Source: Cytophagaceae bacterium (GTDB taxonomy: Bacteria; Bacteroidota; Bacteroidia; Cytophagales; UBA9547). From it: a stretch of 64,000 nt of DNA. The stretch lies in contig JAIYAU010000018.1 of the NCBI GenBank assembly GCA_027488865.1, positions 2,635 through 66,634 on the forward strand, written 5' to 3'. Under the pieces are notes generated by a model. That model searched no databases. It was not told the DNA's origin and was given only the letters and a program-made list of their open reading frames with translations. Each line of letters begins with the position of its first letter. Within the stretch, counting starts at the first letter, position 1. Made by a program: the position numbers and the translations under genes. Positions 1 to 64,000 of the stretch are shown piece by piece.

Positions 1-1535
<1,535 letters not shown>

Positions 1536-1551
1536 TTAAATAAGCAAAATG

Positions 1552-1600
1552 ACTCACATAAGCACGAGAAGAATCGTGGCTTATGTGAGTAGTTTTTGTT
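1552..1600 (+). terminator. Intrinsic terminator of pgi
   Basis: ACTCACATAAGCACGA / TCGTGGCTTATGTGAGT forms a ~16-bp stem with one bulge. It is followed by AGTTTTTGTTGTTT, 17 nt after the pgi stop. Confidence 0.7.
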
Positions 1601-1645
1601 GTTTAGAAATAGGGTTGATGGAAGAAAGTAACTAATTCGATTTTT

Positions 1646-2158
1646 TTAAAGTATTTGTCTAAAGGTTAAACTTATTCTTCCATGCTCAGTATCAGATTTT
1701 GGAATTGAATGTTGCCATTTGTTTTGGATTTCCTGAGTCATATAAATCAAACTCCCCGAATTCAATTCATAACTCAGAAGCTGCTCTGGGTTCATTATAT
1801 TTTTAAACTTCAACGTTCTTGTCGCTCCAAGAGAAATAATTGTAATGCCCGTTTCTGGTTCTAAAATATCTATTTGGTCAGAATGATAACCCATTTTTGA
1901 CTTACCATCCAAGTAATAATTGATTAAGCAGTTATTTGGCTCAAATCCAATTACATTAACCAGTTTTTTATTTATTGCTTCGAGTTCTGGTAAAAAATCT
2001 TGGTATGGGTAGCTTATTTGTGAATAATTATAAGCTTTTCCAAAGCTAGCCGTTTTACGAGCAGTCATTCGTTCATCCCATTTTACTGTCGTTGTTAAGA
2101 GGTTAAATAGATTATTTGGAAAATCAATAAAGTTTTCAATATGCGTTATTCCGTCCAT
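1646..2158 (-). CDS. alkB: Fe(II)/2-oxoglutarate-dependent dioxygenase, AlkB-like DNA/RNA repair demethylase
   Basis: HxD motif (GYHSDQ), distal His (WQHSIP) and the RISLTFR motif typical of AlkB. 170 aa. Confidence 0.8.
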   Translation of the reverse strand: MDGITHIENFIDFPNNLFNLLTTTVKWDERMTARKTASFGKAYNYSQISYPYQDFLPELEAINKKLVNVIGFEPNNCLINYYLDGKSKMGYHSDQIDILEPETGITIISLGATRTLKFKNIMNPEQLLSYELNSGSLIYMTQEIQNKWQHSIPKSDTEHGRISLTFRQIL

Positions 2159-2295
2159 TTTATAGAAAGTTGTTCATTAACTTGGTTATTTTATTAGTCT
2201 TGAGAAAAATCATTCCTAAACAAAACATAACAATTTTTCGAAAATAGTTCTAATTTTTTTATCTCGAATTTATTAAAAGATTCAATGCTGAAAGA

Positions 2296-2466
2296 TTTAT
2301 GCAGCTAAAACTTTTAGTTTTTGTGTTAGATAGTAAATACTTTATGCAGCTAAAAGAAGTTTGTTTTGCTACATAAACATTTTCTTTTAGCTGCATAAAG
2401 TTTTTGTTCATAGTGCATAAATAATTTCTTAATAGTGCATAAAGTTTTTACTTTCTAATGCATAAT
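2296..2466. repeat. Iteron-like array: five ~22-bp direct units (T[G/A]CATAA core) plus two inverted copies, including a perfect 19-bp inverted repeat
   Basis: The core starts at 2370, 2392, 2414, 2436 and 2459 (steps 22, 22, 22, 23). TTTATGCAGCTAAAA is identical at 2296-2310 and 2341-2355. The arm at 2340-2358 is the exact reverse complement of 2382-2400. Confidence 0.8.
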
Positions 2467-2517
2467 TTTTTAGAAGTCCGCAAATTGTCTGGTTTAAAGA
2501 TTAAGTTTGAATACTGT

Positions 2518-3132
2518 TTATAAACTTTCAAATCTATACCCTAATTCCGAAAAATGTTCTAAATAGGCTGGCAAAACAAATTTTATTTTTTCGTAGGTTT
2601 TTAAATGGTCATGAAAAAGCACAATTGAGCCTGATCTCGTTGCTTTAATAGAATTTTTTAAGCAAGCCTCTTTTGAAATAATCTTTTCATAATCAGCACT
2701 TAACACATCCCACATAATTATTTTGTAATTTTTTGAGACTAATTTTATCTGTTCTCGTGTAATACGGCCGTAAGGAGGTCTAAATAATTGATTGCTTTTA
2801 GAGATAAGTTCTTCACATAGGGCTATGTTTTCAAGGTAAATGTTGGTTTCTGTTTTCCAGCCTTTTAAATGGTTATAGGTGTGGTTGCCTATAACATGGC
2901 CTTCTTCAATAACCCGTTTAAAAACTTCAGGATTTTTAGAAATATTTTCGCCCACACAAAAAAACGTAGCTTTAGCGTTGTAATTTTTTAAAGTGTCAAG
3001 TACAAAATCAGTTACTTCGGGTATAGGGCCATCATCAAAAGTGAGGTAAATAATTTTTTCATCCGTTTTAACATCCCAAACCAACGAGGGAAAAATCCAT
3101 TTTAAAAATATAGGAGTTTTGTGTAAAGTCAT
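2518..3132 (-). CDS. Polysaccharide deacetylase (NodB homology domain)
   Basis: TFDDGP and HTYNH motifs of the carbohydrate esterase 4 / NodB fold. There is a 1-nt gap to the upstream sugar transferase gene. Confidence 0.85.
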   Translation of the reverse strand: MTLHKTPIFLKWIFPSLVWDVKTDEKIIYLTFDDGPIPEVTDFVLDTLKNYNAKATFFCVGENISKNPEVFKRVIEEGHVIGNHTYNHLKGWKTETNIYLENIALCEELISKSNQLFRPPYGRITREQIKLVSKNYKIIMWDVLSADYEKIISKEACLKNSIKATRSGSIVLFHDHLKTYEKIKFVLPAYLEHFSELGYRFESL

Positions 3133-3133
3133 A

Positions 3134-4531
3134 TTATTTGCCTTCCGCCCTTAACACAGTTATTATAGTGAGATAAATAATTACAAAATCTAAATATAAG
3201 GACATGTTTTTAATATAAAAGATATCATATTTGAGCCTTTTAATCATTTCATCCACATTTTCTGCATAGCCATATTTTACCTGCGCTAAAGACGTGATTC
3301 CCGGCTTTACTTTTTGTCTTAATTTAAAATTAGGAGCAACCTTAACAATTTGATCTATATAAAATTGGCGTTCTGGACGTGGCCCCACCAGCGACATATC
3401 GCCAATAAGCACATTATAAAATTGAGGTAGTTCATCAATACGCGTTTTGCGCATAAACGCTCCCCAAGGAGTAATGCGTTTGTCGTTTTTGGACGATAGT
3501 GCCGGGCCTTTTTGCTCTGCATTAACATACATACTTCTAAATTTATATATCTTAAACGGATGTCCATTTTGACCTATGCGTTCTTGCCTAAAAAAAATTG
3601 GACCTGCAGAAGTAAATTTAGTGATTAACGAAAAAACCAGTAAAAAGGGGGATCCCAAAAATATAAAACTAAAAGATCCAATTATATCTAAAGTTCTTTT
3701 GATGGTTTTTTGCCAATGAGGAATAATATCCTTCCTTATTTCAATTAAAGGTAATTTAAACATGTAATTAATGCTAAATGAACCTATAATAATGTCTTCT
3801 AATTCCGGAATAATACTCACGTTGATGTCGTAAAAATCTAAAATCTCTAATGTTTTAGAAAGGTATTCATGTTCGTCAGGCTCTACAGCTATTACCACTT
3901 GCTCCACCTTAGAAATATTTATGATATGTTCAAGATTGGTAATATTTCCTAACATGTTTAGACCATTTAGGGTTTGTTTTTCAGGATTTACATACAAGTT
4001 ACCTATTACATTCCAGCCCAAAGAATGTTTTATCTTTTTAATCTCAGTAAGTATTTCGATGGCATTTTTGCCTGTGCCTATTATTATAGTGTTGAATAAA
4101 ATTTTACCCGTTTTGAAAAAAGATTTTACATAGGTCATTAGAATCATTCGCACCAAAACAATTAATAAAAATTGGATGCTTAGGTAGGAAAAATATATTT
4201 TAAAGAAATTCTTGTAACCGTCAATTCTATAATTTAAAGGAGCAAGCAGTGCACAAATAAAAAATACACCGATAACACTCAAAAACATAATATTAAAAAG
4301 TTCTTTTAATCTACTTTTTCTAGCAATATTGATGTATGCACCACTAAAATAATAGATAATCGTCCATATGAAAGCGATAAAGAGTGACTCAGTTACTTTA
4401 GCAGTAACAGAGTTAGATAAAAACTCAAAAAAATAGATATGAATATAAATTGCTAAAAATAACCAAGTTATAAAATTAATAACCAAATCGGATATAATAA
4501 AGGATAGGGTAATTTTGGTATTTATTTTCAT
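3134..4531 (-). CDS. Polyprenyl-phosphate glycosylphosphotransferase (WbaP/EpsB-type initiating sugar transferase)
   Basis: Several N-terminal TM segments. The C-terminal bacterial sugar transferase domain carries DELPQFYNVLIGDMSLVGPRP. Confidence 0.85.
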   Translation of the reverse strand: MKINTKITLSFIISDLVINFITWLFLAIYIHIYFFEFLSNSVTAKVTESLFIAFIWTIIYYFSGAYINIARKSRLKELFNIMFLSVIGVFFICALLAPLNYRIDGYKNFFKIYFSYLSIQFLLIVLVRMILMTYVKSFFKTGKILFNTIIIGTGKNAIEILTEIKKIKHSLGWNVIGNLYVNPEKQTLNGLNMLGNITNLEHIINISKVEQVVIAVEPDEHEYLSKTLEILDFYDINVSIIPELEDIIIGSFSINYMFKLPLIEIRKDIIPHWQKTIKRTLDIIGSFSFIFLGSPFLLVFSLITKFTSAGPIFFRQERIGQNGHPFKIYKFRSMYVNAEQKGPALSSKNDKRITPWGAFMRKTRIDELPQFYNVLIGDMSLVGPRPERQFYIDQIVKVAPNFKLRQKVKPGITSLAQVKYGYAENVDEMIKRLKYDIFYIKNMSLYLDFVIIYLTIITVLRAEGK

Positions 4532-4678
4532 GAGCCGAAAAAAATTAATAGCTATTTATAAAAAACGACTATTTTTGATTTTTATTATGGGTCAAAAATA
4601 TAAAAAATATACCATTGCTAACAAATTGACATTAGTTTTATTAACAGTCGTTTTTGTTTGGTATATTGAAAAGGCAGA

Positions 4679-5782
4679 ATGAAAGAATTAAAAGTTGCAA
4701 TAGTACAAGACTGGCTTTATTTTAACGGAGGTGCTGAAAAAGTACTTGAACAAATTATTTATTGTTTTCCACAAGCAGACATATTTAGCACCATTGATTT
4801 TTTAAAAGGAGAAGAAAGAAAAACAATTCATTATAAGAAAGTAACAACCACTTTTATACAAAAATTACCTTTTGCATCTAAACTTCATAGGCTTTATCTG
4901 CCATTTATGCCTTTGGCAATAGAACAATTGGATGTAAGTAACTATGATCTAGTAATTTCTAGCTCACATGCCGTGGCAAAAGGGGTGTTAACACATGCAG
5001 AGCAAATCCATGTTTGTTATTGTCATTCACCAATGAGGTATGCATGGGATTTGTATCATCAATACCTGGAAGAAAGTAATCTAAAAACTGGCCTAAAAGG
5101 CTGGTTTGCAAAATATTTTTTGCATAAAATAAGAATTTGGGATTATACTACCGCTAACAGAGTTGATTACTTTATTGCAAATTCCCATTATATTGCCAAA
5201 CGAATTAAAAAAGTGTACGGCAGAGATTCGGTGGTTATTTATCCACCTGTGGATACTGATAAATTTTCTTTACATATAGATAAGGAAGACTTTTATCTAA
5301 CTGCTTCGAGATTTGTTCCTTATAAAAAAATTGATATTATTGCAGAAGCATTCGCAAAAATGCCTAACAAAAAGTTAATAATTATAGGAGACGGCCCTGA
5401 TTTTAAAAGAATTAGTTCAAAGGCAACAGAGAACGTGGTTTTTATGGGTTACCAAACTTCTGATGTTATGGTAGATCATATGCAACGAGCCAAAGCATTT
5501 ATATTTGCAGCCAAAGAAGATTTTGGTATAATACCAGTAGAGGCGATGGCGTGTGGTACACCTGTTATCGCCTATGGTGCAGGCGGATGTTTGGAAACAG
5601 TTATAGATGGTGTTACAGGAGTGCATTTTTATGATCAAACAGCGGAGGCAATTGTGGAGGCTGTAGAAAAGTTTGAAGGAAAAAAAATCATATTTAATGC
5701 AAATCAAATTTCACAAAAAGCGTCAGATTTTTCTATTTCTTCTTTCAAAACTAAATTTTTAAGTTTCTTAAATTTTAAATAA
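4679..5782 (+). CDS. Glycosyltransferase, GT4 family (GT-B fold)
   Basis: C-terminal EDFGIIPVEAMACGTPVIAYGAGGCLETV (E-x7-E type motif). 367 aa. First gene of the + strand polysaccharide operon. Confidence 0.8.
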   Translation: MKELKVAIVQDWLYFNGGAEKVLEQIIYCFPQADIFSTIDFLKGEERKTIHYKKVTTTFIQKLPFASKLHRLYLPFMPLAIEQLDVSNYDLVISSSHAVAKGVLTHAEQIHVCYCHSPMRYAWDLYHQYLEESNLKTGLKGWFAKYFLHKIRIWDYTTANRVDYFIANSHYIAKRIKKVYGRDSVVIYPPVDTDKFSLHIDKEDFYLTASRFVPYKKIDIIAEAFAKMPNKKLIIIGDGPDFKRISSKATENVVFMGYQTSDVMVDHMQRAKAFIFAAKEDFGIIPVEAMACGTPVIAYGAGGCLETVIDGVTGVHFYDQTAEAIVEAVEKFEGKKIIFNANQISQKASDFSISSFKTKFLSFLNFK

Positions 5783-5794
5783 ATAAAAGGTATT

Positions 5795-6634
5795 ATGAAT
5801 TCCATTAATGAATTTAGTCTTAATAATGAACCTTCGTTAAATTATATATTAAAAAATGTATTTGGTTCTTTCTATAAAGCCAGAAAGCATTTATTTGTAG
5901 GAATTGTGGTTGGTGTCACATTTGGTATAATTTTTTGGATGGTAGCAACTCCTGAGTATAGTTCAAAATTAGTAGGGTATTCTGAAACTTTATCGGACAA
6001 AAGAATAAAAGATGAAATTTCGGACATTACCTTACTATTTAAGTTTAAAGATCACGAAGCAATTTCAAAAATGCTAGGTATGTCCATAAATAATGTTAAA
6101 AAAGTAAAATCTGTGGAATGTTTTACTGATTTAGAACTTACGAAATCAATTAAGAACCCAGAAACCTTTTTTACGATTCAAGCAGTAGTATATGATAATT
6201 TAATTTTAGATACTTTAGAAAAAGCACTTTGTAACTATTTAGAAAACAACGAATACGTTCACGTTAGGAAAATGAATAGTTTAGATAATTATTATACAAT
6301 GATAAATAAAATTAATATTGAGAGGTTATACATAGATAGCTTAAAATCACTTGTTTTAGTTAAACTTAATGATAAAGATAATCGAACTATGAATTTGGTC
6401 GGTGCAAATTTAAATGTTTTATCTGAGACTTCGTTGGGTCTTCAAGGTAGATTAATTGATCAAAAAAATAATATCAAATTTATAGATGATGTTAATATTA
6501 TCAAAAAGTTTAAACCTATCACCAAACCCATACATCCTAGAGGATTTGTTTCGATTTTATTTGGATTAATATTTGGTTTAGTTGCTGGATTTATATGGTT
6601 TGGATTTACGAGTATAAGGTCGAAAAATAAATAA
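5795..6634 (+). CDS. Membrane protein with Wzz-like (chain-length determinant) topology
   Basis: One TM near the N-terminus (LFVGIVVGVTFGIIFWMV) and one at the C-terminus (FVSILFGLIFGLVAGFIWFGF) flank a ~190-aa coiled, charged domain. The gene sits inside a polysaccharide operon. The call rests on topology only. Confidence 0.45.
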   Translation: MNSINEFSLNNEPSLNYILKNVFGSFYKARKHLFVGIVVGVTFGIIFWMVATPEYSSKLVGYSETLSDKRIKDEISDITLLFKFKDHEAISKMLGMSINNVKKVKSVECFTDLELTKSIKNPETFFTIQAVVYDNLILDTLEKALCNYLENNEYVHVRKMNSLDNYYTMINKINIERLYIDSLKSLVLVKLNDKDNRTMNLVGANLNVLSETSLGLQGRLIDQKNNIKFIDDVNIIKKFKPITKPIHPRGFVSILFGLIFGLVAGFIWFGFTSIRSKNK

Positions 6635-6635
6635 T

Positions 6636-7589
6636 ATGGAATTAGTGTATATTATTGTTTTAAACTATAATGGTTGGCAAGATACAATTGAATGCCTTGA
6701 AAGTATATTCGCCCAGACATATGATAACTTTAAGATAATAATTGTTGATAATTGTTCGATAAATAATTCAGTAGTTGAAATTTGTGAAATTTTCAAATCA
6801 AGTTTTCGAGGCTATAATTTGATATTAGTGAATGAAGATGATATTGAAACATTTACATCTTCTAAATCAAATTATTCAGATGATAATCAAGTTATTTTGA
6901 TAAAGTCAAATATAAATAAAGGTTATGCCTTTGGAAATAACTTAGGAATTAGATTTGCCCTAAAAGATCCGCTTTGTAATTTTGTTTGGATATTGAATAA
7001 TGATACAGTTCTTTATAATAATTCACTTGAAATAATGCTTTTTTCTGATAAGTGGTTTGTTAATAATACGGGGTTTTTAGGAAGTAAACTTGTGTATTAT
7101 AATAATCCAAATATCATTCAAGGATTTGGAGGTAAACTAAACAATAAATTTGGCACAGTGCAAGACGTTGGCGAAGGTAAGGATGTTTCAACAATTCTGG
7201 ATAAAACTGAAATTGACTATCCAATAGGTGCAAGTATAATGTTATCCAGAGAAATGATTGAGAAGGTTGGTCTACTTTGTGATGAATACTTCTTGTTTTA
7301 TGAAGAACTTGATTATTGTCAAAGAGCTAAAAGATTAGGATATAATTTTAGTGTTGAATCAAAATGTTTAATTAAACACAAACATGCAGCAAGCACACAA
7401 GCAAACAAGTTTAAATCTATTGAAATAGATTTAATTTCATTAAGAAGTAGGATAATATTTATGAAAAAATACTTTTCTTACAATATGCCTTATCTATATT
7501 TCAGCTTTATACTTATTATTCTTAAACGAATTTTAAAAGGACAATTCCTTAGGTCTTTCAGAATTGGTATAATGCTTTTTAATGTTTAG
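6636..7589 (+). CDS. Glycosyltransferase, GT2 family
   Basis: N-terminal IIVLNYNGWQDTIECLESIFAQTY...IIIVDNCS and an NNDT (DxD-like) motif. The start lies 1 nt after the upstream stop. Confidence 0.8.
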   Translation: MELVYIIVLNYNGWQDTIECLESIFAQTYDNFKIIIVDNCSINNSVVEICEIFKSSFRGYNLILVNEDDIETFTSSKSNYSDDNQVILIKSNINKGYAFGNNLGIRFALKDPLCNFVWILNNDTVLYNNSLEIMLFSDKWFVNNTGFLGSKLVYYNNPNIIQGFGGKLNNKFGTVQDVGEGKDVSTILDKTEIDYPIGASIMLSREMIEKVGLLCDEYFLFYEELDYCQRAKRLGYNFSVESKCLIKHKHAASTQANKFKSIEIDLISLRSRIIFMKKYFSYNMPYLYFSFILIILKRILKGQFLRSFRIGIMLFNV

Positions 7590-7595
7590 TATAAA

Positions 7596-8813
7596 ATGAT
7601 TCACTATTTAAAGTCAAGCTACGGAAGGCAAATAATTTTGTTAAATCTAATAGTAATATTTTTATTTATAAATATTCAATTTTGCAGTTTCATTATAATT
7701 TTATTTGCCTTAAACTTCTTAGTTAATTTAAACTTTAAAAAAGTGCTATTAGAGGGTGTGAAAAATGTTTTTTTTCTTACCAATGCATTTTTTCTTGTTT
7801 TTTTCATTATATCTTTAATCTATACCGAAAATTTTAGTGGAGGGCTGTTTGAAATAGAAAAAAAATTAACATTTATAGTATTTCCACTTATTTTAGCTGT
7901 AGTCAGATTAAAGACTGAAGACCTTTACTTATTGTTTAAAACATTTATATTGTGTTGTGCTACTATTTGCTCCATATCTCTTATTTTAGCAATTAAGCGA
8001 TATACCTATTCCCAAAATATTAACTACTTTTTTTTAAATGAAATATTATATTTCACAGATTTCCATCGTGTTTATCTGTCTTTTTATTTGTTATTTGCAA
8101 TTCATCTCATAATGGGCATCGACGAATTGGAATTAAGAGGAGGTTATAAGTTTTTTTTAATTTCAACTTTTACCTTGTTTATACTTTTGTTAGCCTCCAG
8201 AATGATCATAGTTTTGATGATTCTTTCTTTTGTTTATATTGTTATGAACAAAGTAAGAGATAGGAAAAGGGTAATTCTATTATTAAGCTTATTTATATCC
8301 TTTGTTACCTTTTTTGTATTACTTACTCCAATATATGAAATGTTAGCCAACTTATTTACAAATCTGCAGAATGGAAATGTTCAGGGGAAAACAAATGGGG
8401 TTAATCTTAGAATTATCCAGTGGAATTTGGCATTTAGGCTTATTCTTAAAAGTATTTGGATTGGTTATGGGCCAGGTGATTTTTTAATTGTTTTAACAAA
8501 CTTTTACAAAGAAAATGGATTCAATTATGGATATGATAATAGGCTTAACTCACATAACCAAATATTAGACACCGTACTTGGTTTGGGTCTAGTTGGGTTT
8601 TGTTCTCTGTTAGCTATTTTATATGTCTCCTTTAAGACTGCAATTAAGGAATATGGGAAATTGCCGATTTATTTTATTTTTCTTTCAATATTTTGTTTGA
8701 CTATGATATCTGAGTCGGTTCTTGAAACAAATAAAGGGATTATATTTTTTACATTATTTAATTCTTTACTATTTTTTAATAAAGAGGCTAATTTAGATGG
8801 AAAAATCAAATGA
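7596..8813 (+). CDS. O-antigen ligase/polymerase family membrane protein (Wzy_C-like)
   Basis: About 10 TM segments. Loop with NSHNQILDTVLGLGLVGF, typical of the O-antigen ligase-like domain. Confidence 0.6.
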   Translation: MIHYLKSSYGRQIILLNLIVIFLFINIQFCSFIIILFALNFLVNLNFKKVLLEGVKNVFFLTNAFFLVFFIISLIYTENFSGGLFEIEKKLTFIVFPLILAVVRLKTEDLYLLFKTFILCCATICSISLILAIKRYTYSQNINYFFLNEILYFTDFHRVYLSFYLLFAIHLIMGIDELELRGGYKFFLISTFTLFILLLASRMIIVLMILSFVYIVMNKVRDRKRVILLLSLFISFVTFFVLLTPIYEMLANLFTNLQNGNVQGKTNGVNLRIIQWNLAFRLILKSIWIGYGPGDFLIVLTNFYKENGFNYGYDNRLNSHNQILDTVLGLGLVGFCSLLAILYVSFKTAIKEYGKLPIYFIFLSIFCLTMISESVLETNKGIIFFTLFNSLLFFNKEANLDGKIK

Positions 8814-10105
8814 ATGTACCTGACTGGATTTGTGATACCGCCTATATAATAGTGATAGTTCATTTTTTGGTTAATTGGTTGGTCGAGTATAAAAAAACTC
8901 TTTGGAAAATAGACTTTTGGCACGTTATTATCTTCATAAAGTTTGTTTTTCCAAGTATTCTTATGTATTATTTTAGTACTTCTATTAAGAACCTTTCACA
9001 TGTCGGAATAGCCCTACCTGCTATTATTGTAAATATAAATTTTATCTTCGTAATTTCTATCGTTGGTTACGTTAGTATCTATTTTGGAAGATTATTGTAT
9101 GACTCTTTAGGTCAGCCTAGTAAAAAATATACAATAGAGAATATTATTCAAAATAACGTTAATTCTGAAATTTCGATTAAATTCTTCTTTTACTTCTATT
9201 TGTTTCTAAGTAGTGTCGTAATATTTATTCAAGGTAGTCATGGATATATATTTAATGGACGAACTTTTTATCAATTTAACGATTCTTTACGCCCACTATA
9301 TAATTTAGCGGTAATTTTATATTTCAATATCTTTTTGATTTTATTTATTAAGTATCTTGAAACTAAAACTAAAGAAAACCTAATTAGGGTGATTTTAGTT
9401 TTTTGTACCGGCCTCTTTTTTGAATCAAGGGCTGCAATTTTAGAACCAATAATGTTTGCTATACTGTTTTATTCATTTTTAAATTTTAAGAAAGTTAAAT
9501 TCGTCAATATAATGTTTATTGCTGTGATACTAATGGTAATTGCAATTTTGATGTTATCTCTTAGATTTAAACAAGTAGATTATACTAATTGGTTAATAAT
9601 ATTAGAAGAAATTTTATATGGGGATAATTTTTCAGATTTGCGAGATTTTACTTGGTTTTATTCTAATTGGGATAAAAATTTTATTTATGGGAAAACATAT
9701 CTAGCTGGTATTATTTCATTTTTACCTAGATTTATAAGCAATTTTAGGCAAGAATGGGCAATAAGTGTTTATACAAATGGATACATGGGTTTTGACATTT
9801 CAATTCATCCTGGATTAAGAATTGGGTTGTTCGGGGAGTCTTATATTAATTTTGGATGGCTAGGTGTTATATTTCTAGGTGTTTTTTTTGGGTGGCTTGT
9901 TAGATTGGTAGATAAAGGTATAAAATTTGCTGTTTGTTCTGAGAATAATTTAGTAAATGCATATTCTAAACTAATTTGGTGGTATTTGATTTATGCATTT
10001 TGCATTAGTACTGGTTTTTCTGGCTTTTATAGTTTTATTTTAATTACAATTTTACTTTATACTTTTCGACAGGTGTTTTATAGTTTTTTTGTATTTAAGA
10101 ATTGA
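8810..10105 (+). CDS. Polytopic membrane protein, putative second oligosaccharide repeat-unit polymerase (Wzy-like)
   Basis: About 11-12 TM segments, aromatic-rich. ATGA start/stop overlap with the upstream gene suggests translational coupling. The call rests on context and topology only. Confidence 0.4.
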   Translation: MNVPDWICDTAYIIVIVHFLVNWLVEYKKTLWKIDFWHVIIFIKFVFPSILMYYFSTSIKNLSHVGIALPAIIVNINFIFVISIVGYVSIYFGRLLYDSLGQPSKKYTIENIIQNNVNSEISIKFFFYFYLFLSSVVIFIQGSHGYIFNGRTFYQFNDSLRPLYNLAVILYFNIFLILFIKYLETKTKENLIRVILVFCTGLFFESRAAILEPIMFAILFYSFLNFKKVKFVNIMFIAVILMVIAILMLSLRFKQVDYTNWLIILEEILYGDNFSDLRDFTWFYSNWDKNFIYGKTYLAGIISFLPRFISNFRQEWAISVYTNGYMGFDISIHPGLRIGLFGESYINFGWLGVIFLGVFFGWLVRLVDKGIKFAVCSENNLVNAYSKLIWWYLIYAFCISTGFSGFYSFILITILLYTFRQVFYSFFVFKN

Positions 10106-11346
10106 ATTATTTTTGTATAAAAATGGGACAGGAAACTAAATGTTACATAACTTTCAATTATAATTATTCCAATTAAAGCTCCTATTAAATCAAATTTATA
10201 GGTCATGACTATAACCATTGGAATGCCAAACACGCATGCACTAGTGTAAATTTTTTGGTAAATTTTTTGCATATTTTTAGCAATTAGGATTTGATAAAAG
10301 GGGATATTAACACAAATAACAATTGGAGTTAACAATAATAATTGTAAGTATTTGTAGTATAACAAATCGTTAGGAATAAAATAGTTTATTATTATTTTCG
10401 CAAACAACATACCTATTAAACTCAAAACAACTATTAGTATAAAAAACGGTAGATAATACGTTCTAAAAAATTGGTACAGAGGTTGGGTTCCTGATAAGGA
10501 TAGTTGACAAACTCTAGGGTAAATGGAGTTGCTATATACACTTAAAAGGTGCCTATACAAAAGAATTATTCTTTCAAAAATACCGTAAATCCCCAAAATA
10601 TAGGGTGTAACAAAATAACTTAATATCAAACTTGTTGAATTGGAATATAATGAAATAGATAGATTGGAGTAGAAAATAAATCTTCCTTCTGATAAGGTTT
10701 TTATAATTTTGCTTAAAGGTATAAATTTTAAAGTATAGTTTTTTGATTTAAATAAATATAAAGTTCCAATTAAGCCTGAAACTACATTTCCTAATCCATA
10801 TAAAAGGCATACCCATTGATAATCATTAGAATCTTTAATAACTAGAAATATCATTCCATTAAAAAAAATTTTTGAGATTACATTAAGTAAAGTTAGAAAG
10901 TCCATTCTTTCTATACCTTGAAAAAACCAAGTTGGAAGTAGAGCATTTCCTACAACCATTGAAAATCCTAAAATAAAGGCTAAAAAATTTTCTTGCCCGA
11001 TTTTATAAAGACATACAAATATTAAGTAGAATACGAAACAAATTATTAGTAACAAAAATTTAGTTGAATAGATACTGTTTACAATGTTATTTAATAATAA
11101 TTCATTATTTTTATTTTGCGCTACCTCTCTTGTCGCTGAAATATTAAATCCATAATCAACTACATTTTGAAAAAAGATAATTGAACTTAAAATCGCTGTT
11201 ATAATCCCAAAATGTGATAATCCAACAATTTTTATAACATAAGGGAAAGTTAATATTGGGATAATAAAATTTGTTAGCTGGATTAATGCAAGCGAAATAA
11301 AATTTCTAATCACCTTATTTTTTAATATGCTTGTTATGAGTAACAT
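10078..11346 (-). CDS. wzx: Polysaccharide flippase (MOP superfamily, Wzx-like)
   Basis: 422 aa, about 12-14 TM segments. N-terminus NFISLALIQLTNFIIPILTFPYVIKIVG is typical of the Polysacc_synt family. Its 3' end overlaps the convergent gene by 28 nt. Confidence 0.7.
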   Translation of the reverse strand: MLLITSILKNKVIRNFISLALIQLTNFIIPILTFPYVIKIVGLSHFGIITAILSSIIFFQNVVDYGFNISATREVAQNKNNELLLNNIVNSIYSTKFLLLIICFVFYLIFVCLYKIGQENFLAFILGFSMVVGNALLPTWFFQGIERMDFLTLLNVISKIFFNGMIFLVIKDSNDYQWVCLLYGLGNVVSGLIGTLYLFKSKNYTLKFIPLSKIIKTLSEGRFIFYSNLSISLYSNSTSLILSYFVTPYILGIYGIFERIILLYRHLLSVYSNSIYPRVCQLSLSGTQPLYQFFRTYYLPFFILIVVLSLIGMLFAKIIINYFIPNDLLYYKYLQLLLLTPIVICVNIPFYQILIAKNMQKIYQKIYTSACVFGIPMVIVMTYKFDLIGALIGIIIIESYVTFSFLSHFYTKIIQFLNTKKL

Positions 11347-11478
11347 GAAATATGTTTTATACCGCCTTTAGAATATCAAAACTAATAAAAAAAGCACGGT
11401 TGGTATGTCCAAAATTTTATTTAATGGTAAAAGAAATATTAAAAGTTGTCCTATGAATATAAACTATAAACTACATAT

Positions 11479-11517
11479 AAAAAATGCCTTAAATTTTAAT
11501 AACGACCCAATTAAGGC
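11479..11517 (-). terminator. Intrinsic terminator downstream of the GT9 gene
   Basis: On the - strand, GCCTTAA-N18-TTAAGGC is followed by a T6 run (the + strand A-run at 11479-11484). Confidence 0.5.
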
Positions 11518-11648
11518 CTTTTCTAAAACCTGGGCTTGAACATTTGCTATGTGCCTTGGTATTAATTTTCCTCATTTTTATACATTTGTCCTGATAATGA
11601 TTTTTCTTAATGTTCTTAGGATATTAAATTCAAAATTTATTTTAATTT

Positions 11649-12659
11649 TTAAATAAAACTATTCAACGTCAACATAACTTCAGAAACCGAAATTTCTTTC
11701 ATACAATCATTTGAAGAACATTTTTCATATGCTTTTCCATCATAACAAGGCCTACAGCTTAGTGCTTGTCCGCCCCAAATAAATTTGGATTTAGGATGCA
11801 GACTTTTAAATGAATAGGGGCTTGTTGGTCCAAATAAACCTATGGAAGGAATATTAGCTAAGTCAGCAAGATGTAGTGGCCCACTATCATGAGTAATTAA
11901 TATATCTCCCTTGGATATTATTCTGATAGTATCTAATAGTTTGTATTTACCAATTAAATTATGCACGTTCAAATGGGCAAAATACTCTTCCACCCAATTA
12001 TCCAATGGCCCACCGATTATGGTAACAGTATGTCCGTCCAATATTAAATTTTGAGCTAAACTTACATAGTTTTCAATAGGCCATCTTCTTAAACTATCCT
12101 CACTAAGTAAATTCTTTGCTCCTCCCGGGGATAAAATGAATTTTTTTTTGTCAGGTTTTACAAATAGGTTTAGATTAGTTTCAATGTTGCTAATTTTTGG
12201 ATATTCTATATCATATTGATAAGGACCAGTATTCATCTCAAATGACCAAAGATAATCGTAAGTATGGTGGTGTTGAGGTATTGGCAATAGTCGTTGCTTT
12301 TTAAATCTATTAAAGCATCTAATTTCTTTAATTTTAACGGTGGACAGCAATAATTTATATTTGTTAGTGTAGTAGTAATAAAGACCTAAATCGTATCTAG
12401 TACCAAATAATTTTAAACAAGTTCTAAATATTTCGGTAATGACTTTCAGAATGTTATTACCTAAAAGTTTTGAATCATCAACTTCAATTATTTCATCAAT
12501 TTCTTTTATTTCTTGTAAAATAGGTGTCACTGTTTTGCCACACAACCAACTTATATGGGCATTCGGGTGTTTCTTTTTGATATGTGTTACCAATGGTAAA
12601 CACATTACCACATCACCTATTGCACCAATTTTAACAATTAATATTTTCATTTTAATCAA
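11649..12659 (-). CDS. Glycosyltransferase family 9 (LPS heptosyltransferase-like)
   Basis: N-terminal MKILIVKIGAIGDVVMCLPL, and HDSGPLHLA...GLFGPT near the C-terminus, are GT9 hallmarks. The gene starts 7 nt downstream of rlmB. Confidence 0.8.
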   Translation of the reverse strand: MIKMKILIVKIGAIGDVVMCLPLVTHIKKKHPNAHISWLCGKTVTPILQEIKEIDEIIEVDDSKLLGNNILKVITEIFRTCLKLFGTRYDLGLYYYYTNKYKLLLSTVKIKEIRCFNRFKKQRLLPIPQHHHTYDYLWSFEMNTGPYQYDIEYPKISNIETNLNLFVKPDKKKFILSPGGAKNLLSEDSLRRWPIENYVSLAQNLILDGHTVTIIGGPLDNWVEEYFAHLNVHNLIGKYKLLDTIRIISKGDILITHDSGPLHLADLANIPSIGLFGPTSPYSFKSLHPKSKFIWGGQALSCRPCYDGKAYEKCSSNDCMKEISVSEVMLTLNSFI

Positions 12660-12666
12660 ATTAACC

Positions 12667-13413
12667 TTATTTCATCCTCCCCCTTACCACCTCATAAATT
12701 ATAACGCCAGCAGCAACAGACACATTGAGCGACTCAATTTTGCCATACATTGGGATTTTAACTAAATGGTCACTTCGTTTTAGGTATTCTGGAGATACGC
12801 CGTCTTCTTCTGAGCCCATGATAATGGCTGTGGGTAAAGTATAGTCAGGACCATACAGCAAGTCATCTGTTTTTTCTGTACAAGCAATGATCTGTAGGCC
12901 GCTTTCTTTTAAGTATTCAATGGTCTTTTTTAGGTTATATTCTCTGCAAATTGGCAAATAACTAATTGCCCCTGCTGAGGTTTTCATGGCGTCACTATTG
13001 ATTTGAGCACCGCCTTTTTCTGGGATAATGATAGCATGTACTCCAGCACACTCTGCTGTGCGGCAAATAGCACCAAAATTTCTTACATCTGTTACCCTGT
13101 CTAATATGAGTAGGAGGGGAGTTTCACCTTTTTCGAAGGTATCGGCAATGATATTTTCAATAGAAGAAAATTGTACATAAGCAGCAAAGGCAATTACTCC
13201 TTGATGGTTTTTGCGTGTTATTCTATCTAACTTTTCTGGGGGATTGATACTAATAGTAACATTTAGCTCCTTGGCCAATTGTATAAGTTCAGGCAATTGT
13301 TGGTTGGTAAGGCCTTTTTGAACCAATATTTTGTCTATTTCTTTTCCAGAACGAAGTGCCTCTAATACGGGCCTAAATCCAAATAAAAAATCTTCTGTTT
13401 TTGTTTCCTTCAC
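12667..13413 (-). CDS. rlmB: 23S rRNA (guanosine-2'-O)-methyltransferase RlmB (SpoU/TrmH family)
   Basis: N-terminal substrate-binding domain (FGFRPVLEALRSGKEIDKILV). SPOUT motifs NFGAICRTAE, IIMGSEEDGV and ESLNVSVAAGVIIYE. Confidence 0.85.
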   Translation of the reverse strand: MKETKTEDFLFGFRPVLEALRSGKEIDKILVQKGLTNQQLPELIQLAKELNVTISINPPEKLDRITRKNHQGVIAFAAYVQFSSIENIIADTFEKGETPLLLILDRVTDVRNFGAICRTAECAGVHAIIIPEKGGAQINSDAMKTSAGAISYLPICREYNLKKTIEYLKESGLQIIACTEKTDDLLYGPDYTLPTAIIMGSEEDGVSPEYLKRSDHLVKIPMYGKIESLNVSVAAGVIIYEVVRGRMK

Positions 13414-13515
13414 GCTTTAAATCTATAAAATCGTACAAATTTAATCCAAATATCTTGATTCATAATGAATGAGGACTAAGAATTTGGATTAAACTTAATT
13501 ATTACAACTAGTTAA

Positions 13516-13600
13516 GGTTGAAAGTAAAGGAGTTTGTTAAAATAAAGACCAAAACTAATAGTTCAGAGAAAGCAGTAAAAGTTAATATCAATTCTGATTG
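13516..13600 (+). repeat. Solitary diverged A+B copy of the 42-bp repeat family found at 44.8-45.25 kb
   Basis: GTTGAAAGTAAAGGAGTTTGTTAAAA matches the type A unit ATTGAAAGGTAAATTAGGTTTGTTTAAAA (23 matches in 28 aligned columns by hand). AGAAAGCAGTAA at 13567-13578 is identical to the type B core. Confidence 0.55.
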
Positions 13601-13718
13601 TTTTTTGCACTAATTATGATAAAATATACTATCAAGGCTGGGGCTTGTACCTCCTCAAGCTAGACGATCAAGTAGAGAAGATTATCGAGTAACTCCTTCC
13701 ACTTAAATCTAACTCAAT

Positions 13719-13745
13719 AAGGCCAAGTTTTCCTCGGCCTTTTTT
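13719..13745 (+). terminator. Intrinsic terminator-like hairpin with a T-run on the + strand (orphan), immediately 3' of the - strand nuclease gene
   Basis: AAGGCCAAG-TTTTC-CTCGGCCTT forms a 9-bp stem with one mismatch, followed by TTTTTG on the + strand. On the - strand the trailing sequence is not T-rich. Confidence 0.5.
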
Positions 13746-13756
13746 GTGCTTTCCCA

Positions 13757-14281
13757 TTATTTCAACTTCCTCCATTCCCAAGGTGCTTTTGGGTGGTCTT
13801 CCTTCCACAATCCCAATTTTTCATTTCTTGCCTTGTTTTCAAGGAGTTGATAGTGGTTGCTTTTAGAATATTTTTTATACTGCCATGCTAATCCTTTTCT
13901 TACTAATATTTCGTTCAAAACGCTACCATCGGGTAGGTAAACATAGGCCAAAAAACGATTGTATTTTTCTTTCTTGAGTATCCTATATTTTACCACACTC
14001 CCAGCGATCATGCTTGTTGTAAAAGCTTTTGCTTGAAGGCCAAATGCTTGCTTCTTTTCGGGGCAATCGATTTCTGCAAGCCTAATGGTAATGGATTTTT
14101 GGTTTTGCAAAATCACAAAGGTGTCTCCGTCTTTTACCTTTACAACTTTACCAAGTTGTAAATCTTGCCCACAACACAATTTGGCAAATAAAAAAAATAG
14201 AAGCTTGAATTTCAAACTTCTATTAAATAGAATTAAATAAGATAAAAAATTGTGACCTATTTTTTCCACTTTATTCCACAA
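13757..14281 (-). CDS. Secreted thermonuclease (staphylococcal nuclease/SNase homologue)
   Basis: VVKVKDGDTFVI...IRLAEIDCPEKKQAFG...RFLAYVY...NEILVRKGLAW is an SNase-like OB-fold pattern. An in-frame TTG at 14215 would give an MKFKLLFFLFAKLCCGQ signal peptide and remove the overlap with the upstream gene. Confidence 0.8.
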   Translation of the reverse strand: MWNKVEKIGHNFLSYLILFNRSLKFKLLFFLFAKLCCGQDLQLGKVVKVKDGDTFVILQNQKSITIRLAEIDCPEKKQAFGLQAKAFTTSMIAGSVVKYRILKKEKYNRFLAYVYLPDGSVLNEILVRKGLAWQYKKYSKSNHYQLLENKARNEKLGLWKEDHPKAPWEWRKLK

Positions 14282-14871
14282 CCAATGGCTTTTGTTTCTT
14301 TTGTTTTTACTTCATTACTAGCTAACAAGGCATTAATGGCATTTTCCACATACCTTTCTTTCACAGCTTGTGCGTCATCGGTATTATCATCAATAGCACC
14401 AATATATTCCACTATCAACTCATTTTTTACCTTTTTCAATATGTAAATATGCGGTGTTTTAAGCGCACCATAAGCTTTAGCTATTTCTTGTGATTCGTCA
14501 CGAAGATATGGGAAACTAAATGCTTTATCTTTTGCACGAATTTTCATGTTTTCAAATGAATCATCTGGATAACTAACTTCATCATTGGGGTTGATAGCCA
14601 CCACGGGATACCCCTGAGATGCATATTTTTTATCAAGAGCTATAATTCTGTCTTCATATTTAACAGCAAATGGACAATGATTACATGTAAAGACAACGAT
14701 AAATCCTTTTGCCGACGTGAAGTCAGAAAGAGAAACGAGCTTGCTATCAATGTTTTTAAGTTTAAAGTCGATGGCTTTGTCACCAACTTTATAACCTTGA
14801 ATGCCCTTTGGTGCAAAGCCGCTAACAACTAGCAAAACACTAATTGTGAGAAGACTTAAGAATTTTTTCAT
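14257..14871 (-). CDS. Thioredoxin-fold thiol-disulfide oxidoreductase (redoxin/TlpA-like), secreted
   Basis: Signal peptide MKKFLSLLTISVLLVVSG. CxxC active site (TCNHCPF) in a redoxin-like context. Confidence 0.75.
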   Translation of the reverse strand: MKKFLSLLTISVLLVVSGFAPKGIQGYKVGDKAIDFKLKNIDSKLVSLSDFTSAKGFIVVFTCNHCPFAVKYEDRIIALDKKYASQGYPVVAINPNDEVSYPDDSFENMKIRAKDKAFSFPYLRDESQEIAKAYGALKTPHIYILKKVKNELIVEYIGAIDDNTDDAQAVKERYVENAINALLASNEVKTKETKAIGCGIKWKK

Positions 14872-14879
14872 GGATTTAA

Positions 14880-15497
14880 TTAATTTTTGATTGGTAAAAT
14901 TTTATACCCATTTTGGGCGATTTTTATAGAATCGGGCACTGTATAATTGAGTTTGTCATAACCCCAACCAGCCATTACAGCTACATGGGTAATTTTTTTA
15001 TATAAAGGACTAGTTTCTTTTTGATTTTCATAAACTATTTGTCTTGGATATACAAAGTACCTTAACCAGTTCTTATTAGTTAAACCTGCTGGGCCAAGCT
15101 TCATTGCATTGTTTTTTTGCTTTAAAGTATCTATCCAAGAAACTGGCGGAAAAAGTATAACTGCATCGTCTGGAGTCTCTCTGAAATTAAGGGCTTTTAC
15201 TAACACAGCGTAGTCAAACCCCTGTTTGGCAATAACTTTATCATCATAACTTGCTTTAGGATATTTTTTGATCATATCTAAATTATCCTTAATAAGACCG
15301 TCCTTTACCCAAGCATAACCTGGTACACTTTTGTACAAAACAAATAAGACAATTATTGTAATAAAAAGTAGAAAGATATTAAGATGGAATGGAATGCCTA
15401 CTTGTACACTGTTGGGTGGTACAAATTTCGCTTGTGGTGGTGGGTTGTTAATTTTGACTTTTTTAACGTTTTGGGCAGTAGACTTTTTCTTCGACAT
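14880..15497 (-). CDS. Hypothetical single-pass membrane protein
   Basis: Lys-rich N-terminus, one TM segment (IFLLFITIIVLFVLY), no recognisable motif. Tightly packed with the downstream redoxin gene. Confidence 0.5.
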   Translation of the reverse strand: MSKKKSTAQNVKKVKINNPPPQAKFVPPNSVQVGIPFHLNIFLLFITIIVLFVLYKSVPGYAWVKDGLIKDNLDMIKKYPKASYDDKVIAKQGFDYAVLVKALNFRETPDDAVILFPPVSWIDTLKQKNNAMKLGPAGLTNKNWLRYFVYPRQIVYENQKETSPLYKKITHVAVMAGWGYDKLNYTVPDSIKIAQNGYKILPIKN

Positions 15498-15608
15498 GTC
15501 TTATTTATCATAATTCTATCTCAAAACTAACAAACTTTTAATTGATTCTAAAGTTTGGTCAAATTTAAATTCATTGGAGGTTTAACCCACCATTTACCAT
15601 ATCCTCAA

Positions 15609-16679
15609 CTACAAATTATCCAACACCTTTTGTCCCATGGCTGATGTGCCCACTTTTTTATCAATAGGAGTGGTGTAATCAGCGATGTCTGCACTCCTCC
15701 AGCCTTGTTTGAGGGTTTGATCGACTGCGTTTACAATGGCCTCGGCTTCTTTTTTTAAACCAAATGATATTTCCAATAATAGTGCTGCTGATAAAATTGA
15801 AGCTAAAGGATTGGCGATTCCTTTCCCAGCAATGTCATGCGCAGAGCCATGAATTGGCTCATAAAATCCAATTTTATCACCAACAGATGCAGAGGCTAAC
15901 ATACCCATAGATCCAGCAATTTGTGAAGCCTCATCTGTAAGAATATCACCAAATAAATTAGCAGTAAGCACCACGTCAAAGCGTTTTGGATCTTTTATCA
16001 ATTGCATGGCAGCATTGTCGATAAACATATGCTCCGTCTCTACTTCTGGATATTTTTTAGCTACATCTTGTACCACTTCTCTCCATAATCTTGAAGACTC
16101 CAATACATTAGCTTTGTCAACTGAACAAAGTTTTTTGTTTCGTTTCATGGCGGCTTCATACGCCTTTATAGCTATTCTTTCTACCTCATAAGCAGAATAT
16201 ATCATTAGATCAGAGGCTGTTTTTCTATCTTCAGATCGTTTCTTTTCACCAAAATAAACATCACCTGTCAATTCTCTAAAAAACAAAATATCGGCTCCTC
16301 TGAGTATTTCTGGTTTAATGCTCGATGCCCCAAGAAGTTCATCAAATAATTTTATAGGTCTTAAATTGGCATATAAACCAAGTTCTTTTCTTATTTTAAG
16401 CAGCCCTTGCTCTGGTCTTACTTTAGCACTTGGATCATTGTCGTATTTGATATGGCCTATCGCTCCAAAAAGAATGGCGTCGCTCGCATTGGCTTTGGCC
16501 AAAGTTTCGTCGGGTAGTGGATTGCCTGTGGCTTCTATAGCCACATGTCCCATTAGTGCTTCATCAAAATCAAATTGATGATTAAACTTTAGGGCGATTT
16601 TTTCTAAAACTTTTTTCCCCCAATCGGTAACTTCTTGGCCTATTCCATCTCCTGGAATTACTAAAATATTTTTTTTCAT
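15609..16679 (-). CDS. leuB: 3-isopropylmalate dehydrogenase
   Basis: Full-length match to the family pattern (VIPGDGIGQEV, NLFGDILTDEASQIAGSMGMLASAS, EPIHGSAHDIAGKGIANP). Confidence 0.95.
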   Translation of the reverse strand: MKKNILVIPGDGIGQEVTDWGKKVLEKIALKFNHQFDFDEALMGHVAIEATGNPLPDETLAKANASDAILFGAIGHIKYDNDPSAKVRPEQGLLKIRKELGLYANLRPIKLFDELLGASSIKPEILRGADILFFRELTGDVYFGEKKRSEDRKTASDLMIYSAYEVERIAIKAYEAAMKRNKKLCSVDKANVLESSRLWREVVQDVAKKYPEVETEHMFIDNAAMQLIKDPKRFDVVLTANLFGDILTDEASQIAGSMGMLASASVGDKIGFYEPIHGSAHDIAGKGIANPLASILSAALLLEISFGLKKEAEAIVNAVDQTLKQGWRSADIADYTTPIDKKVGTSAMGQKVLDNL

Positions 16680-16719
16680 TTAATCCTTGCTTACGCTAAC
16701 TTAAGAAGTCGCAAAACTA

Positions 16720-16727
16720 CAAATTTA
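16720..16727 (-). promoter_or_regulatory. Candidate Bacteroidetes -7 box (TAAATTTG) for leuB
   Basis: Exact TAnnTTTG match on the - strand, about 40 nt upstream of the leuB ATG. This motif is expected fairly often by chance in AT-rich DNA. Confidence 0.3.
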
Positions 16728-16943
16728 TTTTAGTTACGCTATAATTTTAATGTTAAAATGAACCTAAAGACCAATTTAGAGGGTGTTCGATGATTGATAT
16801 GATGGGTTAAAAATAAACCTATAATTAATGATGATTAACCAAACTGGCGGTTGAAGTCACTAATCCTTCCAAAGTTAGAACTATTTGGTAAATTGAACCA
16901 AAGAAATACTATTTGATTTTAAAACAATTTTATGGTTAGATAT

Positions 16944-16977
16944 AAAAATAGGTTGACATTGCTACCAACCTATTTTT
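16944..16977 (-). terminator. Intrinsic (bidirectional-type) terminator after the T9SS cargo gene
   Basis: AAAAATAGGTTG-N10-CAACCTATTTTT is a perfect 12-bp palindromic stem with built-in A and T runs, 31 nt from the stop at 17008. Confidence 0.65.
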
Positions 16978-17007
16978 ATAGATTCAAAACACTTTTTTTG
17001 AATAACC

Positions 17008-17760
17008 TTATTCTTTTACCAATTTGGTAGATTTACCGTTACTTTTTAATACATACACACCTTTGCTTAATTCAGAAATATTTGCCTCATCAAATCCTTT
17101 AAGCAATAGTTGTCCATTTAGATCATAGATTTCAAAAGCGCCTTCACAATTAATTCTATCTGTCGCTGGGTTTGGATAAAATGTACTTGGTGTTTGAATA
17201 ACGTCCTCAACACTTGTAATGTTGGTGACGCTGTTGCCTTTTAATAACATAGTATAAACACCTGCACTTGCTCTTTTAACTTGATTCCCACCCGTAATAG
17301 TAATTGTAAGTGTTGCACTTTTTTGGCCAGTATTAGGTTCTGTAACACTTACGCATTGTAATGTTGTCGGGCAGCCGCCATTAGGAGGCTTAGGTATACA
17401 ACCAGGTTGAATGATAGCAATACGTTTTTGATATGTTTTAGAGCCGGGAACAAAAAAAACATTAAAACTATTGCTTTTACCACTATAATCAACAGAAAAA
17501 GATGAAGGATCTTGTTCAACACCACAAACAGTTGTACCGCTAGTAGTGATATCTTCCAAAAGGCTATAAGTGATTGATTCACCAGACAACAAACCATTTA
17601 CAGTAAACGACTTAGATGCAGTACTTGAAAAAAGGCTTTGACCAAAATCGTACTCAAAACCACTCGTGGTTTGGGTAGCATTGGTAATAGTTACTGTCGG
17701 CTGTGCTAAAAGGCCAAACACGAAACAATTGGTTAAAATAAGTAGTAAAGATTTTTTCAT
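17008..17760 (-). CDS. Secreted protein with a type-A T9SS C-terminal sorting domain
   Basis: Signal peptide MKKSLLLILTNCFVFGLLAQ. The C-terminus FYPNPATDRI...YDLNGQLL...GVYVLKSNGKSTKLVKE matches the Por/T9SS CTD pattern. Confidence 0.7.
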   Translation of the reverse strand: MKKSLLLILTNCFVFGLLAQPTVTITNATQTTSGFEYDFGQSLFSSTASKSFTVNGLLSGESITYSLLEDITTSGTTVCGVEQDPSSFSVDYSGKSNSFNVFFVPGSKTYQKRIAIIQPGCIPKPPNGGCPTTLQCVSVTEPNTGQKSATLTITITGGNQVKRASAGVYTMLLKGNSVTNITSVEDVIQTPSTFYPNPATDRINCEGAFEIYDLNGQLLLKGFDEANISELSKGVYVLKSNGKSTKLVKE

Positions 17761-17881
17761 AAGAATAAAATTTAATTTTGTTCAAAGGTAAAAATTTAAA
17801 ATGATTACTGTACTACCCGAAATGGGTAGGTGTAAAAAATAATTTATTAAATATGGGAGTTAAGATTAATAAATGTTTTGA

Positions 17882-18463
17882 CTATTTAAGCCTACTCGGA
17901 TTTTGATTCAAAAAAGCCTTCCAGGTAGAGGCTTTTAATGCTACTTTTCCATTTTGAAAATGATGACACACTGCTACACCGAGGGCATCTGTAGCATCGT
18001 AAAATTCTGGAGTTTCATTAAAATCCAACAGAGTCATTAACATTGCCGCTACTTGTTCTTTAGAGGCGTTACCATTGCCAGTTACGGATTGTTTTATCTT
18101 TTTTGGAGCGTATTCCACTACAGGTATTTTTCGAGATAAAGCAGCTGCTATGGCCACTCCTTGGGCACGCCCCAGCTTCAACATTGATTGAACGTTTTTA
18201 CCAAAAAATGGTGCTTCAATGGCCATTTCGTCGGGCAGGTATTCATCTATTATACTAGAAACCCTGTCAAAAATCTTTTCTAGTTTAATAGCTTGATCTT
18301 CGTATTTCTCGAGCCTAATTACACCATATTGCAATAAAAATAATTTTTTATCTTTAATAGCAATTAGACCATAGCCCATTACATTTGTACCTGGGTCTAC
18401 CCCAAGTATTATCTTTTCCTTATTGGTTACTTTAGTAGTAAGGTTGGCATTCATGTTATGCAA
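17882..18463 (-). CDS. ruvC: Crossover junction endodeoxyribonuclease RuvC
   Basis: [36 protein letters not shown] and [12 protein letters not shown] motifs. The ATG at 18454 is a more likely start than the TTG at 18463. Confidence 0.9.
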
Positions 18464-19453
18464 AATTACCCAAAATCTTCAGTTTATTCTATTTTATCTC
18501 ATCCCAAAACGATTTTTTATCTGAAATTGCTGATTTTATTATTTATCTTGATCTATATCGGCTTTAAAATGATCAAAATTGGTAATGTTGCGGAAAAATT
18601 AGGTACTGAATTTTCGTTGATTTATGCCAAAGCACTTACTCCATTATGCGGTGTAATCATTCTGTTTAGCCCGCTCAATTGGGCAATGGAAGCACTAAAG
18701 TGGCAACTTCTAGCACTTAAAATAGAAAAAACAAGTTTTGGTAGTGCCTTTAAGGGAGTAATTGCGGGTCTGAGTCTAGGATTTGTCACTCCACATAACG
18801 TGGGAGACTATGCAGGCAGAATTTGGCAAATGAAAAATGACAACCGTTTTCAGGCCATTGGATCAATTTTGTTAAGCCATGCTGGTCAATTTTTAGTTAC
18901 TTGTTTAATGGGTTTGCTGGGCTGGGCCATTTATTATGCAAATGGAATACTAACCATCGACAACATGAATGGACTTTTGTTCAGTTTAATGTTGCTACTT
19001 ATTATATGTTCAATTATAATATTATTTGTACCCGATTTTTTAGTAAAACTAGTAAATATGCTTCCGTTTTTAGTAAGATTTGAAAACTATGTCAAAATTT
19101 CAAGAAGTTACAACAGTCAAGAAAGACTAACTATTTTGGTTATTTCGATGCTGCGATACCTTGTTTTTAGCTTACAATTTATACTATTAATTAATTTATT
19201 AAAAGTAGACCTACCTATGCCTTTGTTATTTGCAGGAATTACTTTGGTATTTTTTACAAAATCGGTTGTACCTACTTTTAATTTTTTGAGTGATTTAGGA
19301 CTTCGTGAGGTATCTGCGCTTTATTTTTTGGGTATGTTGCCTATTGCTGAGCCTAAAATATTAGCCGCCAGCCTCTGTTTATGGATCATCAACATCCTCA
19401 TGCCTGCCACCTTAGGCACCATTTTTATTCTAACTTTAAAAATTTTGAAATAA
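18458..19453 (+). CDS. Polytopic membrane protein, flippase-like / lysylphosphatidylglycerol-synthase TM-region family (UPF0104-like)
   Basis: About 8 TM segments with family-like spacing of conserved G/P/R positions. The assignment is weak and made by eye. Confidence 0.45.
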
Positions 19454-19682
19454 TGAATGCAGATTATTTAAAACAAATGTTCTATAGCAAGTAATCAGAA
19501 ATATGGATTGTACTAGTTCATAATTTATTTTTAATAGTTTTTTAGAACATTTTTTTAAATTTGTGCCGCTTCGTTGGGATATTTTAATTCACTCTAAAAC
19601 CTAGAAGCTTTTATTAATACGATTATTATACTTTTTATTCGTTTTACTGGTCTTTGATGACCTTTTATAAATTAGTTAAACT

Positions 19683-21434
19683 ATGTTACGTACCCATACT
19701 TGTGGTGAGTTAAGAATTGAAAATAAAGATAGCGAAGTTGTATTGTGTGGTTGGGTGCAACGTGTACGAGACAAAGGTAGCATGGTGTGGGTAGATTTGA
19801 GAGATAGATATGGCATAACTCAGCTTATGTTTGAACCTAACGACAATCAAGCTTTAGCTGAAACTATACGAAGTGTAGGGAGGGAGTTTGTACTTAAAGC
19901 TACAGGTAAGGTAATTGAGCGTGTTTCAAAAAATGACAAAATCGGTACTGGAGATATAGAAATATTGGTGACTGAAGTAGAAATACTTAATCCCGCCAAA
20001 TTGCCGCCTTTTTTAATTGAAGACGAAACCGACGGCGGAGACGAACTTCGTATGAAGTACCGCTATTTGGATTTAAGGAGAAATGTAGTGAGACAAAATC
20101 TAGAACTGCGCCATCGTGTGGCTATTGAGGCTAGAAATTATTTGGATAAACAGCGTTTTATTGAAGTAGAGACCCCTGTGTTAATAAAATCTACCCCTGA
20201 AGGAGCTCGTGATTTTGTGGTGCCTTCAAGAATGAACCCAGGAGAATTTTACGCATTGCCCCAATCACCACAAACCTTCAAACAACTATTGATGGTGTCA
20301 GGATTTGACAGATATTATCAAATTGTAAAATGTTTTAGAGATGAGGATTTACGGGCAGATAGGCAACCAGAATTTACTCAAATAGATTGTGAAATGTCTT
20401 TTGTAACTCAAGAAGACATTTTGAATACTTTTGAAGGGTTGGTTAGACATTTGTTTAAGGTGGTAAAACAAATTGATTTGCCTACACTTACAAGAATGAC
20501 CTATGCTGATGCCATGACTTATTATGGTAATGACAAACCAGATATTAGGTTTGAAATGAAATTTGTAGAGCTAAACGAACTCACCCAAGGCAAAGGTTTT
20601 GTGGTTTTTGATTCGGCACCATTGGTGGTGGGTATTAATGCAACAGGTTGTGCTTCATATACTAGAAAACAAATAGATGAGCTCACAGAATGGGTAAAAC
20701 GTCCGCAAATAGGAGCCAAAGGTCTGGTTTATATTAAAGCAGAAGAGGACGGAACTTTTAAATCAAGTGTAGACAAATTCTATACCCAACAAGATTTACA
20801 AGCTATTGGAAATAAATTTAATGCAAAAGCTGGTGATTTAATTTTGATATTATCAGGAGAGACAAATAAAGTACGAAAACAATTAAGTGAACTTAGGTTG
20901 GAAATGGGTACAAGACTTGGTCTTCGTGATAAAGACAAGTTTTCTGCACATTGGGTTGTAGATTTTCCATTGCTCGAATTTAACGAAGAAGAGAATCGAT
21001 GGTTTGCCATGCACCATCCATTTACCTCACCTAAGCCCGAGGATATAGTTCATTTAGACGCTGGTAATTTAGGCGAGGTAAGGGCTAACGCATATGACAT
21101 GGTTATTAATGGTGTTGAAGTAGGAGGAGGTTCTATTCGTATACATGATCGTGTTTTGCAAGCTAAGATGTTTGGAATACTTGGATTTAGTGACGAAGAA
21201 GCTAAACATCAATTTGGCTTTTTGATGGATGCATTTGAATATGGCGCACCTCCACACGGGGGATTAGCTTTTGGTTTTGATAGATTATGCTCACTTTTTG
21301 GTGGTTCTGACTCGATTAGAGATTTTATTGCCTTCCCAAAAAATAATTCTGGAAGAGATGTAATGATAGATGCACCTTCTACTATAGATCAAAAACAATT
21401 AAAAGAGCTTAGTATTGCGGTGAGTAAGTCATAA
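19683..21434 (+). CDS. aspS: Aspartate--tRNA ligase
   Basis: Class IIb aaRS motifs ([35 protein letters not shown]) plus an N-terminal OB anticodon-binding domain. Confidence 0.97.
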
Positions 21435-21459
21435 GAAAAAAATTGATAATTAAGATTTT

Positions 21460-21496
21460 AAAACGATGGCTAGATTAGAAACATCTCCATCGTTTT
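21460..21496 (+). terminator. Intrinsic terminator of aspS
   Basis: AAAACGATGG-N17-CCATCGTTTT, 26 nt after the stop codon. Confidence 0.5.
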
Positions 21497-21907
21497 ACAA
21501 AATTTCATGATTTATACCATTAAGTTTGTATTTGACTGGCCTTTAAATTACAAATTTTCTGGAATCTTTGACATGTGTAAAACAACCAAAATTAGTCAAT
21601 GGAAATTATAAAATTACCAGTTCTAACAATTTTGCACACAGTAAAATAAATAAGAAACTCTTGGCGTGTTTACCTCTTATGCTGGTTTTGGGTTGAACTG
21701 TTGGTAACGCAGGTTAGGCATGTTTAAGCATCAGAAAAATATTTTAAAAAAAGTTTAAGAAGGCATGTGGTTTGCAGTTTGGATGCTTAGTATGCATAAT
21801 TAAACAGCGCAAAAACCTGAGATGTTTTTAAATATATAGGCTGCTTTAAGGTAAATTTTATAAATCCACTATTTGTATAGGTCTTTTTCAAGTGCTAACT
21901 TGCCCCC

Positions 21908-23197
21908 ATGATTACTAAAAATTTTGTAGCAGAACTTAAATGGAGAGGTATGATTCACGACATCATGCCTGGTACCGAAGAACAGTTAAACAAAGAAATT
22001 ACCTCAGCTTATGTAGGAGTAGATCCCACCGCTGATTCATTACATATAGGTCACTTGGTGTCTATAATGATGCTTAAACATTTTCAACTAGCTGGTCATA
22101 AGCCCATTATGTTAGTAGGAGGGGCCACTGGTATGATTGGTGATCCTTCGGGGAAATCTGAGGAACGGAATCTACTATCTGAAGAAATACTTAATTACAA
22201 TGTGGAATGTCTTAAAAAACAAATGAGCAAGTTTTTGGACTTCCAATCAGGCACTAATGCAGCAGAAATTGTAAACAACTTTGATTGGTTTAAACAATTC
22301 GACTTATTGAGCTTTTTGCGTGATGTGGGTAAAAACCTCACAGTGAACTACATGATGAGCAAAGATTCTGTGCAAAAGCGACTTGAAACAGGACTTTCAT
22401 TTACCGAATTTTCTTACCAATTGTTGCAAGGATATGACTTTTTGCATTTATACTTGAATAAAAACTGCAAGATTCAAATGGGCGGCTCTGACCAGTGGGG
22501 CAATATAGTAACAGGAACAGAATTAATACGACGTAAGGCAAGTGGAGACGCTTTTGCCATCACCTGTCCACTCATAACCAAGTCAGACGGAGGCAAATTT
22601 GGAAAAACTGAAAAGGGGAATGTTTGGCTAGATCCAGAAAAGACTTCACCATATCAGTTTTACCAGTTTTGGCTAAATGCCAGCGATGAAGATGCTGCCA
22701 AATGGATACGCATCTTTACCTTATTGAGCCAAGACCAAATTGAGGCACTGGAAAAACAGCAGTTAGAAGCGCCTCACCTACGTGTGTTACAAAAGTCTTT
22801 GGCAGATTTACTTACCACCATGGTACATTCAAAAGAAGAATTGGAAAAGGCCATTCAAGCTTCTGAAATATTGTTTGGTAAAGGCACGACCGACATGTTA
22901 GAGTCAATGGATGAAAAAACCTTGTTACAAGTTTTTGAAGGTGTGCCGATGGTTCAAGTTTCTGCCCAGGAATATCAGCAAGTAAGCACTCTAACAGATT
23001 TATTGTCAGTTACGACCCAAAGTATTATTTTTCCAAGTAAAGGAGAAGCACGAAAAATGATTAGCCAAGGGGGTGTAAGTGTTAATAAAACAAAGATGGA
23101 CGATCCTAATATGTCGCCAACCATCCCCTTGTTAAAAAACAAATATTTATTGGTACAAAAAGGCAAGAAAAACTATATCTTAATTGAAGTACAATAG
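21908..23197 (+). CDS. tyrS: Tyrosine--tRNA ligase
   Basis: HIGH motif (SLHIGHL), KMSKS-type KFGKT, and a C-terminal S4 domain. Confidence 0.97.
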
Positions 23198-23215
23198 TTA
23201 ATTTATATTATAAAT

Positions 23216-23250
23216 AAAAAAACTTGTCAGGTTTTAATTAAAACCTGACA
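23216..23250. terminator. Bidirectional terminator between tyrS and the GH8 gene
   Basis: An A7 run, then the palindrome TGTCAGGTTTTAATTAAAACCTGACA, then T-rich sequence. It sits between the convergent stops at 23197 and 23256. Confidence 0.75.
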
Positions 23251-23255
23251 GTTCT

Positions 23256-26200
23256 TTATTCTTTCACTAATTTAAAATGCTGTAGTTGGTCATTTGAAAT
23301 AACCGTTAGCATATAAACACCAGCCCTAAGATTTTCTCCAAGCAGCACTTTTTCCTCATTAATCGTTTTCTTCTCTACCAATTTGCCTGTTTGGTCGTGC
23401 ACAAGAATTAAGCCCTCTTCAATATTTGCTAAATAAACTGTGGCATAATTGTTAAAAGGATTTGGGATAATGGATATGTTACCCAATTTACTATTCACAT
23501 TTACTTTTTTAGAATAGGTATTCACTCCATCTGCAACATATTTTATTTGATAATATGGTTTGGTAATTACCTCAGCATGAGCGTAATGGTATTCAGTTTT
23601 GTTTTGTGCTGGCATGTTACCAACTACTTGTAGATTATTCACATCATCGCCATTTAACACCTCGTAATAACCTCCTTCTTCACCAGCAACAGTCCATGTT
23701 AAGTTATTTATTAAATTTTTAGTAGAAACTTGAAAATTGATAAAATCTAGAGGTAATGCACCCAAACAATTAACTACGTATTGTGATTTTATATTTGCAA
23801 GTCCATAAATAGAGGCATTCCCAATATTTGTAATGAAATTTGTACATTGGTTTACAGTTGCCTTAAAAGTTCTGGTAATTGAATCATTACCCAACATAGG
23901 ACCAGCTAAAGTAGGCCAAGTGATTGTTCCCGCAGACAATACTCCACCGTTTGAAATAGCCGTCACATTGTTAAGATCCCCAGGGACAGGGTCAGTTAAT
24001 ATAATGTCAAAAGCAGAATCAAATTTAGTTTTATAACTTGTCATGCGTTGTTGTGAATTAGAAAATAGACCCACATAACCAGCAGCCATATTCGTGATGC
24101 CACTGTAAACTTTAAGTGGTGTTCCTGAAAGGGTATTTACCCAGAAATAAATTTTATCATCAATGAGCTCCGCCCTCACAGTGATAGGGTCAGGGCTTCC
24201 ACCATAAGAAATGTTGTTTTCAGATATAATAGAATTTGTGTTATTAAATAACTGCAAGTTCATGGTATTGTTTCCCATTGGATTGGGAGTAATTCTCAAT
24301 CTTACACCATTAAAATCCGATTGACCAGGTGTGCCTGCCGTGTGTCTGAAAATGAGGTTTATATCACTAGCATTTGAAAGATCAAAAACTGCCTCCATGT
24401 AGCCATTTTTACCATGAGATTTTTTATGACCAAAGGCATAACCAATAGAACCTGGATTAGGATTACCAGGAGTGTTCGGATCAAATGAAATCGCCGAGTT
24501 GGTTAGGATTGGAATAAAACCATTGCCAAGTTTTTGCCAGTCAGCTGTCACAGCTCCCGACCCAAAAACCCCATTTACTGTAGCACCATCTTTGTTTTTA
24601 AACTTGAGCGTATAGGTGATAATATCTCCGATAGACACATCTTTTTTATCTGCAGTTTTAAACAATGATGTTTCTACAGGAGGTAAGGGTGGAATTGGGT
24701 TACAAGTAATTGTTAAAGGAACTTGAGAAGAATCAGGAGAATCAGTTAATGATTTTATCCAACCAACATTGACAAAATCAATATCTGGACTAGGGCACGG
24801 TGGGTTTTTCGCAATAGTTTGATAAGACAAATCACCTTTTTCACCAATCAACATGGTAGGGATTTCCCATTTTACGACTCCTGTATAACTTGCGCCAACT
24901 GCTGCTGCTGTGTACGTGGCTGTTACTCCCAAGGCAATATTATCAGTAAATCCATTCCAAGTCAGCCACTTAGGTATGGTGTCATAAACTACCACATTAT
25001 ATGCTTCTCTTCCAGGAAGAGGTCCATTGCCTAATATTCTGCGCCAAGTATATCCATCAAATTCTTCTACCAACACCTTTTTAAAATTCGGAACATCTGG
25101 ATTGCAGACATCTTTTCCATAATTGTTTACAGCCACATTTAAATTAGTATATTTTGCCCAACTATTCGATACAGGCGATAGTCGCACATTTTGCGCCGCA
25201 ATTTGATTTACATCTATGGTATTACTATAAGACCAGTCATCGGCCAGTCTCACACCAAGCATTGAAGAAGGTTTAGATTCTAATTTTGTTCTAATGAATC
25301 CTGGACCAAGTACACCTTTATGAATCAAGTATTGGTTGTCAAGTTTGTCAAAAATATGGGTAGCAGGGGAGGTTAAAACATCAGCAAATCGAATCACCAG
25401 CCTTTGATTCCAACTACCGTTAGCATCTGAACCAGCTGGAATCGCTTGATAGTTAAAAGTGATAGGCCCAGAAGCGGGATTATAACCATATTTATTTAAA
25501 TCACTTTGGTTATCTACTGAAAAGTCCCAACCTGTAGGATTGGTAGTGGCATCATATAATCCCAAGGCAGCAGCATCGTTCATAAAATAAGAAACACGAT
25601 AGTTTTTCATGTTTATGTAAGCTTCTTCAGCACCATGCCATAGTCTATAAAATTGATAAAAAGTGTATCCATTGTTTGGATAATGATTTCCATAAGATAA
25701 TACTACCTTGTCTCTTCCTCCATTCAGCCAAGCATTGCTACTAGATTTATTTTCAAACTCCAGTTTAAAATCTGTGATATCTCCTGGATTCATCTTTCTT
25801 CTATTGGAAGTTTTTTTGATCGTAAGTGTTCTATCGAGTAATATATCAACACAATTTCGCTCCATAGTATAAGTGGCATTGTTAGGATACTCGTTACTTG
25901 TCCAAATTTTAGTGTTTTTAGAATCAAAATAGTTATTACTTGCTGTAATGGTAGTAAGCAAGCAAACCCTATTTGAAACAGGATTAGCTACTACTTTTAC
26001 AATGAATTGAACCTTACCAGTAGTAGGCGCAATACCACCAGCACTCGTAAAACCAGGCAAAGAACCAATATTCCAAGAAATGGTATTGCCAGCTAAAGTA
26101 CCTCCATTTGTGGCTGAAACAAATTCATAATCAGTACTTAAGGTAGCTGTAACTAAAGTGTTAAGGGCGGTAATTGAGCCATAGTTTCTATAGTCTATCG

Positions 26201-27896
26201 TATACGTTAAAAAATCTCCTGCATAAGCATACGTTCGGTCTACTGATAAATAAGATTTTACATTGGCCAAAGCATTAATGGTGGTAGGTGGGTGAAGATT
26301 ACCTGAATTGGTCAACATTCCTAAAGTTCTAAACCAATCATGAAAATATATAGGAGTACTTCCTATATATCTTTGTCTTTCTGTTAAACCAGTACTTTTT
26401 TTGGAAGCATCATCCCACATGATTTCTGCTTGTCTGTACATTTCTGCGATGAGTTCTAAGTCTTCTGAAGCCACGGCGGCAGGTGCTCCAGTACCTACAT
26501 TATAGTTGGTTCTAAATTGGCTTGCAATAGTACCGTCGACACCTATGGCTTGGGGTATATTAGCAACGCCTTTATATAGGGGGCAGGCAGGATCAGGCGA
26601 TGAGCCATATTGATTACATTGGGGTGTTCCTATGGGTTTGCCTGGGCCTTTTAAATATAAGGCATGTCGAAGAGCCATATCTCGTTCGTAGGTATTTGGT
26701 ATGTTTTCTACTTGGTGCGTAACAGGATTCCAGCGCGTAGTAGGATTGCCATGCCAGACATAGTTTAAAATAGTTCGCCATGCTGCTCTGAAGTCCTCAC
26801 CTTGAGGTTCTTTTGGGTGTGGGCCAAAGGTTGTAACAGTACCATTGTTGTTGACGGTGCAATTACCTGAAGAAGCAACATACCCTTTGGCATACATTTG
26901 CCCGATCAGCCAATCAGACGAGGCTTCTCCTCGTAGATACTGGTTAATTTGCCATGGAGTTCCACCGTTAGCAGCAAGATATTTGGCAAATTGATTAAAA
27001 TAAGCAGGACCAATATAATCTGTGTAAAGTAAAGATTGAGAAAAGGCCTCTGGTTTTAAATGGGAGTTTGGAAATATTTGGTTGGCAGCATTATATCTCC
27101 AACTTGTAATTTCATCCCAAGTATTTCCATTTTTGCAATATCCATCTACACCAATATCACCAGATAAATATCCTGTAAGGGCTCCAGCACCAAGGTTTAA
27201 CAAGGGTATTGTATCAACAATTGCATTAATCATTTTTCTTGCTTCTACTTGATAGCTAATAGGATTGCCACAAGCATCGTTTATTCCCATGTTAGCCCCC
27301 CATTGTTTAAAAGCAATCAATAAGGCCATAGCAATGTCATAATCTCCGTCTGTCGCAGAGTCATTGTCACCATCATTAACGGGTGTTGTTTGATCATTTT
27401 TCCAGCCTGGTAAATTTGGACCATACCTATAAGTTGGTCTCAAATCAGCACAATTGTCATATCTTTTTACCTTACTAAGTCTATTGTCATGTACCCATAG
27501 CCAAAGTCCATCAAATGCTTCCTTATCTGCAAAATAAGCGGCAGCTAACAAGGCATATCCATCTCCTTCTGATACGAAAGTATTATTGTTTTCAGGTACA
27601 ACGCTCGCATTATAAATAATGTATCTTTTCCCATTTAAAACTTTTCCAGAATAAATACAACGGTGCATCATTATTTGATAGGCCTCCCGCATTGCTTTTT
27701 CCATATCTGCGTGAGTGACTCCTTCGGCATTATATTTGCCAAGTGTTTTACCTTGATTATATTCTAAAAATTGTGGAAAAGGAAAAGCTGGATTGTTTGA
27801 GTTAATATTAATTTTAATGGTATCAGCGGGCCAAGATTGTGCTGAAGCATTATTTAAAATCAATATTATTCCCAAGAGGGTTAATATTTTTTTCAT
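23256..27896 (-). CDS. 1546-aa secreted multidomain glycoside hydrolase: N-terminal GH8 catalytic domain, DUF11-type repeat domains, a ConA/LamG-like domain and a T9SS C-terminal sorting domain
   Basis: SATDGDYDIAMALLIAFKQW matches the PROSITE GH8 signature A-[ST]-D-[AG]-D-x2-[IM]-A-x-[SA]-[LIVM]-[LIVMG]-x-A-x3-[FW] at every position. The upstream SEGDGYALL carries the putative catalytic Glu. The C-terminus IIPNPFNNYATVYL...GVYMLTVISNDQLQHFKLVKE is a T9SS CTD. Confidence 0.85.
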   Translation of the reverse strand: MKKILTLLGIILILNNASAQSWPADTIKININSNNPAFPFPQFLEYNQGKTLGKYNAEGVTHADMEKAMREAYQIMMHRCIYSGKVLNGKRYIIYNASVVPENNNTFVSEGDGYALLAAAYFADKEAFDGLWLWVHDNRLSKVKRYDNCADLRPTYRYGPNLPGWKNDQTTPVNDGDNDSATDGDYDIAMALLIAFKQWGANMGINDACGNPISYQVEARKMINAIVDTIPLLNLGAGALTGYLSGDIGVDGYCKNGNTWDEITSWRYNAANQIFPNSHLKPEAFSQSLLYTDYIGPAYFNQFAKYLAANGGTPWQINQYLRGEASSDWLIGQMYAKGYVASSGNCTVNNNGTVTTFGPHPKEPQGEDFRAAWRTILNYVWHGNPTTRWNPVTHQVENIPNTYERDMALRHALYLKGPGKPIGTPQCNQYGSSPDPACPLYKGVANIPQAIGVDGTIASQFRTNYNVGTGAPAAVASEDLELIAEMYRQAEIMWDDASKKSTGLTERQRYIGSTPIYFHDWFRTLGMLTNSGNLHPPTTINALANVKSYLSVDRTYAYAGDFLTYTIDYRNYGSITALNTLVTATLSTDYEFVSATNGGTLAGNTISWNIGSLPGFTSAGGIAPTTGKVQFIVKVVANPVSNRVCLLTTITASNNYFDSKNTKIWTSNEYPNNATYTMERNCVDILLDRTLTIKKTSNRRKMNPGDITDFKLEFENKSSSNAWLNGGRDKVVLSYGNHYPNNGYTFYQFYRLWHGAEEAYINMKNYRVSYFMNDAAALGLYDATTNPTGWDFSVDNQSDLNKYGYNPASGPITFNYQAIPAGSDANGSWNQRLVIRFADVLTSPATHIFDKLDNQYLIHKGVLGPGFIRTKLESKPSSMLGVRLADDWSYSNTIDVNQIAAQNVRLSPVSNSWAKYTNLNVAVNNYGKDVCNPDVPNFKKVLVEEFDGYTWRRILGNGPLPGREAYNVVVYDTIPKWLTWNGFTDNIALGVTATYTAAAVGASYTGVVKWEIPTMLIGEKGDLSYQTIAKNPPCPSPDIDFVNVGWIKSLTDSPDSSQVPLTITCNPIPPLPPVETSLFKTADKKDVSIGDIITYTLKFKNKDGATVNGVFGSGAVTADWQKLGNGFIPILTNSAISFDPNTPGNPNPGSIGYAFGHKKSHGKNGYMEAVFDLSNASDINLIFRHTAGTPGQSDFNGVRLRITPNPMGNNTMNLQLFNNTNSIISENNISYGGSPDPITVRAELIDDKIYFWVNTLSGTPLKVYSGITNMAAGYVGLFSNSQQRMTSYKTKFDSAFDIILTDPVPGDLNNVTAISNGGVLSAGTITWPTLAGPMLGNDSITRTFKATVNQCTNFITNIGNASIYGLANIKSQYVVNCLGALPLDFINFQVSTKNLINNLTWTVAGEEGGYYEVLNGDDVNNLQVVGNMPAQNKTEYHYAHAEVITKPYYQIKYVADGVNTYSKKVNVNSKLGNISIIPNPFNNYATVYLANIEEGLILVHDQTGKLVEKKTINEEKVLLGENLRAGVYMLTVISNDQLQHFKLVKE

Positions 27897-28101
27897 AATT
27901 ATATTGATAAATTGAAGTAGTACTACAAATATAGTGATTTATACAATTTTAATAAAAAATGTAACTAAATTGATTTTAAATAAATTTAGATAATCATAAA
28001 AAATTTTAGCCATGGCAAAATTCAATTCTTACGATTAAATTTTTAAATTATTATTACAAACAACCCCTTAATTACATCAAACTTAAGTATAAATTTGCAT
28101 A

Positions 28102-30015
28102 TTGATTACACAAGAGACCATATCACAAATTCAACAAACAGCTGATATAGTGGAGGTTGTAGGTGATTTTGTAACTTTAAAGAAAAAGGGACAAAATTAT
28201 TGGGCTTGTTGTCCATTTCATAATGAAAAATCTCCTTCATTTTCAGTAGCTCCACACAAAGGAATTTATAAATGTTTCGGATGTGGTGCAGCAGGCGATT
28301 CCATCAAATTTGTGATGGACGTAGAGAAAATTTCTTATGTAGAATCGCTGCGTTATTTAGCCAAAAAATATAGTATTGAGATAGTTGAGGATATTAGCAA
28401 TTATCAACAAAAGCAAGAGGCTTCCACAAACGAAAGCCTATACATTGTGCTCAATTTTGCAAAAAATTATTTTGTTGGCCAATTACATGATACTGAAGAG
28501 GGTAAATCCATTGGCTATAGTTATTTTAAAGAAAGAGGTTTTAGTGAGGAAACCATTCGTAAGTTTGAATTGGGTTATACTGCTCACGCTTGGGATGGAT
28601 TATTAAAAGAAGCAAAAGTACAACAGCACCAAGAAGATATATTGGAAAAAGCGGGCTTAATTATTAAAAAGGATGATAAAACCTATGATCGATTTAGAGG
28701 TAGGGTTATTTTTCCAATTCATAACACCTCTGGTAAAGCAATCGCTTTTGGTGCTAGAATTTTAACAAGTGATAAAAATCAACCCAAGTATATCAATTCA
28801 CCTGAAACAGAGGTGTATCATAAACACCAAGTATTGTATGGTATTTTTCAAGCTAAAAATGCAATTCGACAAAATGATAATTGTTTCTTAACAGAAGGGT
28901 ATACTGACGTAATTTCGCTGCATCAAGCGGGCATAGAAAACGTGGTTGCATCTTCGGGCACTTCACTCACTCAAGACCAAATTAAACTTGTAGCTAGGTT
29001 TACACAAAACATTACCATATTATATGATGGAGACCCAGCAGGTATAAAAGCATCTCTTCGAGGCATTGACTTAATTTTGGAGAAAGGTCTCAATGTCCAG
29101 GTGTGTACTTTTCCTAATAATGATGACCCTGATAGTTACGTTCGTAAAATTGGAGGAGTGGCGTTTAAAGAATTTGTAAGTAATAATACGACAGATTTTA
29201 TAACCTATAAAACCAAATTATTTCTCGTTGATGCTGGTAATGACCCAATTAAAAAAGCTGGTATTATAAGAGACATTGTGGAAAGCATATCAAAAATTCC
29301 TGATGGAATTAAAAGAGCTGTATATTTTAAACAATGCAGTCAATTGCTCGATATTGCCGAAGATGTGTTAATTACCGAATACAACAAAAACACTTTATTA
29401 CAACGCAAACAAAAATCTAAAGAAGAAACGGAGATATATGAATCGAATATAATACTTGACAACTTTAATCAAGAACAAGAAGCACCTAGTCAAATTACCC
29501 TTTCCAATGCCATCCACGTGCTTGAAATGGAACTTGCACGCTTGATAGTCAATTTTTCTGATTTTAAAAACGAAGACGGGCTTACCTTGTTTAATTATGT
29601 TAAAAATGAAGTTCATGATATTCAATTCAAAACTGTAGAATATGGACAATTAATCACATACATGTTGGGTCAATTTGCAGATCAAATAGATTTAAATGAA
29701 CTTAAAAATGTGGAAGATGTGCACATGAAGAATAGGATTTTTAATCTATTAGCTGAAAAATATGATTTAAGTCCCAATTGGTTTAAACATCAAATTACGG
29801 TACCTGCCAAAGATTCTAATCCTTTCATAAATGCTTATAATGTAATCCTAAAAATTAGATTGAGGCATATAAGGGAAATGTTGCATGAGAATCAGGTAAT
29901 TATATCACAAACCATCGACGACGACCAGCTGTTTCAATTATTAAAAGTTAATATGGTTTTGAAAAATACCGAGAAGGAAGTAGCCAAATTATTGGGGAAC
30001 GTAATTACACCTTAG
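28102..30015 (+). CDS. dnaG: DNA primase
   Basis: CHC2 zinc finger (CCPFHNEKSPSFSV...YKCFGCG) and a TOPRIM domain (LTEGYTDVISLHQAG...YDGDPAG). Start is the TTG at 28102. Confidence 0.95.
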   Translation: MITQETISQIQQTADIVEVVGDFVTLKKKGQNYWACCPFHNEKSPSFSVAPHKGIYKCFGCGAAGDSIKFVMDVEKISYVESLRYLAKKYSIEIVEDISNYQQKQEASTNESLYIVLNFAKNYFVGQLHDTEEGKSIGYSYFKERGFSEETIRKFELGYTAHAWDGLLKEAKVQQHQEDILEKAGLIIKKDDKTYDRFRGRVIFPIHNTSGKAIAFGARILTSDKNQPKYINSPETEVYHKHQVLYGIFQAKNAIRQNDNCFLTEGYTDVISLHQAGIENVVASSGTSLTQDQIKLVARFTQNITILYDGDPAGIKASLRGIDLILEKGLNVQVCTFPNNDDPDSYVRKIGGVAFKEFVSNNTTDFITYKTKLFLVDAGNDPIKKAGIIRDIVESISKIPDGIKRAVYFKQCSQLLDIAEDVLITEYNKNTLLQRKQKSKEETEIYESNIILDNFNQEQEAPSQITLSNAIHVLEMELARLIVNFSDFKNEDGLTLFNYVKNEVHDIQFKTVEYGQLITYMLGQFADQIDLNELKNVEDVHMKNRIFNLLAEKYDLSPNWFKHQITVPAKDSNPFINAYNVILKIRLRHIREMLHENQVIISQTIDDDQLFQLLKVNMVLKNTEKEVAKLLGNVITP

Positions 30016-30039
30016 AATTTTTTGAGGGTCTCAAATAAT

Positions 30040-30837
30040 TTACTTGGTTCTAAAGACCTCCAAATTAGATTTATCAAACAAATAAATATATTTTTCTCCC
30101 ATCACAGCCTTGCCATAACTATTTTTAGGAAGGCTAATAGTTCTACGTTCGTCCAAATATATTTTTAACAAAATCAACTCTGAGCCATCTAGATAATAGA
30201 GCTCATCTTTATAAAAGCCAAAATATTCTAAGGCTGGGATAGTTATTTTTTTCTTAAAATTTCCAAAATTATCAAAAACCAGAATTCCATTAATTCTATC
30301 TAACACAAAGAGTTGGTTTTGATATTCTTTCATCATTACTAAATCATAATCTTGGGCATTAAGTATTAAATCACAATTGGTTTTTGAAATAACTTTTAAC
30401 TGTTCAGTATCATATTTTTTGAGACTAAAATCACTATCATCAAAAAACCAAATTTGATTGTTGGCGGATACTGTGGCTATTCTTCCAAAACCGATTTGCT
30501 CTTCTGGAAGGTCAATTTTAGGCAAAGGACCAAGAAATCGATCAAAAAGGCCGAATTGTTGAAAATCTTTGTAAAATGCAAATACTCTAATAGTGTTCCA
30601 TGCTTCTAGCGAGGTAATTGAACCAGTTTTGGAAGGGGAGTAGGCCAATAAGGAGTCACCTTCTTGGTTGTATTTTGTTATTGTTCCCTCTAAGTCGCTG
30701 ATATAAAGGTTGAAGTATCTATCGTAGCTTACTTTATCTACTAATCTAAGTTGAACTGTTTTTACGATTTCAATGGTTTGTGCTGAAATTGTAAGCACAA
30801 AACAACATAATAGTAAAATCAATTTTCTTGTAACCAC
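30040..30837 (-). CDS. Hypothetical secreted protein
   Basis: Signal peptide MVTRKLILLLCCFVLTISAQ. Repetitive beta-strand-like sequence with no recognisable catalytic motif. Confidence 0.5.
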   Translation of the reverse strand: MVTRKLILLLCCFVLTISAQTIEIVKTVQLRLVDKVSYDRYFNLYISDLEGTITKYNQEGDSLLAYSPSKTGSITSLEAWNTIRVFAFYKDFQQFGLFDRFLGPLPKIDLPEEQIGFGRIATVSANNQIWFFDDSDFSLKKYDTEQLKVISKTNCDLILNAQDYDLVMMKEYQNQLFVLDRINGILVFDNFGNFKKKITIPALEYFGFYKDELYYLDGSELILLKIYLDERRTISLPKNSYGKAVMGEKYIYLFDKSNLEVFRTK

Positions 30838-30857
30838 TATTTTGAGCCCTTTTGGTG

Positions 30858-31640
30858 TTATTTTACTAACTTATCTTCAAAATTAATAATTTGTAGTTCT
30901 TTACCATTAAATTCTACATAATTGCTACTATTAATCCATTCTCCTAGATTTATATACGTTGAGGTGGTAGATACAGGTAAAGTCATCTGTAAATGTCTAT
31001 GACCAAAAATGTAATAATCAAAGTGGTGTTTAGATTCCTCATCTTTACAATATTGCCAAAGCCATTCTTGTTCTCCTAAAAATATTTCATCATGATGGTG
31101 GTTAGCTATCCTGCTTTTTCCAGACCAGGTAGTGGCTATAAAAAAGCCAATTCCAGGATGCAATTTTGCAAATAACCATTGGCACAACTTACTGTTAAAA
31201 AACGATTTAATGAGTTTATAGCCACGGTCATAAGGGCCTAAACCATCACCATGATGTAGATAAAAAGATATATTGTTAATGATCAATTTAATAGGTTTTC
31301 TATAAATCTTAACCCCAATTTCTCTTTTAAAATAATCAAACATCCACATGTCGTGGTTTCCAGTAAAAAATATAAGTTCAATTCCCTGATCTGCAATTTC
31401 TGCAAGCTTCCCTTGAAACCTAATAAAACCTTTTGGTATTACGTATTTATATTCAAACCAAAAATCAAAAATATCACCCAGTAAAATGATCGTTTGCGCT
31501 TCTGGTTTAATTTTATCTAACCATCTAACAATCTTTTTTTCTCTTTCAAGACTACTATTGGTGTTAGGGGCACCTAAGTGAAAATCAGAAGCTAAAAATA
31601 TTTTTTTTCCAGTTTGAAGTGTTATGGTGTGTACTTCCAT
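30858..31640 (-). CDS. lpxH: UDP-2,3-diacylglucosamine diphosphatase (LpxH-like calcineurin-type metallophosphoesterase)
   Basis: Metallophosphoesterase motifs in order: SDFHLG, GDIFDFW, GNHDMW, HHGD and GHRH. The length and the FDFWFEY motif are LpxH-like. Confidence 0.7.
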   Translation of the reverse strand: MEVHTITLQTGKKIFLASDFHLGAPNTNSSLEREKKIVRWLDKIKPEAQTIILLGDIFDFWFEYKYVIPKGFIRFQGKLAEIADQGIELIFFTGNHDMWMFDYFKREIGVKIYRKPIKLIINNISFYLHHGDGLGPYDRGYKLIKSFFNSKLCQWLFAKLHPGIGFFIATTWSGKSRIANHHHDEIFLGEQEWLWQYCKDEESKHHFDYYIFGHRHLQMTLPVSTTSTYINLGEWINSSNYVEFNGKELQIINFEDKLVK

Positions 31641-31668
31641 AAAAAAATGAAGCCACCCGAAGGTGGCT
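31641..31668 (-). terminator. Intrinsic terminator of ftsH with a UUCG tetraloop
   Basis: On the - strand, AGCCACC-TTCG-GGTGGCT is followed by TCATTTTTTT. It lies 8 nt after the ftsH stop and abuts the lpxH-like start codon. Confidence 0.75.
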
Positions 31669-31675
31669 CTACTAG

Positions 31676-33745
31676 TTATTGATTGTTTTGTTCAGGATGT
31701 TCAACTTTTTCAAGTGAATTTTCAGTAGATACTACCGTTTCAGCAGGAACTACCTTATCCACTCTATTAGTAAACTCTTGGTATACAGTTTGTTTTTCAA
31801 AAGGTCTTTTACCAATCAATCGTTCTAGATCGTTTTGAAATATGATTTCTCTTTTTAGCAATTCCTGAGCAATTATTTCGAGTTCATTACTTTTTTCTGA
31901 CAAAAGTTTTTTAACAAATACGTAAGCATTGTTTATGATTTTTCGAACCTCATCATCAATTGTTTGAGCTGTGGCTTCAGAATAAGGTTTGGTAAATGCA
32001 TACTCTGATTGTTTTGAATCATAAAACGATACATTTCCAATCTTGTCGTTCATGCCATAAACCGTCACCATGCTATAAGCCAATTTGGTTATTCTTTCTA
32101 AATCACTTAAAGCGCCAGTAGAAATTTTGCCGAAGATTAACTCTTCTGCAGCTCTACCACCTAATGTCATGCACATTTCATCATAAAGCTGCTCAGTGGT
32201 GTACAAAAACTGTTCTTTAGGTAGATATTGAGCATATCCTAAAGCTGCTACACCTCTTGGAACAATACTAACTTTTACCAACGGGTCGGTATGTTCTAAA
32301 AACCATCCAGCTACAGCGTGTCCAGCCTCGTGATAAGCAACAATTTTTTTCTCATCTGGAGAAATAATTTTATTTTTCTTTTCCAATCCACCAATAACAC
32401 GATCTATGGCATCTTGAAAGTCCTGCATGTCAATTTGTTCTTTGTTTCTTCTTGCAGCGATTAATGCAGCTTCGTTACAAACATTGGCTATTTCAGCACC
32501 TGCAAACCCAGGTGTTTGAGCCGATAATTTCTTGGGATCAATATCAGTTCCTACTTTTAAAGGTTTTAAATGAACTTTAAAAATAGCTTCCCTTCCTACT
32601 AAATCTGGCTTGTCTATGCTAATTTGTCTATCAAAACGACCTGGTCGTAACAAAGCAGGATCCAATACGTCTGGTCTGTTGGTGGCTGCTAAAATAATAA
32701 CTCCTGAATCTGTTCCAAATCCATCCATTTCTACCAACAAAGAGTTTAAAGTATTTTCTCTTTCGTCATTTGCACCTGGCATAGATGCCCGTCCACGACT
32801 ACGACCGACAGCATCAATCTCATCTATAAATATGATACATGGTGCTTTGTCCTTGGCTTGTCTAAACAAATCTCTTACCCGAGCAGCGCCAACACCCACA
32901 AACATTTCAACAAAATCAGAACCTGAAAGACTGAAAAATGGAACACCTGCTTCACCAGCAACAGCTTTGGCTAACAATGTTTTACCAGTACCAGGGCTGC
33001 CAACTAGAAGCGCTCCTTTGGGAATTTTACCTCCCAAATTTGTAAATTTGGTTGGGCTTTTAAGAAAGTCTACAATTTCTTTAATCTCTTCTTTTGCTTC
33101 TTCCAAGCCTGCTACGTCCGCAAATGTGATTTTAACCTTATTTTCGGCATCAAATAGAGCTGCTCTGCTTTTTCCAATATTGAAAATTTGCCCACCGGCA
33201 CCACCAATTGACATTCTTCTTAATATTAACCATATGGCCACACCGAATATGATCATCACTCCCCAGGAAGACAATAGAGATTCTAGGTCGATACGGTTGT
33301 CGTCAAATTTATAGCCGATACGATTATTTTCTGGCATCTTTGCCTGAATTTTCTCCATTCTTTCTTCAAAATGACCTACATCGCCAATATAAAATTTAAA
33401 ATGTGGACCTTTTAAGGTTGGTGTAATTCCTTTTTTATCAAATATGGCAGTGTACTTGCTATTTTTTAGAGCATCTTCTTTTAGATAAACTTCCACATCG
33501 TGACGATGCACAATAACTACTTCTTTTACGTCATGTGCCAAAAGCATTTCTTCAAACTTCTTTGAATCAATTTCTTCCACATTTACTTTGCCATAAAATT
33601 GAATACCAATTATTAGGGCAAACAATGACAGCATTAACCAAATATGGTAGTTATTCCCTTTTTGAGGAGATTTGGGTAGTAAAAGTGGTTTCTTCTTTTT
33701 TTCAGGATTATTATCTGATGACGTGTTGTTCTGATCTTGAGGCAT
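31676..33745 (-). CDS. ftsH: ATP-dependent zinc metalloprotease FtsH
   Basis: Walker A GSPGTGKT, Walker B IIFIDEID, SRH region, and the HEAGHAV zinc site. Confidence 0.97.
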   Translation of the reverse strand: MPQDQNNTSSDNNPEKKKKPLLLPKSPQKGNNYHIWLMLSLFALIIGIQFYGKVNVEEIDSKKFEEMLLAHDVKEVVIVHRHDVEVYLKEDALKNSKYTAIFDKKGITPTLKGPHFKFYIGDVGHFEERMEKIQAKMPENNRIGYKFDDNRIDLESLLSSWGVMIIFGVAIWLILRRMSIGGAGGQIFNIGKSRAALFDAENKVKITFADVAGLEEAKEEIKEIVDFLKSPTKFTNLGGKIPKGALLVGSPGTGKTLLAKAVAGEAGVPFFSLSGSDFVEMFVGVGAARVRDLFRQAKDKAPCIIFIDEIDAVGRSRGRASMPGANDERENTLNSLLVEMDGFGTDSGVIILAATNRPDVLDPALLRPGRFDRQISIDKPDLVGREAIFKVHLKPLKVGTDIDPKKLSAQTPGFAGAEIANVCNEAALIAARRNKEQIDMQDFQDAIDRVIGGLEKKNKIISPDEKKIVAYHEAGHAVAGWFLEHTDPLVKVSIVPRGVAALGYAQYLPKEQFLYTTEQLYDEMCMTLGGRAAEELIFGKISTGALSDLERITKLAYSMVTVYGMNDKIGNVSFYDSKQSEYAFTKPYSEATAQTIDDEVRKIINNAYVFVKKLLSEKSNELEIIAQELLKREIIFQNDLERLIGKRPFEKQTVYQEFTNRVDKVVPAETVVSTENSLEKVEHPEQNNQ

Positions 33746-33810
33746 TTGTTATTATCTTATTTGTAGTAATAAATACAATATTGGTTAAATTGTTTAAATA
33801 ATTACAATTA

Positions 33811-34191
33811 TCAATCCAAATCTTTTACGTAAGTTATTTTGGCATCACCCCATAAATCTTCCAATCCATAAAAATCTCTTTTGTCTTGTTGAAAAACATG
33901 TGCGATTACATCAATATAGTCTATCAATATCCATTCTTTGTTTTCTTTTCCTTCTTTGTGCCAAGGATTTTGATTAGTTGCCTTAAAAATTTCTTCTTCA
34001 ACTGAGTCGGCAATTGCATCTACCTGATTACCAGAATTTCCATTACAAATTATAAAATAATCAGCTATCGAGTTTTTTATGCCTTGCATATCTACTATGG
34101 CTATTTTTGTGGCCTTTTTCTCTTGCATTCCTTTCACTACCAACTCTACCATTCCCGTTGTTTCTATATCTTTCGCTAGTTTTTTGCGCAT
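33811..34191 (-). CDS. rsfS: Ribosomal silencing factor RsfS (Iojap family)
   Basis: 126 aa. DYFIICNGNSGNQVDAIADSV...WILIDYIDVIAHVF...YGLEDLWGDA is the family pattern. Confidence 0.85.
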   Translation of the reverse strand: MRKKLAKDIETTGMVELVVKGMQEKKATKIAIVDMQGIKNSIADYFIICNGNSGNQVDAIADSVEEEIFKATNQNPWHKEGKENKEWILIDYIDVIAHVFQQDKRDFYGLEDLWGDAKITYVKDLD

Positions 34192-34226
34192 TATCCGTAA
34201 TTTTAAACCGTAAAATTAACAATATC

Positions 34227-35003
34227 TTGGACAATATAGAATTTACTACTTCAATAATTGGTTGTCAGTATATTTATCTGCCACAATGTCATTCTACTAA
34301 CGATTACGCCTTGTTAATGGCTAGAAAAAATGATGCAAAAGAAGGGTGTATTGTTAACACTGGAAACCAAACCATGGGTCGAGGACAAAGAGGAAGTGTT
34401 TGGTTATCTGAGCCAAATCAAAATTTAACATTTTCAATTGTACTAAAACCTTCGTTTGTGGGCCTTTCACAACAATTTATATTAAACATGATAGTGTCAT
34501 TAGGTATTATGGATACCCTAAAAGTAATGTTACCATTACATCAGTTTAAAATAAAATGGCCAAATGATATCTATGTTTACCACGAAGAAAATTGGAAAAA
34601 GTTGGGAGGTATTTTAATTGAAAATGTAATTAATGGCACAACTTTGATAAACTCCGTCGTGGGAATAGGATTAAATATCAACCAAACCGTTTTTGATATA
34701 CCTTCTGCAATTTCAATAAAATCCATATTAAATACGCACACCGACCCAAAAATTGTTCTATTAAATATTGCAAAATATGTTGAACATTATTATTTGAAAT
34801 TAAAAAATAACGAACTGGATTATATTCGGTACGCTTATACACAACAGTTGTATGCTTATGGAGAATACCATCAATTTGATATTCATGGATCAAGACAAAA
34901 AGGAATTGTGCTCGGGGTGGGTGATAATGGTATGTTGGCTATCCAATTTGAAAAAAATATCCATTATTATAATATCAAAGAAGTTAAATTTATTTTTGAT
35001 TGA
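34227..35003 (+). CDS. birA: Biotin--[acetyl-CoA-carboxylase] ligase (group I BirA, no HTH)
   Basis: GRGQRGSVW (GRGRxGRxW-type) motif and KWPNDIY. The in-frame TTG at 34227 is preferred because the listed start at 34107 would overlap the divergent rsfS. Confidence 0.85.
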   Translation: MDNIEFTTSIIGCQYIYLPQCHSTNDYALLMARKNDAKEGCIVNTGNQTMGRGQRGSVWLSEPNQNLTFSIVLKPSFVGLSQQFILNMIVSLGIMDTLKVMLPLHQFKIKWPNDIYVYHEENWKKLGGILIENVINGTTLINSVVGIGLNINQTVFDIPSAISIKSILNTHTDPKIVLLNIAKYVEHYYLKLKNNELDYIRYAYTQQLYAYGEYHQFDIHGSRQKGIVLGVGDNGMLAIQFEKNIHYYNIKEVKFIFD

Positions 35004-35051
35004 GTTTGTCTTTAATAAAACAAAAAAATACCTTTAACAAACTTTATTTTT

Positions 35052-35858
35052 ATGAATCTTGAGCCATATTATAAAATAGTAATTGATTGGGCCTACATTT
35101 TTATTCCAAAATTAGCAGGAGCTTTAGTTGTATTTATTGTAGGTATTTACGTAACTAATTTTATTTCAAAAATATTCTCTAAAGGACTAAAGCGCAATGG
35201 TATAGATGTTTCGTTGCAAACATTTTTGGGTAGTTTGGTTACAGGAGGATTGCGTGTACTCCTTTTAATTACAGTCGCTGGAATGTTGGGAATTCAAACC
35301 ACTTCATTTGTAGCTGTAGTAGGAGCCTTGGGTTTGGCGGTAGGTTTAGCACTGCAAGGATCCTTAGCTAATTTTGCTGGTGGTGTGTTATTGTTGGTTT
35401 TTAAACCATTTAAAGTAGGTGACCTAATAGAATCAAATGGTCAAATTGGTAATGTACTTGAAATTCAAATCTTTAATACCATTTTACTTACCTCTGATCA
35501 AAAAACAATCATTTTGGCAAATGGTGGAGTTTCCAATAGTACCATAGTTAATTATAGCAGGCATGGTAGTTTAAGGGTAGATTTAAACTTTTTTTTAGAC
35601 CCAGCCACAAACATTGATTATACTAAAGACGTTGTTTTAAAGACGTTAAGTACAAATAGTTTTGTTTTAACCGATCCAGCGCCAATAGTAGGTATTGTTT
35701 CTGTTGCCAATGGTATGATTCATTTGGCGGTAAGGCCCTTTGCTGCTTCTGAGAATTACTGGTCAGCCTATTTTTCTTTACAGGAGGATATAAAAAGGGC
35801 ATTTGAGCTCCATGAAATTAAAGGTCCCACTCCTACAACTGTGGTTATAAATAAATAG
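35052..35858 (+). CDS. Small-conductance mechanosensitive channel (MscS family)
   Basis: Three TM segments followed by an MscS beta-domain pattern (FKPFKVGDLIESNGQIGNVLEIQIFNTILLTSDQKTIILANG). Confidence 0.8.
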   Translation: MNLEPYYKIVIDWAYIFIPKLAGALVVFIVGIYVTNFISKIFSKGLKRNGIDVSLQTFLGSLVTGGLRVLLLITVAGMLGIQTTSFVAVVGALGLAVGLALQGSLANFAGGVLLLVFKPFKVGDLIESNGQIGNVLEIQIFNTILLTSDQKTIILANGGVSNSTIVNYSRHGSLRVDLNFFLDPATNIDYTKDVVLKTLSTNSFVLTDPAPIVGIVSVANGMIHLAVRPFAASENYWSAYFSLQEDIKRAFELHEIKGPTPTTVVINK

Positions 35859-35868
35859 TTGTTATTAA

Positions 35869-36270
35869 ATGAATGAACTAACAATTAATATTCCTGCCTT
35901 ACTTTTTCCTACTATATCCCTGTTATTACTTGCCTATACTAACAGGTATATAGCTGTGAGTAACAGAATAAGATTGCTTCACACTCAGTACAAATCAGAT
36001 CAAAGTAATGGGCTTTTGATACAAATCAGGATATTGAAAAACAGAATTTTATTAATAAGAAACATGCAATTGGCAGGCATTGGAAGCATGTTTGTGGCGG
36101 CGCTGACGATGTTTCTAATCTATTATAAAATCCAAGAGTGGGCACATGCAGTATTTGGATTCAGTTTGGTGTTGATGTTGGCCTCGTTATCTTTATGTGC
36201 GGTGGAGATTTATTTATCTAACAAAGCGCTGATGGTTCAATTAAAGGATATAGAACACCTTGTAAATTAG
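35869..36270 (+). CDS. DUF2721-family membrane protein
   Basis: N-terminus ...PALLFPTISLLLLAYTNRY and the 3-TM layout resemble DUF2721 as I recall it. Confidence 0.55.
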   Translation: MNELTINIPALLFPTISLLLLAYTNRYIAVSNRIRLLHTQYKSDQSNGLLIQIRILKNRILLIRNMQLAGIGSMFVAALTMFLIYYKIQEWAHAVFGFSLVLMLASLSLCAVEIYLSNKALMVQLKDIEHLVN

Positions 36271-36284
36271 ATATTTGAAGAAAT

Positions 36285-36315
36285 AAAAAAGAGGAAATAT
36301 TGCTATTTCCTCTTT
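36285..36315. terminator. Bidirectional terminator between the DUF2721 gene and the cold-shock gene
   Basis: An A6 run, then AGAGGAAATA-TTGC-TATTTCCTCT, then TT. It lies between convergent stops. Confidence 0.75.
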
Positions 36316-36328
36316 ACGTAGTTTTTGA

Positions 36329-36538
36329 TTAAAGCACTCTTACATTAACAGCGTTTAAGCCTTTTTTACCTCTTTCTACTTCATATTCAACTTGGTCATT
36401 TTCTCTTACTTGATCAATAAGACCTGATGAATGAACGAAGATATCTTCTGAAGAATCTTCTGGTTTAATGAAACCAAAACCTTTGGTGTCATTAAAAAAT
36501 TTAATTGTACCTTTTTGCATTATATTATATTGATTCAC
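36329..36538 (-). CDS. Cold-shock protein (CspA family)
   Basis: RNP1 KGFGFI and RNP2 VFVH-type (IFVHSS) motifs. About 64-69 aa. Confidence 0.9.
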   Translation of the reverse strand: MNQYNIMQKGTIKFFNDTKGFGFIKPEDSSEDIFVHSSGLIDQVRENDQVEYEVERGKKGLNAVNVRVL

Positions 36539-36672
36539 AATTTAATCATTTAAAATGGATATATAATACTTAATATTTTTATTGTACGGGATTAATTTTA
36601 AAATTTGTAGGCAAATGTTTGATGTAAAGGAAGTTGTGTAAAAAATAAATTTATAATAAATCTCGACTTTTT

Positions 36673-37794
36673 TTAATCTTTAATGATTTTAAATGTTTTT
36701 AAGTCATTTTCTGTTTCAATCCTCACATAATAAACACCTGAATTAAGTGTTGATATGTCAACCAAGTTGGTTTCTTTTTCAAGATTATAATGTTGGACTT
36801 GTTTTCCATCAAATGAATATATATATAATTTGACCATTTCTTCCACAGCAATGTCAATTTCCAATTTGTTGTTGTGTTTTATTAAAATAATTTCTTTTGA
36901 GCTAAAAACTTCCTTATTATTGGAATAAGTTATTTCCCCAAGTTTATCAACCGCTTTTAAGCGAACTAAGGTGTTTTCAAGATTGGTATTTATAAATTCT
37001 TCATATTCTTGATAGCCATTTTGACGAGACGTTATTGTTGAAAGTGTTTGCCATTTTTCACCATCTTTATATTCGATTTCATAATAATCCATCTCATCTT
37101 CTTGTGCCGACCAATAAAATGCTAAGCCATTATTAGTACTTTTTACATCAAAATTGATTAAGCTTACTGGAGTGGTGGTTGGAATACTATAATTAAGTCT
37201 CATTACCACATAATTAACAGAAATACTCGCTGTACCTGTGGTAGAAGGCATATTTATGTTAGGTACAAAAGAAAAGGCGAAATTTCCGCTAGTTAAGTCT
37301 GCTACTGATAAAGAGCTATTACCCCAAAGTTCGCTTGCGCCCCCATAGCCACCACAACCAAAAAGTGGAAAACAAAAGATTTCTGGTGCAAATTTTCTTC
37401 CTATTTGTACTCCATTGTTAAGTAATCGCACCTCGAGCGTATAGTTAGTTGATGTGCCACCAGGACTTGAAATAGAACCATAGGCAAAAACCGTTAATCC
37501 GCATACAACGGCATTTGCCGGCAAAGTGGGGAATGTGCCTGTGAGAATTAAACTTGCAGGGTTAGTGCCTGTTGTACAGGGAGGTGTAGTACATGTAAAC
37601 GAATAAGAAGCATTTGTAGCATCATTTGTAAGAATGTTGTTAGGATTGTTCCAGTTGGGTACCCCAGGTACCACTGAGGCGGTACCATTATGAACAAAAT
37701 TAGCTGTTGAAGTACATTGTGCGTAACAAAAACTATTTTTTATAATACTTAAAAAAGTAATATTTATTGCTATCAAGAATAGTTTGTTAAACAT
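36673..37794 (-). CDS. Secreted protein with a T9SS C-terminal sorting domain
   Basis: The likely start is MFNKLFLIAINITFLSIIKNSFCYAQ (residue 22 of the listed ORF). The C-terminus LYIYSFDGKQV...GVYYVRIETENDLKTFKIIKD is a T9SS CTD. Confidence 0.65.
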   Translation of the reverse strand: MFNKLFLIAINITFLSIIKNSFCYAQCTSTANFVHNGTASVVPGVPNWNNPNNILTNDATNASYSFTCTTPPCTTGTNPASLILTGTFPTLPANAVVCGLTVFAYGSISSPGGTSTNYTLEVRLLNNGVQIGRKFAPEIFCFPLFGCGGYGGASELWGNSSLSVADLTSGNFAFSFVPNINMPSTTGTASISVNYVVMRLNYSIPTTTPVSLINFDVKSTNNGLAFYWSAQEDEMDYYEIEYKDGEKWQTLSTITSRQNGYQEYEEFINTNLENTLVRLKAVDKLGEITYSNNKEVFSSKEIILIKHNNKLEIDIAVEEMVKLYIYSFDGKQVQHYNLEKETNLVDISTLNSGVYYVRIETENDLKTFKIIKD

Positions 37795-38024
37795 ATGTAG
37801 TTTGTTAGATAAATAAAAGCAAAAATGTAATGTAAGCTCTTTTGTATAAGGCCACAAATAAAGTAGTAAAAGTACAATATATTCTCAAATTAATCAATAA
37901 GTTTAGTTCAATCCCGATCCCGCTTCGGTGTAAAACTAATCTGCATTTTTGATCTAAATCATACATCTATTATTTAGTTAAATTTTAAATTGTACAAGTG
38001 GCCTTTATAATTCATTATAATTAT

Positions 38025-38032
38025 TAAATTTG
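38025..38032 (+). promoter_or_regulatory. Candidate -7 box (TAAATTTG) for the ParA-like gene
   Basis: Exact TAnnTTTG match about 75 nt upstream of the ATG at 38106. Chance occurrence is plausible. Confidence 0.3.
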
Positions 38033-38105
38033 CTAATGAATGACGTAATCGTTCTATAAATTATAAAAAGAAGTTTAAACACTTAAATTTATTAATTCAT
38101 AATTC

Positions 38106-38858
38106 ATGAATCCACAGATTATATCCGTCGTTAATCAAATAAAAGGTACGTACAAAACAACTACTTGCATTCAATTGGCTAAAGCACTATTTAAAAGCCA
38201 CAAAAAGGTTTTAGTGATGGATTTGGACGCTGTAAATGTGGCAAATAACCACGAGTATCATGGGGTATTTAATTCAAAACAAAACATTTCAAAACAAACA
38301 GAGTCAGGTATTATAACAAATAATGAATTTGATTTAATTAGCTACATTTCTCTGGCTATGGTAATAGAATCTAATGATCAATCTATTGATAATGAATTTA
38401 TTATTACTAACCTACTTAAAAGTATTGTCAAGAAATACGATTACATCCTTATCGATTGTCCTGCTGGCACTCCAAATCTTTACAAAAATGCATTATTGGC
38501 TTCAAATTGGCTAATTGTGCCCATACCTATTGATCAACTTAGCTTAAGAGCTTTAGAAATGCTTCAACAAGAAGTAAATGAGGTTAATATAAATTATGGA
38601 AATAATTTGCAAATTTTAGGGATACTACTGATAAAACATGAGAATAGTCAACAAATTTCCCAAGAAATCAGAATCTATATCACACAAATACTAAATTTGA
38701 AGATATTTAATCATACTATCAGTTACGATAGTCCATCGTTAAAAACAACTAAATTGAAAAAACCTGTTGCTTCAGTTTTGCAACTAGAATATCTTGCATT
38801 TTCTGAGGAGTTTAGAAAAACTATTAAGGCTAAGCTGTTGATTGAGAGTTCAATGTAA
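38106..38858 (+). CDS. ParA/MinD-family protein with a degenerate deviant Walker A (probable pseudo-ATPase)
   Basis: Collinear with Soj/ParA: IISVVNQIKGTYKTTT aligns with IIAVANQKGGVGKTTT, VLVMDLD with VLLVDLD, and YILIDCPAG is the Walker B. The signature Lys is replaced by Ile, and the Gly before the P-loop Lys is replaced by Tyr. Confidence 0.65.
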   Translation: MNPQIISVVNQIKGTYKTTTCIQLAKALFKSHKKVLVMDLDAVNVANNHEYHGVFNSKQNISKQTESGIITNNEFDLISYISLAMVIESNDQSIDNEFIITNLLKSIVKKYDYILIDCPAGTPNLYKNALLASNWLIVPIPIDQLSLRALEMLQQEVNEVNINYGNNLQILGILLIKHENSQQISQEIRIYITQILNLKIFNHTISYDSPSLKTTKLKKPVASVLQLEYLAFSEEFRKTIKAKLLIESSM

Positions 38859-38951
38859 AATGAGCTAAAAAATTTATTAAAATTTTAAACATTTTTAAAG
38901 GATATTAGTATTCACATCGCTAGTTGTCACCAACATTAAAATAATTTTATC

Positions 38952-39299
38952 ATGATAGAATTTGATAAAATAGCTCAAGGTTATGGTATTCCAGATTCTT
39001 CAATAGTTAAAATGGTAACTATATTTATTGAAAGTACTAAAAGTGATTTATCTGTATTACAACACGCAATATATTTAGGTAACTTTCTAAAAATTCATAA
39101 AACTGCTCATAAACTTAAGTCATCTTTCGGGTATTTTGATTTGAAGTTACTTGTATTAACGTGTCAACAACTGGAGTTGGAAGCATATGAAACAAATAAA
39201 GTCGAATGTCAGTTGCTTATCAATCAATTGATGCTCGACCTAGAACACGTCTTTGAACAAATGAATAAATATTTGTCTTCCGCCCCCAAAATTAGTTAG
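38952..39299 (+). CDS. Stand-alone histidine phosphotransfer (Hpt) domain protein
   Basis: 115 aa, four-helix-bundle-like. HKTAHKLKSSFGYF matches the Hpt H-x-L-K-[GS]-S phospho-His motif. Confidence 0.7.
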   Translation: MIEFDKIAQGYGIPDSSIVKMVTIFIESTKSDLSVLQHAIYLGNFLKIHKTAHKLKSSFGYFDLKLLVLTCQQLELEAYETNKVECQLLINQLMLDLEHVFEQMNKYLSSAPKIS

Positions 39300-39424
39300 T
39301 TGTTAATTGTCTAGCATTTAATATTTTCCATGCACACCGAAAATTGAATTTTTAATCACTTCTGCTCTCAATATTTTTTTGTTAAACAATTATTCTCCTA
39401 TATTTAACTTTTAAGTTAGGCATA

Positions 39425-40618
39425 ATGAAGGGTCAAAACATAATTTTTATAGGTCAACAAGATTTTGATAATGAGGTAGGTTCTAATGCGGTAAACATGG
39501 CCTGTGAAATGGCCAAAAACAATCAGGTGGTTTACATAAATAACGCCTTGGATAGAAAAACCCTAAAAAACAAAAGCAACGATCCCAAAATAATTAAAAA
39601 ACTAAAAATTAGGAAGGGTCAAGAACTTGGTCTACAACAAATTAATAATACGCTTCAAATTTTTTATCCAAAGGTAATTTTAGAATCAATTAATTGGCTT
39701 CCGTCGGGGTTTGTTTATGATTTTTTTAATAAAATTAATTCAAAAAGACTAGCTAGAGAAATAAACAAACTAGTATCAAGCTTGGGTTGGAAAGATTACA
39801 TTTTGTTTAATGATTGTTTAATTTCTAAAACATTCTATTTTAATTCCTTACTAAAGCCTAAAAAGTATTTCTATTATATTAGAGATAACTTTAAACCTAT
39901 TCCTTATTTTCAAAAACATGCCATTAAAGAACAAGAACATATTCTTGGATATGTGGATGCTGTATTTGCTAATTCTGGCTTTTTAGCAAAATATGCTTCT
40001 CAATTTAATCCACTATCTTTTGATATTGGCCAAGGGTGCGATTTAGACTTATATTTAAAAGTAAATATAAATACTTCATCAGAAATTGAGGCCATAGAGG
40101 GAATTAAAATAGGATATACAGGCTTTTTGACCTCCATGCGATTAGATATCAAACTTATTGAAAAAATTGCAGAAGAAAGACCGAATTGGCAAATTGTTTT
40201 AGTAGGGCCAGAAGACGATCGCTTTAAAGCTAGTTCACTTCATCAACGGTCAAATATTCACTTTTTAGGTCGTAAAGCACCTGAACAAATGCCAAATTAC
40301 ATTAAAGGTTTTGATGTGTGCTTTAATCCACAGTTAATTAACGAATTAACTGAAGGAAATTATCCTAGAAAAGTGGATGAATATTTGGCCATGGGAAAGC
40401 CTGTAGTGGCTACCAAAACGGATTTTATGGCATATTTTGCTGATTGTACCTATCTTGCTACTGATACTGTTGAGTTTATAGAAAAAATAGAACTTGCTTT
40501 GGCAGAAGATTCTGAACAAAAACAAAAACAAAGGCTTGAGGTAGCAAAAGGGCATTCTTGGGAAGATAATGTAAACAAAATTTATAAAGTAATAGAAGAT
40601 AAATTCCAGATTTATTAG
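39425..40618 (+). CDS. Glycosyltransferase, GT-B fold (GT4/TuaH-like)
   Basis: C-terminal half IGYTGFL...VLVGPE...IHFLGRK...FNPQ...PRKVDEYLAMGKPVVAT is typical of GT1/GT4 retaining transferases. Confidence 0.7.
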   Translation: MKGQNIIFIGQQDFDNEVGSNAVNMACEMAKNNQVVYINNALDRKTLKNKSNDPKIIKKLKIRKGQELGLQQINNTLQIFYPKVILESINWLPSGFVYDFFNKINSKRLAREINKLVSSLGWKDYILFNDCLISKTFYFNSLLKPKKYFYYIRDNFKPIPYFQKHAIKEQEHILGYVDAVFANSGFLAKYASQFNPLSFDIGQGCDLDLYLKVNINTSSEIEAIEGIKIGYTGFLTSMRLDIKLIEKIAEERPNWQIVLVGPEDDRFKASSLHQRSNIHFLGRKAPEQMPNYIKGFDVCFNPQLINELTEGNYPRKVDEYLAMGKPVVATKTDFMAYFADCTYLATDTVEFIEKIELALAEDSEQKQKQRLEVAKGHSWEDNVNKIYKVIEDKFQIY

Positions 40619-40649
40619 ATTTTTACTTCATGTATGTTAATTTTAGCAA

Positions 40650-42101
40650 ATGGATTCTAAAAAGTACGATCTTATTGTAGTAGGTACGGGGTTTGCCTCC
40701 TCATTTTTTCTTAAAAAATACTTAGAAAAATGTAAAGAAAACGTTAAAGTTTTGGTGTTGGAACGTGGGAGACTTTATAGTCATATGGACAGACTTGCCA
40801 GTTTAAGAGGTAAATCTCCTTCTTACCAAAGTGATTTAGAATCACATGAAAACGCTGTAATCAATAAAAATCCTAGTAAACCATGGGTTTTTGATGTTAA
40901 TTTTGGGGGAAGTAGTAATTGTTGGTGGGCATGTACGCCTCGTTTAATGCCAAATGATTTTCAGGTCAATTCACTTTATGGAAAAGGGCAAGATTGGCCA
41001 ATTTCTTATAATGAAATAGAATCTTATTATTGCGAAGCTGAAGATATAATGGGTATTTCTGGACCTGATGTTACGCCATTTCCAAAAAGCAAAAAATACC
41101 CGCTTCCATCTCATATCTTAAGTACTGTGGATAAAAAAATGCAGGCCAAATATGGTCAAAACTGGATTAGTCAGCCAACAGGCCGTGCCAGTGCTGCTTT
41201 TGGTAAAAGAAATGCATGCTGTTCAAGTTATACTTGCAGTGTTTGCCCAGTAGATGCCAAATTTACCATTGAGAACGGTCTTAAATATTTATATGAAGAT
41301 CCAAGAGTAGAACTTGTATATGGCAAACAAGTAATAAAATTGGAAACAGAAAATAATATTGTTAAGGCAGTTGTTTGTATTGCCACAGGTACAAATGATT
41401 TATCAAAAACCCAGAAGTTTGAGGGTGAGGTTGTTGCCCTTGGAGCCAATGCCATATTTAACGCTCATATTTTATTGAATAGTGGAGACAGCAATCCACT
41501 TACGGGAGCGGGTATTTGTGATCAACGCGGGTTTTTTGCCAATATGAATATTGATATGGATAATGTTGGAGGAAGTTCTGCCCTTACTGCAAACGGTTAT
41601 ATGCAATATGATGGTGATTTTAGGAAAGAGAGTGCCTCTTGCCTCATTGAAAACCACAATGCCCCCATGATCAGAAACGAAAAGGGCAAATGGCGTAAGT
41701 TGGCTAGATTTAAATTTGTGTTTGAAGAAATTCCTAATAATGATAATAGAATTAAAGCTGGAGAAAATTTACTCAAACCAGTTATTGAATACGGCGGACA
41801 TTCGAGCTATATCGATGCTGGTAAAAAGAGGGTAGTGGCAAAAATGAATGAAATTTTTAGTCCATTGCCTGTAGAAGAAATTTTTGTAGATGATTATTAC
41901 CAAGATACTGAATTCCACGTACTTTCGAGTGTGCGTATGGGAACTTCTAAGGAAAACAGCGTGGTGGATAAAAGTATGATTCATCATCAATTCAGAAACT
42001 TGTTTGTTTTGGGCGGCAGTGCCTTCCCTAGTGTGTCCGCCTCTAATCCATCACTCACTATATCCGCATTATCATTAAAATCTGCTAACGAAAACTTTTA
42101 A
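40650..42101 (+). CDS. GMC-family FAD-dependent oxidoreductase (no signal peptide)
   Basis: N-terminal Rossmann YDLIVVGTGFASSF. The C-terminal GMC_oxred_C pattern is HHQFRNLFVLGGSAFPSVSASNPSLTISALSLKSA. Confidence 0.85.
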   Translation: MDSKKYDLIVVGTGFASSFFLKKYLEKCKENVKVLVLERGRLYSHMDRLASLRGKSPSYQSDLESHENAVINKNPSKPWVFDVNFGGSSNCWWACTPRLMPNDFQVNSLYGKGQDWPISYNEIESYYCEAEDIMGISGPDVTPFPKSKKYPLPSHILSTVDKKMQAKYGQNWISQPTGRASAAFGKRNACCSSYTCSVCPVDAKFTIENGLKYLYEDPRVELVYGKQVIKLETENNIVKAVVCIATGTNDLSKTQKFEGEVVALGANAIFNAHILLNSGDSNPLTGAGICDQRGFFANMNIDMDNVGGSSALTANGYMQYDGDFRKESASCLIENHNAPMIRNEKGKWRKLARFKFVFEEIPNNDNRIKAGENLLKPVIEYGGHSSYIDAGKKRVVAKMNEIFSPLPVEEIFVDDYYQDTEFHVLSSVRMGTSKENSVVDKSMIHHQFRNLFVLGGSAFPSVSASNPSLTISALSLKSANENF

Positions 42102-42124
42102 AGGTTTTACAAAATTTTACCATT

Positions 42125-42571
42125 ATGACCAATCGTCGCAATTTTATTAAACTTAGCATAGCTGCAACAGCACTGGCACCGGTAGCTTATTTGGGTTACC
42201 AGGCCATGTTGCCATTTCAAAAAACTATACAAAATATATTAATTAAAGATTTAGCGGGTCTTAAAGTGAAGAGCGAAGATATTGACAAGTTTGCAGCTCA
42301 AGCTGCTCAAGAAAATCCTTGGGGTTTTTCGGGAAGCAAGGTCAAATTTATTTCATTTTACAATAGCATTCACAATCAGTGGCTTCCCTTGCCATTTAAG
42401 TATAAATATGAACAATACAGGGCTGATATTGTAGGTAGGTTTCTACTTTCAACTGACTTTTTTATTAACAAAATGAATGAAAGTAAGGATATAACTTATA
42501 TAGGCATTATTTACAGCCCTTATAAAACACCTTGCAGCAATCCTTTTTCTGCAGCTTATTATCCTTCTTGA
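42125..42571 (+). CDS. Small Tat-signal protein, likely partner subunit of the GMC oxidoreductase (gluconate 2-dehydrogenase subunit-3-like)
   Basis: Twin-arginine motif MTNRRNFIKLSIAATALAP. The gene lies 23 nt downstream of the GMC gene. The family assignment comes from context. Confidence 0.5.
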   Translation: MTNRRNFIKLSIAATALAPVAYLGYQAMLPFQKTIQNILIKDLAGLKVKSEDIDKFAAQAAQENPWGFSGSKVKFISFYNSIHNQWLPLPFKYKYEQYRADIVGRFLLSTDFFINKMNESKDITYIGIIYSPYKTPCSNPFSAAYYPS

Positions 42572-43278
42572 TCTTCTTCTTCCGCTTCGTATTTAGATTT
42601 TCGGGTAACTTTTTTACCTTCTACCACAATTACGATTTCACCTTTGAGAGTTTTTGTATTGTAATGGGTAATAATTTCATCGAAGGTACCATTTACCGTT
42701 TCTTCAAACATTTTGGTGAGTTCTCGTGACACAGACGCTTGTCTATCAGTACCAAAATATTCTTTAAATTGCTCCAAAGTTTTTAAGAGTCTAAAAGGAC
42801 TTTCGTAAAATATCATGGTCCGAGATTCATTTATTAGACTCTCTAAATGGGTTTTTCTACCCTTTTTTTGAGGTAAAAATCCCTCAAAAGTAAATCGATC
42901 AGAAGGAAGTCCTGACTTAACCAAAGCAGGAACAAACGCTGTAGGCCCAGGCAAACACTCTACTTCAAGGCTAGCTTGCAAACAAGCCCGTACCAGTAAA
43001 AAGCCGGGATCCGAAATGGCGGGAGTACCTGCATCAGAAACTAAGGCTATCTTTTTACCTTCGTGCATGGTTTTAATGAGCTTCTCCAAACTTTGATGTT
43101 CATTAAACGCATGATGACTTTGTAATGGCTTTGTTATTCCTAAATGTTTGAGTAAAAAGCCACTGGTTCGTGTATCCTCTGCAAGAATTAGATCAACCTC
43201 CTTTAGAATTCTAATAGCTCGCAAGGTGATATCTTCAAGATTGCCAATAGGGGTAGGAACAAGGTAAAGATGCGGCAT
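42559..43278 (-). CDS. rsmI: 16S rRNA (cytidine1402-2'-O)-methyltransferase RsmI
   Basis: LYLVPTPIGNLEDITLRAIRILKEVDLILAEDTR and ALVSDAGTPAISDPG are motifs of the tetrapyrrole-methylase-fold RsmI family. Confidence 0.9.
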   Translation of the reverse strand: MPHLYLVPTPIGNLEDITLRAIRILKEVDLILAEDTRTSGFLLKHLGITKPLQSHHAFNEHQSLEKLIKTMHEGKKIALVSDAGTPAISDPGFLLVRACLQASLEVECLPGPTAFVPALVKSGLPSDRFTFEGFLPQKKGRKTHLESLINESRTMIFYESPFRLLKTLEQFKEYFGTDRQASVSRELTKMFEETVNGTFDEIITHYNTKTLKGEIVIVVEGKKVTRKSKYEAEEEDQEG

Positions 43279-43380
43279 TGGAATTATTAAAATGTAAGTG
43301 CCACAAATATAGTCGATTTTAAAAACATGCCACGATTCTTTATTATGCCCATGTCAATTTAACTTGACTTTTAAATGGCG

Positions 43381-44553
43381 TTACTTTTTTAAATTATGAG
43401 GATAAAAGTTAAGATATTTTTCCTTAACCAATTTAACTAAAACATTTCTAAATTCTTCAATGTTAGTTCTTTGTGAAGCACTTATAAACACTACATAGTC
43501 GGATTTCTTCTGCATATAGGTGTTTTTAAAGAATACTAGTTTTTCATCTTTTGTAAGCACTTCGTCCTCATCAATATCATAAGCGTCAATTTTATTCATC
43601 ACAATTATAGTAGGTTTGTCCGCAGCCTTTATCTCTATTAGAGTTTGGTTTACTACGTCAATATGCTCTTCAAAAGAAGAATGAGAAACGTCTACCACAT
43701 GAACTAAAATATCGGCTTCACGCACCTCATCTAATGTACTTTTAAAACATTCTACCAGCGTATGGGGCAGTTTTCTTATAAAACCCACTGTATCGGTTAA
43801 TAAAAATGGCGTTTCTTCTAGTACAACCTTTCTTACTGTAGAATCAACTGTAGCAAAAAGTTTATTTTCAGCAAATAAGTCAGCTTTTGTGATCAAATTC
43901 ATTAAGGTTGACTTGCCTACATTTGTATATCCAACTATGGAAACACGAACAACACCATCTCTTGATTTTCTTCTGGTAATGCTTTGTTTATCAATCTTTT
44001 TTAACTTTTCCTTCAATAAGGTTATTTGTTCCCTAATCTGTCTTTTGTCAGTTTCAATCTCCTTTTCACCCGAGCCACCTCTGGTACCTGTGCCCCCTCG
44101 CTGGCGCTCTAAGTGAGTCCACATGTTGGTAAGTCGGGGTAACAAATATTGATAACGCGCCAATTCAACCTGTGTCTTAGCTTGAGCAGTTTGAGCACGT
44201 TGTAAAAATATATCCAAGATTAATAAACTGCGGTCGTATATTTTAACCTCAAGTTCACTCTCCAAATTCCGCAGTTGAGAAGGGGAGAGGTCGTCATCAA
44301 AAATAACAGTGTCTGCACCAGAGGCAGTTACATAAATACCTATGTCTTGTAGTTTTCCTTTGCCCACAAAAGTGCGCACGTCAGGCCTAGGTAACTTTTG
44401 GGTAAATCTTTCTAAGGTGGTTATGCCTGCTGTTTGTGCCAAAAAGGCCAATTCATCTAAATACTCCTGTGTTTTGGCTGAATTCTGCTTGTCAGTTGAT
44501 AATGCAACAAGTACTGCTTTGCTGGCTGGTTTTTCGTAATCAATGAATCCCAA
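43381..44553 (-). CDS. hflX: GTPase HflX
   Basis: HflX N-terminal domain, then G-domain motifs G1 GYTNVGKST, G3 DTVGF and G4 NKID. Confidence 0.93.
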   Translation of the reverse strand: MGFIDYEKPASKAVLVALSTDKQNSAKTQEYLDELAFLAQTAGITTLERFTQKLPRPDVRTFVGKGKLQDIGIYVTASGADTVIFDDDLSPSQLRNLESELEVKIYDRSLLILDIFLQRAQTAQAKTQVELARYQYLLPRLTNMWTHLERQRGGTGTRGGSGEKEIETDKRQIREQITLLKEKLKKIDKQSITRRKSRDGVVRVSIVGYTNVGKSTLMNLITKADLFAENKLFATVDSTVRKVVLEETPFLLTDTVGFIRKLPHTLVECFKSTLDEVREADILVHVVDVSHSSFEEHIDVVNQTLIEIKAADKPTIIVMNKIDAYDIDEDEVLTKDEKLVFFKNTYMQKKSDYVVFISASQRTNIEEFRNVLVKLVKEKYLNFYPHNLKK

Positions 44554-44827
44554 ATGTTCTTATTTATATTTTTTTGTTTACAAAATTAATTACAAAGATA
44601 AATAATTTGAATTACAATTTGTTCTAATTTAAGCAAACAGCTTCAAACCAGTTATATTTTAATATTTTATATTAAAGGTTCTTAATAAGTTGAGTATGTT
44701 ATATTTTATTAATTGTTATCCTGTTTAAAATAGAGTTTATAAAATAGTATTAGAAGTTTTAAAACGTTTAAATGCTTAAGATAGATGTTAATTAGGTTTT
44801 TAGAATGGTAAGAACAAGATTTAAATA

Positions 44828-45247
44828 ATAGAAAGAATTATTAAAATTTGTTTAAACCTTTTTTATAAAATAGGAAGGTAAATTAAGATTTGGTTAAAAG
44901 TTACTAAATAAATAGAAAGCGGTAATTAGTTTGGCTTAAACATTGATTATAAAATAGAAAGGTAAATTAAGTTTGGTTTAAAGGTTACTAAATAATTAGA
45001 AAGCAGTAATTAGTTTTGTTTAAACATTGGTTATAAAATTGAAAGGTAAATTAGGTTTGTTTAAAAGGTTACTAAATAATTAGAAAGCAGTAATTAGTTT
45101 TGTTTAAACATTGGTTATAAAATAGAAAGGTAAATTAGGTTTGGTTAAAAAATTAATAAATAAATAGAAAGCATTAATTTATTTTGTTCCAGAGTTTATT
45201 ATTAGTTAGAAAGCATTAATAGGTTTTGGATAAAAAAATGAGGAACA
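44828..45247 (+). repeat. Tandem array: ten in-register 42-bp units (five 84-bp A+B dimers), with degenerate copies extending back to about 44730
   Basis: The anchor octamer (A/T)T(A/T)G(A/G)AAG starts at 44828, 44870, 44912, 44954, 44996, 45038, 45080, 45122, 45164 and 45206. The units at 44996 and 45080 are identical over 42/42 nt. All reading frames are closed. Confidence 0.9.
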
Positions 45248-45290
45248 CGAGCTTGAAACTAGATTGGATAAATTGCCATACTTTATGACA

Positions 45291-45956
45291 TTATTTATTT
45301 TTTTTAAGAATACAACATACCGCTGAAATTTCGGCATACTTACGCGTTTCTGAATTTTTCTTGTTTTTTGAACTAAAAATAAATCCAATATTCTTAATTC
45401 CAGACCTTAATTTTTCAAGAATAGGTTCCTTATTTAACAATTTTTGTATGATTAGATCTGAAAATTTACCACACTTTATAATTGCTCCTTCTACCAAGTC
45501 CAATTGATTAAATTCTTGTTTAACTTCATCTATCGTTGGTCTAAACATCGTATCTATGGGGTCTTCATGATAAGGAAATTCATAAGGTCCTGAAAAAAAC
45601 AATAAAGAATCCGTTGGCATAATATCTGTCAATGATTTACAGAACACAGTTCTTTCCTCCAAGTGTTCTAATAAATTTGAACAAATTAAAACGTTGGCAT
45701 TGTACTTCTTTAAACGCTCTATCACAATTGGATTGGTAACATCTCCTACCTCATCAATTCCATCTCCTGATTGTAAATCTACATGGATAACCTTACAATT
45801 TAATTTATTTAATACATCGAACAGATTTTGCTGAACAAAAGGCTGTTGTTTTGTTCTAAAATAGCTGGTTTGTGAACCTATATTTAATACAATTGAGTTA
45901 GATTTAACATATTGTTCTATTTTGGTTTTAAACCAAAGAGATTCATTAACAAGCAT
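45291..45956 (-). CDS. Class I SAM-dependent methyltransferase-like protein
   Basis: VLNIGS (motif I-like), DLQSGDGIDEVGDV, and VLICSNLLEHLEE (methyltransferase type 11/12-like). Confidence 0.5.
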   Translation of the reverse strand: MLVNESLWFKTKIEQYVKSNSIVLNIGSQTSYFRTKQQPFVQQNLFDVLNKLNCKVIHVDLQSGDGIDEVGDVTNPIVIERLKKYNANVLICSNLLEHLEERTVFCKSLTDIMPTDSLLFFSGPYEFPYHEDPIDTMFRPTIDEVKQEFNQLDLVEGAIIKCGKFSDLIIQKLLNKEPILEKLRSGIKNIGFIFSSKNKKNSETRKYAEISAVCCILKKNK

Positions 45957-45967
45957 TTATATAGAAA

Positions 45968-47353
45968 TTAATTGGGATGGTTCGAATTAAGTAATTTGGC
46001 CAATCTTTTAAACAAAGATAATGAAAGGGTGTTTGTTCCAATATAAAACCAAGCTAAAACAGCAAAGGCAAACAAACCTCGTTTAAATGAAGTAGTCATC
46101 AATCCTGCTACAGTTAAATTATTTGACGCATAATCTATTTGATAGTAGATAAGAACGTAGAAAAATAGACTTGATAGTAATATGGGCAAAAAGTATATTT
46201 TTTTTGTGTCCACGTTTTTTTGATATAAATTAAATAAAATGTTAAGCACAATAAATAATATACAAAACATAAAAGTAGGTCCATATAAGTCTGAAAGCCA
46301 AAAATATTCATCAAAATAGGAAATGATCGAAGAAAATTTTTGACCGTCCCAATGTGGTTTTAATATTAATAATGCTTCCATTTTTGATTTTACAGCAAGG
46401 CGAATAAACAAAGACCATCCAAAGGTGGGAATAGCAGTAAATATTCCATAAACTATGATAGATTTCCAATTTTTAGTAAGAAAGGCGTGGTACACTATAA
46501 AAATTCCTAAAGCCAATACAAAGGATATCCCATCAGTCCTGCTCCACATATTAAAACCCATAAAAAGTGATCCTAAAACCAGGAATTTCCAATCATTTTT
46601 AACAAAATAGGTATACAATGAAATAATACTAATGGATACAAAAATTGCATTCTCTAAATTAGTTAAACTTAATGCGGAATGGGACAACATTTCGGGAGTG
46701 ATACAAATAAAGAATGTTATTAATATAGCACCAAACTGGTCACAATATCTTTGTAACAGTCCATAAATTGATACTATAAAAAAGATGAATTGAAAAATCA
46801 TAATTATATGTGAGTTGGCATAACCAAGTAGGTGAACAAAGGCAAAACTACCACATGAAATTGGGGGATATAAAAAGCGAGCATTTTCACTATAACTTAT
46901 CCCCTCATTTAAACTATTATTAAAACTTCCCTCCTTGGCTATGGCTTTGCCCATAAAATCATATCCCGTCACACTATCATATTCAACCACAGGCCAATAA
47001 ATGGCTTTTTGATACATCGCCCACAAAACATACGTCATAATGCAAAATAACAACACCCAAGCGAAGTTTATTTGATTGGCCTTGGGCCAAACGATGGTAG
47101 GATTAATAATTGATTTGATATTTTTATAATTAAATCCTAAACTAGCCACTATTAATATTACAGAAGCAATTAACACCGCTGGAAGTGTTATTTTTATGCC
47201 TAAAACATTAAGCAAAAACATTTCAAAGGTGATGAGCCCAACACCAATATTAAAGGAAAATCCAATCTTTTCGGCAATGTTAAACTCAGTACTAATTAGA
47301 TTTAAAATGCTGTATCCTAGCAAAAAAGCTATTAAAAAGCCCAAAAAAAGCAT
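45968..47353 (-). CDS. Polytopic membrane protein, possible GT-C-fold (ArnT/PMT-like) glycosyltransferase
   Basis: About 12 TM segments, with an acidic first-loop motif (VVEYDSVTGYDF). The call rests on topology and context only. Confidence 0.35.
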   Translation of the reverse strand: MLFLGFLIAFLLGYSILNLISTEFNIAEKIGFSFNIGVGLITFEMFLLNVLGIKITLPAVLIASVILIVASLGFNYKNIKSIINPTIVWPKANQINFAWVLLFCIMTYVLWAMYQKAIYWPVVEYDSVTGYDFMGKAIAKEGSFNNSLNEGISYSENARFLYPPISCGSFAFVHLLGYANSHIIMIFQFIFFIVSIYGLLQRYCDQFGAILITFFICITPEMLSHSALSLTNLENAIFVSISIISLYTYFVKNDWKFLVLGSLFMGFNMWSRTDGISFVLALGIFIVYHAFLTKNWKSIIVYGIFTAIPTFGWSLFIRLAVKSKMEALLILKPHWDGQKFSSIISYFDEYFWLSDLYGPTFMFCILFIVLNILFNLYQKNVDTKKIYFLPILLSSLFFYVLIYYQIDYASNNLTVAGLMTTSFKRGLFAFAVLAWFYIGTNTLSLSLFKRLAKLLNSNHPN

Positions 47354-47649
47354 GTTGTAATAAGTTAAATGGATTCGAAAATTAATAAAATAGTGCTTTC
47401 ACAAAAACAAAAATATATATTTATTTCTTACTATCAATCATTAGCCATAAAAGCTAATGCCTAATTTAATCCTTATGTCTTGTAAACATGGCAAAGCATA
47501 CATCAAGTTGTCCGAGGTAATTTTGTTTTTAAAAACGTATATTTAAAATTCATATATAACTGAAATACATATATATATAAATAATAGATCTTATTAAGAA
47601 ATCGTATTAATTAATTTTAAGTGTATCGACAATTGCCTAGCAGGTAGTA

Positions 47650-47657
47650 TATTTGTT
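47650..47657 (+). promoter_or_regulatory. Candidate -7 box (TATATTTG) for the AHAS genes
   Basis: Exact TAnnTTTG match 33 nt upstream of the ATG at 47690. Confidence 0.3.
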
Positions 47658-47689
47658 TTACGTTTTTAAAAAAACATAATAGAATTGCT

Positions 47690-49441
47690 ATGATTAAGTT
47701 GAGGGGAGCCGATTATATGGTTAAAATTATGGAGCTACTCGGTGTAAAAGAGCTTTTTGCTTATCCGGGCGGTGCTGTGATACCTTTTTATGATGCACTT
47801 GCATTTAGTAATATTGATTATATACTCGTAAGGCATGAGCAAGCTGCTGCGTTTGCCGCCAATGGCTATGGTCGCACCAAAATGACTCCAGGCTTTTGTT
47901 TGGCCACCTCAGGCCCAGGTGCCACCAACTTGGTTACAGGTATTGCCGACGCTTATGCCGACTCCGTACCTATGATTGCTATAACAGGACAAGTAAATTT
48001 ACCACTAATAGGTACCGACGCCTTTCAAGAAACTGATATTCAAGGGATTTGTCTTCCAATAACCAAAAAATGTTATTTTATTAAAAGGCTGGAAGATGCT
48101 GAATCTATATTTAGACATGCTTACGAAACAGCCATGAACGGTCGCCCAGGACCTGTTTTAATTGATATTCCAAGAAGTGTTCAACTTGAACATATTGAAC
48201 TAGATGAGGAATGGGAACAAAATTTTATACAACCTAAGCTGGAGAGGCTGTTTAATGTGAGTTCAAAGGATTTTCAGGCAGCTAAAGATTTAATTGCTTC
48301 CTCAAAAAAGCCTCTTATTATTGCAGGACATGGCAATTTATTGTCGGACAGCGTCGAGGAGATAAGGGCTTTTACACAAAGAGAACAAATACCTGCTGTA
48401 AGCACCATTTTGGGTATGGGCGTATTTGAAAGCACAGATCCATTATATTATTCTTGGTTGGGCATGCACGGCATGAAATACGCCAACCTTGCAGTGCAAG
48501 AAGCAGATTTGATTATAGCACTTGGAATTAGATTTGACGATAGAATCACAGGCAGGTTGAAAGATTTTGCACCAAATGCTAAAATACTTCATGTAGATAT
48601 AGATAAAAGTGAAGGTGGGAAAAATGTAAAAACTGAGGTTTTTTTACATGGAGATTTGAAAAGAGTGCTAAAAGATTTTCCTGATACTCGAAATGAGCAA
48701 AATAAGCAGGATAGAATGAATTGGCTTGGATATTTAAATGGCTTAAGGGAAGAATATCCCCTAAAAGAAGTTGATTATGATGTTTTTAACATGATGACGG
48801 CCATTGATGTTCTTGAAAAATTGTCTCCAGAAGATATTATAGTAACTACAGATGTTGGCCAGCATCAAATGTGGGCTGCTCAGTACATGGACAAAATGAA
48901 ACCCAATCATTTCCTTACATCAGGTGGACTGGGTTCTATGGGTTTTGGTTTTCCAGCGGCCATGGGTGCTCAAGCGGCTTTTCCTGATAAGCATGTATGG
49001 TGTATTACTGGCGACGGCTCGTTTCAAATGAATCTTCAAGAGTTGATTACCTGTGTGCAAGAAAATTGGCCAGTAAAAATATTATTACTTGACAATAATT
49101 ATTTGGGCATGGTAAGACAATGGCAAGAACAGTTTTATAAAAAGAACTATTCTGGTGTTGATATTCTTAATCCAGACTATATCAAATTGGCAGATGCTTA
49201 TGGGGTAGCCTCTGCAAGAGCTACTAACGTGGAAGAGCTTCGCGATGCCATTGAATTGGCTTATAAAACAGATGGTCCGTTTTTAGTGCATGCTAAAGTT
49301 CTTAAAGAAGACAATGTGTTGCCTATGGTAGCACCTGGTGCCAGCTTAAGCGAGACGATATACTATCCTATGGATTTAAAAAAGACAAAAAGTAACCTGA
49401 AACAAAAAAATGCAGAAAAATTATTGGCTGATAAGGTGTAA
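47690..49441 (+). CDS. ilvB: Acetolactate synthase (AHAS) large catalytic subunit, IlvG/IlvB type
   Basis: ThDP-enzyme three-domain layout, with the ThDP motif GDGSFQMNLQEL...NN and SGPGATNLVTGIADA. Confidence 0.93.
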   Translation: MIKLRGADYMVKIMELLGVKELFAYPGGAVIPFYDALAFSNIDYILVRHEQAAAFAANGYGRTKMTPGFCLATSGPGATNLVTGIADAYADSVPMIAITGQVNLPLIGTDAFQETDIQGICLPITKKCYFIKRLEDAESIFRHAYETAMNGRPGPVLIDIPRSVQLEHIELDEEWEQNFIQPKLERLFNVSSKDFQAAKDLIASSKKPLIIAGHGNLLSDSVEEIRAFTQREQIPAVSTILGMGVFESTDPLYYSWLGMHGMKYANLAVQEADLIIALGIRFDDRITGRLKDFAPNAKILHVDIDKSEGGKNVKTEVFLHGDLKRVLKDFPDTRNEQNKQDRMNWLGYLNGLREEYPLKEVDYDVFNMMTAIDVLEKLSPEDIIVTTDVGQHQMWAAQYMDKMKPNHFLTSGGLGSMGFGFPAAMGAQAAFPDKHVWCITGDGSFQMNLQELITCVQENWPVKILLLDNNYLGMVRQWQEQFYKKNYSGVDILNPDYIKLADAYGVASARATNVEELRDAIELAYKTDGPFLVHAKVLKEDNVLPMVAPGASLSETIYYPMDLKKTKSNLKQKNAEKLLADKV

Positions 49442-49640
49442 CCACACCCCAGAAACGATTGATCGTATCATGATGCAGTTTAGAAAACGCGGTATGACCC
49501 TCAATAGTTTAGATTATAAAAAAGTAGATTTTGTAAATGCTACATGTACCATTGAATTTGATGAAGAAGAGGTTCAGGCCTCAAAAATTCTAAAAAATTT
49601 GATGCGAACTATTGATATTAGTGAAATAGAAATACTATAA
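49410..49640 (+). CDS. Mini AHAS regulatory subunit, IlvM-like single ACT domain (76 aa)
   Basis: NHTPETIDRIMMQFRKRGM resembles E. coli IlvM FNPETLERVLRVVRHRGF. It overlaps the large-subunit 3' end by 32 nt. Confidence 0.6.
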   Translation: MQKNYWLIRCNHTPETIDRIMMQFRKRGMTLNSLDYKKVDFVNATCTIEFDEEEVQASKILKNLMRTIDISEIEIL

Positions 49641-49666
49641 GATTTTAATTTTTCTATGAGGCGTGA

Positions 49667-49700
49667 GGGGTAGGATATTTGTTTATCCTGTCCCTTTTTT
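49667..49700 (+). terminator. Intrinsic terminator of the AHAS operon
   Basis: GGGGTAGGATA-TTTGTT-TATCCTGTCCC forms an 11-bp stem (two G-U pairs), followed by TTTTTTATTTT. Confidence 0.8.
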
Positions 49701-49879
49701 ATTTTAACGCGCTCATGTATATCTTTCTAAGATTAGGCTTATCCCTAAGAAAATATAAGAGCCTACAACTTAGAATAATTTATTGACATAATTTTAACAA
49801 TTACATTCAGTTTACTATAATAATTCGTAAGTGTAACTTTTCTGCGAAACTGAGTTTAAATGAAACCAAATAAAACTAA

Positions 49880-51598
49880 TTAATCCAACTTGTCCAATTC
49901 TGCTTTTACAAATTTCATGAGGTCTTGAATATGTTCAATAGAAAAGTCAAACTTAACACCCGCTGTTGCATATACTTCTTTGATACTTACAGTATAACCA
50001 AGTTTTAAAGCTTCCAAGTATTTTTTAAGTCCCTCTTGTGGATTTTCTTGACAGTTTTTCCATACAGCAATGGCACCTAACTGAGCAATCCCGTATTCTA
50101 TGTAATAAAATGGGACTTCGTATAAATGCAATTGTTTTTGCCAAACATTGTCCTTAAATTCCTGTAAACCAGACCAATCAACTAAATCACAAGCAAACTC
50201 AGAATGAACTTGATTCCAAGCTTGGGTACGTTCTGCGAGGTTGTGTTGTGGATTTTCGTAAACCCAATGTTGGAATTTATCAATGGTGGCCACCCAAGGC
50301 AATGTTTCTATTACATGCTCAAGGTGCGATTTTTTGGCGCGTTTTAACGTTTCAGCATCTGTAAAAAACACATCCCAATGTGCCATACTAATCAATTCCA
50401 TACTCATAGATGCCAATTCTGCAATTTCAGAGGTTAAGCTTCTATAGGAGTTGAGCGCCAAAGGTTTGGTTAGAATGGAATGTACGGCATGACCACCTTC
50501 GTGTAACATCGTGATAGTATCTTGTAAAGTGCCTGCGGCATTCATAAAAATAAAAGGAATACCAATTTCATCAAGCGGATAGTTATAACCACCTGGTGCT
50601 TTGCCTTTTCTTGATTCTAAATCAAGATGTTTCATGTTTTTCATAATAACAAGGCATTCTGCCAAGAATGGATCCAACTTGTTAAAACACTTAATGGTTT
50701 TTTCAAGCAAGTCCTCTCCATCTATAAATGGTTTAAGAGGTGGCTTATTTTCTGGATCGACTGCTAAATCCCACGGGCGTAAAGTATTTAATTGAAGTGT
50801 AGCCTTTCTTGAACTTGCAAAATCGTTCAATAGTGGTTTTACCTCTAGTGCAATGGCCGCATGAAAATCGAAACAGTCTTGGGCATTGTAGTCGTATCTG
50901 CCTAAGGCAACAAACATGTAATCTCTAAAATTATCAAACCCAGCATTTTTCGCAATTTGTTGTCTAAGCGAAATGAGTTTGGTGTACAATTCATCAAGCT
51001 GAGGCTTGTCTTTAAGTCTTCGCTCATTTATTGTTTTGTACGTAACCTCTCTTTCGTGTCTATCCACCGATTGGAGTAGTACTCCAGCCTGTTGGAGGGT
51101 GATTTCTTGTCCATTAATCACAACAGACATGGCACCACAAATAGCACCATATTGTTGTTGAAGCGTTTGTATTTCTGTAAAAATCGAGATATTTTCTTCT
51201 CTAAAAATTTTATAGTTAGTTTCTAATGCCCTTAATAGTATTTTGTCACCACTATAATTTAGTTCATTTTTATAAGCACTATTTAAAATTTTTTCATCCA
51301 GTTTATTGGAAATCGGAGCAATTTGAGGCTCTATTTCTGTTATCATATAGTTAAAAGCTTCTCTATAAGCCTCATTGTCAGTATAACAGGTCATTCTTAT
51401 GTACCTCCAACCCATTTCTTCAGAAATAGCAGTTTCTAATTCACTTCTGTTAGTAAGCCAAATCTTAAGACTTTGAAGAGAGTTTATTTCTCTATTAAGA
51501 AGCTCTTCGAAAAAATTTTTAAGTGTTTCCCAAGATTGAATTACAAAGTCATCGGGTAAGTAAGTGCGTGTACGTCGTAAAATAGGCGTGTGGTTCAT
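49880..51598 (-). CDS. pepF: Oligoendopeptidase F (M3B metallopeptidase)
   Basis: HEGGHAVH zinc motif and M3B-like sequence throughout. The likely start is MNHTPILRR (residue 49 of the listed ORF). Confidence 0.85.
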   Translation of the reverse strand: MNHTPILRRTRTYLPDDFVIQSWETLKNFFEELLNREINSLQSLKIWLTNRSELETAISEEMGWRYIRMTCYTDNEAYREAFNYMITEIEPQIAPISNKLDEKILNSAYKNELNYSGDKILLRALETNYKIFREENISIFTEIQTLQQQYGAICGAMSVVINGQEITLQQAGVLLQSVDRHEREVTYKTINERRLKDKPQLDELYTKLISLRQQIAKNAGFDNFRDYMFVALGRYDYNAQDCFDFHAAIALEVKPLLNDFASSRKATLQLNTLRPWDLAVDPENKPPLKPFIDGEDLLEKTIKCFNKLDPFLAECLVIMKNMKHLDLESRKGKAPGGYNYPLDEIGIPFIFMNAAGTLQDTITMLHEGGHAVHSILTKPLALNSYRSLTSEIAELASMSMELISMAHWDVFFTDAETLKRAKKSHLEHVIETLPWVATIDKFQHWVYENPQHNLAERTQAWNQVHSEFACDLVDWSGLQEFKDNVWQKQLHLYEVPFYYIEYGIAQLGAIAVWKNCQENPQEGLKKYLEALKLGYTVSIKEVYATAGVKFDFSIEHIQDLMKFVKAELDKLD

Positions 51599-52004
51599 AT
51601 ATCCAATTTTGGAACAAATAACTACAAATTGTATTTCAATTCCAAAGTGAAGAGATTTCAATTCCATAATCGGTTGATGAAAAGTATTAAGTTCCAATGC
51701 GGTCAATGGTATATATAATTTCAGTTGATTAAAAAATTGCAAAAGTATTAGGCAAAAAGTGTGTTGAAACCTTTAAGATTAATAGTAGTAAACAGAATTT
51801 TTAAAGCAAAAATAATTACCCCTTTATTCTTATAAATTTATAACTTCGTATCTAAACAAGGATTAAATGAGGTTTTATTTTACATTATTTTCTCTTTTTT
51901 GAAATTTTTGGTTTTGTATACTTATGTTGCAATCTGTTTTTTTAATTAATACCTAGGTCATAGATGCAAAAAGGTATGTAGCTTCATTCCAAATCCAACA
52001 TTCA

Positions 52005-52355
52005 ATGAAAGTAACTAAAGCAACTACCACAAAGATTGGGCGAGAAGGTGAGGAATTGGCCAAAGAATATTTACAAAAATTGGGCTACACTATTAAAGAA
52101 AGCAATTTTCGTTATAAACGTGCGGAAATAGATATTATCGCGCAAAAAGAGGCAGTTTTGGTATTTGTGGAGGTAAAAAAGCGTAAAAATGCAGATTACG
52201 GACTGCCTGAATATTTTGTAAATAACAAGAAAGCTGAATTGATACACCTTGCAGCCACTTATTATTTAGAGCAAAACCCTTGGGTGGGTCCAATTCGATT
52301 TGATATTGTGGCCATTACAGCCAACGAAATTTTGATATTGGAAGATGCTTTTTAG
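52005..52355 (+). CDS. yraN: YraN-family endonuclease-like protein (UPF0102)
   Basis: GREGEELAKEYLQKLGY...AEIDIIA...LVFVEVKKR is the PD-(D/E)xK-like UPF0102 pattern. 116 aa. Confidence 0.8.
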   Translation: MKVTKATTTKIGREGEELAKEYLQKLGYTIKESNFRYKRAEIDIIAQKEAVLVFVEVKKRKNADYGLPEYFVNNKKAELIHLAATYYLEQNPWVGPIRFDIVAITANEILILEDAF

Positions 52356-52391
52356 TGTAATTTAGTAAGTTATTCAGCCTGGACCGTTTAG

Positions 52392-52418
52392 TTGCTTTTT
52401 GTACCAAAACAAAAGCAA
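52392..52418 (+). terminator. Possible terminator hairpin after yraN
   Basis: TTGCTTTTTGT-ACCAAA-ACAAAAGCAA (one bulge). There is no clear T-run after it. Confidence 0.3.
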
Positions 52419-52595
52419 TAGGTTTGAATTATTTACGGAATTTGGTCATTTGGAAGGTGTGGATGAGGCAATTCATAAAGACTTATTGAATAATTATAAT
52501 TTTTAAACCCATCTAAGGGATTTTACCAATTATTTAAAAGTTTTATACTTATTGTAAAATCTTGTTTAATTTGCATTACCAAATTTAATTATAAA

Positions 52596-53825
52596 ATGAA
52601 AAAAGCTTTTGTAGCATTTGGGGTTATTGCCCTGGTATTCACATCTTGCAAAGAGAATAAAACTGAAAAAACCGAAGTAGTTGTTACCCAAGATACGGCT
52701 AAAAATGTCAAAAATGACACTATTGCTGCTGAAACTGTAATAAAAAAGACCACTTCAATTAAGTCTTATGGTGAAATAAATGTTCAAAATAGAATATTTA
52801 ACGATTTTGCAAGATATATAGCAGGCATGCCGCTTGAGGACGGTAGTAGCTTGGCCAAAGTGGCACAATATGAATCTTACAAAACCTTTCAAACTGCATT
52901 TGATAGTTCCTGGAAAAAAGTAGATGAAAATAGATACTCAAAAATGAGAGCTTGGGCGGATACTGAATTAGTTGAGCTTAGGGCCGAACCTAAAAATATT
53001 TTGTACCCGTTTTCAGGGCCAGACTTTGTAAATGTGTTTACCTTTTTTCCAAACGGTAAAACCTACGTACTGCTTGCTTTAGAGCCCGTTGGAGAATATG
53101 TTGATTTCACCAACCAATCAGAAAAGGAGGTAGATCAATATCTTGCCTCTGTTGACAATGCACTGAACGATCTTTTTAAGAAAAGTTATTTTATTACAAT
53201 GCATATGATTGGTGACCTCCACAAAGCCAAGGGTGTTTATCCATTAACAAGCCTATTTATGGCACGTACAGGTAACAAAATATTAAACGTGCAAAGGGTA
53301 AAGTTTGATTCTTCGGGTGCTGTAATTACCGATTCGCTCCTAAGCAGAAAGCTGAGTAAAAAAGTCAATGCTATCAAAATTGACTTTGTTAACGAAAATG
53401 ATCCTGATAATGTAAAAACCCTATTTTACATAAGGGGAGACATGAGCGATAATGGTTGCAAAGCCAATAAAGGCGTGATGAAATTTCTTCAAACATTTGA
53501 TAATAGCATTGGGTATTTCAAATCTGCTTCCTATTTGTGTCACATGAGAGATTTTGATACCATTAGAAATCTTATGTTGGATCAATGTGACTACATCGTA
53601 CAAGATGATACAGGAATTGCCTACAGATTTTTTAAACAATCTCAATGGAAGCTACAACTTTATGGTAAATATGCCAAACCTGTAAAAGACTTTAGCGGTG
53701 TTGACCAAGAAGATTTAAGAAAAGCTTATAAAGCTTCAAAAAACGTAGAACCTTTGCCTTTTTCTTTAGGCTATCATTGGGGCACTCAGAACCAAAACCT
53801 TATGAAAGCTGTTAAAATAAAATAA
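52596..53825 (+). CDS. Hypothetical lipoprotein
   Basis: Lipobox signal MKKAFVAFGVIALVFTSC. No motif I can name; YPFSGPDF is a conspicuous conserved-looking segment. Confidence 0.5.
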   Translation: MKKAFVAFGVIALVFTSCKENKTEKTEVVVTQDTAKNVKNDTIAAETVIKKTTSIKSYGEINVQNRIFNDFARYIAGMPLEDGSSLAKVAQYESYKTFQTAFDSSWKKVDENRYSKMRAWADTELVELRAEPKNILYPFSGPDFVNVFTFFPNGKTYVLLALEPVGEYVDFTNQSEKEVDQYLASVDNALNDLFKKSYFITMHMIGDLHKAKGVYPLTSLFMARTGNKILNVQRVKFDSSGAVITDSLLSRKLSKKVNAIKIDFVNENDPDNVKTLFYIRGDMSDNGCKANKGVMKFLQTFDNSIGYFKSASYLCHMRDFDTIRNLMLDQCDYIVQDDTGIAYRFFKQSQWKLQLYGKYAKPVKDFSGVDQEDLRKAYKASKNVEPLPFSLGYHWGTQNQNLMKAVKIK

Positions 53826-53849
53826 ATCTATTAACCATAAAAACTGTAA

Positions 53850-55070
53850 ATGAAATATCGTATATATTTATTGTTTACAGTTTTTATCTTTTTATTCACT
53901 ACCACTTATAGTCAAAATTTTTCCTTAGAATCTCTTCTGCAATCTGACACCTCTTGGGTGGTAGATTCGGTAATATCCAATAAAGAAAAGTTTAGATTAC
54001 AGATTATTTATACTAAAATCGAGCGGACTTCCAATGGATATCCTGTTCTAACTAAGTATAATTACAATGTAAACCCTACTAATTACTTTTATCCTGCCAG
54101 TTTAGCCAAGTTGCCAATGGCCGTAATTGCGCTGGATAAGTTAAATTCTTTGGGTGTAGCTGGTGTAAATATTTTTAACCCACTCAGAACATCTTCGCCT
54201 TACGCCCCACCAAAAATACTCCCCGAAAGTGACAGTATCCACACAAGTTACATGTCACTAGCTTCGCATATCCTTCGTACTTTTATTTTAAGTGATAATC
54301 AGTCGCCTAACTACCTTTACGAATTTACTGGACACCAATATTTAAATAAACGATTAAAAGAATTAGGATTTTCACGGTCTGTTATCAACCAACGTTTTGC
54401 ATCAGGAAACGCAGAAACTATTAGAACCACTCATCCTGTAGAATTATTAGATCAAAATGGTGAACTCCTTTTTTCCCAACCTTATACAAGGAGTGAGTTG
54501 CCTATTGTGGAAGTTTCTGCCCAAACGGCTATTGGTAAAGCTCATTTTGTAGGAAACAAATTGCATCGAAAACCTCTTGATTTTAAATACGATAACTACC
54601 TTCCGCTTGAAGAATTGGACAAAATGATGACGTCCATCATTTTTCCTGAACTTAATGTCACACAAACTCACTTGAACCTAAATGTGCAAGATTACCAATT
54701 TCTAAAGCACGCCTCAAGTTGTTTGCCCAATTCGTGTTATTATCCCGATTACGGGCCAGAATCTAATTATCCTGACAATTATCGTAAATTCATCATGTTT
54801 GGTGACCTTAAAACTCCAATACCCAATTATTGTGTCATTTGCAATAAAGTAGGCCTTGCATATGGCTTTATAAGTGATTTAGCCTACATAAAAGACAACT
54901 TACATCAAGTTGAATTCATGCTTTCTGCGGTGTTGTATGTAAACGAAGACGAAATTTTAAACGATGGAATCTATCAATATGATAGTATAGGATTGCCGTT
55001 TTTAGGTAGGATAGGACGACTAATTTATGATTATGAATGTTGGATGAAACAATTTCGTATCAATAAATGA
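53850..55070 (+). CDS. Secreted serine hydrolase, class A beta-lactamase-related (SxxK)
   Basis: Signal peptide MKYRIYLLFTVFIFLFTTTYSQ. FYPASLAKLPMAV carries an S-x-x-K motif in a beta-lactamase-like context. The remaining motifs were not verified. Confidence 0.5.
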   Translation: MKYRIYLLFTVFIFLFTTTYSQNFSLESLLQSDTSWVVDSVISNKEKFRLQIIYTKIERTSNGYPVLTKYNYNVNPTNYFYPASLAKLPMAVIALDKLNSLGVAGVNIFNPLRTSSPYAPPKILPESDSIHTSYMSLASHILRTFILSDNQSPNYLYEFTGHQYLNKRLKELGFSRSVINQRFASGNAETIRTTHPVELLDQNGELLFSQPYTRSELPIVEVSAQTAIGKAHFVGNKLHRKPLDFKYDNYLPLEELDKMMTSIIFPELNVTQTHLNLNVQDYQFLKHASSCLPNSCYYPDYGPESNYPDNYRKFIMFGDLKTPIPNYCVICNKVGLAYGFISDLAYIKDNLHQVEFMLSAVLYVNEDEILNDGIYQYDSIGLPFLGRIGRLIYDYECWMKQFRINK

Positions 55071-55101
55071 GATATTTCAGTTTTTATTCTATTTAATATA
55101 C

Positions 55102-55141
55102 AAAAAAACCCTGTCAGGTTATAATATTCTGACAGGGTTTT
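55102..55141. terminator. Bidirectional terminator between the serine hydrolase gene and hppA
   Basis: An A7 run, then ACCCTGTCAG-N11-CTGACAGGGT, then TTTT. It lies between convergent stops. Confidence 0.75.
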
Positions 55142-55157
55142 AATAAAAATTAGAACT

Positions 55158-57245
55158 CTAAACCAAAACCAGCAATGGCGCAATGATCATGGCTACAATA
55201 CACACCAATTTAATTAAAATATTTAATGAAGGCCCTGAAGTATCTTTAAACGGATCGCCCACGGTGTCTCCCACAACTGCTGCTTTATGTGCATCAGACC
55301 CTTTGTAGTGTAATTTGCCATTAATTTCTACACCAGCTTCAAATATTTTTTTGGCATTATCCCAAGCTCCACCAGCATTAGATTGAAAAAATGCCATCAT
55401 AATACCTGAAACAAGCACACCTGCCAAAAAGCCTCCAAGGGCTTCTGCACCAAGTGAAAATCCTATCAAAACAGGAGTTACCAAGGCTAAAGACCCAGGC
55501 AATAACATGTGTTTAATGGCAGCCTTGGTTGATATTTGAATACATTTTTCATAATCAGCCTCGGCTGTGCCTTCTAAAATACCTTTTATTTCTCTAAATT
55601 GTCTTCGCACCTCTTCTACCATGGCATTGGCAGCATCACCGACAGCACGCATGGCAAAAGATGAGAATAAGAATGGTATCATGCCACCTAAAAGCAAACC
55701 TCCAAGCACTTTAGCATTCGCAATATCGATAGCTGCTAATTCCGTGGTTTTCATATAAGCTGAAAACATAGCCAAGGCAGTTAATGCTGCTGACGCTATT
55801 GCAAAACCTTTGCCAATGGCTGCGGTAGTATTACCCACAGAATCAAGAATATCCGTTTTTTCTCTAACTTCTTTAGGTAAATGGCTCATTTCAGCTATTC
55901 CACCAGCATTATCAGCTATAGGACCAAAAGCATCGATCGCCAACTGGATGCCTGTGGTGGCCATCATACCTGTAGCTGCCATTGCTACGCCATACAAGCC
56001 ACCTGTACTGAAAGCTAGGATAATCCCCACTGCTAAAATAATTACAGGTATCGCCGTTGACTGCATCCCTACACTCAAACCAGCTATAAGATTGGTTGCA
56101 GCCCCTGTTTGTGATTGGCGCGCTATAAATAACACGTGTTTTGAATTTTTCCCGGTATAAATTTCAATTACAAAACTGATTAAAATACCTACTATTAATC
56201 CTATTAAAACCGTAAAAAAGATATTAATTGATGGATAATCAATTGCATTGATGGTTATCGTTTTATCAAACAAATAATCAATTACAAAATAGGATGCGGC
56301 AGCAGTAAGTGCCACTGCACCAAAGTTGCCAATATTGAGAGAGGTAAGTGGATTCCCCTTTTCTTTAACCTTTACAAAAAATGAACCTACTATTGAAAAT
56401 ACCAACCCAATAGCTGCTATATAAATAGGTAAAATGATGGCAGGATTTACGTTGGCAACTTCTTTATTCATAGGAGCAACAGCCAATCCTAGCACCATGG
56501 TAGCCAATATGGTGCTTACATAAGAACCAAACAAATCTGCACCCATTCCAGCAACATCACCTACGTTATCACCAACATTATCAGCAATAGTGGCAGGATT
56601 TCTTGGATCATCTTCAGGTATTCCAGCTTCCACCTTACCCACAAGATCTGCCCCAACATCAGCCGCTTTGGTATAAATACCTCCACCAACTCTTGCAAAT
56701 AAAGCAATACTTTCAGCACCTAACGAAAATCCAATCATTACTTCAAGAATCCTATCTATTTCCCATTTGCCAAGTCCTAGTAATTCAGCATTAGAAAAAA
56801 TCAAAAAAAGAATGACGATTCCCAAAATACCTAAGGAAACGACGTTAATTCCCATAACCATTCCGCCAGAAAAAGAAACATCCAAGGCTTTGGATAAACT
56901 AGTTTTAGCAGCCTCTGTGGTACGCACATTAGCCTTAGTGGCTATTTTCATGCCTAGATAACCAGCTAAAGCAGAAAGACCCGCCCCAATTATAAATGCC
57001 ACGGCAATAAGCCAGTGCGAATTTTTGTCATCAGCCAGCACACCTACAATAATTGCCATAAAAAAAGCAAAAATCGCTAAGGCTCTATATTCAGCTTTTA
57101 AAAAGGCAATTGCCCCATCAGCAATATATTTTGCAATTTTTTTCATGGTTGCATCACCATCATTTTGCCTTGTTACCCAAATAGATTTGTAAAATGAGAA
57201 AGCCAAACCGCCCAAGGCAACCAATATTACAAGGTATAATTCCAT
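55158..57245 (-). CDS. hppA: Membrane-bound cation-translocating pyrophosphatase, K+-dependent subfamily
   Basis: About 16 TM segments. DNVGDNVGD motifs and [13 protein letters not shown], which has Ala rather than Lys at the K+-dependence determinant. Confidence 0.95.
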
Positions 57246-57438
57246 AAAAAGAAAGTTAGTTATAAGAAAATGAATATTTAATATTTGCGAATTTATATAA
57301 ATTATTTTTTCTCACCAACTTTAAAGCTTAGTCACCTACATTCTCTGTGAATATTTGTTTGAAATTAGTTGATCATAAAAGTAGGAGCAAGGTAGGTAAG
57401 ATTCAAAATAGCTTAGAGTTTTAGTTAAGGTATATCAA

Positions 57439-57474
57439 TAAAAAAAGCCCCGCATTAAATGCGAGGCTTTTTTC
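57439..57474. terminator. Terminator after the T9SS cargo gene (bidirectional type)
   Basis: An A-run, then AGCCCCGCAT-TAA-ATGCGAGGCT (one mismatch), then T6. Confidence 0.7.
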
Positions 57475-57516
57475 TTATTAATTAATAATTATCAATCATC
57501 AATTATCAATTCTCAA

Positions 57517-59265
57517 TTAATAAATAACTACTTTCTCAGTTTTGTTATTCAATTTGATGAAGTACATACCTTTTTCAAGACCTTCTACAGATACTTGAGT
57601 ATCTACACCAGCTCTTACCACTTTACCAGCAGCATTGAACAATGTAAATGCAGTACTAGACTCAGCGATAGTTAAAGAACCACCAGAGATCGGGTTAGGA
57701 TAAACCGATGAGTTAAGAACTGGAGTGATGATAGCGTCTTCAGAAGAAGTGATTGAAGATAATCTACCATCGAAAGAGGCACCAGATAGCGCTGGAGAGT
57801 TGGCTTTAGGTCTGTAATTTGGAGCAGTTGCATTATTAGGATCTGTCAAAACGTCTGCCGTTGTGAAAAGACCGTTTTTAATGCCAACTGTGTTATCATT
57901 TGCAGAACTTGTAATAAAGTTATTTGCATTTGTTAAATCTCCCGCTAAAGAAACTTCTACTAAACCATTTGAAGTTGAAGCTCCAGTAATTCCTTCGTAG
58001 GGATTCACGAACAAATTGTTTTTTACTTCTATTATCTCATTAGCAACAGCTTTAGTTCCTTTAACACCGGCATAAGCCAATACAGAATCACTTTCCAATC
58101 TTATTGCATTTTTGTAACCCATAAAAATGGAGTTATAAATACTTAGTTTAGTATTTCTTCTAATGAGCGCTCCTGTTCTAAATGCAGATTGTTGCGTATT
58201 GTTTAAAGAATCGTAAGTTTTACCGACCGGAATAGGACCAACACAAGTAATGTTACTAAAAATTGGTTTGGTGTAAGGTTTAGCACCTGTACCTTGACCA
58301 TCGTTATCAGATTCAAATGTGTTTGAACCGTTATTTGCACTTGATGAATATGTAACATCAAATAACCCTTTATCTCGAACCGCTATCCCAAATTGTACTA
58401 TCCCTGAAAAACCAAAATCTGTATCAAAATCGTCATCAGTAACCTTGTAAGAAATTAAATGTTTACAATTTACATTTCCTCCGAACCATTCAAATCCGTC
58501 ATCTGCACCATAAGATACTTGAACATAATCAATTGTGGTAGTATTGTTTACTGCACCCATAGTAAGAGAGTTAGTTTCTCTATCTGTATCTAAATCAGTA
58601 CCAGCAAATTCAATTCTAAGGTACTTTATAGATCCATTACTAAAAGTTTCATTATTACCACCAAAACGACCAAAGTTTTTTAAAATTGGTTTTCTATCAA
58701 ATCCTTCTAATTGAGGAAGACTTGGGGATATACTTCTGTTAGATCTACCTGGACCACAAATTAATACTCCTGACCAATCTTCTGGAGCTCTGTCACCAGG
58801 AGCTTTGTTAGAAGTCATTACTACTGGGCTAGTCTTTGTACCTTGAACATCAATCTTTCCAGTTGTAGTAACAAGAATCATAGCGTAATTATTAGCAGAT
58901 GGCTGTGATTCAGCTCTTATAACAGTACCAGCAGGTATAGTTAAAGTGGCTCCATCACTAACAATAATCATACCTTTAAGTAGATAAACAGAAGAAGATG
59001 ATAAGGTTAAATCTGTTTTTATTGTTTTTCTACCTATTGTATCCCCAGAAGCAACATTATCCATTGCGTTTAAAGTGCTATTATCTGTAGTAGCGTCATA
59101 GGCTTTAAATTTTGGATTAAATTCTGTCCAACCTGCTGTCCAATCTTGATCGATGTCAGAACTTAAAGCACCAACATATGTGGTTGGGGTTAAAAATTGC
59201 GCATTTACGCTAAAAGCACTTAGCATTGCTAGGCTTGTAACAATTTGTAAAAATCTTTTTTTCAT
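57517..59265 (-). CDS. Secreted protein with a T9SS C-terminal sorting domain, co-operonic with the TonB-dependent receptor
   Basis: The likely start is MKKRFLQIVTSLAMLSAFSVNAQ. The C-terminus VYPNPISGGSLTI...GMYFIKLNNKTEKVVIY is a T9SS CTD. The central region is beta-helix-like, with DDGFEWFGGNV. Confidence 0.65.
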   Translation of the reverse strand: MKKRFLQIVTSLAMLSAFSVNAQFLTPTTYVGALSSDIDQDWTAGWTEFNPKFKAYDATTDNSTLNAMDNVASGDTIGRKTIKTDLTLSSSSVYLLKGMIIVSDGATLTIPAGTVIRAESQPSANNYAMILVTTTGKIDVQGTKTSPVVMTSNKAPGDRAPEDWSGVLICGPGRSNRSISPSLPQLEGFDRKPILKNFGRFGGNNETFSNGSIKYLRIEFAGTDLDTDRETNSLTMGAVNNTTTIDYVQVSYGADDGFEWFGGNVNCKHLISYKVTDDDFDTDFGFSGIVQFGIAVRDKGLFDVTYSSSANNGSNTFESDNDGQGTGAKPYTKPIFSNITCVGPIPVGKTYDSLNNTQQSAFRTGALIRRNTKLSIYNSIFMGYKNAIRLESDSVLAYAGVKGTKAVANEIIEVKNNLFVNPYEGITGASTSNGLVEVSLAGDLTNANNFITSSANDNTVGIKNGLFTTADVLTDPNNATAPNYRPKANSPALSGASFDGRLSSITSSEDAIITPVLNSSVYPNPISGGSLTIAESSTAFTLFNAAGKVVRAGVDTQVSVEGLEKGMYFIKLNNKTEKVVIY

Positions 59266-59361
59266 TTTATTTAAGTTTAAAACCATTACAAATTTATTCT
59301 AATGGAAGTAATTAAATGTTACCTAAATGTTAACAAATAATGAATTAATCAACTTATAATC

Positions 59362-62172
59362 TTAGAAATTTAAACTAGCACTTAATGTTACGGTATATCC
59401 CATCTTAGTTTTAAACAACTTATTATCCGCATCATCCAATTTGTAATTTGTATTAACATCATTATATAATACTAGGTCTTGTCTTAGAATATCTCCCATT
59501 GTAGCCTTTAGATTTAATTTATTTATTTTTTTGGATAATTGAAAATCAATAACTGTTCTTGGGTTTTCCCATATATCAAATCCAAATGGTACAGCATTGC
59601 CTCCATCATCAAATACCCCACCAACAAAAACTATCCTTCTTCCCACTCTATTAAGTACAAGGCTAGATGACCAACCATTATCTATATTTTCATATTGTAA
59701 CCCCATGTTAACTACATATGGCGACTGCCCTTGAAGCGGTCTGTTTTTTGAGGATGTTGAACCTTCATTTAACTGAATTTCAGACTTGATAAGTGCTAAA
59801 TTCGAATATGCCGTAAGAGAATTAAATATTTTTGGAGCAAAAACTTTTCCAATAAATTCAAATGATTTTCTAAATTCCATTTCAATACCATAGATTTTAG
59901 CACTTTTTTCATTATTATAAACTACCGTTCGAACAGCTTGAACATTTAGGTCATAGCGCAATTCGATTGGATTTTGAACAATTTTATAAAATCCACCTAT
60001 AGATAAAATTTGGTTTGCAGAAGGATAATATTCAAATCTTGATTCAATATTATTTATAGAAGAACGTTTTAAGTTTACATTTCCCCTAATGTCCGAATTC
60101 ATATCAAAATTATAAAAACCAAAAGGAGATAGTTCTCTAAACTCTGGTCTATTAAGCGTTTTATATATTGCAAGTCTAAGGTTAGTCTTGTCATTTAGGC
60201 TGATCGTAGAATTTAATGAAGGTAAAACATCATTAACTACCTTAGCTTCTACTACATTAACTTCATTTCCCAAATCTTTACTTCTTACACCTTGAGAGAA
60301 ACTTTCGTACCTTATTCCATAGACAAGTCTTAACCAGTCTAATGGTTTTTGGTCTAATAAACCATAAAAGGAATTTAAGCTGGAATTTGCTTTATAGTTA
60401 TCAGAAAAAGTATTAGTACGTTCTATTAAAACTAATCCGGTATTGGCAGCTGATATGTTGTTTTCAGTTAAGTCTACATCGGGTGACTTAGTTTTTTCGA
60501 AATTAAAATTGTTAATCAAGTAAGTAAAGTTTCTAGAGGTAAAATCTCTCGATCTTCTTTGAACATAAAAACCAGCTTTAAATTCATTTTTAATACTTAG
60601 TACTTTAAATGGAACAGCCACATCTAGACTTGCGCTATTAATTTTTTCTGATAAATTAGAAAAGAATCTACCAGTTGAATTTGTAAACTGATCCCCGAAA
60701 CCCATAGAAGGAGCTCTGTTAGGATTTGATCCAGAATAAAGAGCAATTTTATAATCTGGAATTGTTCTTATAATATCACCATTGTTAAGTAGCCATGTAA
60801 TCTTAAACCAATTTTTACCAACTGAATGCTCACCACTTAATTGGGTTGAAAAAATTCTATTATATGTCATGATATCTGCAAATTGTTTACCATAAAAGTC
60901 AGAACTCGGGGTGTTAATTTTTCTAAGTGTTGTTGAAAAATCAGTATTGATGTTATACAAGTTTCGTAAACTAATAAGATTGGTTGGTGTTAACTTAAGA
61001 GAAATATTTACAATACCTCCATTGGATATATTTTGAGTGTGTCTTTTATCTTCATAATTCGCTATTAGAAAATTAGCATCTGTAGTATAATTTTTAACAT
61101 TAACATCTGTGGTTCTCATGGAATTAGAATAGTTATAACTAGCAATGATACCTAGATCTTTTTTAAATACTTTCATCGGAACACCAATGGTATAGGAGAA
61201 TCTTCCATTCAACAATGGTTTTCTATTTCTAATACTCCAATCATCGTTAAATAATTTACTATTTACTACCCTTTCATCTTTTGAAATGCTTGAGTTAGCA
61301 GACATATCTGCATTTATAACTGGAGAATCTCTTTTCCCATCGTCAATACCGAAAATATCCGTTGATGATCCTTTAAATGTATTAAAATCTTTAAATGTTG
61401 TTAAAGAATGGTATTGCCCACCAATACTTATTGATTGAGTTAATTTATCTGGTATTGATTTGGTGTGTATTTGAATAACACCTCCACCAAAATCTCCAGT
61501 AAGTTCTGGACTTCCAGCCTTGATAATTACAAGTTTATCTACAAGAGTTGCAGGTATTACATCAAACGAAAAAGCCTTTCTGTCACTTTCGGTGGAAGGA
61601 AGAGGAGCACCATTTAAATATCCAGCATTATATCTATCACTCATCCCTCTAATAATTGCGAATTTACCTTCTTGAATGGAAGCACCAGTAACCCTTTTTA
61701 GAATATCCGCGGTCGATCTGTCTGGAGTTTTTCTGATCAAATCAGCCGATACTCCATCAGACACCTGAGCCGAATTCTTTCTTTCTATAAGTAATGCATC
61801 GGTTGAAGCTTTATCAACAGTGTAAGTGATCACCACTTCTTCTAACTGAGTGCTTTCTTCCTGCATAGCAAAGTTTAAGTAGGTCACTTGCCCAGCTTTT
61901 ACTTCTACGCCTTGTATCTTTTCCGTTTTATAAGAAACATAGTTAAGAATCAAGGTATAAAATCCTGGATCAAGGCTTAATAAAAACTGCCCCTCAATAT
62001 CCGTGGCTGTTCCAATGTTCTGTCCTTCCACCTGTACCACGGCCCCGATGAGGTCTTCACCGTTGGCTTTGTCTATTAACTTACCAGACACCTTGCCTTT
62101 ACCCCCTTGTGCAAACACCTGAAATGAAAAAATGGCAATAATTAAAAATGTTAAATAGGAAAACTTCTTCAT
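59362..62172 (-). CDS. TonB-dependent outer-membrane receptor with an N-terminal carboxypeptidase-regulatory-like domain
   Basis: Signal peptide, then CarboxypepD_reg (GKVSGKLIDKANGEDLIGAVVQVEG...TDIEGQFLL), then plug and barrel. The terminal ...LSASLNF has the OMP C-terminal Phe. Confidence 0.9.
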   Translation of the reverse strand: MKKFSYLTFLIIAIFSFQVFAQGGKGKVSGKLIDKANGEDLIGAVVQVEGQNIGTATDIEGQFLLSLDPGFYTLILNYVSYKTEKIQGVEVKAGQVTYLNFAMQEESTQLEEVVITYTVDKASTDALLIERKNSAQVSDGVSADLIRKTPDRSTADILKRVTGASIQEGKFAIIRGMSDRYNAGYLNGAPLPSTESDRKAFSFDVIPATLVDKLVIIKAGSPELTGDFGGGVIQIHTKSIPDKLTQSISIGGQYHSLTTFKDFNTFKGSSTDIFGIDDGKRDSPVINADMSANSSISKDERVVNSKLFNDDWSIRNRKPLLNGRFSYTIGVPMKVFKKDLGIIASYNYSNSMRTTDVNVKNYTTDANFLIANYEDKRHTQNISNGGIVNISLKLTPTNLISLRNLYNINTDFSTTLRKINTPSSDFYGKQFADIMTYNRIFSTQLSGEHSVGKNWFKITWLLNNGDIIRTIPDYKIALYSGSNPNRAPSMGFGDQFTNSTGRFFSNLSEKINSASLDVAVPFKVLSIKNEFKAGFYVQRRSRDFTSRNFTYLINNFNFEKTKSPDVDLTENNISAANTGLVLIERTNTFSDNYKANSSLNSFYGLLDQKPLDWLRLVYGIRYESFSQGVRSKDLGNEVNVVEAKVVNDVLPSLNSTISLNDKTNLRLAIYKTLNRPEFRELSPFGFYNFDMNSDIRGNVNLKRSSINNIESRFEYYPSANQILSIGGFYKIVQNPIELRYDLNVQAVRTVVYNNEKSAKIYGIEMEFRKSFEFIGKVFAPKIFNSLTAYSNLALIKSEIQLNEGSTSSKNRPLQGQSPYVVNMGLQYENIDNGWSSSLVLNRVGRRIVFVGGVFDDGGNAVPFGFDIWENPRTVIDFQLSKKINKLNLKATMGDILRQDLVLYNDVNTNYKLDDADNKLFKTKMGYTVTLSASLNF

Positions 62173-62248
62173 AAAAAAGGATTTTAAGTATTTGAGTAAA
62201 AATACATTTGCAAAAATAAGCTGATTACTTTAGAACAGATTTACATAA

Positions 62249-62296
62249 ATGTTATGATATTGTTAATTATGTTAACTATATGTTATTGTAATGTTA
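62249..62296. promoter_or_regulatory. Helically phased TGTTA array, including the GTTAA-N5-TTAAC palindrome, upstream of the TonB-dependent receptor
   Basis: TGTTA starts at 62250, 62261, 62270, 62281 and 62292 (steps 11, 9, 11, 11), 78-124 nt upstream of the receptor ATG. Confidence 0.45.
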
Positions 62297-62324
62297 AGTA
62301 CACTTATAATAGTCAAAAAATCAC

Positions 62325-62768
62325 TTACATTATTTTAGGTGTCGAGGTGGTCACCAAATTGGAGGTGCCATGTGCAATGAGTTTTTGAGTGGCTTTGTTA
62401 TATAGTTTACAGGTTACATTCACGATATTTTTACCTTCTCTTGTTATCTCGCAGTGAGCTAGCACCACATCGCCTAACTGACCGCCAAATAAATAGTCAA
62501 TAGAAAGATTGATGGTAGACATAAAAAAATCACGGTCTAGCGTGAAAACAGTAGTACCCATGAGGTCGTCAATAATACAAGCGATGATTCCACCATGGAG
62601 CTTTCCCGCTGCGTTGGTCATCTCTTGCCTGACAGTATATTCTGCAATGATATGGCCTTTTTCAACCAAAGTAAAAATAGGACGAAGCCAGTTAGAAACA
62701 GCTGAAGGGCTGTTGGTGATTTCTTTACCCAGAAGCGTTTGTAATATTAGAACAGAATTATTTGACAT
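62325..62768 (-). CDS. PaaI-family hotdog-fold thioesterase
   Basis: 147 aa. NAAGKLHGGIIACIIDDLMG is the PaaI/4HBT-type motif. Confidence 0.8.
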   Translation of the reverse strand: MSNNSVLILQTLLGKEITNSPSAVSNWLRPIFTLVEKGHIIAEYTVRQEMTNAAGKLHGGIIACIIDDLMGTTVFTLDRDFFMSTINLSIDYLFGGQLGDVVLAHCEITREGKNIVNVTCKLYNKATQKLIAHGTSNLVTTSTPKIM

Positions 62769-62794
62769 AAAAGTTTTATGTTTGTTTGTAAAAA

Positions 62795-64000
62795 TTATTC
62801 TTCAACCACCACCTGAATCATTTGTGCCTCCACCATAGATACTTGGATATTTCGGTTGTTTGCTTTAATCAGCACAAAATCTTCCGTTTTGTTCGTAATC
62901 CATATGGTAGTGTTGGGCAATAAACCAATTTGCCATAAAAAAGCTGCATTCCCTTGATTTTCCGCAATTCTACCTTTTCCGTTAATGGCAAGTTGGTTTA
63001 AAGTAATTTCTAATACCTTTTTTTGATTCAATTTAGGGATAGGCGAGCCGTGAGGATCAATTTCTGGATGCCCCAGTGCTTTGTCTACTTTTTCCCAAAA
63101 ATCTGCTTGAGCAATATGTTCCATTTTTTCTGCTGATTCATGCACTTTATCCGTGGGTATTCCCATTTTATTGGTCATGTAGGTTTCCCACAAGCGATGT
63201 GCCCTTAAAAGTTTTTTACCTAAATTTTTCCCAATATCTGTGACCGCATATTTTCGATTTTGGTGGTTAATCACATTTAATCTTTGAAGGTTCCATAAAT
63301 TAATTTTAAGGTATATGGTACCAAAATGTAGTTCGCTCCTAAGTTTAGTAAACGTTACACCCTCTTCTTGACTTAATTTTATAATGGTCTTTAAAACATC
63401 TTGTTGGTCAATGGTGAGATTTTTTTGTAATCGCTTGGCGTATTTCACAAGGAAGCCTCGTTTTGGGCTAAATAATAATGCTATCAAAAACAAAAAGGTA
63501 GCTGATAAGGTCATCATTGGCCCAGGTGTAAGTTCTGTTTTTATGGCCAAAGCCAATCCTGAACTAGCAGCAACCATGCCAATGGCTGCTGATATTAAAA
63601 CCATCGTTAATAACTTATTGGTGAGTAAATAAGCTGTGGAGGCGGGAATAATAAGCATGGCCACTACCAGTATAACTCCTACCGATTGTAAAGAAGCAAC
63701 AATGGTAAGTGATAACAAAAACATAAGGAAATAATGAATCAAAGCCACGGAGATTCCCATGGTGGCTGCAATAACCGGATCAAAAGTGGATATGAAAAAG
63801 TATTTAAAAAAAACGAATATAATCAATGCCACATAACAACCAATCATGGCAGTAAGCCAAAGATCATTATCAGAAACACCAAGTACGTTTCCAAATAAAA
63901 AATCTTTCATGTCCAAATGTATTCCCTGTTTTTTGGTAAGCCATGAAATACCAATAATGCCTAAAGCAAACATGGCTGTAAAAACTATTCCGATGGAAGC
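62795..64000 (-). CDS. Fusion protein: ABC-3 (Mn/Zn/Fe chelate) transporter permease + DtxR/MntR-type metalloregulator + FeoA/SH3-like domain; N-terminus lies beyond the window edge
   Basis: The frame is open to base 64000. The N-terminal part has about 5 TM segments of ABC-3 type. This is followed by a winged-helix region, RAHRLWETYM...KVHESAEKMEHI...GHPEIDPHGSPIP (DtxR metal-site and dimerisation pattern) and a C-terminal FeoA-like segment. Confidence 0.8.
   Translation of the reverse strand, partial: ASIGIVFTAMFALGIIGISWLTKKQGIHLDMKDFLFGNVLGVSDNDLWLTAMIGCYVALIIFVFFKYFFISTFDPVIAATMGISVALIHYFLMFLLSLTIVASLQSVGVILVVAMLIIPASTAYLLTNKLLTMVLISAAIGMVAASSGLALAIKTELTPGPMMTLSATFLFLIALLFSPKRGFLVKYAKRLQKNLTIDQQDVLKTIIKLSQEEGVTFTKLRSELHFGTIYLKINLWNLQRLNVINHQNRKYAVTDIGKNLGKKLLRAHRLWETYMTNKMGIPTDKVHESAEKMEHIAQADFWEKVDKALGHPEIDPHGSPIPKLNQKKVLEITLNQLAINGKGRIAENQGNAAFLWQIGLLPNTTIWITNKTEDFVLIKANNRNIQVSMVEAQMIQVVVEE

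Follow-up and report, generated by a model that had tools for sequence, protein, structure and literature searches.

The 359-bp gap between a polysaccharide deacetylase gene and an alkB-like gene of an uncultured Cytophagales-like bacterium carries eight phased repeat units of 22–23 bp, which are opposed about a long hairpin. The structure is tentatively explained as a lineage-specific, AT-rich repeat palindrome, in which the center would act as a bidirectional terminator or insulator and the other copies would be duplicates generated by slippage and inversion. The array is genuine, ordinary in kind and not conserved. It is not a replication origin, it gives no sign of being a conserved operator, and the data at hand point to termination and to no further mechanism.

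Genomic context of the array

The stretch of DNA that was analyzed (64 kb, referred to here as the window) makes up about half of a 132.6-kb source contig and is housekeeping chromosome. It contains pgi, alkB, a polysaccharide locus (genes for the deacetylase, Bac_transf, GT4, Wzy, a flippase and GT9), the gene for a SpoU methylase, leuB, ruvC, aspS, tyrS, dnaG, ftsH, hflX and the gene for an H+-PPase, and it also encodes several T9SS cargo proteins. The best relatives of its pgi are found in Cytophagales MAGs. Among the ORFs of at least 120 aa in the 64 kb, Pfam searches detected no Rep, integrase, transposase, recombinase, mobilization or obvious regulator gene.

Both genes that flank the gap lie on the minus strand, and the array is situated downstream of the deacetylase stop codon (2518) and 138–308 bp upstream of the alkB ATG (2158). 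The intergenic region is AT-rich throughout (24% GC), and the small ORFs of the array region are artefacts of the repeats that match no family.

Anatomy and statistics of the repeat array

The sequence-only reading had described five plus-strand units, a duplicated 15-mer and a 19-bp inverted repeat with a 23-nt loop, and all of its coordinates hold; its account of the layout, direct repeats of about two helical turns beside inverted copies, is likewise correct. The array as delimited here extends from 2282 to 2480 and comprises eight units in phase, of which three belong to the minus strand and five to the plus strand, and the 8-bp core TGCATAAA is common to them (Table 1). A phased-core scan of the plus strand found TACATAAA at 2370, TGCATAAA at 2392, 2414 and 2436, and TGCATAAT at 2459 (steps of 22, 22, 22 and 23), and TRF reported a period-22 array at 2372–2465 with 4.2 copies and 75% matches, which means that the plus-strand units are about 75% alike. 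On the minus strand, identical copies of the 15-mer TTTATGCAGCTAAAA occupy 2296–2310 and 2341–2355, and between them lies a degenerate unit, CACAAAAA (core at 2318–2325), which is additional to those described before. In total, TTTATGCAGCTAAAA is present in three copies in two orientations. The orientation of the units switches at about 2359, with three units pointing left and five pointing right, and the 22–23-bp phase is kept by all eight units, from 2303 to 2459, across this switch. Unit r1 agrees with the inverted u4 in 21 of its 23 positions, and similarity is lowest for the outermost units of the array.

Table 1. Positions of the repeat units, the central hairpin and neighboring features in the window.
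Feature	Position	Strand	Description
Convergent pgi/alkB terminator (comparison element)	1546–1596	–	Two-tier hairpin, tail AGTTTTTGTTGTTT
alkB-like 2OG-Fe(II) oxygenase gene	1646–2158	minus	PF13532; downstream of the array in the direction of transcription
Unit r3	2282–2303	minus	TGCATAAATCTTTCAGCATTGA; core 2296–2303, within the 15-mer TTTATGCAGCTAAAA at 2296–2310
Unit r2 (degenerate)	2304–2325	minus	CACAAAAACTAAAAGTTTTAGC; 5 of 8 core positions kept; keeps the 22–23-bp phase of r1–r3
Unit r1	2326–2348	minus	TGCATAAAGTATTTACTATCTAA; core 2341–2348
Central hairpin	2335–2405	–	Arms 2335–2358 and 2382–2405; proposed bidirectional terminator/insulator
Unit u1	2370–2391	plus	TACATAAACATTTTCTTTTAGC; 7 of 8 core positions
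Unit u2	2392–2413	plus	TGCATAAAGTTTTTGTTCATAG
Unit u3	2414–2435	plus	TGCATAAATAATTTCTTAATAG
Unit u4	2436–2458	plus	TGCATAAAGTTTTTACTTTCTAA; 23 bp
Unit u5	2459–2480	plus	TGCATAATTTTTTAGAAGTCCG; 7 of 8 core positions; the unit nearest to the deacetylase stop codon
Polysaccharide deacetylase gene	2518–3132	minus	PF01522; last gene of the Bac_transf-deacetylase unit, transcribed towards the array

The repeat array is far beyond what chance would produce. Exact copies of TGCATAAA number seven in the 64 kb, a total equal to expectation (7.4), and five of these seven lie within 150 bp; under a Poisson model, a cluster of this kind would arise at some place in the window with a probability of about 1e-8. 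Substitutions among the units are distributed unevenly over the 22 columns, being concentrated in the 14-bp spacer, and the 8-bp core is better kept. Of 38–50 mismatches to the consensus over seven to eight units, 2–5 fall in the best 8-column window, which is the core (permutation p of about 0.002–0.004), in a test for which the phase was picked post hoc on data already seen and in which indels of the T-run raise the mismatch count of the spacer.

The central hairpin as a candidate terminator

The arm at 2340–2358 is the exact reverse complement of 2382–2400, and this perfect 19-bp inverted repeat, which is directly followed by TTTTTGTT at 2401–2408, can be extended to 24 nt at 96% complementarity. 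The 23-nt loop contains a 5-bp inner stem; read on the plus strand, AAATAC precedes the hairpin and GTTTTTGTT follows it. The units and the hairpin overlap: the core end of r1 (2335–2348) is part of the left arm, the first 14 bases of u2 (2392–2405) belong to the right arm, and the T-run of u2 (2401–2408) is the plus-strand tail. The predicted energy of the hairpin is −33.6 kcal/mol on the plus strand (z = −9.8 against shuffles) and −30.7 kcal/mol on the minus strand (z = −8.3), and it is by far the strongest of all intergenic regions in the window and the only strong hairpin or terminator candidate in the gap. It lies 113–183 nt 3′ of the deacetylase stop codon, a location that corresponds to the 3′ end of a transcription unit.

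The hairpin resembles the convergent pgi/alkB terminator in its outer stem, the small inner stem in its loop, its A-rich 5′ flank and its 3′ tail of AGTTTTTGTT, and further gene ends in the window carry canonical hairpins with A- and T-tracts at their flanks. On the plus strand the tail, GUUUUUGUU, is a good U-tail; the minus-strand tail, GUAUUUACUAUCU, is only moderately U-rich. The hairpin energy and the terminator-like shape best fit an idea that the sequence-only reading had put second, namely that the long hairpin terminates the minus-strand polysaccharide operon, a plus-strand RNA, or both.

The hairpin is most likely a bidirectional intrinsic terminator or insulator that separates the polysaccharide operon from alkB and pgi, termination itself being inferred. 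It would prevent minus-strand transcripts of the Bac_transf-deacetylase unit from running on into alkB, and in the plus-strand direction, with its better U-tail, it would keep antisense or divergent transcripts out of the polysaccharide operon. The remaining phased 22-bp units would then be tandem slippage duplicates, together with one inverted duplicate, of the hairpin arms and T-tail, and they would have partly decayed outside the 8-bp core. In every plus-strand unit, the 3′ stem arm is followed by the T-run (TGCATAAAGTTTTT), as would be expected if slippage had duplicated a terminator half.

Several features fit the terminator less well. The stem (19–24 bp) and loop (23 nt) are much larger than canonical, and the hairpin was passed over by a consensus terminator scan limited to loops of at most 8 nt and a minimum of 3 GC pairs. 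It is the minus strand that needs a terminator, yet the minus-strand tail is the poorer one. The constraint on the core, with the reservation given above for its p value, appears to exceed what a single hairpin needs. In addition, no convincing promoter of the Bacteroidetes type (TTG ... TAnnTTTG) for alkB is found between the array and the ATG.

The better plus-strand U-tail, on a strand where no gene needs one, raises the possibility of an RNA element: either a small plus-strand RNA that starts at 2160–2330 and ends with the hairpin and its U-tail at about 2408, or a long, imperfect hairpin of the read-through transcript, used for processing or stability between the polysaccharide mRNA and alkB. 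The region 2270–2500 folds well below shuffles on both strands (z of −4.3 and −4.7), and the lack of a clear alkB promoter is compatible with co-transcription followed by processing. Nevertheless, such an element is improbable. At gathering and permissive thresholds alike, Rfam returned no family, the weak matches being generic hairpin models far below the cut-offs; no good plus-strand promoter lies upstream of the hairpin; and the small ORFs are, as stated, repeat artefacts that match no family.

The outermost units are 23–35 bp from outward-pointing boxes that resemble the −7 element, TAAATTCG at 2272–2265 on the minus strand and a perfect TAAGTTTG at 2502–2509 on the plus strand. The latter points antisense into the 3′ end of the deacetylase gene, 35 bp past the core of the last unit, and it is not accompanied by a properly spaced −33 TTG.

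Other tandem repeats in the window

Tandem arrays in intergenic DNA are found at two further places in the window, which indicates that this genome generates and tolerates such repeats. The larger, at 44822–45235, has a period of 42 bp (super-period 84/168) with about 7–10 copies and lies between an hflX-like GTPase gene and an ORF of 221 aa of unknown function, both on the minus strand. On the plus strand, the Bacteroidetes −7 box (TAAGTTTG / TAGGTTTG) is matched perfectly, and more than once, within its units. At 57475–57519, the heptamer TTATCAA is repeated 6.4 times and abuts the annotated start of the gene for a T9SS-sorted protein (57517–59286, minus strand).

Absence of the array from relatives

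The rest of the 64-kb window contains no second array or cluster of the motif, and no phased array was found in about 750 kb of other Bacteroidota loci. Comparison with 72,556 plasmids and 50,697 phages by blastn revealed no similarity to the region. Three exact matches in viral contigs to an 18-mer of the hairpin arm were set aside as chance, since they are not accompanied by repeats. A literature search for the 8-mer and for the Bacteroidetes ArgR motif yielded nothing usable.

A conserved operator of alkB can be rejected. Among 80 alkB loci taken from genome representatives, none has the phased motif or AGCTGCATAAA; the 8-mer TGCATAAA occurs in one of 78 other alkB upstream regions, and no comparable tandem array is present upstream of these 78 homologs from Bacteroidota. 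The AlkB-like protein itself has no relative above 82% identity, and its best matches come from Pedobacter, Ilyomonas and Flavobacterium, not from Cytophagales.

The closest relative was reached through the 90%-cluster mate of the deacetylase (P0361), which led to three contigs from other samples (L211–L213). Its DNA is 92.4% identical over window positions 2520–3721, and homology ends exactly at the deacetylase stop codon. The 138 bp that follow the deacetylase gene in this relative contain no TGCATAAA and show no significant similarity to the gap; in a semi-global alignment with the intergenic region they score no better than shuffles (z = −0.4), and on this result an in-place expansion of the array from the sequence of the relative was discarded as an explanation. 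All three contigs end 138 bp after the deacetylase gene (L211 10622–10759, and likewise L212 and L213), at a 9-bp palindrome (ACTTTTTGT CTTAAC ACAAAAAGT). A contig end shared by three samples suggests a branch point of the assembly graph caused by strain variation or by a repeat.

On the other side, homology to a relative by pgi (L085, 93%) ends 8 bp after the pgi stop codon, and that contig is not syntenic downstream of pgi; a deacetylase relative at 71% has a different context. Because homology ends at these two points, 8 bp after pgi and at the deacetylase stop codon, the segment 1544–2519 is specific to this genome. This segment of 976 bp, which comprises the pgi/alkB terminator, alkB and the array and is absent from the nearest relatives, marks a synteny breakpoint, and its absence there, together with the best alkB matches outside Cytophagales, suggests horizontal acquisition. 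The palindrome sits at this breakpoint, where a variable locus for polysaccharide synthesis has its 3′ end. Over window positions 2520–12838, L211 shares the SpoU flank and the 3′ part of Bac_transf with the deacetylase gene at 92%, and between these shared flanks it has different glycosyltransferase and Wzy genes. The polysaccharide locus, judged from this comparison, appears to be a replaceable cassette.

Two checks that the sequence-only reading had proposed are covered by these results, and neither supports its suggestion of a multi-site operator. Clusters of the motif elsewhere, for which the 64-kb window was searched, do not occur, and in the same intergenic region of relatives the array is missing, homology stopping at the deacetylase stop codon; as noted, the alkB upstream regions do not carry it either.

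The position of the element exactly at the breakpoint, with units opposed about a central point, recalls a relic of mobile DNA or a recombination substrate, such as two transposon ends that abut as a miniature element devoid of cargo and have 22-bp binding sites in subterminal position, an element of the REP/BIME kind, or a short segment that inverts between 20–24-nt inverted repeats. Recombination could act on the three copies of TTTATGCAGCTAAAA, which lie in two orientations, and the break of the three relative contigs 138 bp after the deacetylase gene suggests a variable junction. The rest of the evidence makes an origin of this kind very unlikely. There is no second copy in the other loci or in the 64 kb, which represent about half of the 132.6-kb contig, contrary to what would be seen for a dispersed repeat (REP/BIME or MITE). 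Similarity is lowest for the outermost units, a target-site duplication is not seen, and no transposase or recombinase is encoded in the window. Although inverted repeats are present as in an inverton, they are only 23–74 bp apart and enclose no promoter-like site, and over the array region no difference exists between the two assemblies that are available for this organism. Two more specific candidates were rejected on inspection: abutted ends of the Tn7 type, because the outermost units are the least similar and neither a TGT/ACA terminus nor a transposase is present, and an integron attC site, because the R″/R′ cores are in the wrong order.

Comparison with iterons of plasmid origins

A period of 22 bp, five direct units and inverted partial copies are also found in replication origins, and the sequence-only reading had accordingly recognized in the array the plan of plasmid iterons with an autoregulatory operator. 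When metagenomes were searched for three TGCATAAA spaced 22 bp apart, at least 120 loci (L086–L205) were recovered, many of which have perfect or near-perfect 22-bp tandem copies beginning TGCATAAAC. By tblastn, a Rep_3-like gene is present on the same contig in 29 of 120 of these loci, mostly 65–388 bp from the array and in a few cases apparently farther away, and five of the Rep_3 genes were confirmed by Pfam (Rep3_N and Rep3_C). Real iterons of Rep_3 plasmids can therefore carry the core TGCATAAA at a 22-bp period, but the 8-mer that they share with the present array is the search pattern itself and is not independent evidence. Rep_3 origins whose 22-bp iterons are otherwise quite different (...GTATAGATAAGAC, ...GTCCATTTATTGG, ...CTATTCAATATGC, ...CCCTTTTTATTGG) all start with TGCATAAAC, which hints that this start may be a conserved sub-site recognized by this clade of Rep_3 proteins.

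The array lacks the other properties of such origins. Its units, at about 75% similarity, do not include three or more near-identical copies over 17–22 bp, whereas the real iterons that were inspected are near-perfect and mostly lie 65–388 bp from a Rep_3-like gene. No initiator gene is adjacent: tblastn with five Rep_3 proteins gave only matches with E > 4 in the 64 kb, in which no other Rep, integrase or mobilization gene was seen. The gap (2159–2517) contains no DnaA box TTATCCACA with up to one mismatch, and AT-richness, as a mark of an unwinding element, does not discriminate here, because the gap is AT-rich as a whole. Over the entire window, 9-mers within one mismatch of this DnaA box number 40 against 23.4 expected, a count reached by none of 100 shuffles; they are scattered and form no cluster near the array. 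It is thus most improbable that the array is a functional or vestigial origin of plasmid or phage type, with Rep-binding iterons and an inverted-repeat operator integrated into the chromosome. With no similarity to plasmids or phages, and with a likeness to real iterons that is limited to the 8-mer used as search pattern even where these begin TGCATAAA(C), this reading is already largely refuted.

A possible array of protein-binding sites

The better conservation of the core 8-mer than of the 14-bp spacer, together with the phase that is held across the orientation switch, would also be expected if an oligomerizing protein encoded elsewhere recognized TGCATAAA. Such a protein would bind as many as eight sites along a single face of the helix, arranged divergently about the dyad at about 2359, and would either control alkB or set an architectural boundary where the polysaccharide locus ends. 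The outermost units, at 23–35 bp from the outward −7-like boxes, are placed compatibly with this. A few chromosomal contigs of Bacteroidales-like character bear similar intergenic arrays, in which the core is conserved and the spacer variable; one of these arrays (L175/L191) lies directly upstream of argR, and L192 and L178 are others. However, these arrays were selected for the core and hence are not independent evidence, and the conservation test was made post hoc. In addition, no regulator gene is seen among the ORFs of at least 120 aa in the 64 kb, the motif does not recur in the window, and it is absent both upstream of alkB in the 78 other Bacteroidota loci and from the closest relative. 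A protein-binding array is for these reasons rather unlikely, although the conservation of the core keeps it a serious alternative to the terminator with its slippage and inversion duplicates.

The argR array (L175 12016–12130 and L191 600–720) contains four TGCATAAA units in 22-bp phase, accompanied by copies of TGCATAA / TTTTGCA, and may be an ArgR operator. The units of the present array were themselves considered as ARG boxes, and this was rejected on inspection because the second half-site is missing. It is doubtful, but conceivable, that the eight TGCATAAA units are an array for an undescribed oligomerizing protein of Bacteroidota that coats or wraps about 200 bp at the edge of a polysaccharide locus and acts as an insulator or as a regulator of the DNA-repair gene, in which case L175/L191, L192 and L178 would be further sites.

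If the preferred explanation is true, a terminator hairpin expanded by slippage and inversion at a recombination-prone locus boundary, its importance is limited, and the case carries the caution that an iteron-like 22-bp layout alone indicates neither an origin nor an operator. If, on the other hand, the core reflects protein binding, the array would define a new kind of multi-site element on the chromosome of a phylum that has been little studied, and it might place the control of DNA alkylation repair, or that of polysaccharide loci, under an unknown factor.

Comparison with known systems

Among known arrangements, the iterons of Rep_3 plasmids share with the array the 22-bp period, at least four direct repeats with inverted partial copies and, in some cases, the beginning TGCATAAA(C). 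They are near-perfect over 22 bp and near their Rep_3 gene, at the distances given above, whereas the array keeps only the 8-bp core and a few flanking positions and lies, with neither rep nor DnaA box, in a housekeeping chromosome. Phased operators, such as ArgR ARG boxes (21 bp) and the direct repeats of AraC/XylS and LytTR regulators (21–22 bp), likewise present a short core every two helical turns. They usually consist of 2–4 sites at a defined distance from the promoter and recur across a regulon; the array differs in having eight sites, no recurrence and no cognate regulator, and its units are not ARG-box palindromes.

Enterobacterial REP/BIME elements are also short palindromic units clustered in intergenic DNA at the end of an operon, but REP elements exist in hundreds of dispersed copies of alternating orientation, and the motif of the array is confined to one locus. 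The invertons of Bacteroidetes resemble the array in their inverted repeats of 20–24 nt beside a polysaccharide-synthesis locus. Unlike invertons, the array is placed at the 3′ end of the operon, its repeats, 23–74 bp apart, have no promoter-like sequence between them, and there is no recombinase gene in the vicinity.

From ordinary intrinsic terminators, the central hairpin differs in its weak minus-strand U-tract and in being embedded in eight phased repeats, and its stem of 19–24 bp and loop of 23 nt contrast with stems of 8–16 bp and loops of 3–9 nt in the other terminators of the window (15 nt in the loop of the pgi/alkB terminator). In common with bidirectional Rho-independent terminators, it is bordered by A-rich sequence at its 5′ side and T-rich sequence at its 3′ side and is located between transcription units, and it shares its two-tier shape and its AGTTTTTGTT tail with the pgi/alkB terminator 800 bp away.

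Follow-up and report, generated by a model that had tools for sequence, protein, structure and literature searches.

A divergent ParA/Soj-fold protein with a noncanonical Walker A motif, encoded next to a stand-alone Hpt protein in a Cytophagaceae genome

Gene layout and genomic surroundings

The locus carries two co-oriented ORFs, one encoding a ParA-like protein and the other a stand-alone Hpt protein, within a 64-kb stretch of DNA that was analyzed as a whole and is referred to here as the window. The ORF boundaries given in the initial annotation hold for both genes, which are separated by 93 nt (Table 1). The ParA-like gene is native-like in base composition (GC, 0.30; GC3, 0.26), with the genes of the window serving as the reference (GC, 0.34 ± 0.04; GC3, 0.27 ± 0.05). 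The sequence TAAATTTG, which matches the Bacteroidota -7 consensus TAnnTTTG, lies 73 nt 5' of its start codon and is the single occurrence of this motif across three intergenic regions, the intergenic scan having found none in the gap between the ParA-like and Hpt genes or between the Hpt and glycosyltransferase (GT) genes. A sigma-70 promoter and terminator scan returned 9 sites, fewer than the 12.2 expected by chance from shuffled sequence. Co-orientation, the short spacing, and the position of the sole Bacteroidota-type -7 box upstream of the first gene suggest that the two genes probably constitute one transcription unit.

Table 1. Features of the ParA-like/Hpt locus, with positions counted from the first nucleotide of the window
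Feature	Position	Strand	Evidence
Match to Bacteroidota -7 consensus TAnnTTTG, TAAATTTG	38025..38032	+	Motif match only
Divergent orphan ParA/Soj-fold protein, 250 aa	38106..38858	+	Pfam AAA_31, AF2, Foldseek
Walker A region N10-T20, NQIKGTYKTTT	38133..38165	+	Ungapped alignment to HpSoj NQKGGVGKTTT
Walker A' / switch region, D39-L-D41-A-V43	38220..38234	+	Column counts, 136 relatives
Walker B strand, Y111-D-Y-I-L-I-D117-C-P-A-G121	38436..38468	+	Alignments with relatives
Stand-alone Hpt protein, 115 aa	38952..39299	+	Pfam Hpt
His53 codon, predicted phospho-accepting His, motif A-H-K-L-K-S-S	39108..39110	+	Alignment with 7c1i and 1wn0
Left edge of sister-lineage nucleotide homology; GT-GMC-148aa-RsmI-HflX block begins	39372	.	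blastn

When every real ORF of the window was scanned against Pfam, no histidine kinase or receiver domain was detected, in agreement with the initial annotation, nor was any ParB or che domain, and remnants of integrase, Rep, Tra, or che genes were likewise absent from the 64 kb. Insertion of the pair as a mobile element was rejected, as the window contains no integrase or Rep gene and the GC and GC3 values are native. The pair is flanked by a 26-nt repeat (positions 37768 and 39363) whose copies are 81% identical, a level that a dozen other chance pairs equal or surpass. A defense system was also ruled out: the PADLOC anti-phage defense models gave no match at an E value of ≤0.01 for either protein or for the neighbors, and the PHROG match is to the generic ParA family only.

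The cassette encoding the GT, the GMC oxidoreductase, and a 148-aa protein is kept in a sister lineage, whose GT is 83% identical at the amino acid level. In blastn comparisons of L002 to L005 with the window, 77% identity extends from 39372 to 44595, its left end lying 53 nt 5' of the GT start, with nothing further upstream; where the ParA-like/Hpt pair sits, the sister lineage has an unrelated leucine-rich-repeat (LRR) protein. Because the cassette is conserved there with the LRR protein standing where the pair would be, the functional link to the downstream glycosyltransferase and oxidoreductase that had been proposed fails, and the pair, judged by this comparison, is independent of the GT/GMC cassette.

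Fold and active-site residues of the ParA-like protein

The ParA-like protein matches Pfam AAA_31 (E value, 9.5e-25; 88 bits against a cut-off of 27), and the CbiA and MipZ profiles also match. The AF2 model has a pLDDT of 85.7 and a pTM of 0.86, with a low-confidence loop at residues 211 to 213, and Foldseek aligns it with ParA-ATP (8ray) and Helicobacter pylori Soj (HpSoj; 6iub) at a TM score of 0.77 in both cases. The collinearity with Soj/ParA noted earlier is upheld by phmmer, which aligns residues 3 to 189 to HpSoj, and the DLD (39-41), YILIDCPAG (113-121), and ILGILL (170-175) segments are all present. The residues of the cis catalytic core, K17, T18, D39, D41, and D117, are retained at invariant columns. 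The column of D39 is Asp in 134 of the 136 aligned relatives and that of D41 in all 136, the latter corresponding to the catalytic Asp of HpSoj (D41A mutant structure, 8jml). Around the invariant D117, the residues Y111, D112, and P119 are conserved, and Ala replaces P120. With an uninterrupted ORF and a confident model despite no more than 33% identity to anything known, the modeled sequence is best regarded as one that is retained as a folded protein. It nevertheless departs from the consensus in 10 of the 37 columns conserved at 80% or above, compared with 3.2 ± 1.9 columns (maximum, 9) among the 136 relatives.

The Walker A region was read previously as NQIKGTYKTTT against NQKGGVGKTTT, and this reading stands: the phmmer alignment to HpSoj has no gap across the P-loop, MAFFT alignments with 12, 76, and 136 relatives repeat the same ungapped register, and no alternative register in any of these four alignments restores the motif. 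The consensus used in the initial annotation, KGGxxGK[ST], was wrong, the deviant Walker A motif being KGGxxK[ST]. This signature-lysine motif is kept in 144 of the 149 nearest relatives, whereas the ParA-like protein reads IKGTYKT, with the changes K12I, G13K, and G16Y and with G14, K17, and T18 kept; four of the five residues between Q11 and K17 are remodeled. Position 12 is Lys in 132 of the 136 relatives and Ile here. Position 13, a change missing from the original list, is Gly in 133 and Lys in none. Position 14 is Gly in all 136, position 17 is Lys in 135, and position 16 is Gly in 111 and Ala, Ser, or Thr in 25 (Ala in 22). The Gln of the DPQ motif at position 43 is also lost, being Gln in 134 of the 136 relatives and Val here. 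In HpSoj, Lys12 touches the ATP of the neighboring subunit, Gly13 and Gly14 pack on that ATP, and Gln43 and Gln11 form a hydrogen bond across the dimer interface (PMC6393308). K12I, G13K, and Q43V all map to these trans or dimer contacts.

Two positions had been called broken, and the protein a probable pseudo-ATPase. The loss of the signature lysine (K12I) is confirmed, but the Tyr that precedes the P-loop Lys is not diagnostic, since the active F-plasmid ATPase SopA naturally has Tyr there (KGGVYKT; PMC9178275, Table 1). Likewise, the Walker A motif is noncanonical, but loss of the lysine alone is insufficient to call the protein inactive, because McdA lacks it and still makes an ATP sandwich dimer (PMC6582323). 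McdA resembles the ParA-like protein in having a ParA fold naturally without the signature lysine (SGGQGKT; PMC9178275 and PMC6582323); however, it keeps both glycines and provides Lys151 in trans, it binds DNA, it is paired with McdB and carboxysome genes, and it is the weaker structural match (TM score, 0.65). No equivalent unusual basic residue was found in the ParA-like protein, and R148, considered as an McdA-style compensating residue, was rejected as unremarkable, with 28% of relatives basic at that column.

The combination of G13K, Q43V, and lost DNA-binding basic residues makes, from the alignments, a stronger case against a canonical cycle. The Soj G12V variant, which is changed at the same Gly as position 13 here, is an ATP-bound monomer (PMC9564211), an analogy that involves another substitution in another protein. 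Soj G12V and BcsQ (RGGVGTT) both illustrate that an altered P-loop can change or abolish the dimer and ATPase cycle while partners are still bound (PMC9564211; PMC9178275, Table 1). G12V, however, is a laboratory mutant, and BcsQ belongs to the cellulose synthase complex; against the BcsQ model, the ParA-like protein scores only 30 bits, the cut-off being 158. With regard to DNA binding, none of the columns that are moderately conserved as basic has a basic residue here (N96, T101, N161, S181, and S206), HpSoj K199 aligns to Q186, the column of BsSoj R189 is S181, and the loop I-P-K/R-x-V-K/R (PMC6393308) reads I-S-Y-D-S-P. On a residue mapping that rests on about 25 to 30% identity in a region with the low-confidence model loop (211-213), the basic positions used by Soj for DNA binding are lost at S181, Q186, S206, and P210.

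Compared with Soj and type Ib ParAs (HpSoj 6iub, TtSoj 2bek, and ParA-ATP 8ray), the ParA-like protein has the same size and fold (TM score of about 0.77; 20 to 25% identity) and shares the P-loop Lys/Thr, the Walker A' D-x-D, and Walker B, but it differs in lacking the signature Lys, the first Gly, the DPQ Gln, and the basic DNA-binding residues, and neither a ParB or small basic partner nor a parS context accompanies it. It scores 59.5 bits against the cut-off of 180 for NCBIfam ParA_partition, and alongside it, where a ParABS system would have a ParB_N domain or a small basic ORF, lies the Hpt gene. It reaches 40.9 of the 212.9 bits set for MinD (TIGR01968), no min genes are present, and, where a MinD would have an amphipathic membrane-targeting helix, the hydrophobic moment of its last 11 residues is low (0.10), with a peak of 0.66 inside the structural terminal helix. 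The BY-kinase model TIGR01007 gives 21.8 bits against a cut-off of 108, and the C terminus (...KAKLLIESSM) carries no Tyr cluster. Membership in the chemosensory ParC/PpfA group finds no match in the gene content, che and MCP genes both being absent from the 64 kb.

The Hpt protein and the relatives of the pair

The stand-alone Hpt neighbor is genuine, as annotated (Pfam Hpt; E value, 1.4e-10; 41.7 bits against a cut-off of 24.6), with the match covering the domain as a whole, over profile positions 2 to 72 of 84, and its NCBIfam matches are only to the Hpt ends of TorS, RcsD, and ArcB. The residue that lines up with the phospho-accepting His of 7c1i and 1wn0 is H53, and in the signature H53-K-L-K56-S57 the +3 position is Lys and the +4 position is a small residue; among 10,000 Hpt sequences, the H+4 residue is Gly in 87% and Ser in 10.4%, which makes Ser the second commonest (PMC6341664). 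The single-sequence AF2 model shows four long helices at low confidence (pLDDT, 47). In its length of about 115 aa, its all-helical character, and its H-x-x-K-[G/S] motif, the protein resembles the single-domain Hpt proteins Ypd1, plant AHPs, and 7c1i, whereas it has no close homolog and no two-component gene within 64 kb. It is an intact, canonical single-domain Hpt protein that presumably relays phosphate from hybrid kinases to regulators, and back, with the genes for both located elsewhere in the genome. Two other origins were rejected, as the protein has no similarity to CheA P1, of which it might have been a remnant, and none to the 55- to 127-aa ORFs downstream of the relatives of the ParA-like protein, as would befit a disguised small plasmid partner. 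Known ParA partner peptides are basic, whereas the N terminus of the Hpt protein is not, and a role as a classical ATPase-stimulating partner is therefore disfavored.

Both proteins were searched against a word index of 5.8 billion clusters, and the ParA-like protein was also searched with exhaustive phmmer against 1.84 billion representatives. Each is a singleton, with no ortholog among about 15 billion proteins. Below 1e-30, the ParA-like protein matches only itself in the phmmer search, and its closest ParA relative shares 33% identity. The pair was not found in any other sequenced genome, a genome-collection scan anchored on the GT returned no relatives, and the sole second copy is on an independent Logan contig that is 100% identical. 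A scan with AspRS placed the organism in Cytophagales and no more precisely. With no orthologs and an identical second copy, neither purifying selection nor conservation of the adjacency can be gauged. The reading of the two genes as a module is unsupported, and the initial annotation had itself counted two genes that are never neighbors elsewhere as contrary evidence. Its statement that no ParA-Hpt pairing is known to have been described agrees with the literature searched, in which no such paper was found.

The top-scoring relatives, P0025 and P0027, share 33% and 32% identity with the ParA-like protein and are the first genes of operons ordered ParA-like, PAS-MCP, CheW, CheY, CheB, and CheA. 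P0028 is flanked by a PAS-GAF-HisKA kinase on one side and by a HAMP-like ORF on the other. Plasmid ParAs are also among the nearest relatives (P0029 with Rep3 and P0026 with ParB). P0147, which also reads "NQI," is located in a cell-envelope gene cluster, and P0045, a degenerate member that has lost the P-loop Lys, falls near the chemosensory clade. Among all its relatives, the ParA-like protein has the longest branch and has degenerated furthest, and no sister group of it exceeds 21% neighbor-joining bootstrap support, a value at which affiliation with the chemosensory ParA clade was rejected. The nearest relatives in these alignments thus include chemosensory ParA-like proteins and plasmid type Ib ParAs, with an unstable placement. 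The P0025 and P0027 operons recall the present pair in that, as in PpfA/ParC-type systems, they link a ParA-like protein to a phosphorelay with an Hpt domain (CheA P1), but the chemosensory relatives have the canonical KGGxGKT, the window has no che gene, the Hpt protein here is unlike CheA P1, and the tree placement is unsupported.

Interpretation of the pair

The reading we favor, to which we give an even chance, is a lineage-specific ParA-fold nucleotide binder that lacks the canonical dimer and is probably cotranscribed with an intact Hpt gene. The ParA-like gene would be a fast-diverged member of the small (Soj/type Ib) ParA branch of the ParA/MinD ATPases that has retained its fold and the core residues for nucleotide binding and catalysis in cis (K17, T18, D39, D41, and D117) and has lost determinants of the canonical cycle, namely the trans signature Lys (I12), the first P-loop Gly (K13), and the DPQ Gln (V43), together with the basic residues that Soj uses for nonspecific DNA binding. 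Its product is predicted to bind nucleotide without forming the standard ATP-sandwich dimer on DNA and may act as a monomeric or otherwise noncanonical nucleotide-binding switch or scaffold rather than as a gradient-forming partition motor. Adjacency in one genome suggests that it could be functionally coupled to the Hpt protein.

We regard as unlikely, yet deserving of weight, the alternative that the ParA-like gene, with or without its Hpt neighbor, is the leftover of a two-gene cassette drifting without conserved function, derived from a plasmid type Ib parA with its small partner or from a PpfA-type ParA-like gene of a chemosensory operon. The singleton status, the longest branch, the hallmark motif remodeled at four of five residues, the synteny breakpoint with the LRR gene in the sister lineage, the plasmid ParAs and chemosensory operon leaders among the nearest relatives, and the second degenerate member P0045 are all consistent with such a relic. 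An intact 250-codon ORF at 30% GC, where stop codons readily arise, argues against it, as do the confident fold, the retention of every cis catalytic residue, the native codon composition, the lack of any integrase, Rep, Tra, or che remnant in the 64 kb, and an Hpt protein that resembles neither CheA P1 nor small plasmid partner ORFs. A working dimeric ATPase that positions cargo in the ParA/MinD manner, with Lys13 or another basic residue replacing the signature lysine, appears improbable. McdA, in which Lys151 substitutes for the signature lysine (PMC6582323), provides a precedent, SopA tolerates the Tyr before the P-loop Lys (PMC9178275), D41, K17, T18, and D117 are present, and by analogy Lys13, one residue past the usual position, might be a displaced signature lysine. 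However, the first Gly is never Lys among the relatives, it packs on the partner's ATP in HpSoj, and Val there yields monomeric Soj; moreover, Q43V removes an interface contact, the McdA-like candidate R148 is ordinary, the DNA-binding patch is lost, and the adjacent genes supply no partner whose N-terminal peptide is basic.

Two further readings give the Hpt protein a larger role. It is a long shot that the ParA-fold protein, having no sandwich dimer or DNA binding, is a nucleotide-dependent adaptor that binds the free Hpt protein and localizes or gates a His-Asp phosphorelay, possibly by descent from the PpfA-type ParA-like proteins that head chemosensory operons in related bacteria; if true, a ParA/MinD-family ATPase would here be joined to cargo of this kind in a pairing new to the literature. 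Least probable of all is a dedicated positioning or signaling module tied to the downstream GT and GMC oxidoreductase. The two genes are adjacent and co-oriented, the nearest ParA relatives are located in signaling operons, and P0147 lies in a cell-envelope cluster, but the sister lineage has the GT-GMC-148aa cassette without the pair, neither gene has an ortholog that would permit conserved pairing, and the chemosensory affiliation reaches at most 21% bootstrap support. The searches revealed no conserved ParA-like/Hpt module, and the pair is a curiosity rather than a demonstrated new system.

As a single-genome observation, the locus is of practical value mainly as a caution for annotation, since "ParA family protein" should not be taken here to mean a partition ATPase. 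If functional, the protein would offer a natural case of the ParA/Soj fold operating with no signature lysine, no first P-loop glycine, and no DNA-binding patch, which would widen the lesson of McdA that the deviant Walker A motif is dispensable and would suggest that the ParA fold can be used as a monomer in a switch-like manner. If a physical link to the Hpt protein is real, it would join the ATPases of spatial organization to phosphorelay signaling outside chemotaxis arrays.

The ParA-like protein and its P-loop

The two open reading frames of the pair lie where the initial annotation had placed them, with the 93-nt gap that it reported. The ParA-like protein matches Pfam AAA_31 (9.5e-25, 88 bits, cut-off of 27) as well as CbiA and MipZ, which bears out its assignment to the ParA/MinD class of P-loop proteins. 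It falls far under each NCBIfam equivalog cut-off compared, scoring 59.5 against 180 for ParA_partition, 40.9 against 213 for MinD, 30 against 158 for BcsQ, and 21.8 against 108 for BY-kinase. The AF2 model is confident (pLDDT of 85.7, pTM of 0.86, and 89 to 95 in the P-loop block) and superposes on ParA-ATP (8ray), HpSoj, and TtSoj with a TM score of ~0.77. The ancestry of the protein lies in the small Soj-type ParAs, and it works like them.

Coordinates of features in the window and in loci from other assemblies (L numbers)
Feature	Location	Strand	Details
ParA-like ORF	window 38106..38858	+	250 aa
Hpt ORF	window 38952..39299	+	115 aa; 93 nt after ParA-like ORF
GMC-family oxidoreductase, then 148-aa protein	window 40650-42571		oxidoreductase 483 aa
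Tandem array	window 44822-45235		period 84 nt (two 42-nt half-units), 4.4 copies, 86% matches
T9SS cargo gene	window 36673-37857	-	Por_Secre_tail domain; listed with TTG start
Wzx/Wzy-type polysaccharide cluster	window 2518-11346		Bac_transf, GT4, GT2, Wzy_C, Polysacc_synt, deacetylase
Leucine-rich-repeat gene	L002 7307-8668		453 aa; LRR_4 1.3e-36; slot equivalent to window 38106-39299
P0147, ParA-family relative	L006 5001-5789		NQIAGVGKT; signature Lys to Ile, first Gly to Ala
P0045, ParA-family relative	L008 293-1033		NHKEGTATT; P-loop Lys itself gone
Chemosensory operons led by ParA-likes	L009 5001-10762, L010, L011; L012 6001-12762, L013, L014		canonical Walker A

The P-loop aligns ungapped and with identical numbering to that of Helicobacter pylori Soj (HpSoj) (phmmer, residues 3 to 189), placing NQ-I12-K13-G14-T15-Y16-K17-T18 against NQ-K12-G13-G14-V15-G16-K17-T18. 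MAFFT alignments with 12, 76, and 136 relatives give the same non-canonical columns. The deviant Walker A motif is KGGxxK[ST] (PMC9178275), and the window protein therefore reads IKGTYKT, with three departures, K12I, G13K, and G16Y; the initial annotation had rightly reported the first and last but left out G13K. Among the 136 aligned relatives, position 12 is Lys in 132, position 13 is Gly in 133 and Lys in none, position 14 is Gly in all, position 16 is Gly in 111, Ala in 22, Ser in 2, and Thr in 1, and position 17 is Lys in 135. The IKGxYKT loop is unusual, above all in its Lys at the first Gly. Sporadic degeneration of the motif has precedent, since 5 of 149 relatives, such as P0147 and P0045, also lack the canonical form. 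The P0147 gene sits in an MreB/Wzy envelope cluster, between MreB/GFO_IDH and APH/Wzy_C genes.

Residues of the ParA cycle

The two premises from which a pseudo-ATPase had initially been argued do not carry that conclusion on their own. F-plasmid SopA natively reads KGGVYKT, with Tyr before the P-loop Lys (PMC9178275, Table 1), as upheld by tblastn in >5000 plasmids annotated sopA; G16Y is therefore not diagnostic. McdA (SGGQGKT) lacks the signature lysine and forms an ATP sandwich dimer using Lys151 of another helix (PMC6582323), so the loss of this lysine alone need not mean a pseudo-ATPase. The only candidate for a McdA-like compensating lysine in the window protein, R148, is ordinary, with 28% of relatives basic at that column.

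Stronger evidence of breakage lies in the losses at dimer contacts, DNA-binding positions, and conserved columns. In the HpSoj-ATP dimer, ATP is hydrogen-bonded by Lys12 of the neighboring subunit, with Gly13 and Gly14 of that subunit packed onto the nucleotide, and Gln43-Gln11 forms a bridge across the dimer (PMC6393308). Positions 12, 13, and 43 are I12, K13, and V43 in the window protein, position 43 being Gln in 134 of 136 relatives. Bacillus subtilis Soj G12V, altered at the same first Gly, is an ATP-bound monomer (PMC9564211); by analogy with this mutant and the HpSoj contacts, the window protein may be monomeric. Judging from the aligned columns, the basic residues with which Soj binds DNA non-specifically are missing: S181 stands in the column of BsSoj R189 (Arg in 68% of relatives), HpSoj K199 aligns with Q186, the I-P-K/R-x-V-K/R loop reads I-S-Y-D-S-P, and the moderately conserved basic columns outside the P-loop are all non-basic. 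DNA binding has thus probably been lost. Of the 37 columns with ≥80% conservation, 10 are off consensus in the window protein, against 3.2 ± 1.9 (maximum of 9) in relatives. The cis catalytic core is kept (K17, T18, D39, D117, and D41, the catalytic Asp of HpSoj).

The Hpt protein and the neighborhood

The stand-alone Hpt protein described initially is a complete domain (41.7 bits, cut-off of 24.6). In alignments, H53 falls on the His that accepts the phosphoryl group in solved Hpt proteins, and it is followed by Lys at +3 and Ser at +4, a position that is Gly in 87% of ~10,000 sequences, with Ser next at 10.4% (PMC6341664); by these residues, the protein looks canonical and functional. Known ParA partners carry basic ATPase-stimulating peptides, whereas the N-terminus here (MIEFDKIAQGYG...) is not basic. 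The protein shows no similarity to CheA P1 domains or to the small plasmid ORFs of the relatives. When every real ORF of the 64 kb was scanned with Pfam, no gene for a histidine kinase, receiver, ParB, che protein, integrase, or Rep turned up, in agreement with the reported absence of kinases and response regulators. The composition of the pair's genes is native-like, and a 26-nt repeat flanking them is at chance level only. The sole -7 box of the Bacteroidota type (TAnnTTTG) precedes the ParA-like gene by 73 nt, and the gap between the pair has none; this is weakly consistent with one transcript.

A sister lineage, which occurs in four further runs of the series, conserves the order GT-GMC oxidoreductase-148aa-RsmI-HflX, with a glycosyltransferase (GT) 83% identical in amino acids and a region ~77% identical in nucleotides. 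Nucleotide homology starts at window position 39372, 53 nt before the GT start codon, and upstream of this boundary the sister lineage carries a leucine-rich-repeat protein and different genes; the pair therefore lies outside the GT/GMC unit, and the tie to the downstream genes suggested initially does not hold. In the sister lineage too, the TuaH-like GT, the GMC oxidoreductase, and the 148-aa protein stand together as a unit of three genes; the 148-aa protein belongs to no assigned family, and its match to a twin-arginine signal is weak and below threshold. The leucine-rich-repeat protein precedes the conserved GT in four independent sister-lineage assemblies. Free-living bacteria do not usually carry such proteins, and this one may hint at a host-associated lifestyle.

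The tandem array fills part of the 738-nt gap between HflX and a 221-aa ORF and is not conserved, since sister homology is interrupted from 44595 to 45295. The ORF at 36673-37857 probably starts at ATG 37794 (MFNKLFLIAINITFLS..., signal-peptide-like); the window has at least four T9SS cargo genes, namely 17008-17760, 23256-27896, 57517-59286, and this one. Several T9SS C-terminal sorting domains in the window agree with Bacteroidota, and AspRS places the organism within Cytophagales, its species being without a representative in GTDB. The polysaccharide cluster has a GC content of 0.25 to 0.27, clearly under the window mean of 0.34, and may therefore be an O-antigen or capsule locus subject to horizontal exchange.

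Relatives and interpretation

Both proteins of the pair are singletons among 5.8 billion indexed clusters. With the ParA-like protein as query, phmmer run exhaustively over 1.84 billion representatives gave 11,047 ParA-family hits, of which only the query fell below 1e-30, the next best reaching 97 bits at 33% identity. The sole other copy is a 100% identical Logan contig, and the pair is a single-genome observation without evolutionary replication. The relatives' scores grade without a break from 97 to 87 bits. P0025 and P0027 (from MAGs GCA_002432545.1 and GCA_013297755.1), the top two among full-length relatives, each open a chemosensory operon ordered ParA-like, PAS-MCP, CheW, (CheD), CheY, CheB, and CheA with an Hpt/P1 domain. 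This layout is like that of PpfA/TlpT and possibly lies outside Proteobacteria. One of these operons lies near a T9SS-type protein. The P0028 gene is flanked by a PAS-GAF-HisKA kinase on one side and, on the other, by an ORF that has a HAMP-like segment and a tail rich in Lys. Such contexts are those of array-positioning ParAs of the PpfA/ParC kind (PMC11407121). Plasmid-type relatives come next: P0026 occurs with ParB, P0029 with Rep3 and a basic ORF of 91 aa, and a small ORF follows each of P0030 and P0031. In a bootstrapped neighbor-joining tree, no branch is longer than that of the window protein (0.86, median of 0.52), and support for any sister group is 21% at most; the affinity of the protein to signaling ParA-likes, suggested by these comparisons, is a lead rather than a placement.

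The window protein lacks the defining motif of the ParA/MinD family, and its context differs from that of partition systems. Its closest functional analogies are McdA, without the signature lysine; Soj G12V and BcsQ, as non-cycling P-loop variants; and PpfA/ParC, as ParA-likes wired to phosphorelay machinery. As the initial annotation had supposed, the literature searched describes no system pairing a degenerate ParA with a free phosphotransfer protein, nor any ParA-like ATPase coupled to a free Hpt protein.

A dedicated module with a tie to the GT/GMC genes, as proposed initially, is very improbable, since the sister lineage has the cassette but other genes upstream. A dimeric ATPase, still active with its signature lysine displaced, would be in line with the retained cis core and the McdA precedent; given I12, K13, V43, and the ordinary R148, we consider it improbable. 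A relic of a par or chemosensory cassette, now drifting, would fit the excess of off-consensus columns and sits less easily with the kept core and the confident AF2 fold; it is a somewhat stronger candidate, if still an unlikely one. We consider it about an even call that the window protein is a lineage-specific nucleotide-binding ParA-fold protein that has lost the canonical cycle and acts as a non-canonical switch or scaffold, probably co-transcribed with an intact Hpt. Such a protein would keep nucleotide binding, while dimerization, DNA binding, and stimulated ATP hydrolysis would be beyond it, leaving a switch or scaffold that is monomeric or non-canonical in some other way. The Hpt protein, probably made from the same transcript, would serve kinases and regulators encoded elsewhere, and it may be functionally coupled to the ParA-like protein.

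Follow-up and report, generated by a model that had tools for sequence, protein, structure and literature searches.

At the end of the window (the whole stretch of 64,000 nucleotides analysed here, from a Cytophagaceae bacterium), the permease gene of a metal ABC importer continues into a DtxR/MntR-type repressor module, and the fusion is real, its architecture being common to more than 100 Bacteroidota orthologues. To judge from sequence comparison, the fused copy seems to be without its DNA-reading part, the fold and the metal ligands having been kept. It is tentatively proposed, as a possibility that falls somewhat short of probable, that in Bacteroidota the permease-fused repressor has become a built-in domain of the ABC importer, which, without reading DNA, would sense cytoplasmic Mn, Fe or Zn and shut the transporter through a helix continuous with its last transmembrane (TM) helix, control of transcription being left to a free paralogue.

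On the minus strand the frame is free of stops from position 64000 down to the TAA at 62795–62797, and its 401 codons specify residues 100% identical to a database protein of 496 aa, P0001, whose N-terminal 95 residues lie beyond the window end. The domain order of P0001 is a PsaC-like ABC-3 permease, a DtxR-type winged helix, a dimerisation and metal-binding core, and a FeoA/SH3-like domain; as in YtgCR-type proteins, an ABC-3 permease is followed by a DtxR-like module within a single ORF. Both the one open frame and this order had been read from the letters in the first-pass annotation, and both were borne out, the frame by the stop-free codons and the match to P0001, the order by Pfam, AlphaFold2 and Foldseek. 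The three-domain MntR model of NCBIfam matches fragment residues 194–397 with E = 4e-22, which lies under the cut-off of the model, and the AlphaFold2 model of P0001 has a mean pLDDT of 88.4. Of more than 5000 homologues, the 120 best are nearly all fusions of ~490–500 aa from independent assemblies, and in 80 further metagenome loci the fusion is likewise one single ORF; an exact 50-mer from the window end found no match in the metagenome contigs. An assembly artefact or frameshift, the objection raised at the outset, is ruled out, because fusion ORFs of this length recur in more than 100 independent assemblies, the 80 metagenome loci carry the same single ORF, and no stop separates the two parts. 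Nor can the architecture be called rare or new: besides the more than 100 Bacteroidota orthologues, permease–repressor fusions occur in 11 phyla according to Thompson et al. 2012, as stated in a review (PMC5599777), and JGI names such proteins 'permease subunit/Mn-dependent DtxR family transcriptional regulator'.

Table 1. Coordinates of the fusion gene, its parts and the gene that follows it, with positions in the window and residues numbered as in P0001.
Feature	Position	Strand	Remarks
Permease–DtxR–FeoA fusion gene, 3' part	62795..64000	(-)	residues 96-496 + stop codon
ABC-3 (PsaC/TroC/ZnuB-type) metal permease transmembrane domain	63470..64000	(-)	residues 96-272; ABC-3 Pfam
Continuous helix, last TM exit into DtxR-like helix 1	63371..63454	(-)	residues 278-305; AlphaFold2 prediction, pLDDT ~90
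Winged helix-turn-helix	63218..63415	(-)	residues 291-356; fold kept, non-PF01325-type sequence, fast-evolving
Recognition helix	63281..63319	(-)	residues 323-335, TIYLKINLWNLQR; least conserved stretch of the protein
DtxR-type dimerisation and metal-binding core	63032..63217	(-)	residues 357-418; Fe_dep_repr_C
FeoA/SH3-like C-terminal domain	62798..63004	(-)	residues 428-496; FeoA match, beta-strands in the model
Hotdog-fold (4HBT/PaaI-like) thioesterase gene	62325..62768	(-)	4HBT E=2e-10, TIGR00369 E=2e-10

By its sequence, the N-terminal part of P0001 is the 9-TM permease of a TroA/PsaA-type (cluster A-I) Mn/Fe/Zn ABC importer. Pfam ABC-3 (PF00950) covers fragment residues 2–177 (E = 1e-43) and scores 150 bits with the window fragment and 244 bits with full-length P0001, at a cut-off of 20.1. 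The permease matches PsaC (7KYP) with E = 8e-58 and ZnuB with E = 2e-25 in sequence, and PsaC with E = 2e-17 in Foldseek. In the PsaC channel the metal is coordinated by Asp46 and His50 (PMC8346216), with which D44 and H48 of P0001, located outside the window, are aligned (GDALSHA vs GDAISHA); both are invariant in 109 orthologues. The binding domain of the importer matches PsaA with 5e-54, the best ZnuA-named protein with 8e-38 and E. coli-type ZnuA with ~1e-13, and overall the transporter ranks by similarity with Mn systems before Fe/TroA systems and these before Zn systems. A zinc-specific ZnuABC system is unlikely, since the ranking reveals no ZnuA-type preference. The first-pass annotation had hinted at Mn and not Fe; a preference for Mn over both Fe and Zn is plausible, the permease and the binding protein being closest to PsaC and PsaA, but the choice is left undecided by the binding-protein ligands His-His-His-Asp, which are the TroA pattern.

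Behind the permease, AlphaFold2 predicts one unbroken helix, 278–305, which begins where the last TM helix emerges into the cytoplasm and goes on as helix 1 of the module. It carries D296 and K299, both invariant; in MtsR and SloR the residue matching D296 is the Asp that their EDYLK motif places in helix 1. The linker between the last TM helix and the module measures ~15 residues and is, by the same prediction, a rigid helix; among 109 aligned orthologues it shows no conserved motif specific to fusions, the PK after the last TM helix occurring in unfused PsaC as well. In the AlphaFold2 model the winged helix consists of helices 291–305, 312–319 and 323–335 and a wing at 339–348, followed by a helical core (350–403) and a beta-rich C-terminal domain. 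Foldseek aligned ~210 columns to full-length SloR, ScaR, IdeR and DtxR (E ~1e-9), and the winged helix plus core superpose on DR2539 from D. radiodurans with a TM score of 0.87 and an rmsd of 1.5 Å. In the core, matched by Pfam Fe_dep_repr_C (PF02742) over fragment residues 254–323 (E = 2e-24, 85.8 bits at a cut-off of 27), the candidate ligands are H363, E367, H382, E386, E389, H390, D410 and H412; among 109 orthologues all are invariant except E386, which is conserved to at least 90%. Their motifs align residue by residue with ScaR, SloR, MtsR and MntR, and core identity among the fusions averages 61%. The Glu which the first-pass annotation had placed at the position of DtxR Cys102 (AEKMEH) is real; ScaR, SloR, MtsR and M. 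tuberculosis MntR have a Glu in the same alignment column (AEVLEH). For the C-terminal domain, Pfam FeoA gives E = 2.9e-4 on the fragment, its 21.3 bits lying below the curated cut-off of 23, and is significant in many orthologues; the beta-rich model and the Foldseek alignments over the full length of three-domain regulators speak for the domain as well, and Q444 of this domain is conserved to at least 90% in the 109 orthologues. The winged helix and the FeoA domain both evolve fast. A comparison of the C-terminal module with a representative library was uninformative, its top matches being only ~35% identical and including fusions and free regulators as well as fragments.

The DNA-reading constraint appears to have been relaxed in the fused winged helix. 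PF01325, the DtxR N-terminal DNA-binding domain, found no match at E ≤ 0.01 in the window fragment or in full-length P0001, and was detected in one of the 120 top-ranking homologues out of more than 5000 and in one of 10 distant fusions. Mean pairwise identity of the winged helix is 0.30 in fusions versus 0.66 in free regulators, and the entropy of the recognition helix amounts to 2.84 bits versus 0.66 bits. For one pair of genomes the fused recognition helix is 40% identical, compared with 100% for that of the free regulator. Across 39 loci that bear the candidate operator described below, 37 distinct fused recognition helices were counted (mean identity 0.21), and at operator-bearing loci the fused dimerisation helix is 74% identical versus 21% for the recognition helix. 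A canonical recognition helix is kept in a few fusions (P0067, P0485). The surface formed by helix 2, helix 3 and the wing carries a charge of +3.4 in the fused modules versus +1.5 in free regulators, and such a more positive surface would also suit DNA binding, possibly at lineage-specific sites.

A canonical free-standing MntR-like regulator (P0242, with PF01325) appears to be encoded on the contig of the window; the records of P0001, P0122 and P0242 each give a contig of 132,625 bp. The recognition helix of the free regulator is identical across three genomes, that of the window and two relatives. In the relatives L003–L006 the gene order is regulator, SBP-ATPase, fusion, and because the three proteins are recorded on contigs of equal length and 85%-identical relatives show this order, we infer it for the genome of the window as well, together with the adjacency of P0122 to the fusion. 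Apart from the lineage of the window, the free regulator adjoins the fusion in one of 72 metagenome loci; its presence in genomes beyond the adjacent cases is an assumption. The partner chain P0122 (585 aa) unites a periplasmic binding protein, one TM helix and an ABC ATPase in one polypeptide, arranged as signal helix, SBP domain, TM helix (306–327) and NBD, and a ZnuA+ABC_tran chain lies directly upstream of the fusion in L003–L006, L009, L012, L013 and ~18 metagenome loci. Two kinds of chain, the permease-sensor P0001 and the SBP-TM-ATPase P0122, apparently make up the whole importer; in the literature searched no description of an SBP-TM helix-ATPase chain, or of this importer layout, was found.

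A palindrome, TTTAGACTAATCTAAA, is located 17–191 bp upstream of 44 of 70 related loci. Searched as exact TTTAG-N6-CTAAA within 220 bp upstream of the first gene, it is present in these 44 of the 70 metagenome loci and, with one mismatch, in 15 more; the 583 kb hold 47 exact matches, 44 of which are those upstream sites, and the inner bases, which the pattern does not constrain, are conserved too. The same palindrome is found in L001, L003–L006, L010 and L012. It is most likely the free MntR/DtxR-type repressor, not the fused module, that binds TTTAGACTAATCTAAA before the operon; the fused module is not favoured as reader of the operator because a near-constant operator faces ever-different fused recognition helices. 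Further palindromes inside coding DNA of L003 (5018), L006 (6890) and L011 (704) were treated as chance, and that of L003 is not conserved in the window. A scan of 61900–63000 for sigma-70 promoters and terminators, a method ill-suited to Bacteroidota promoters, gave nothing above shuffled controls.

The thioesterase gene starts 26 nt downstream of the fusion gene and is probably co-transcribed with it. It is kept only in the nearest relative, occupying the same position in L003–L005, and is absent in L001 and L006–L013. The first-pass annotation had placed this pair of genes directly upstream of the TonB-dependent receptor operon; what stands is the position, and a functional tie found no support, since in an 85%-identical relative a toxin-antitoxin module and leuCD come after the thioesterase gene, and no operator with one mismatch or fewer was found at the receptor promoter. 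In the window as a whole, operator-like matches (at most one mismatch) number 13 versus 9.6 expected, which is not above expectation, and the sole exact match (49282) lies inside a coding region.

The reading considered best, about evenly poised between right and wrong, is that the free regulator controls transcription and that the fused module is a metal sensor which throttles its own transporter. The module would be a cytoplasmic metal sensor attached to the transporter: as cytoplasmic Mn, Fe or Zn rises, the metal would bridge helix 1 (D296) and the core (E386, E389, H390), and the ensuing movement or dimerisation of the module would be passed to the channel via helix 1, slowing import. Such motion could reach the channel because helix 1 prolongs the last TM helix without a break, and this TM helix would lie where the two permeases of the dimer meet. 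In PsaC that contact involves TM9, and the protein was expressed with GFP at its C-terminus, which fits a cytoplasmic C-terminus (PMC8346216). The outcome would be a feedback 'trans-inhibition', faster than transcriptional repression, with transcriptional control of the locus kept by the free paralogue. Both the identity of the operator-binding protein and the gating mechanism are what we infer here; no described case of a DtxR-like module regulating transport was found in the literature searched.

In Chlamydia, YtgR is cleaved from YtgCR and was shown to repress in an Fe-dependent manner. Along these lines, the module of P0001 might be cut from the permease, dimerise with metal and, as a soluble DtxR-type repressor, shut off its own operon and perhaps other genes. 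The domain order is that of this sole characterised case, the fold of the DNA-binding domain is predicted intact with high confidence, the recognition-helix region is positively charged, a palindromic operator precedes the gene or operon, and most related loci are without an adjacent free regulator. On the other hand, the operator stays near-constant over dozens of lineages and stands opposite 37 versions of the fused helix in 39 loci (21% identity), the PF01325 signal is absent, and the linker of ~15 residues is a predicted rigid helix without a fusion-specific conserved motif. Moreover, in the nearest relatives the operon opens with a canonical regulator, whose helix is identical in three genomes and which appears to share the contig of the window. 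The role of a released or tethered repressor, which the first-pass annotation had drawn from YtgR, is therefore not favoured in view of the variable recognition helix, the separate canonical regulator and the conserved operator, and is considered unlikely. A more indirect route to the DNA would be taken if the membrane-bound module formed mixed dimers with the free MntR-like regulator via the RxHRLWE helix, holding it at the membrane or poisoning it, such that repression would report transporter abundance as well as metal. The fused and free motifs are nearly alike (RAHRLWETY/RKHRLWEVF and DPHGSPIP/DPHGDPIP), and the lineage of the window seems to have both genes in one operon; yet most fusion genes are not beside a free regulator, and the two fused modules of one transporter would probably pair together, which makes such mixed dimers quite improbable.

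No better chance is given to the idea that the module, positioned at the cytoplasmic exit of the channel, takes over the imported ion as a chaperone or buffer and not as a regulator. Its invariant ligands would suit this purpose, as would its start ~15 residues past the last TM helix, itself part of the permease dimer interface in PsaC. However, conservation extends to the entire switch of three domains, dimerisation helix and FeoA domain among them, which exceeds what a binding site needs, and DtxR-type sites are generally known to sense metal, with affinities tuned to the buffered metal level, and not to transfer it. That the module is a functionless, decaying remnant, or the product of a frameshift or assembly error, is improbable in the extreme: the fast evolution of the winged helix and FeoA domains might be taken for decay, but more than 100 assemblies made independently of one another keep one ORF of ~490–500 aa, among the eight proposed ligands seven never vary and one is conserved to at least 90%, the core is 61% identical on average, and the predicted structure is confident throughout.

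YtgCR from Chlamydia trachomatis (CT069, ytgABCD operon) stands as the closest characterised precedent, as the first-pass annotation had held; it likewise joins an ABC-3 permease and a C-terminal DtxR-like module in one ORF and, like the present locus, belongs to a TroA-type Mn/Fe/Zn importer. Compared by their descriptions, the two differ in that a FeoA/SH3 domain is additional in P0001, its DNA-reading helix is free of constraint, and the genome apparently encodes a canonical regulator besides; in place of ytgC and ytgD there is one permease gene, and binding protein and ATPase are fused. The statement that neither proteolytic release nor recruitment of DNA to the membrane has been shown in Bacteroidota also holds, no Bacteroidota study of a permease–DtxR fusion having been found in the literature searched. 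Treponema troABCDR and the Streptococcus systems psaBCA/PsaR, sloABC/SloR and scaCBA/ScaR are of the same transporter family, to go by the PsaC and PsaA matches given above, and their regulators, too, are three-domain DtxR/MntR proteins that include a FeoA domain and have Glu in place of Cys102. These systems repress through AT-rich palindromes. Their regulator exists only in free form and the four transporter parts are separate chains, whereas here a second, divergent copy of the regulator sits on the permease. By analogy, the principle would be that of the MetNI C2 domain, ModBC and MalK, in which a cytoplasmic ligand-binding domain of the transporter slows import when substrate accumulates inside (trans-inhibition); those domains reside on the ATPase and are not of transcription-factor origin, while the present one is a DtxR homologue on the permease. 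OpuA and GlnPQ likewise carry a covalently tethered binding domain, fused there to the permease and here to the ATPase via one TM helix, and two binding domains per complex are expected because of this tethering.

Permease–repressor fusions are widespread, yet only the Chlamydia case has been studied, and the problem left open there, namely the route by which a membrane-anchored repressor reaches its DNA, may be wrongly posed for Bacteroidota. If the module were released and bound DNA, the protein would be another member of the YtgCR type. In either case TTTAGACTAATCTAAA offers a testable operator for a Mn/Fe regulon of Bacteroidota. If the proposed sensor role is true, this would be a clear example of a transcription factor turned into an allosteric domain of a transporter, metal uptake being under fast post-translational as well as transcriptional control, and together with the SBP-TM-ATPase chain it would form a two-polypeptide, self-regulating metal importer.

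The first-pass annotation had described the gene running off the window's end as an in-frame fusion of an ABC-3 permease, a DtxR-type repressor and a FeoA domain, and this description proved correct, since reading frame, domain matches, AlphaFold2 model and Foldseek comparison agree. The frame holds 401 stop-free codons from base 64000 to the TAA at 62795-62797, the first 95 codons lying beyond the window, and its translation is 100% identical across 401 residues to P0001, the full-length database protein of 496 aa. Pfam assigned ABC-3 (1e-43) and Fe_dep_repr_C (2e-24) to the fragment, with FeoA sub-threshold (2.9e-4), and returned no match to PF01325, the DtxR N-terminal DNA-binding domain, in either the fragment or P0001; the three-domain MntR model of NCBIfam aligned to fragment residues 194-397. 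The AlphaFold2 model of P0001, with 109 orthologues as input, was confident (pLDDT 88.4, pTM 0.76), and Foldseek returned PsaC (2e-17) and full-length SloR, IdeR, ScaR and DtxR (~1e-9), the fused winged helix-turn-helix (wHTH) and dimerisation/metal-binding core superposing on DR2539 at 1.5 Å. An assembly artefact was ruled out because more than 100 independent assemblies have the identical single-ORF layout. Some fused permeases form a second, shorter class of 414-428 aa that stops after the DtxR core, without FeoA. At metagenome locus L050, seemingly two permease-type matches are followed by a binding protein-ATPase gene, and some genomes may carry two fused permeases.

The transmembrane (TM) domain is nearest to the Mn permease PsaC (8e-58), above ZnuB (2e-25), and D44 and H48 of P0001, the counterparts of the PsaC channel coordination residues Asp46 and His50 (PMC8346216), are invariant in 109 orthologues. 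The partner chain, 585 aa long, combines ZnuA and ABC_tran domains and has more than 100 orthologues in Bacteroidota; it is a topologically sensible fusion in which a signal-like N-terminal helix leads into the binding-protein domain, and a hydrophobic helix (306-327) joins this domain to the ATPase. Some other importers have binding domains fused to permeases, whereas here the fusion is to the ATPase, for which no description was found in the literature. PsaA, MntA and MntC (~5e-54) are the nearest matches of the binding domain, and YfeA, MtsA and TroA come next; among proteins named ZnuA the best score was 8e-38, with E. coli-type ZnuA proteins at ~1e-13. The ligand positions of this domain, which we take to correspond to the PsaA and TroA sites, read His-His-His-Asp, the TroA pattern. 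On this similarity ranking and ligand set, the transported metal would be Mn, Fe or Zn, Zn being the least likely of the three.

Every residue aligning with the metal ligands of ScaR, SloR, MtsR and MntR is present in the fused module, including the glutamate already reported at the DtxR Cys102 position. Of these residues only E386 varies among 109 orthologues, and it is conserved in at least 90% of them. The winged helix, unlike these residues, is poorly conserved. Recognition-helix entropy is 2.84 bits in the fused proteins against 0.66 in the free-standing DtxR/MntR-type regulators, and mean pairwise identity is 0.30 against 0.66 for the wHTH and 0.61 against 0.81 for the core. A control using one organism pair for both proteins (L003-type relatives and L006) gave fused and free identities of 40% and 100% for the recognition helix, 42% and 78% for the wHTH and 70% and 82% for the core, so that unequal divergence between the two sets does not account for the contrast. 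PF01325 is on record for one of the best 120 homologues listed and was found in one of ten distant fusions; the fold (AlphaFold2 model) and a positive surface charge of the fused winged helix are retained.

The operon of L003-L005 (85% identity) and L006 (59%), the nearest relatives, starts with a free regulator (220 aa, with PF01325, PF02742 and FeoA), followed by the 585-aa chain and then the fusion gene. The regulator P0242 and the chain P0122 are 85% and 84% identical to their L003 counterparts; each is recorded on one 132,625-bp contig, and as the contig of P0001 is equally 132,625 bp, the same operon very probably exists in the window's own genome. L006 has a YhcG/DUF1016 nuclease-like gene between chain and fusion genes, the latter being followed by genes for 6-pyruvoyl-tetrahydropterin synthase (QueD-like) and GTP cyclohydrolase I, both metal-dependent enzymes. 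Two different relatives have HipA-type toxin-antitoxin modules (HTH_3 + HipA_C) beside the metal-uptake operon.

A palindrome, TTTTTAG-N6-CTAAAAA, precedes the first gene by 51-83 bp in L001, L003-L005, L006, L010 and L012; L009 and L013 have it with a single mismatch, and in L001 another copy follows 22 bp after the first. In another 70 metagenome loci for which upstream DNA was available, 44 have exact TTTAG-N6-CTAAA no more than 220 bp before the first gene (median distance 60 bp) and 15 more a one-mismatch form; only 47 exact copies exist in the entire 583 kb, 44 of them these very sites. At the 44 loci, which fall within L015-L092, the palindrome stands 17-191 bp ahead of the fusion gene or operon, and its six inner bases, left free in the search, are conserved too (consensus TTTAGACTA(A/G)TCTAAA). 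The 39 operator loci with an extractable fused protein comprise 37 distinct recognition helices of 21% mean identity; the adjoining RxHRLWE helix is 74% identical. Constancy of the predicted operator while fused recognition helices vary points to a different, conserved protein as its reader. The free MntR-like regulator would be the obvious candidate: its helix NTKPASVSDMLKKLSQK is shared without change by the window's genome and L003-type relatives, and L006 departs from it at one flanking residue. A weakness is that, of the 72 metagenome loci classified, only one has a free regulator next to the fusion gene (53 hold an orphan fusion gene, 18 have chain then fusion, and one is regulator-first), the presence of such a regulator elsewhere in those genomes being assumed.

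The TonB-dependent receptor, earlier noted beside the fusion gene, is indeed there, but a connection did not hold up: the closest relative has a HipA toxin-antitoxin module and leuCD after the thioesterase, no operator copy was found at the receptor promoter, and the receptor gene is preceded by a Bacteroidota-type -7 box of its own and by phased TAACA(T) copies, which do not match the DtxR-type operator. It is therefore treated as an unrelated neighbour. The hotdog thioesterase gene is kept at the fusion locus in the 85% relative only, and the 589-aa protein with a type IX secretion (T9SS) sorting domain matches no Pfam family besides Por_Secre_tail.

Coordinates of the features in the window, in P0001 and in related loci
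Feature	Position	Strand	Remark
Fusion gene, 3' part	62795-64000	-
Hotdog thioesterase gene	62325-62768		26 nt downstream of fusion gene
Five TAACA(T) copies	starts 62296, 62285, 62274, 62265, 62254	-	within 62250-62296; spacing 11, 11, 9, 11 nt
-7 box TATTTTTG	62211-62218	-	downstream of array, 46 nt before receptor start codon
TonB-dependent receptor gene	59362-62172		further downstream of fusion gene
589-aa T9SS-tailed protein	57517-59286	-	downstream of receptor
H+-pyrophosphatase gene	55158-57245	-	after T9SS-tailed protein gene
TM bundle	N-terminal part of P0001		AlphaFold2 model
Single continuous helix	P0001 278-305		AlphaFold2 model
Winged helix	P0001 312-319, 323-335; wing 339-348		AlphaFold2 model
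Helical core	P0001 350-403		AlphaFold2 model
Beta-rich C-terminal domain	P0001, after core		AlphaFold2 model
Ligand-aligned residues	P0001 D296, H363, E367, H382, E386, E389, H390, D410, H412		D296 in helix 1
Palindrome sites	L001:7812-7831; L003:1065-1084; L006:6484-6503; L010:592-611; L012:5924-5943
Binding protein (ZnuA/TroA-like)-TM-ATPase chain	P0122; L003:1804-3561; L006:7193-8944; L009:5228-6997; L012:6001-7752; L013:6001-7758		~585 aa
Shorter fused permeases	L011:7001-8245; L012:7767-9032; P0028-P0039		without FeoA
YhcG/DUF1016 nuclease-like gene	L006:8976-9980
QueD-like and GTP cyclohydrolase I genes after the fusion gene	L006:11729-12788
HipA-type modules	L003:5712-7311; L006:12927-14446

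The architecture as such is already known: Chlamydia YtgCR has the same permease-DtxR layout, JGI annotation already names such database homologues permease/DtxR-family fusions, and a review describes the YtgCR module as cleaved and repressing and counts such fusions in 11 phyla (PMC5599777). Set against YtgCR, the Bacteroidota system has a FeoA domain in addition, a recognition helix free of constraint, a canonical paralogue encoded alongside, an operator whose conservation does not follow the fused helix and a binding protein-TM-ATPase partner; for none of these was a paper on Bacteroidota found. Release of the module to act as a repressor, as in YtgR, would suit the common layout and sits poorly with the variable recognition helix; we consider it rather unlikely. 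Mixed dimers with the co-encoded free regulator are improbable, and the chance is similarly slim that the module, with its full ligand set, hands metal off at the channel exit. That it is a vestige, or the fusion an artefact, is hardly credible, the single ORF shared by all those assemblies standing against the latter.

Alignment and model give a complete metal-binding switch joined to the permease via a short helix, which is probably rigid. Metal binding in DtxR-family proteins ties helix 1 to the core. Helix 1 of the fused module runs on into the last TM helix in the model, and the equivalent helix of PsaC, TM9, lies at the permease dimer interface (PMC8346216), so that metal binding or module dimerisation could pass to the channel as trans-inhibition. 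The canonical regulator, whose gene comes first in the operon of the closest relatives and apparently also lies on the window's contig, would repress the locus at sufficient metal. We give an even chance to this division of labour, in which the free regulator would control transcription while the fused module would sense cytoplasmic metal for its own transporter.
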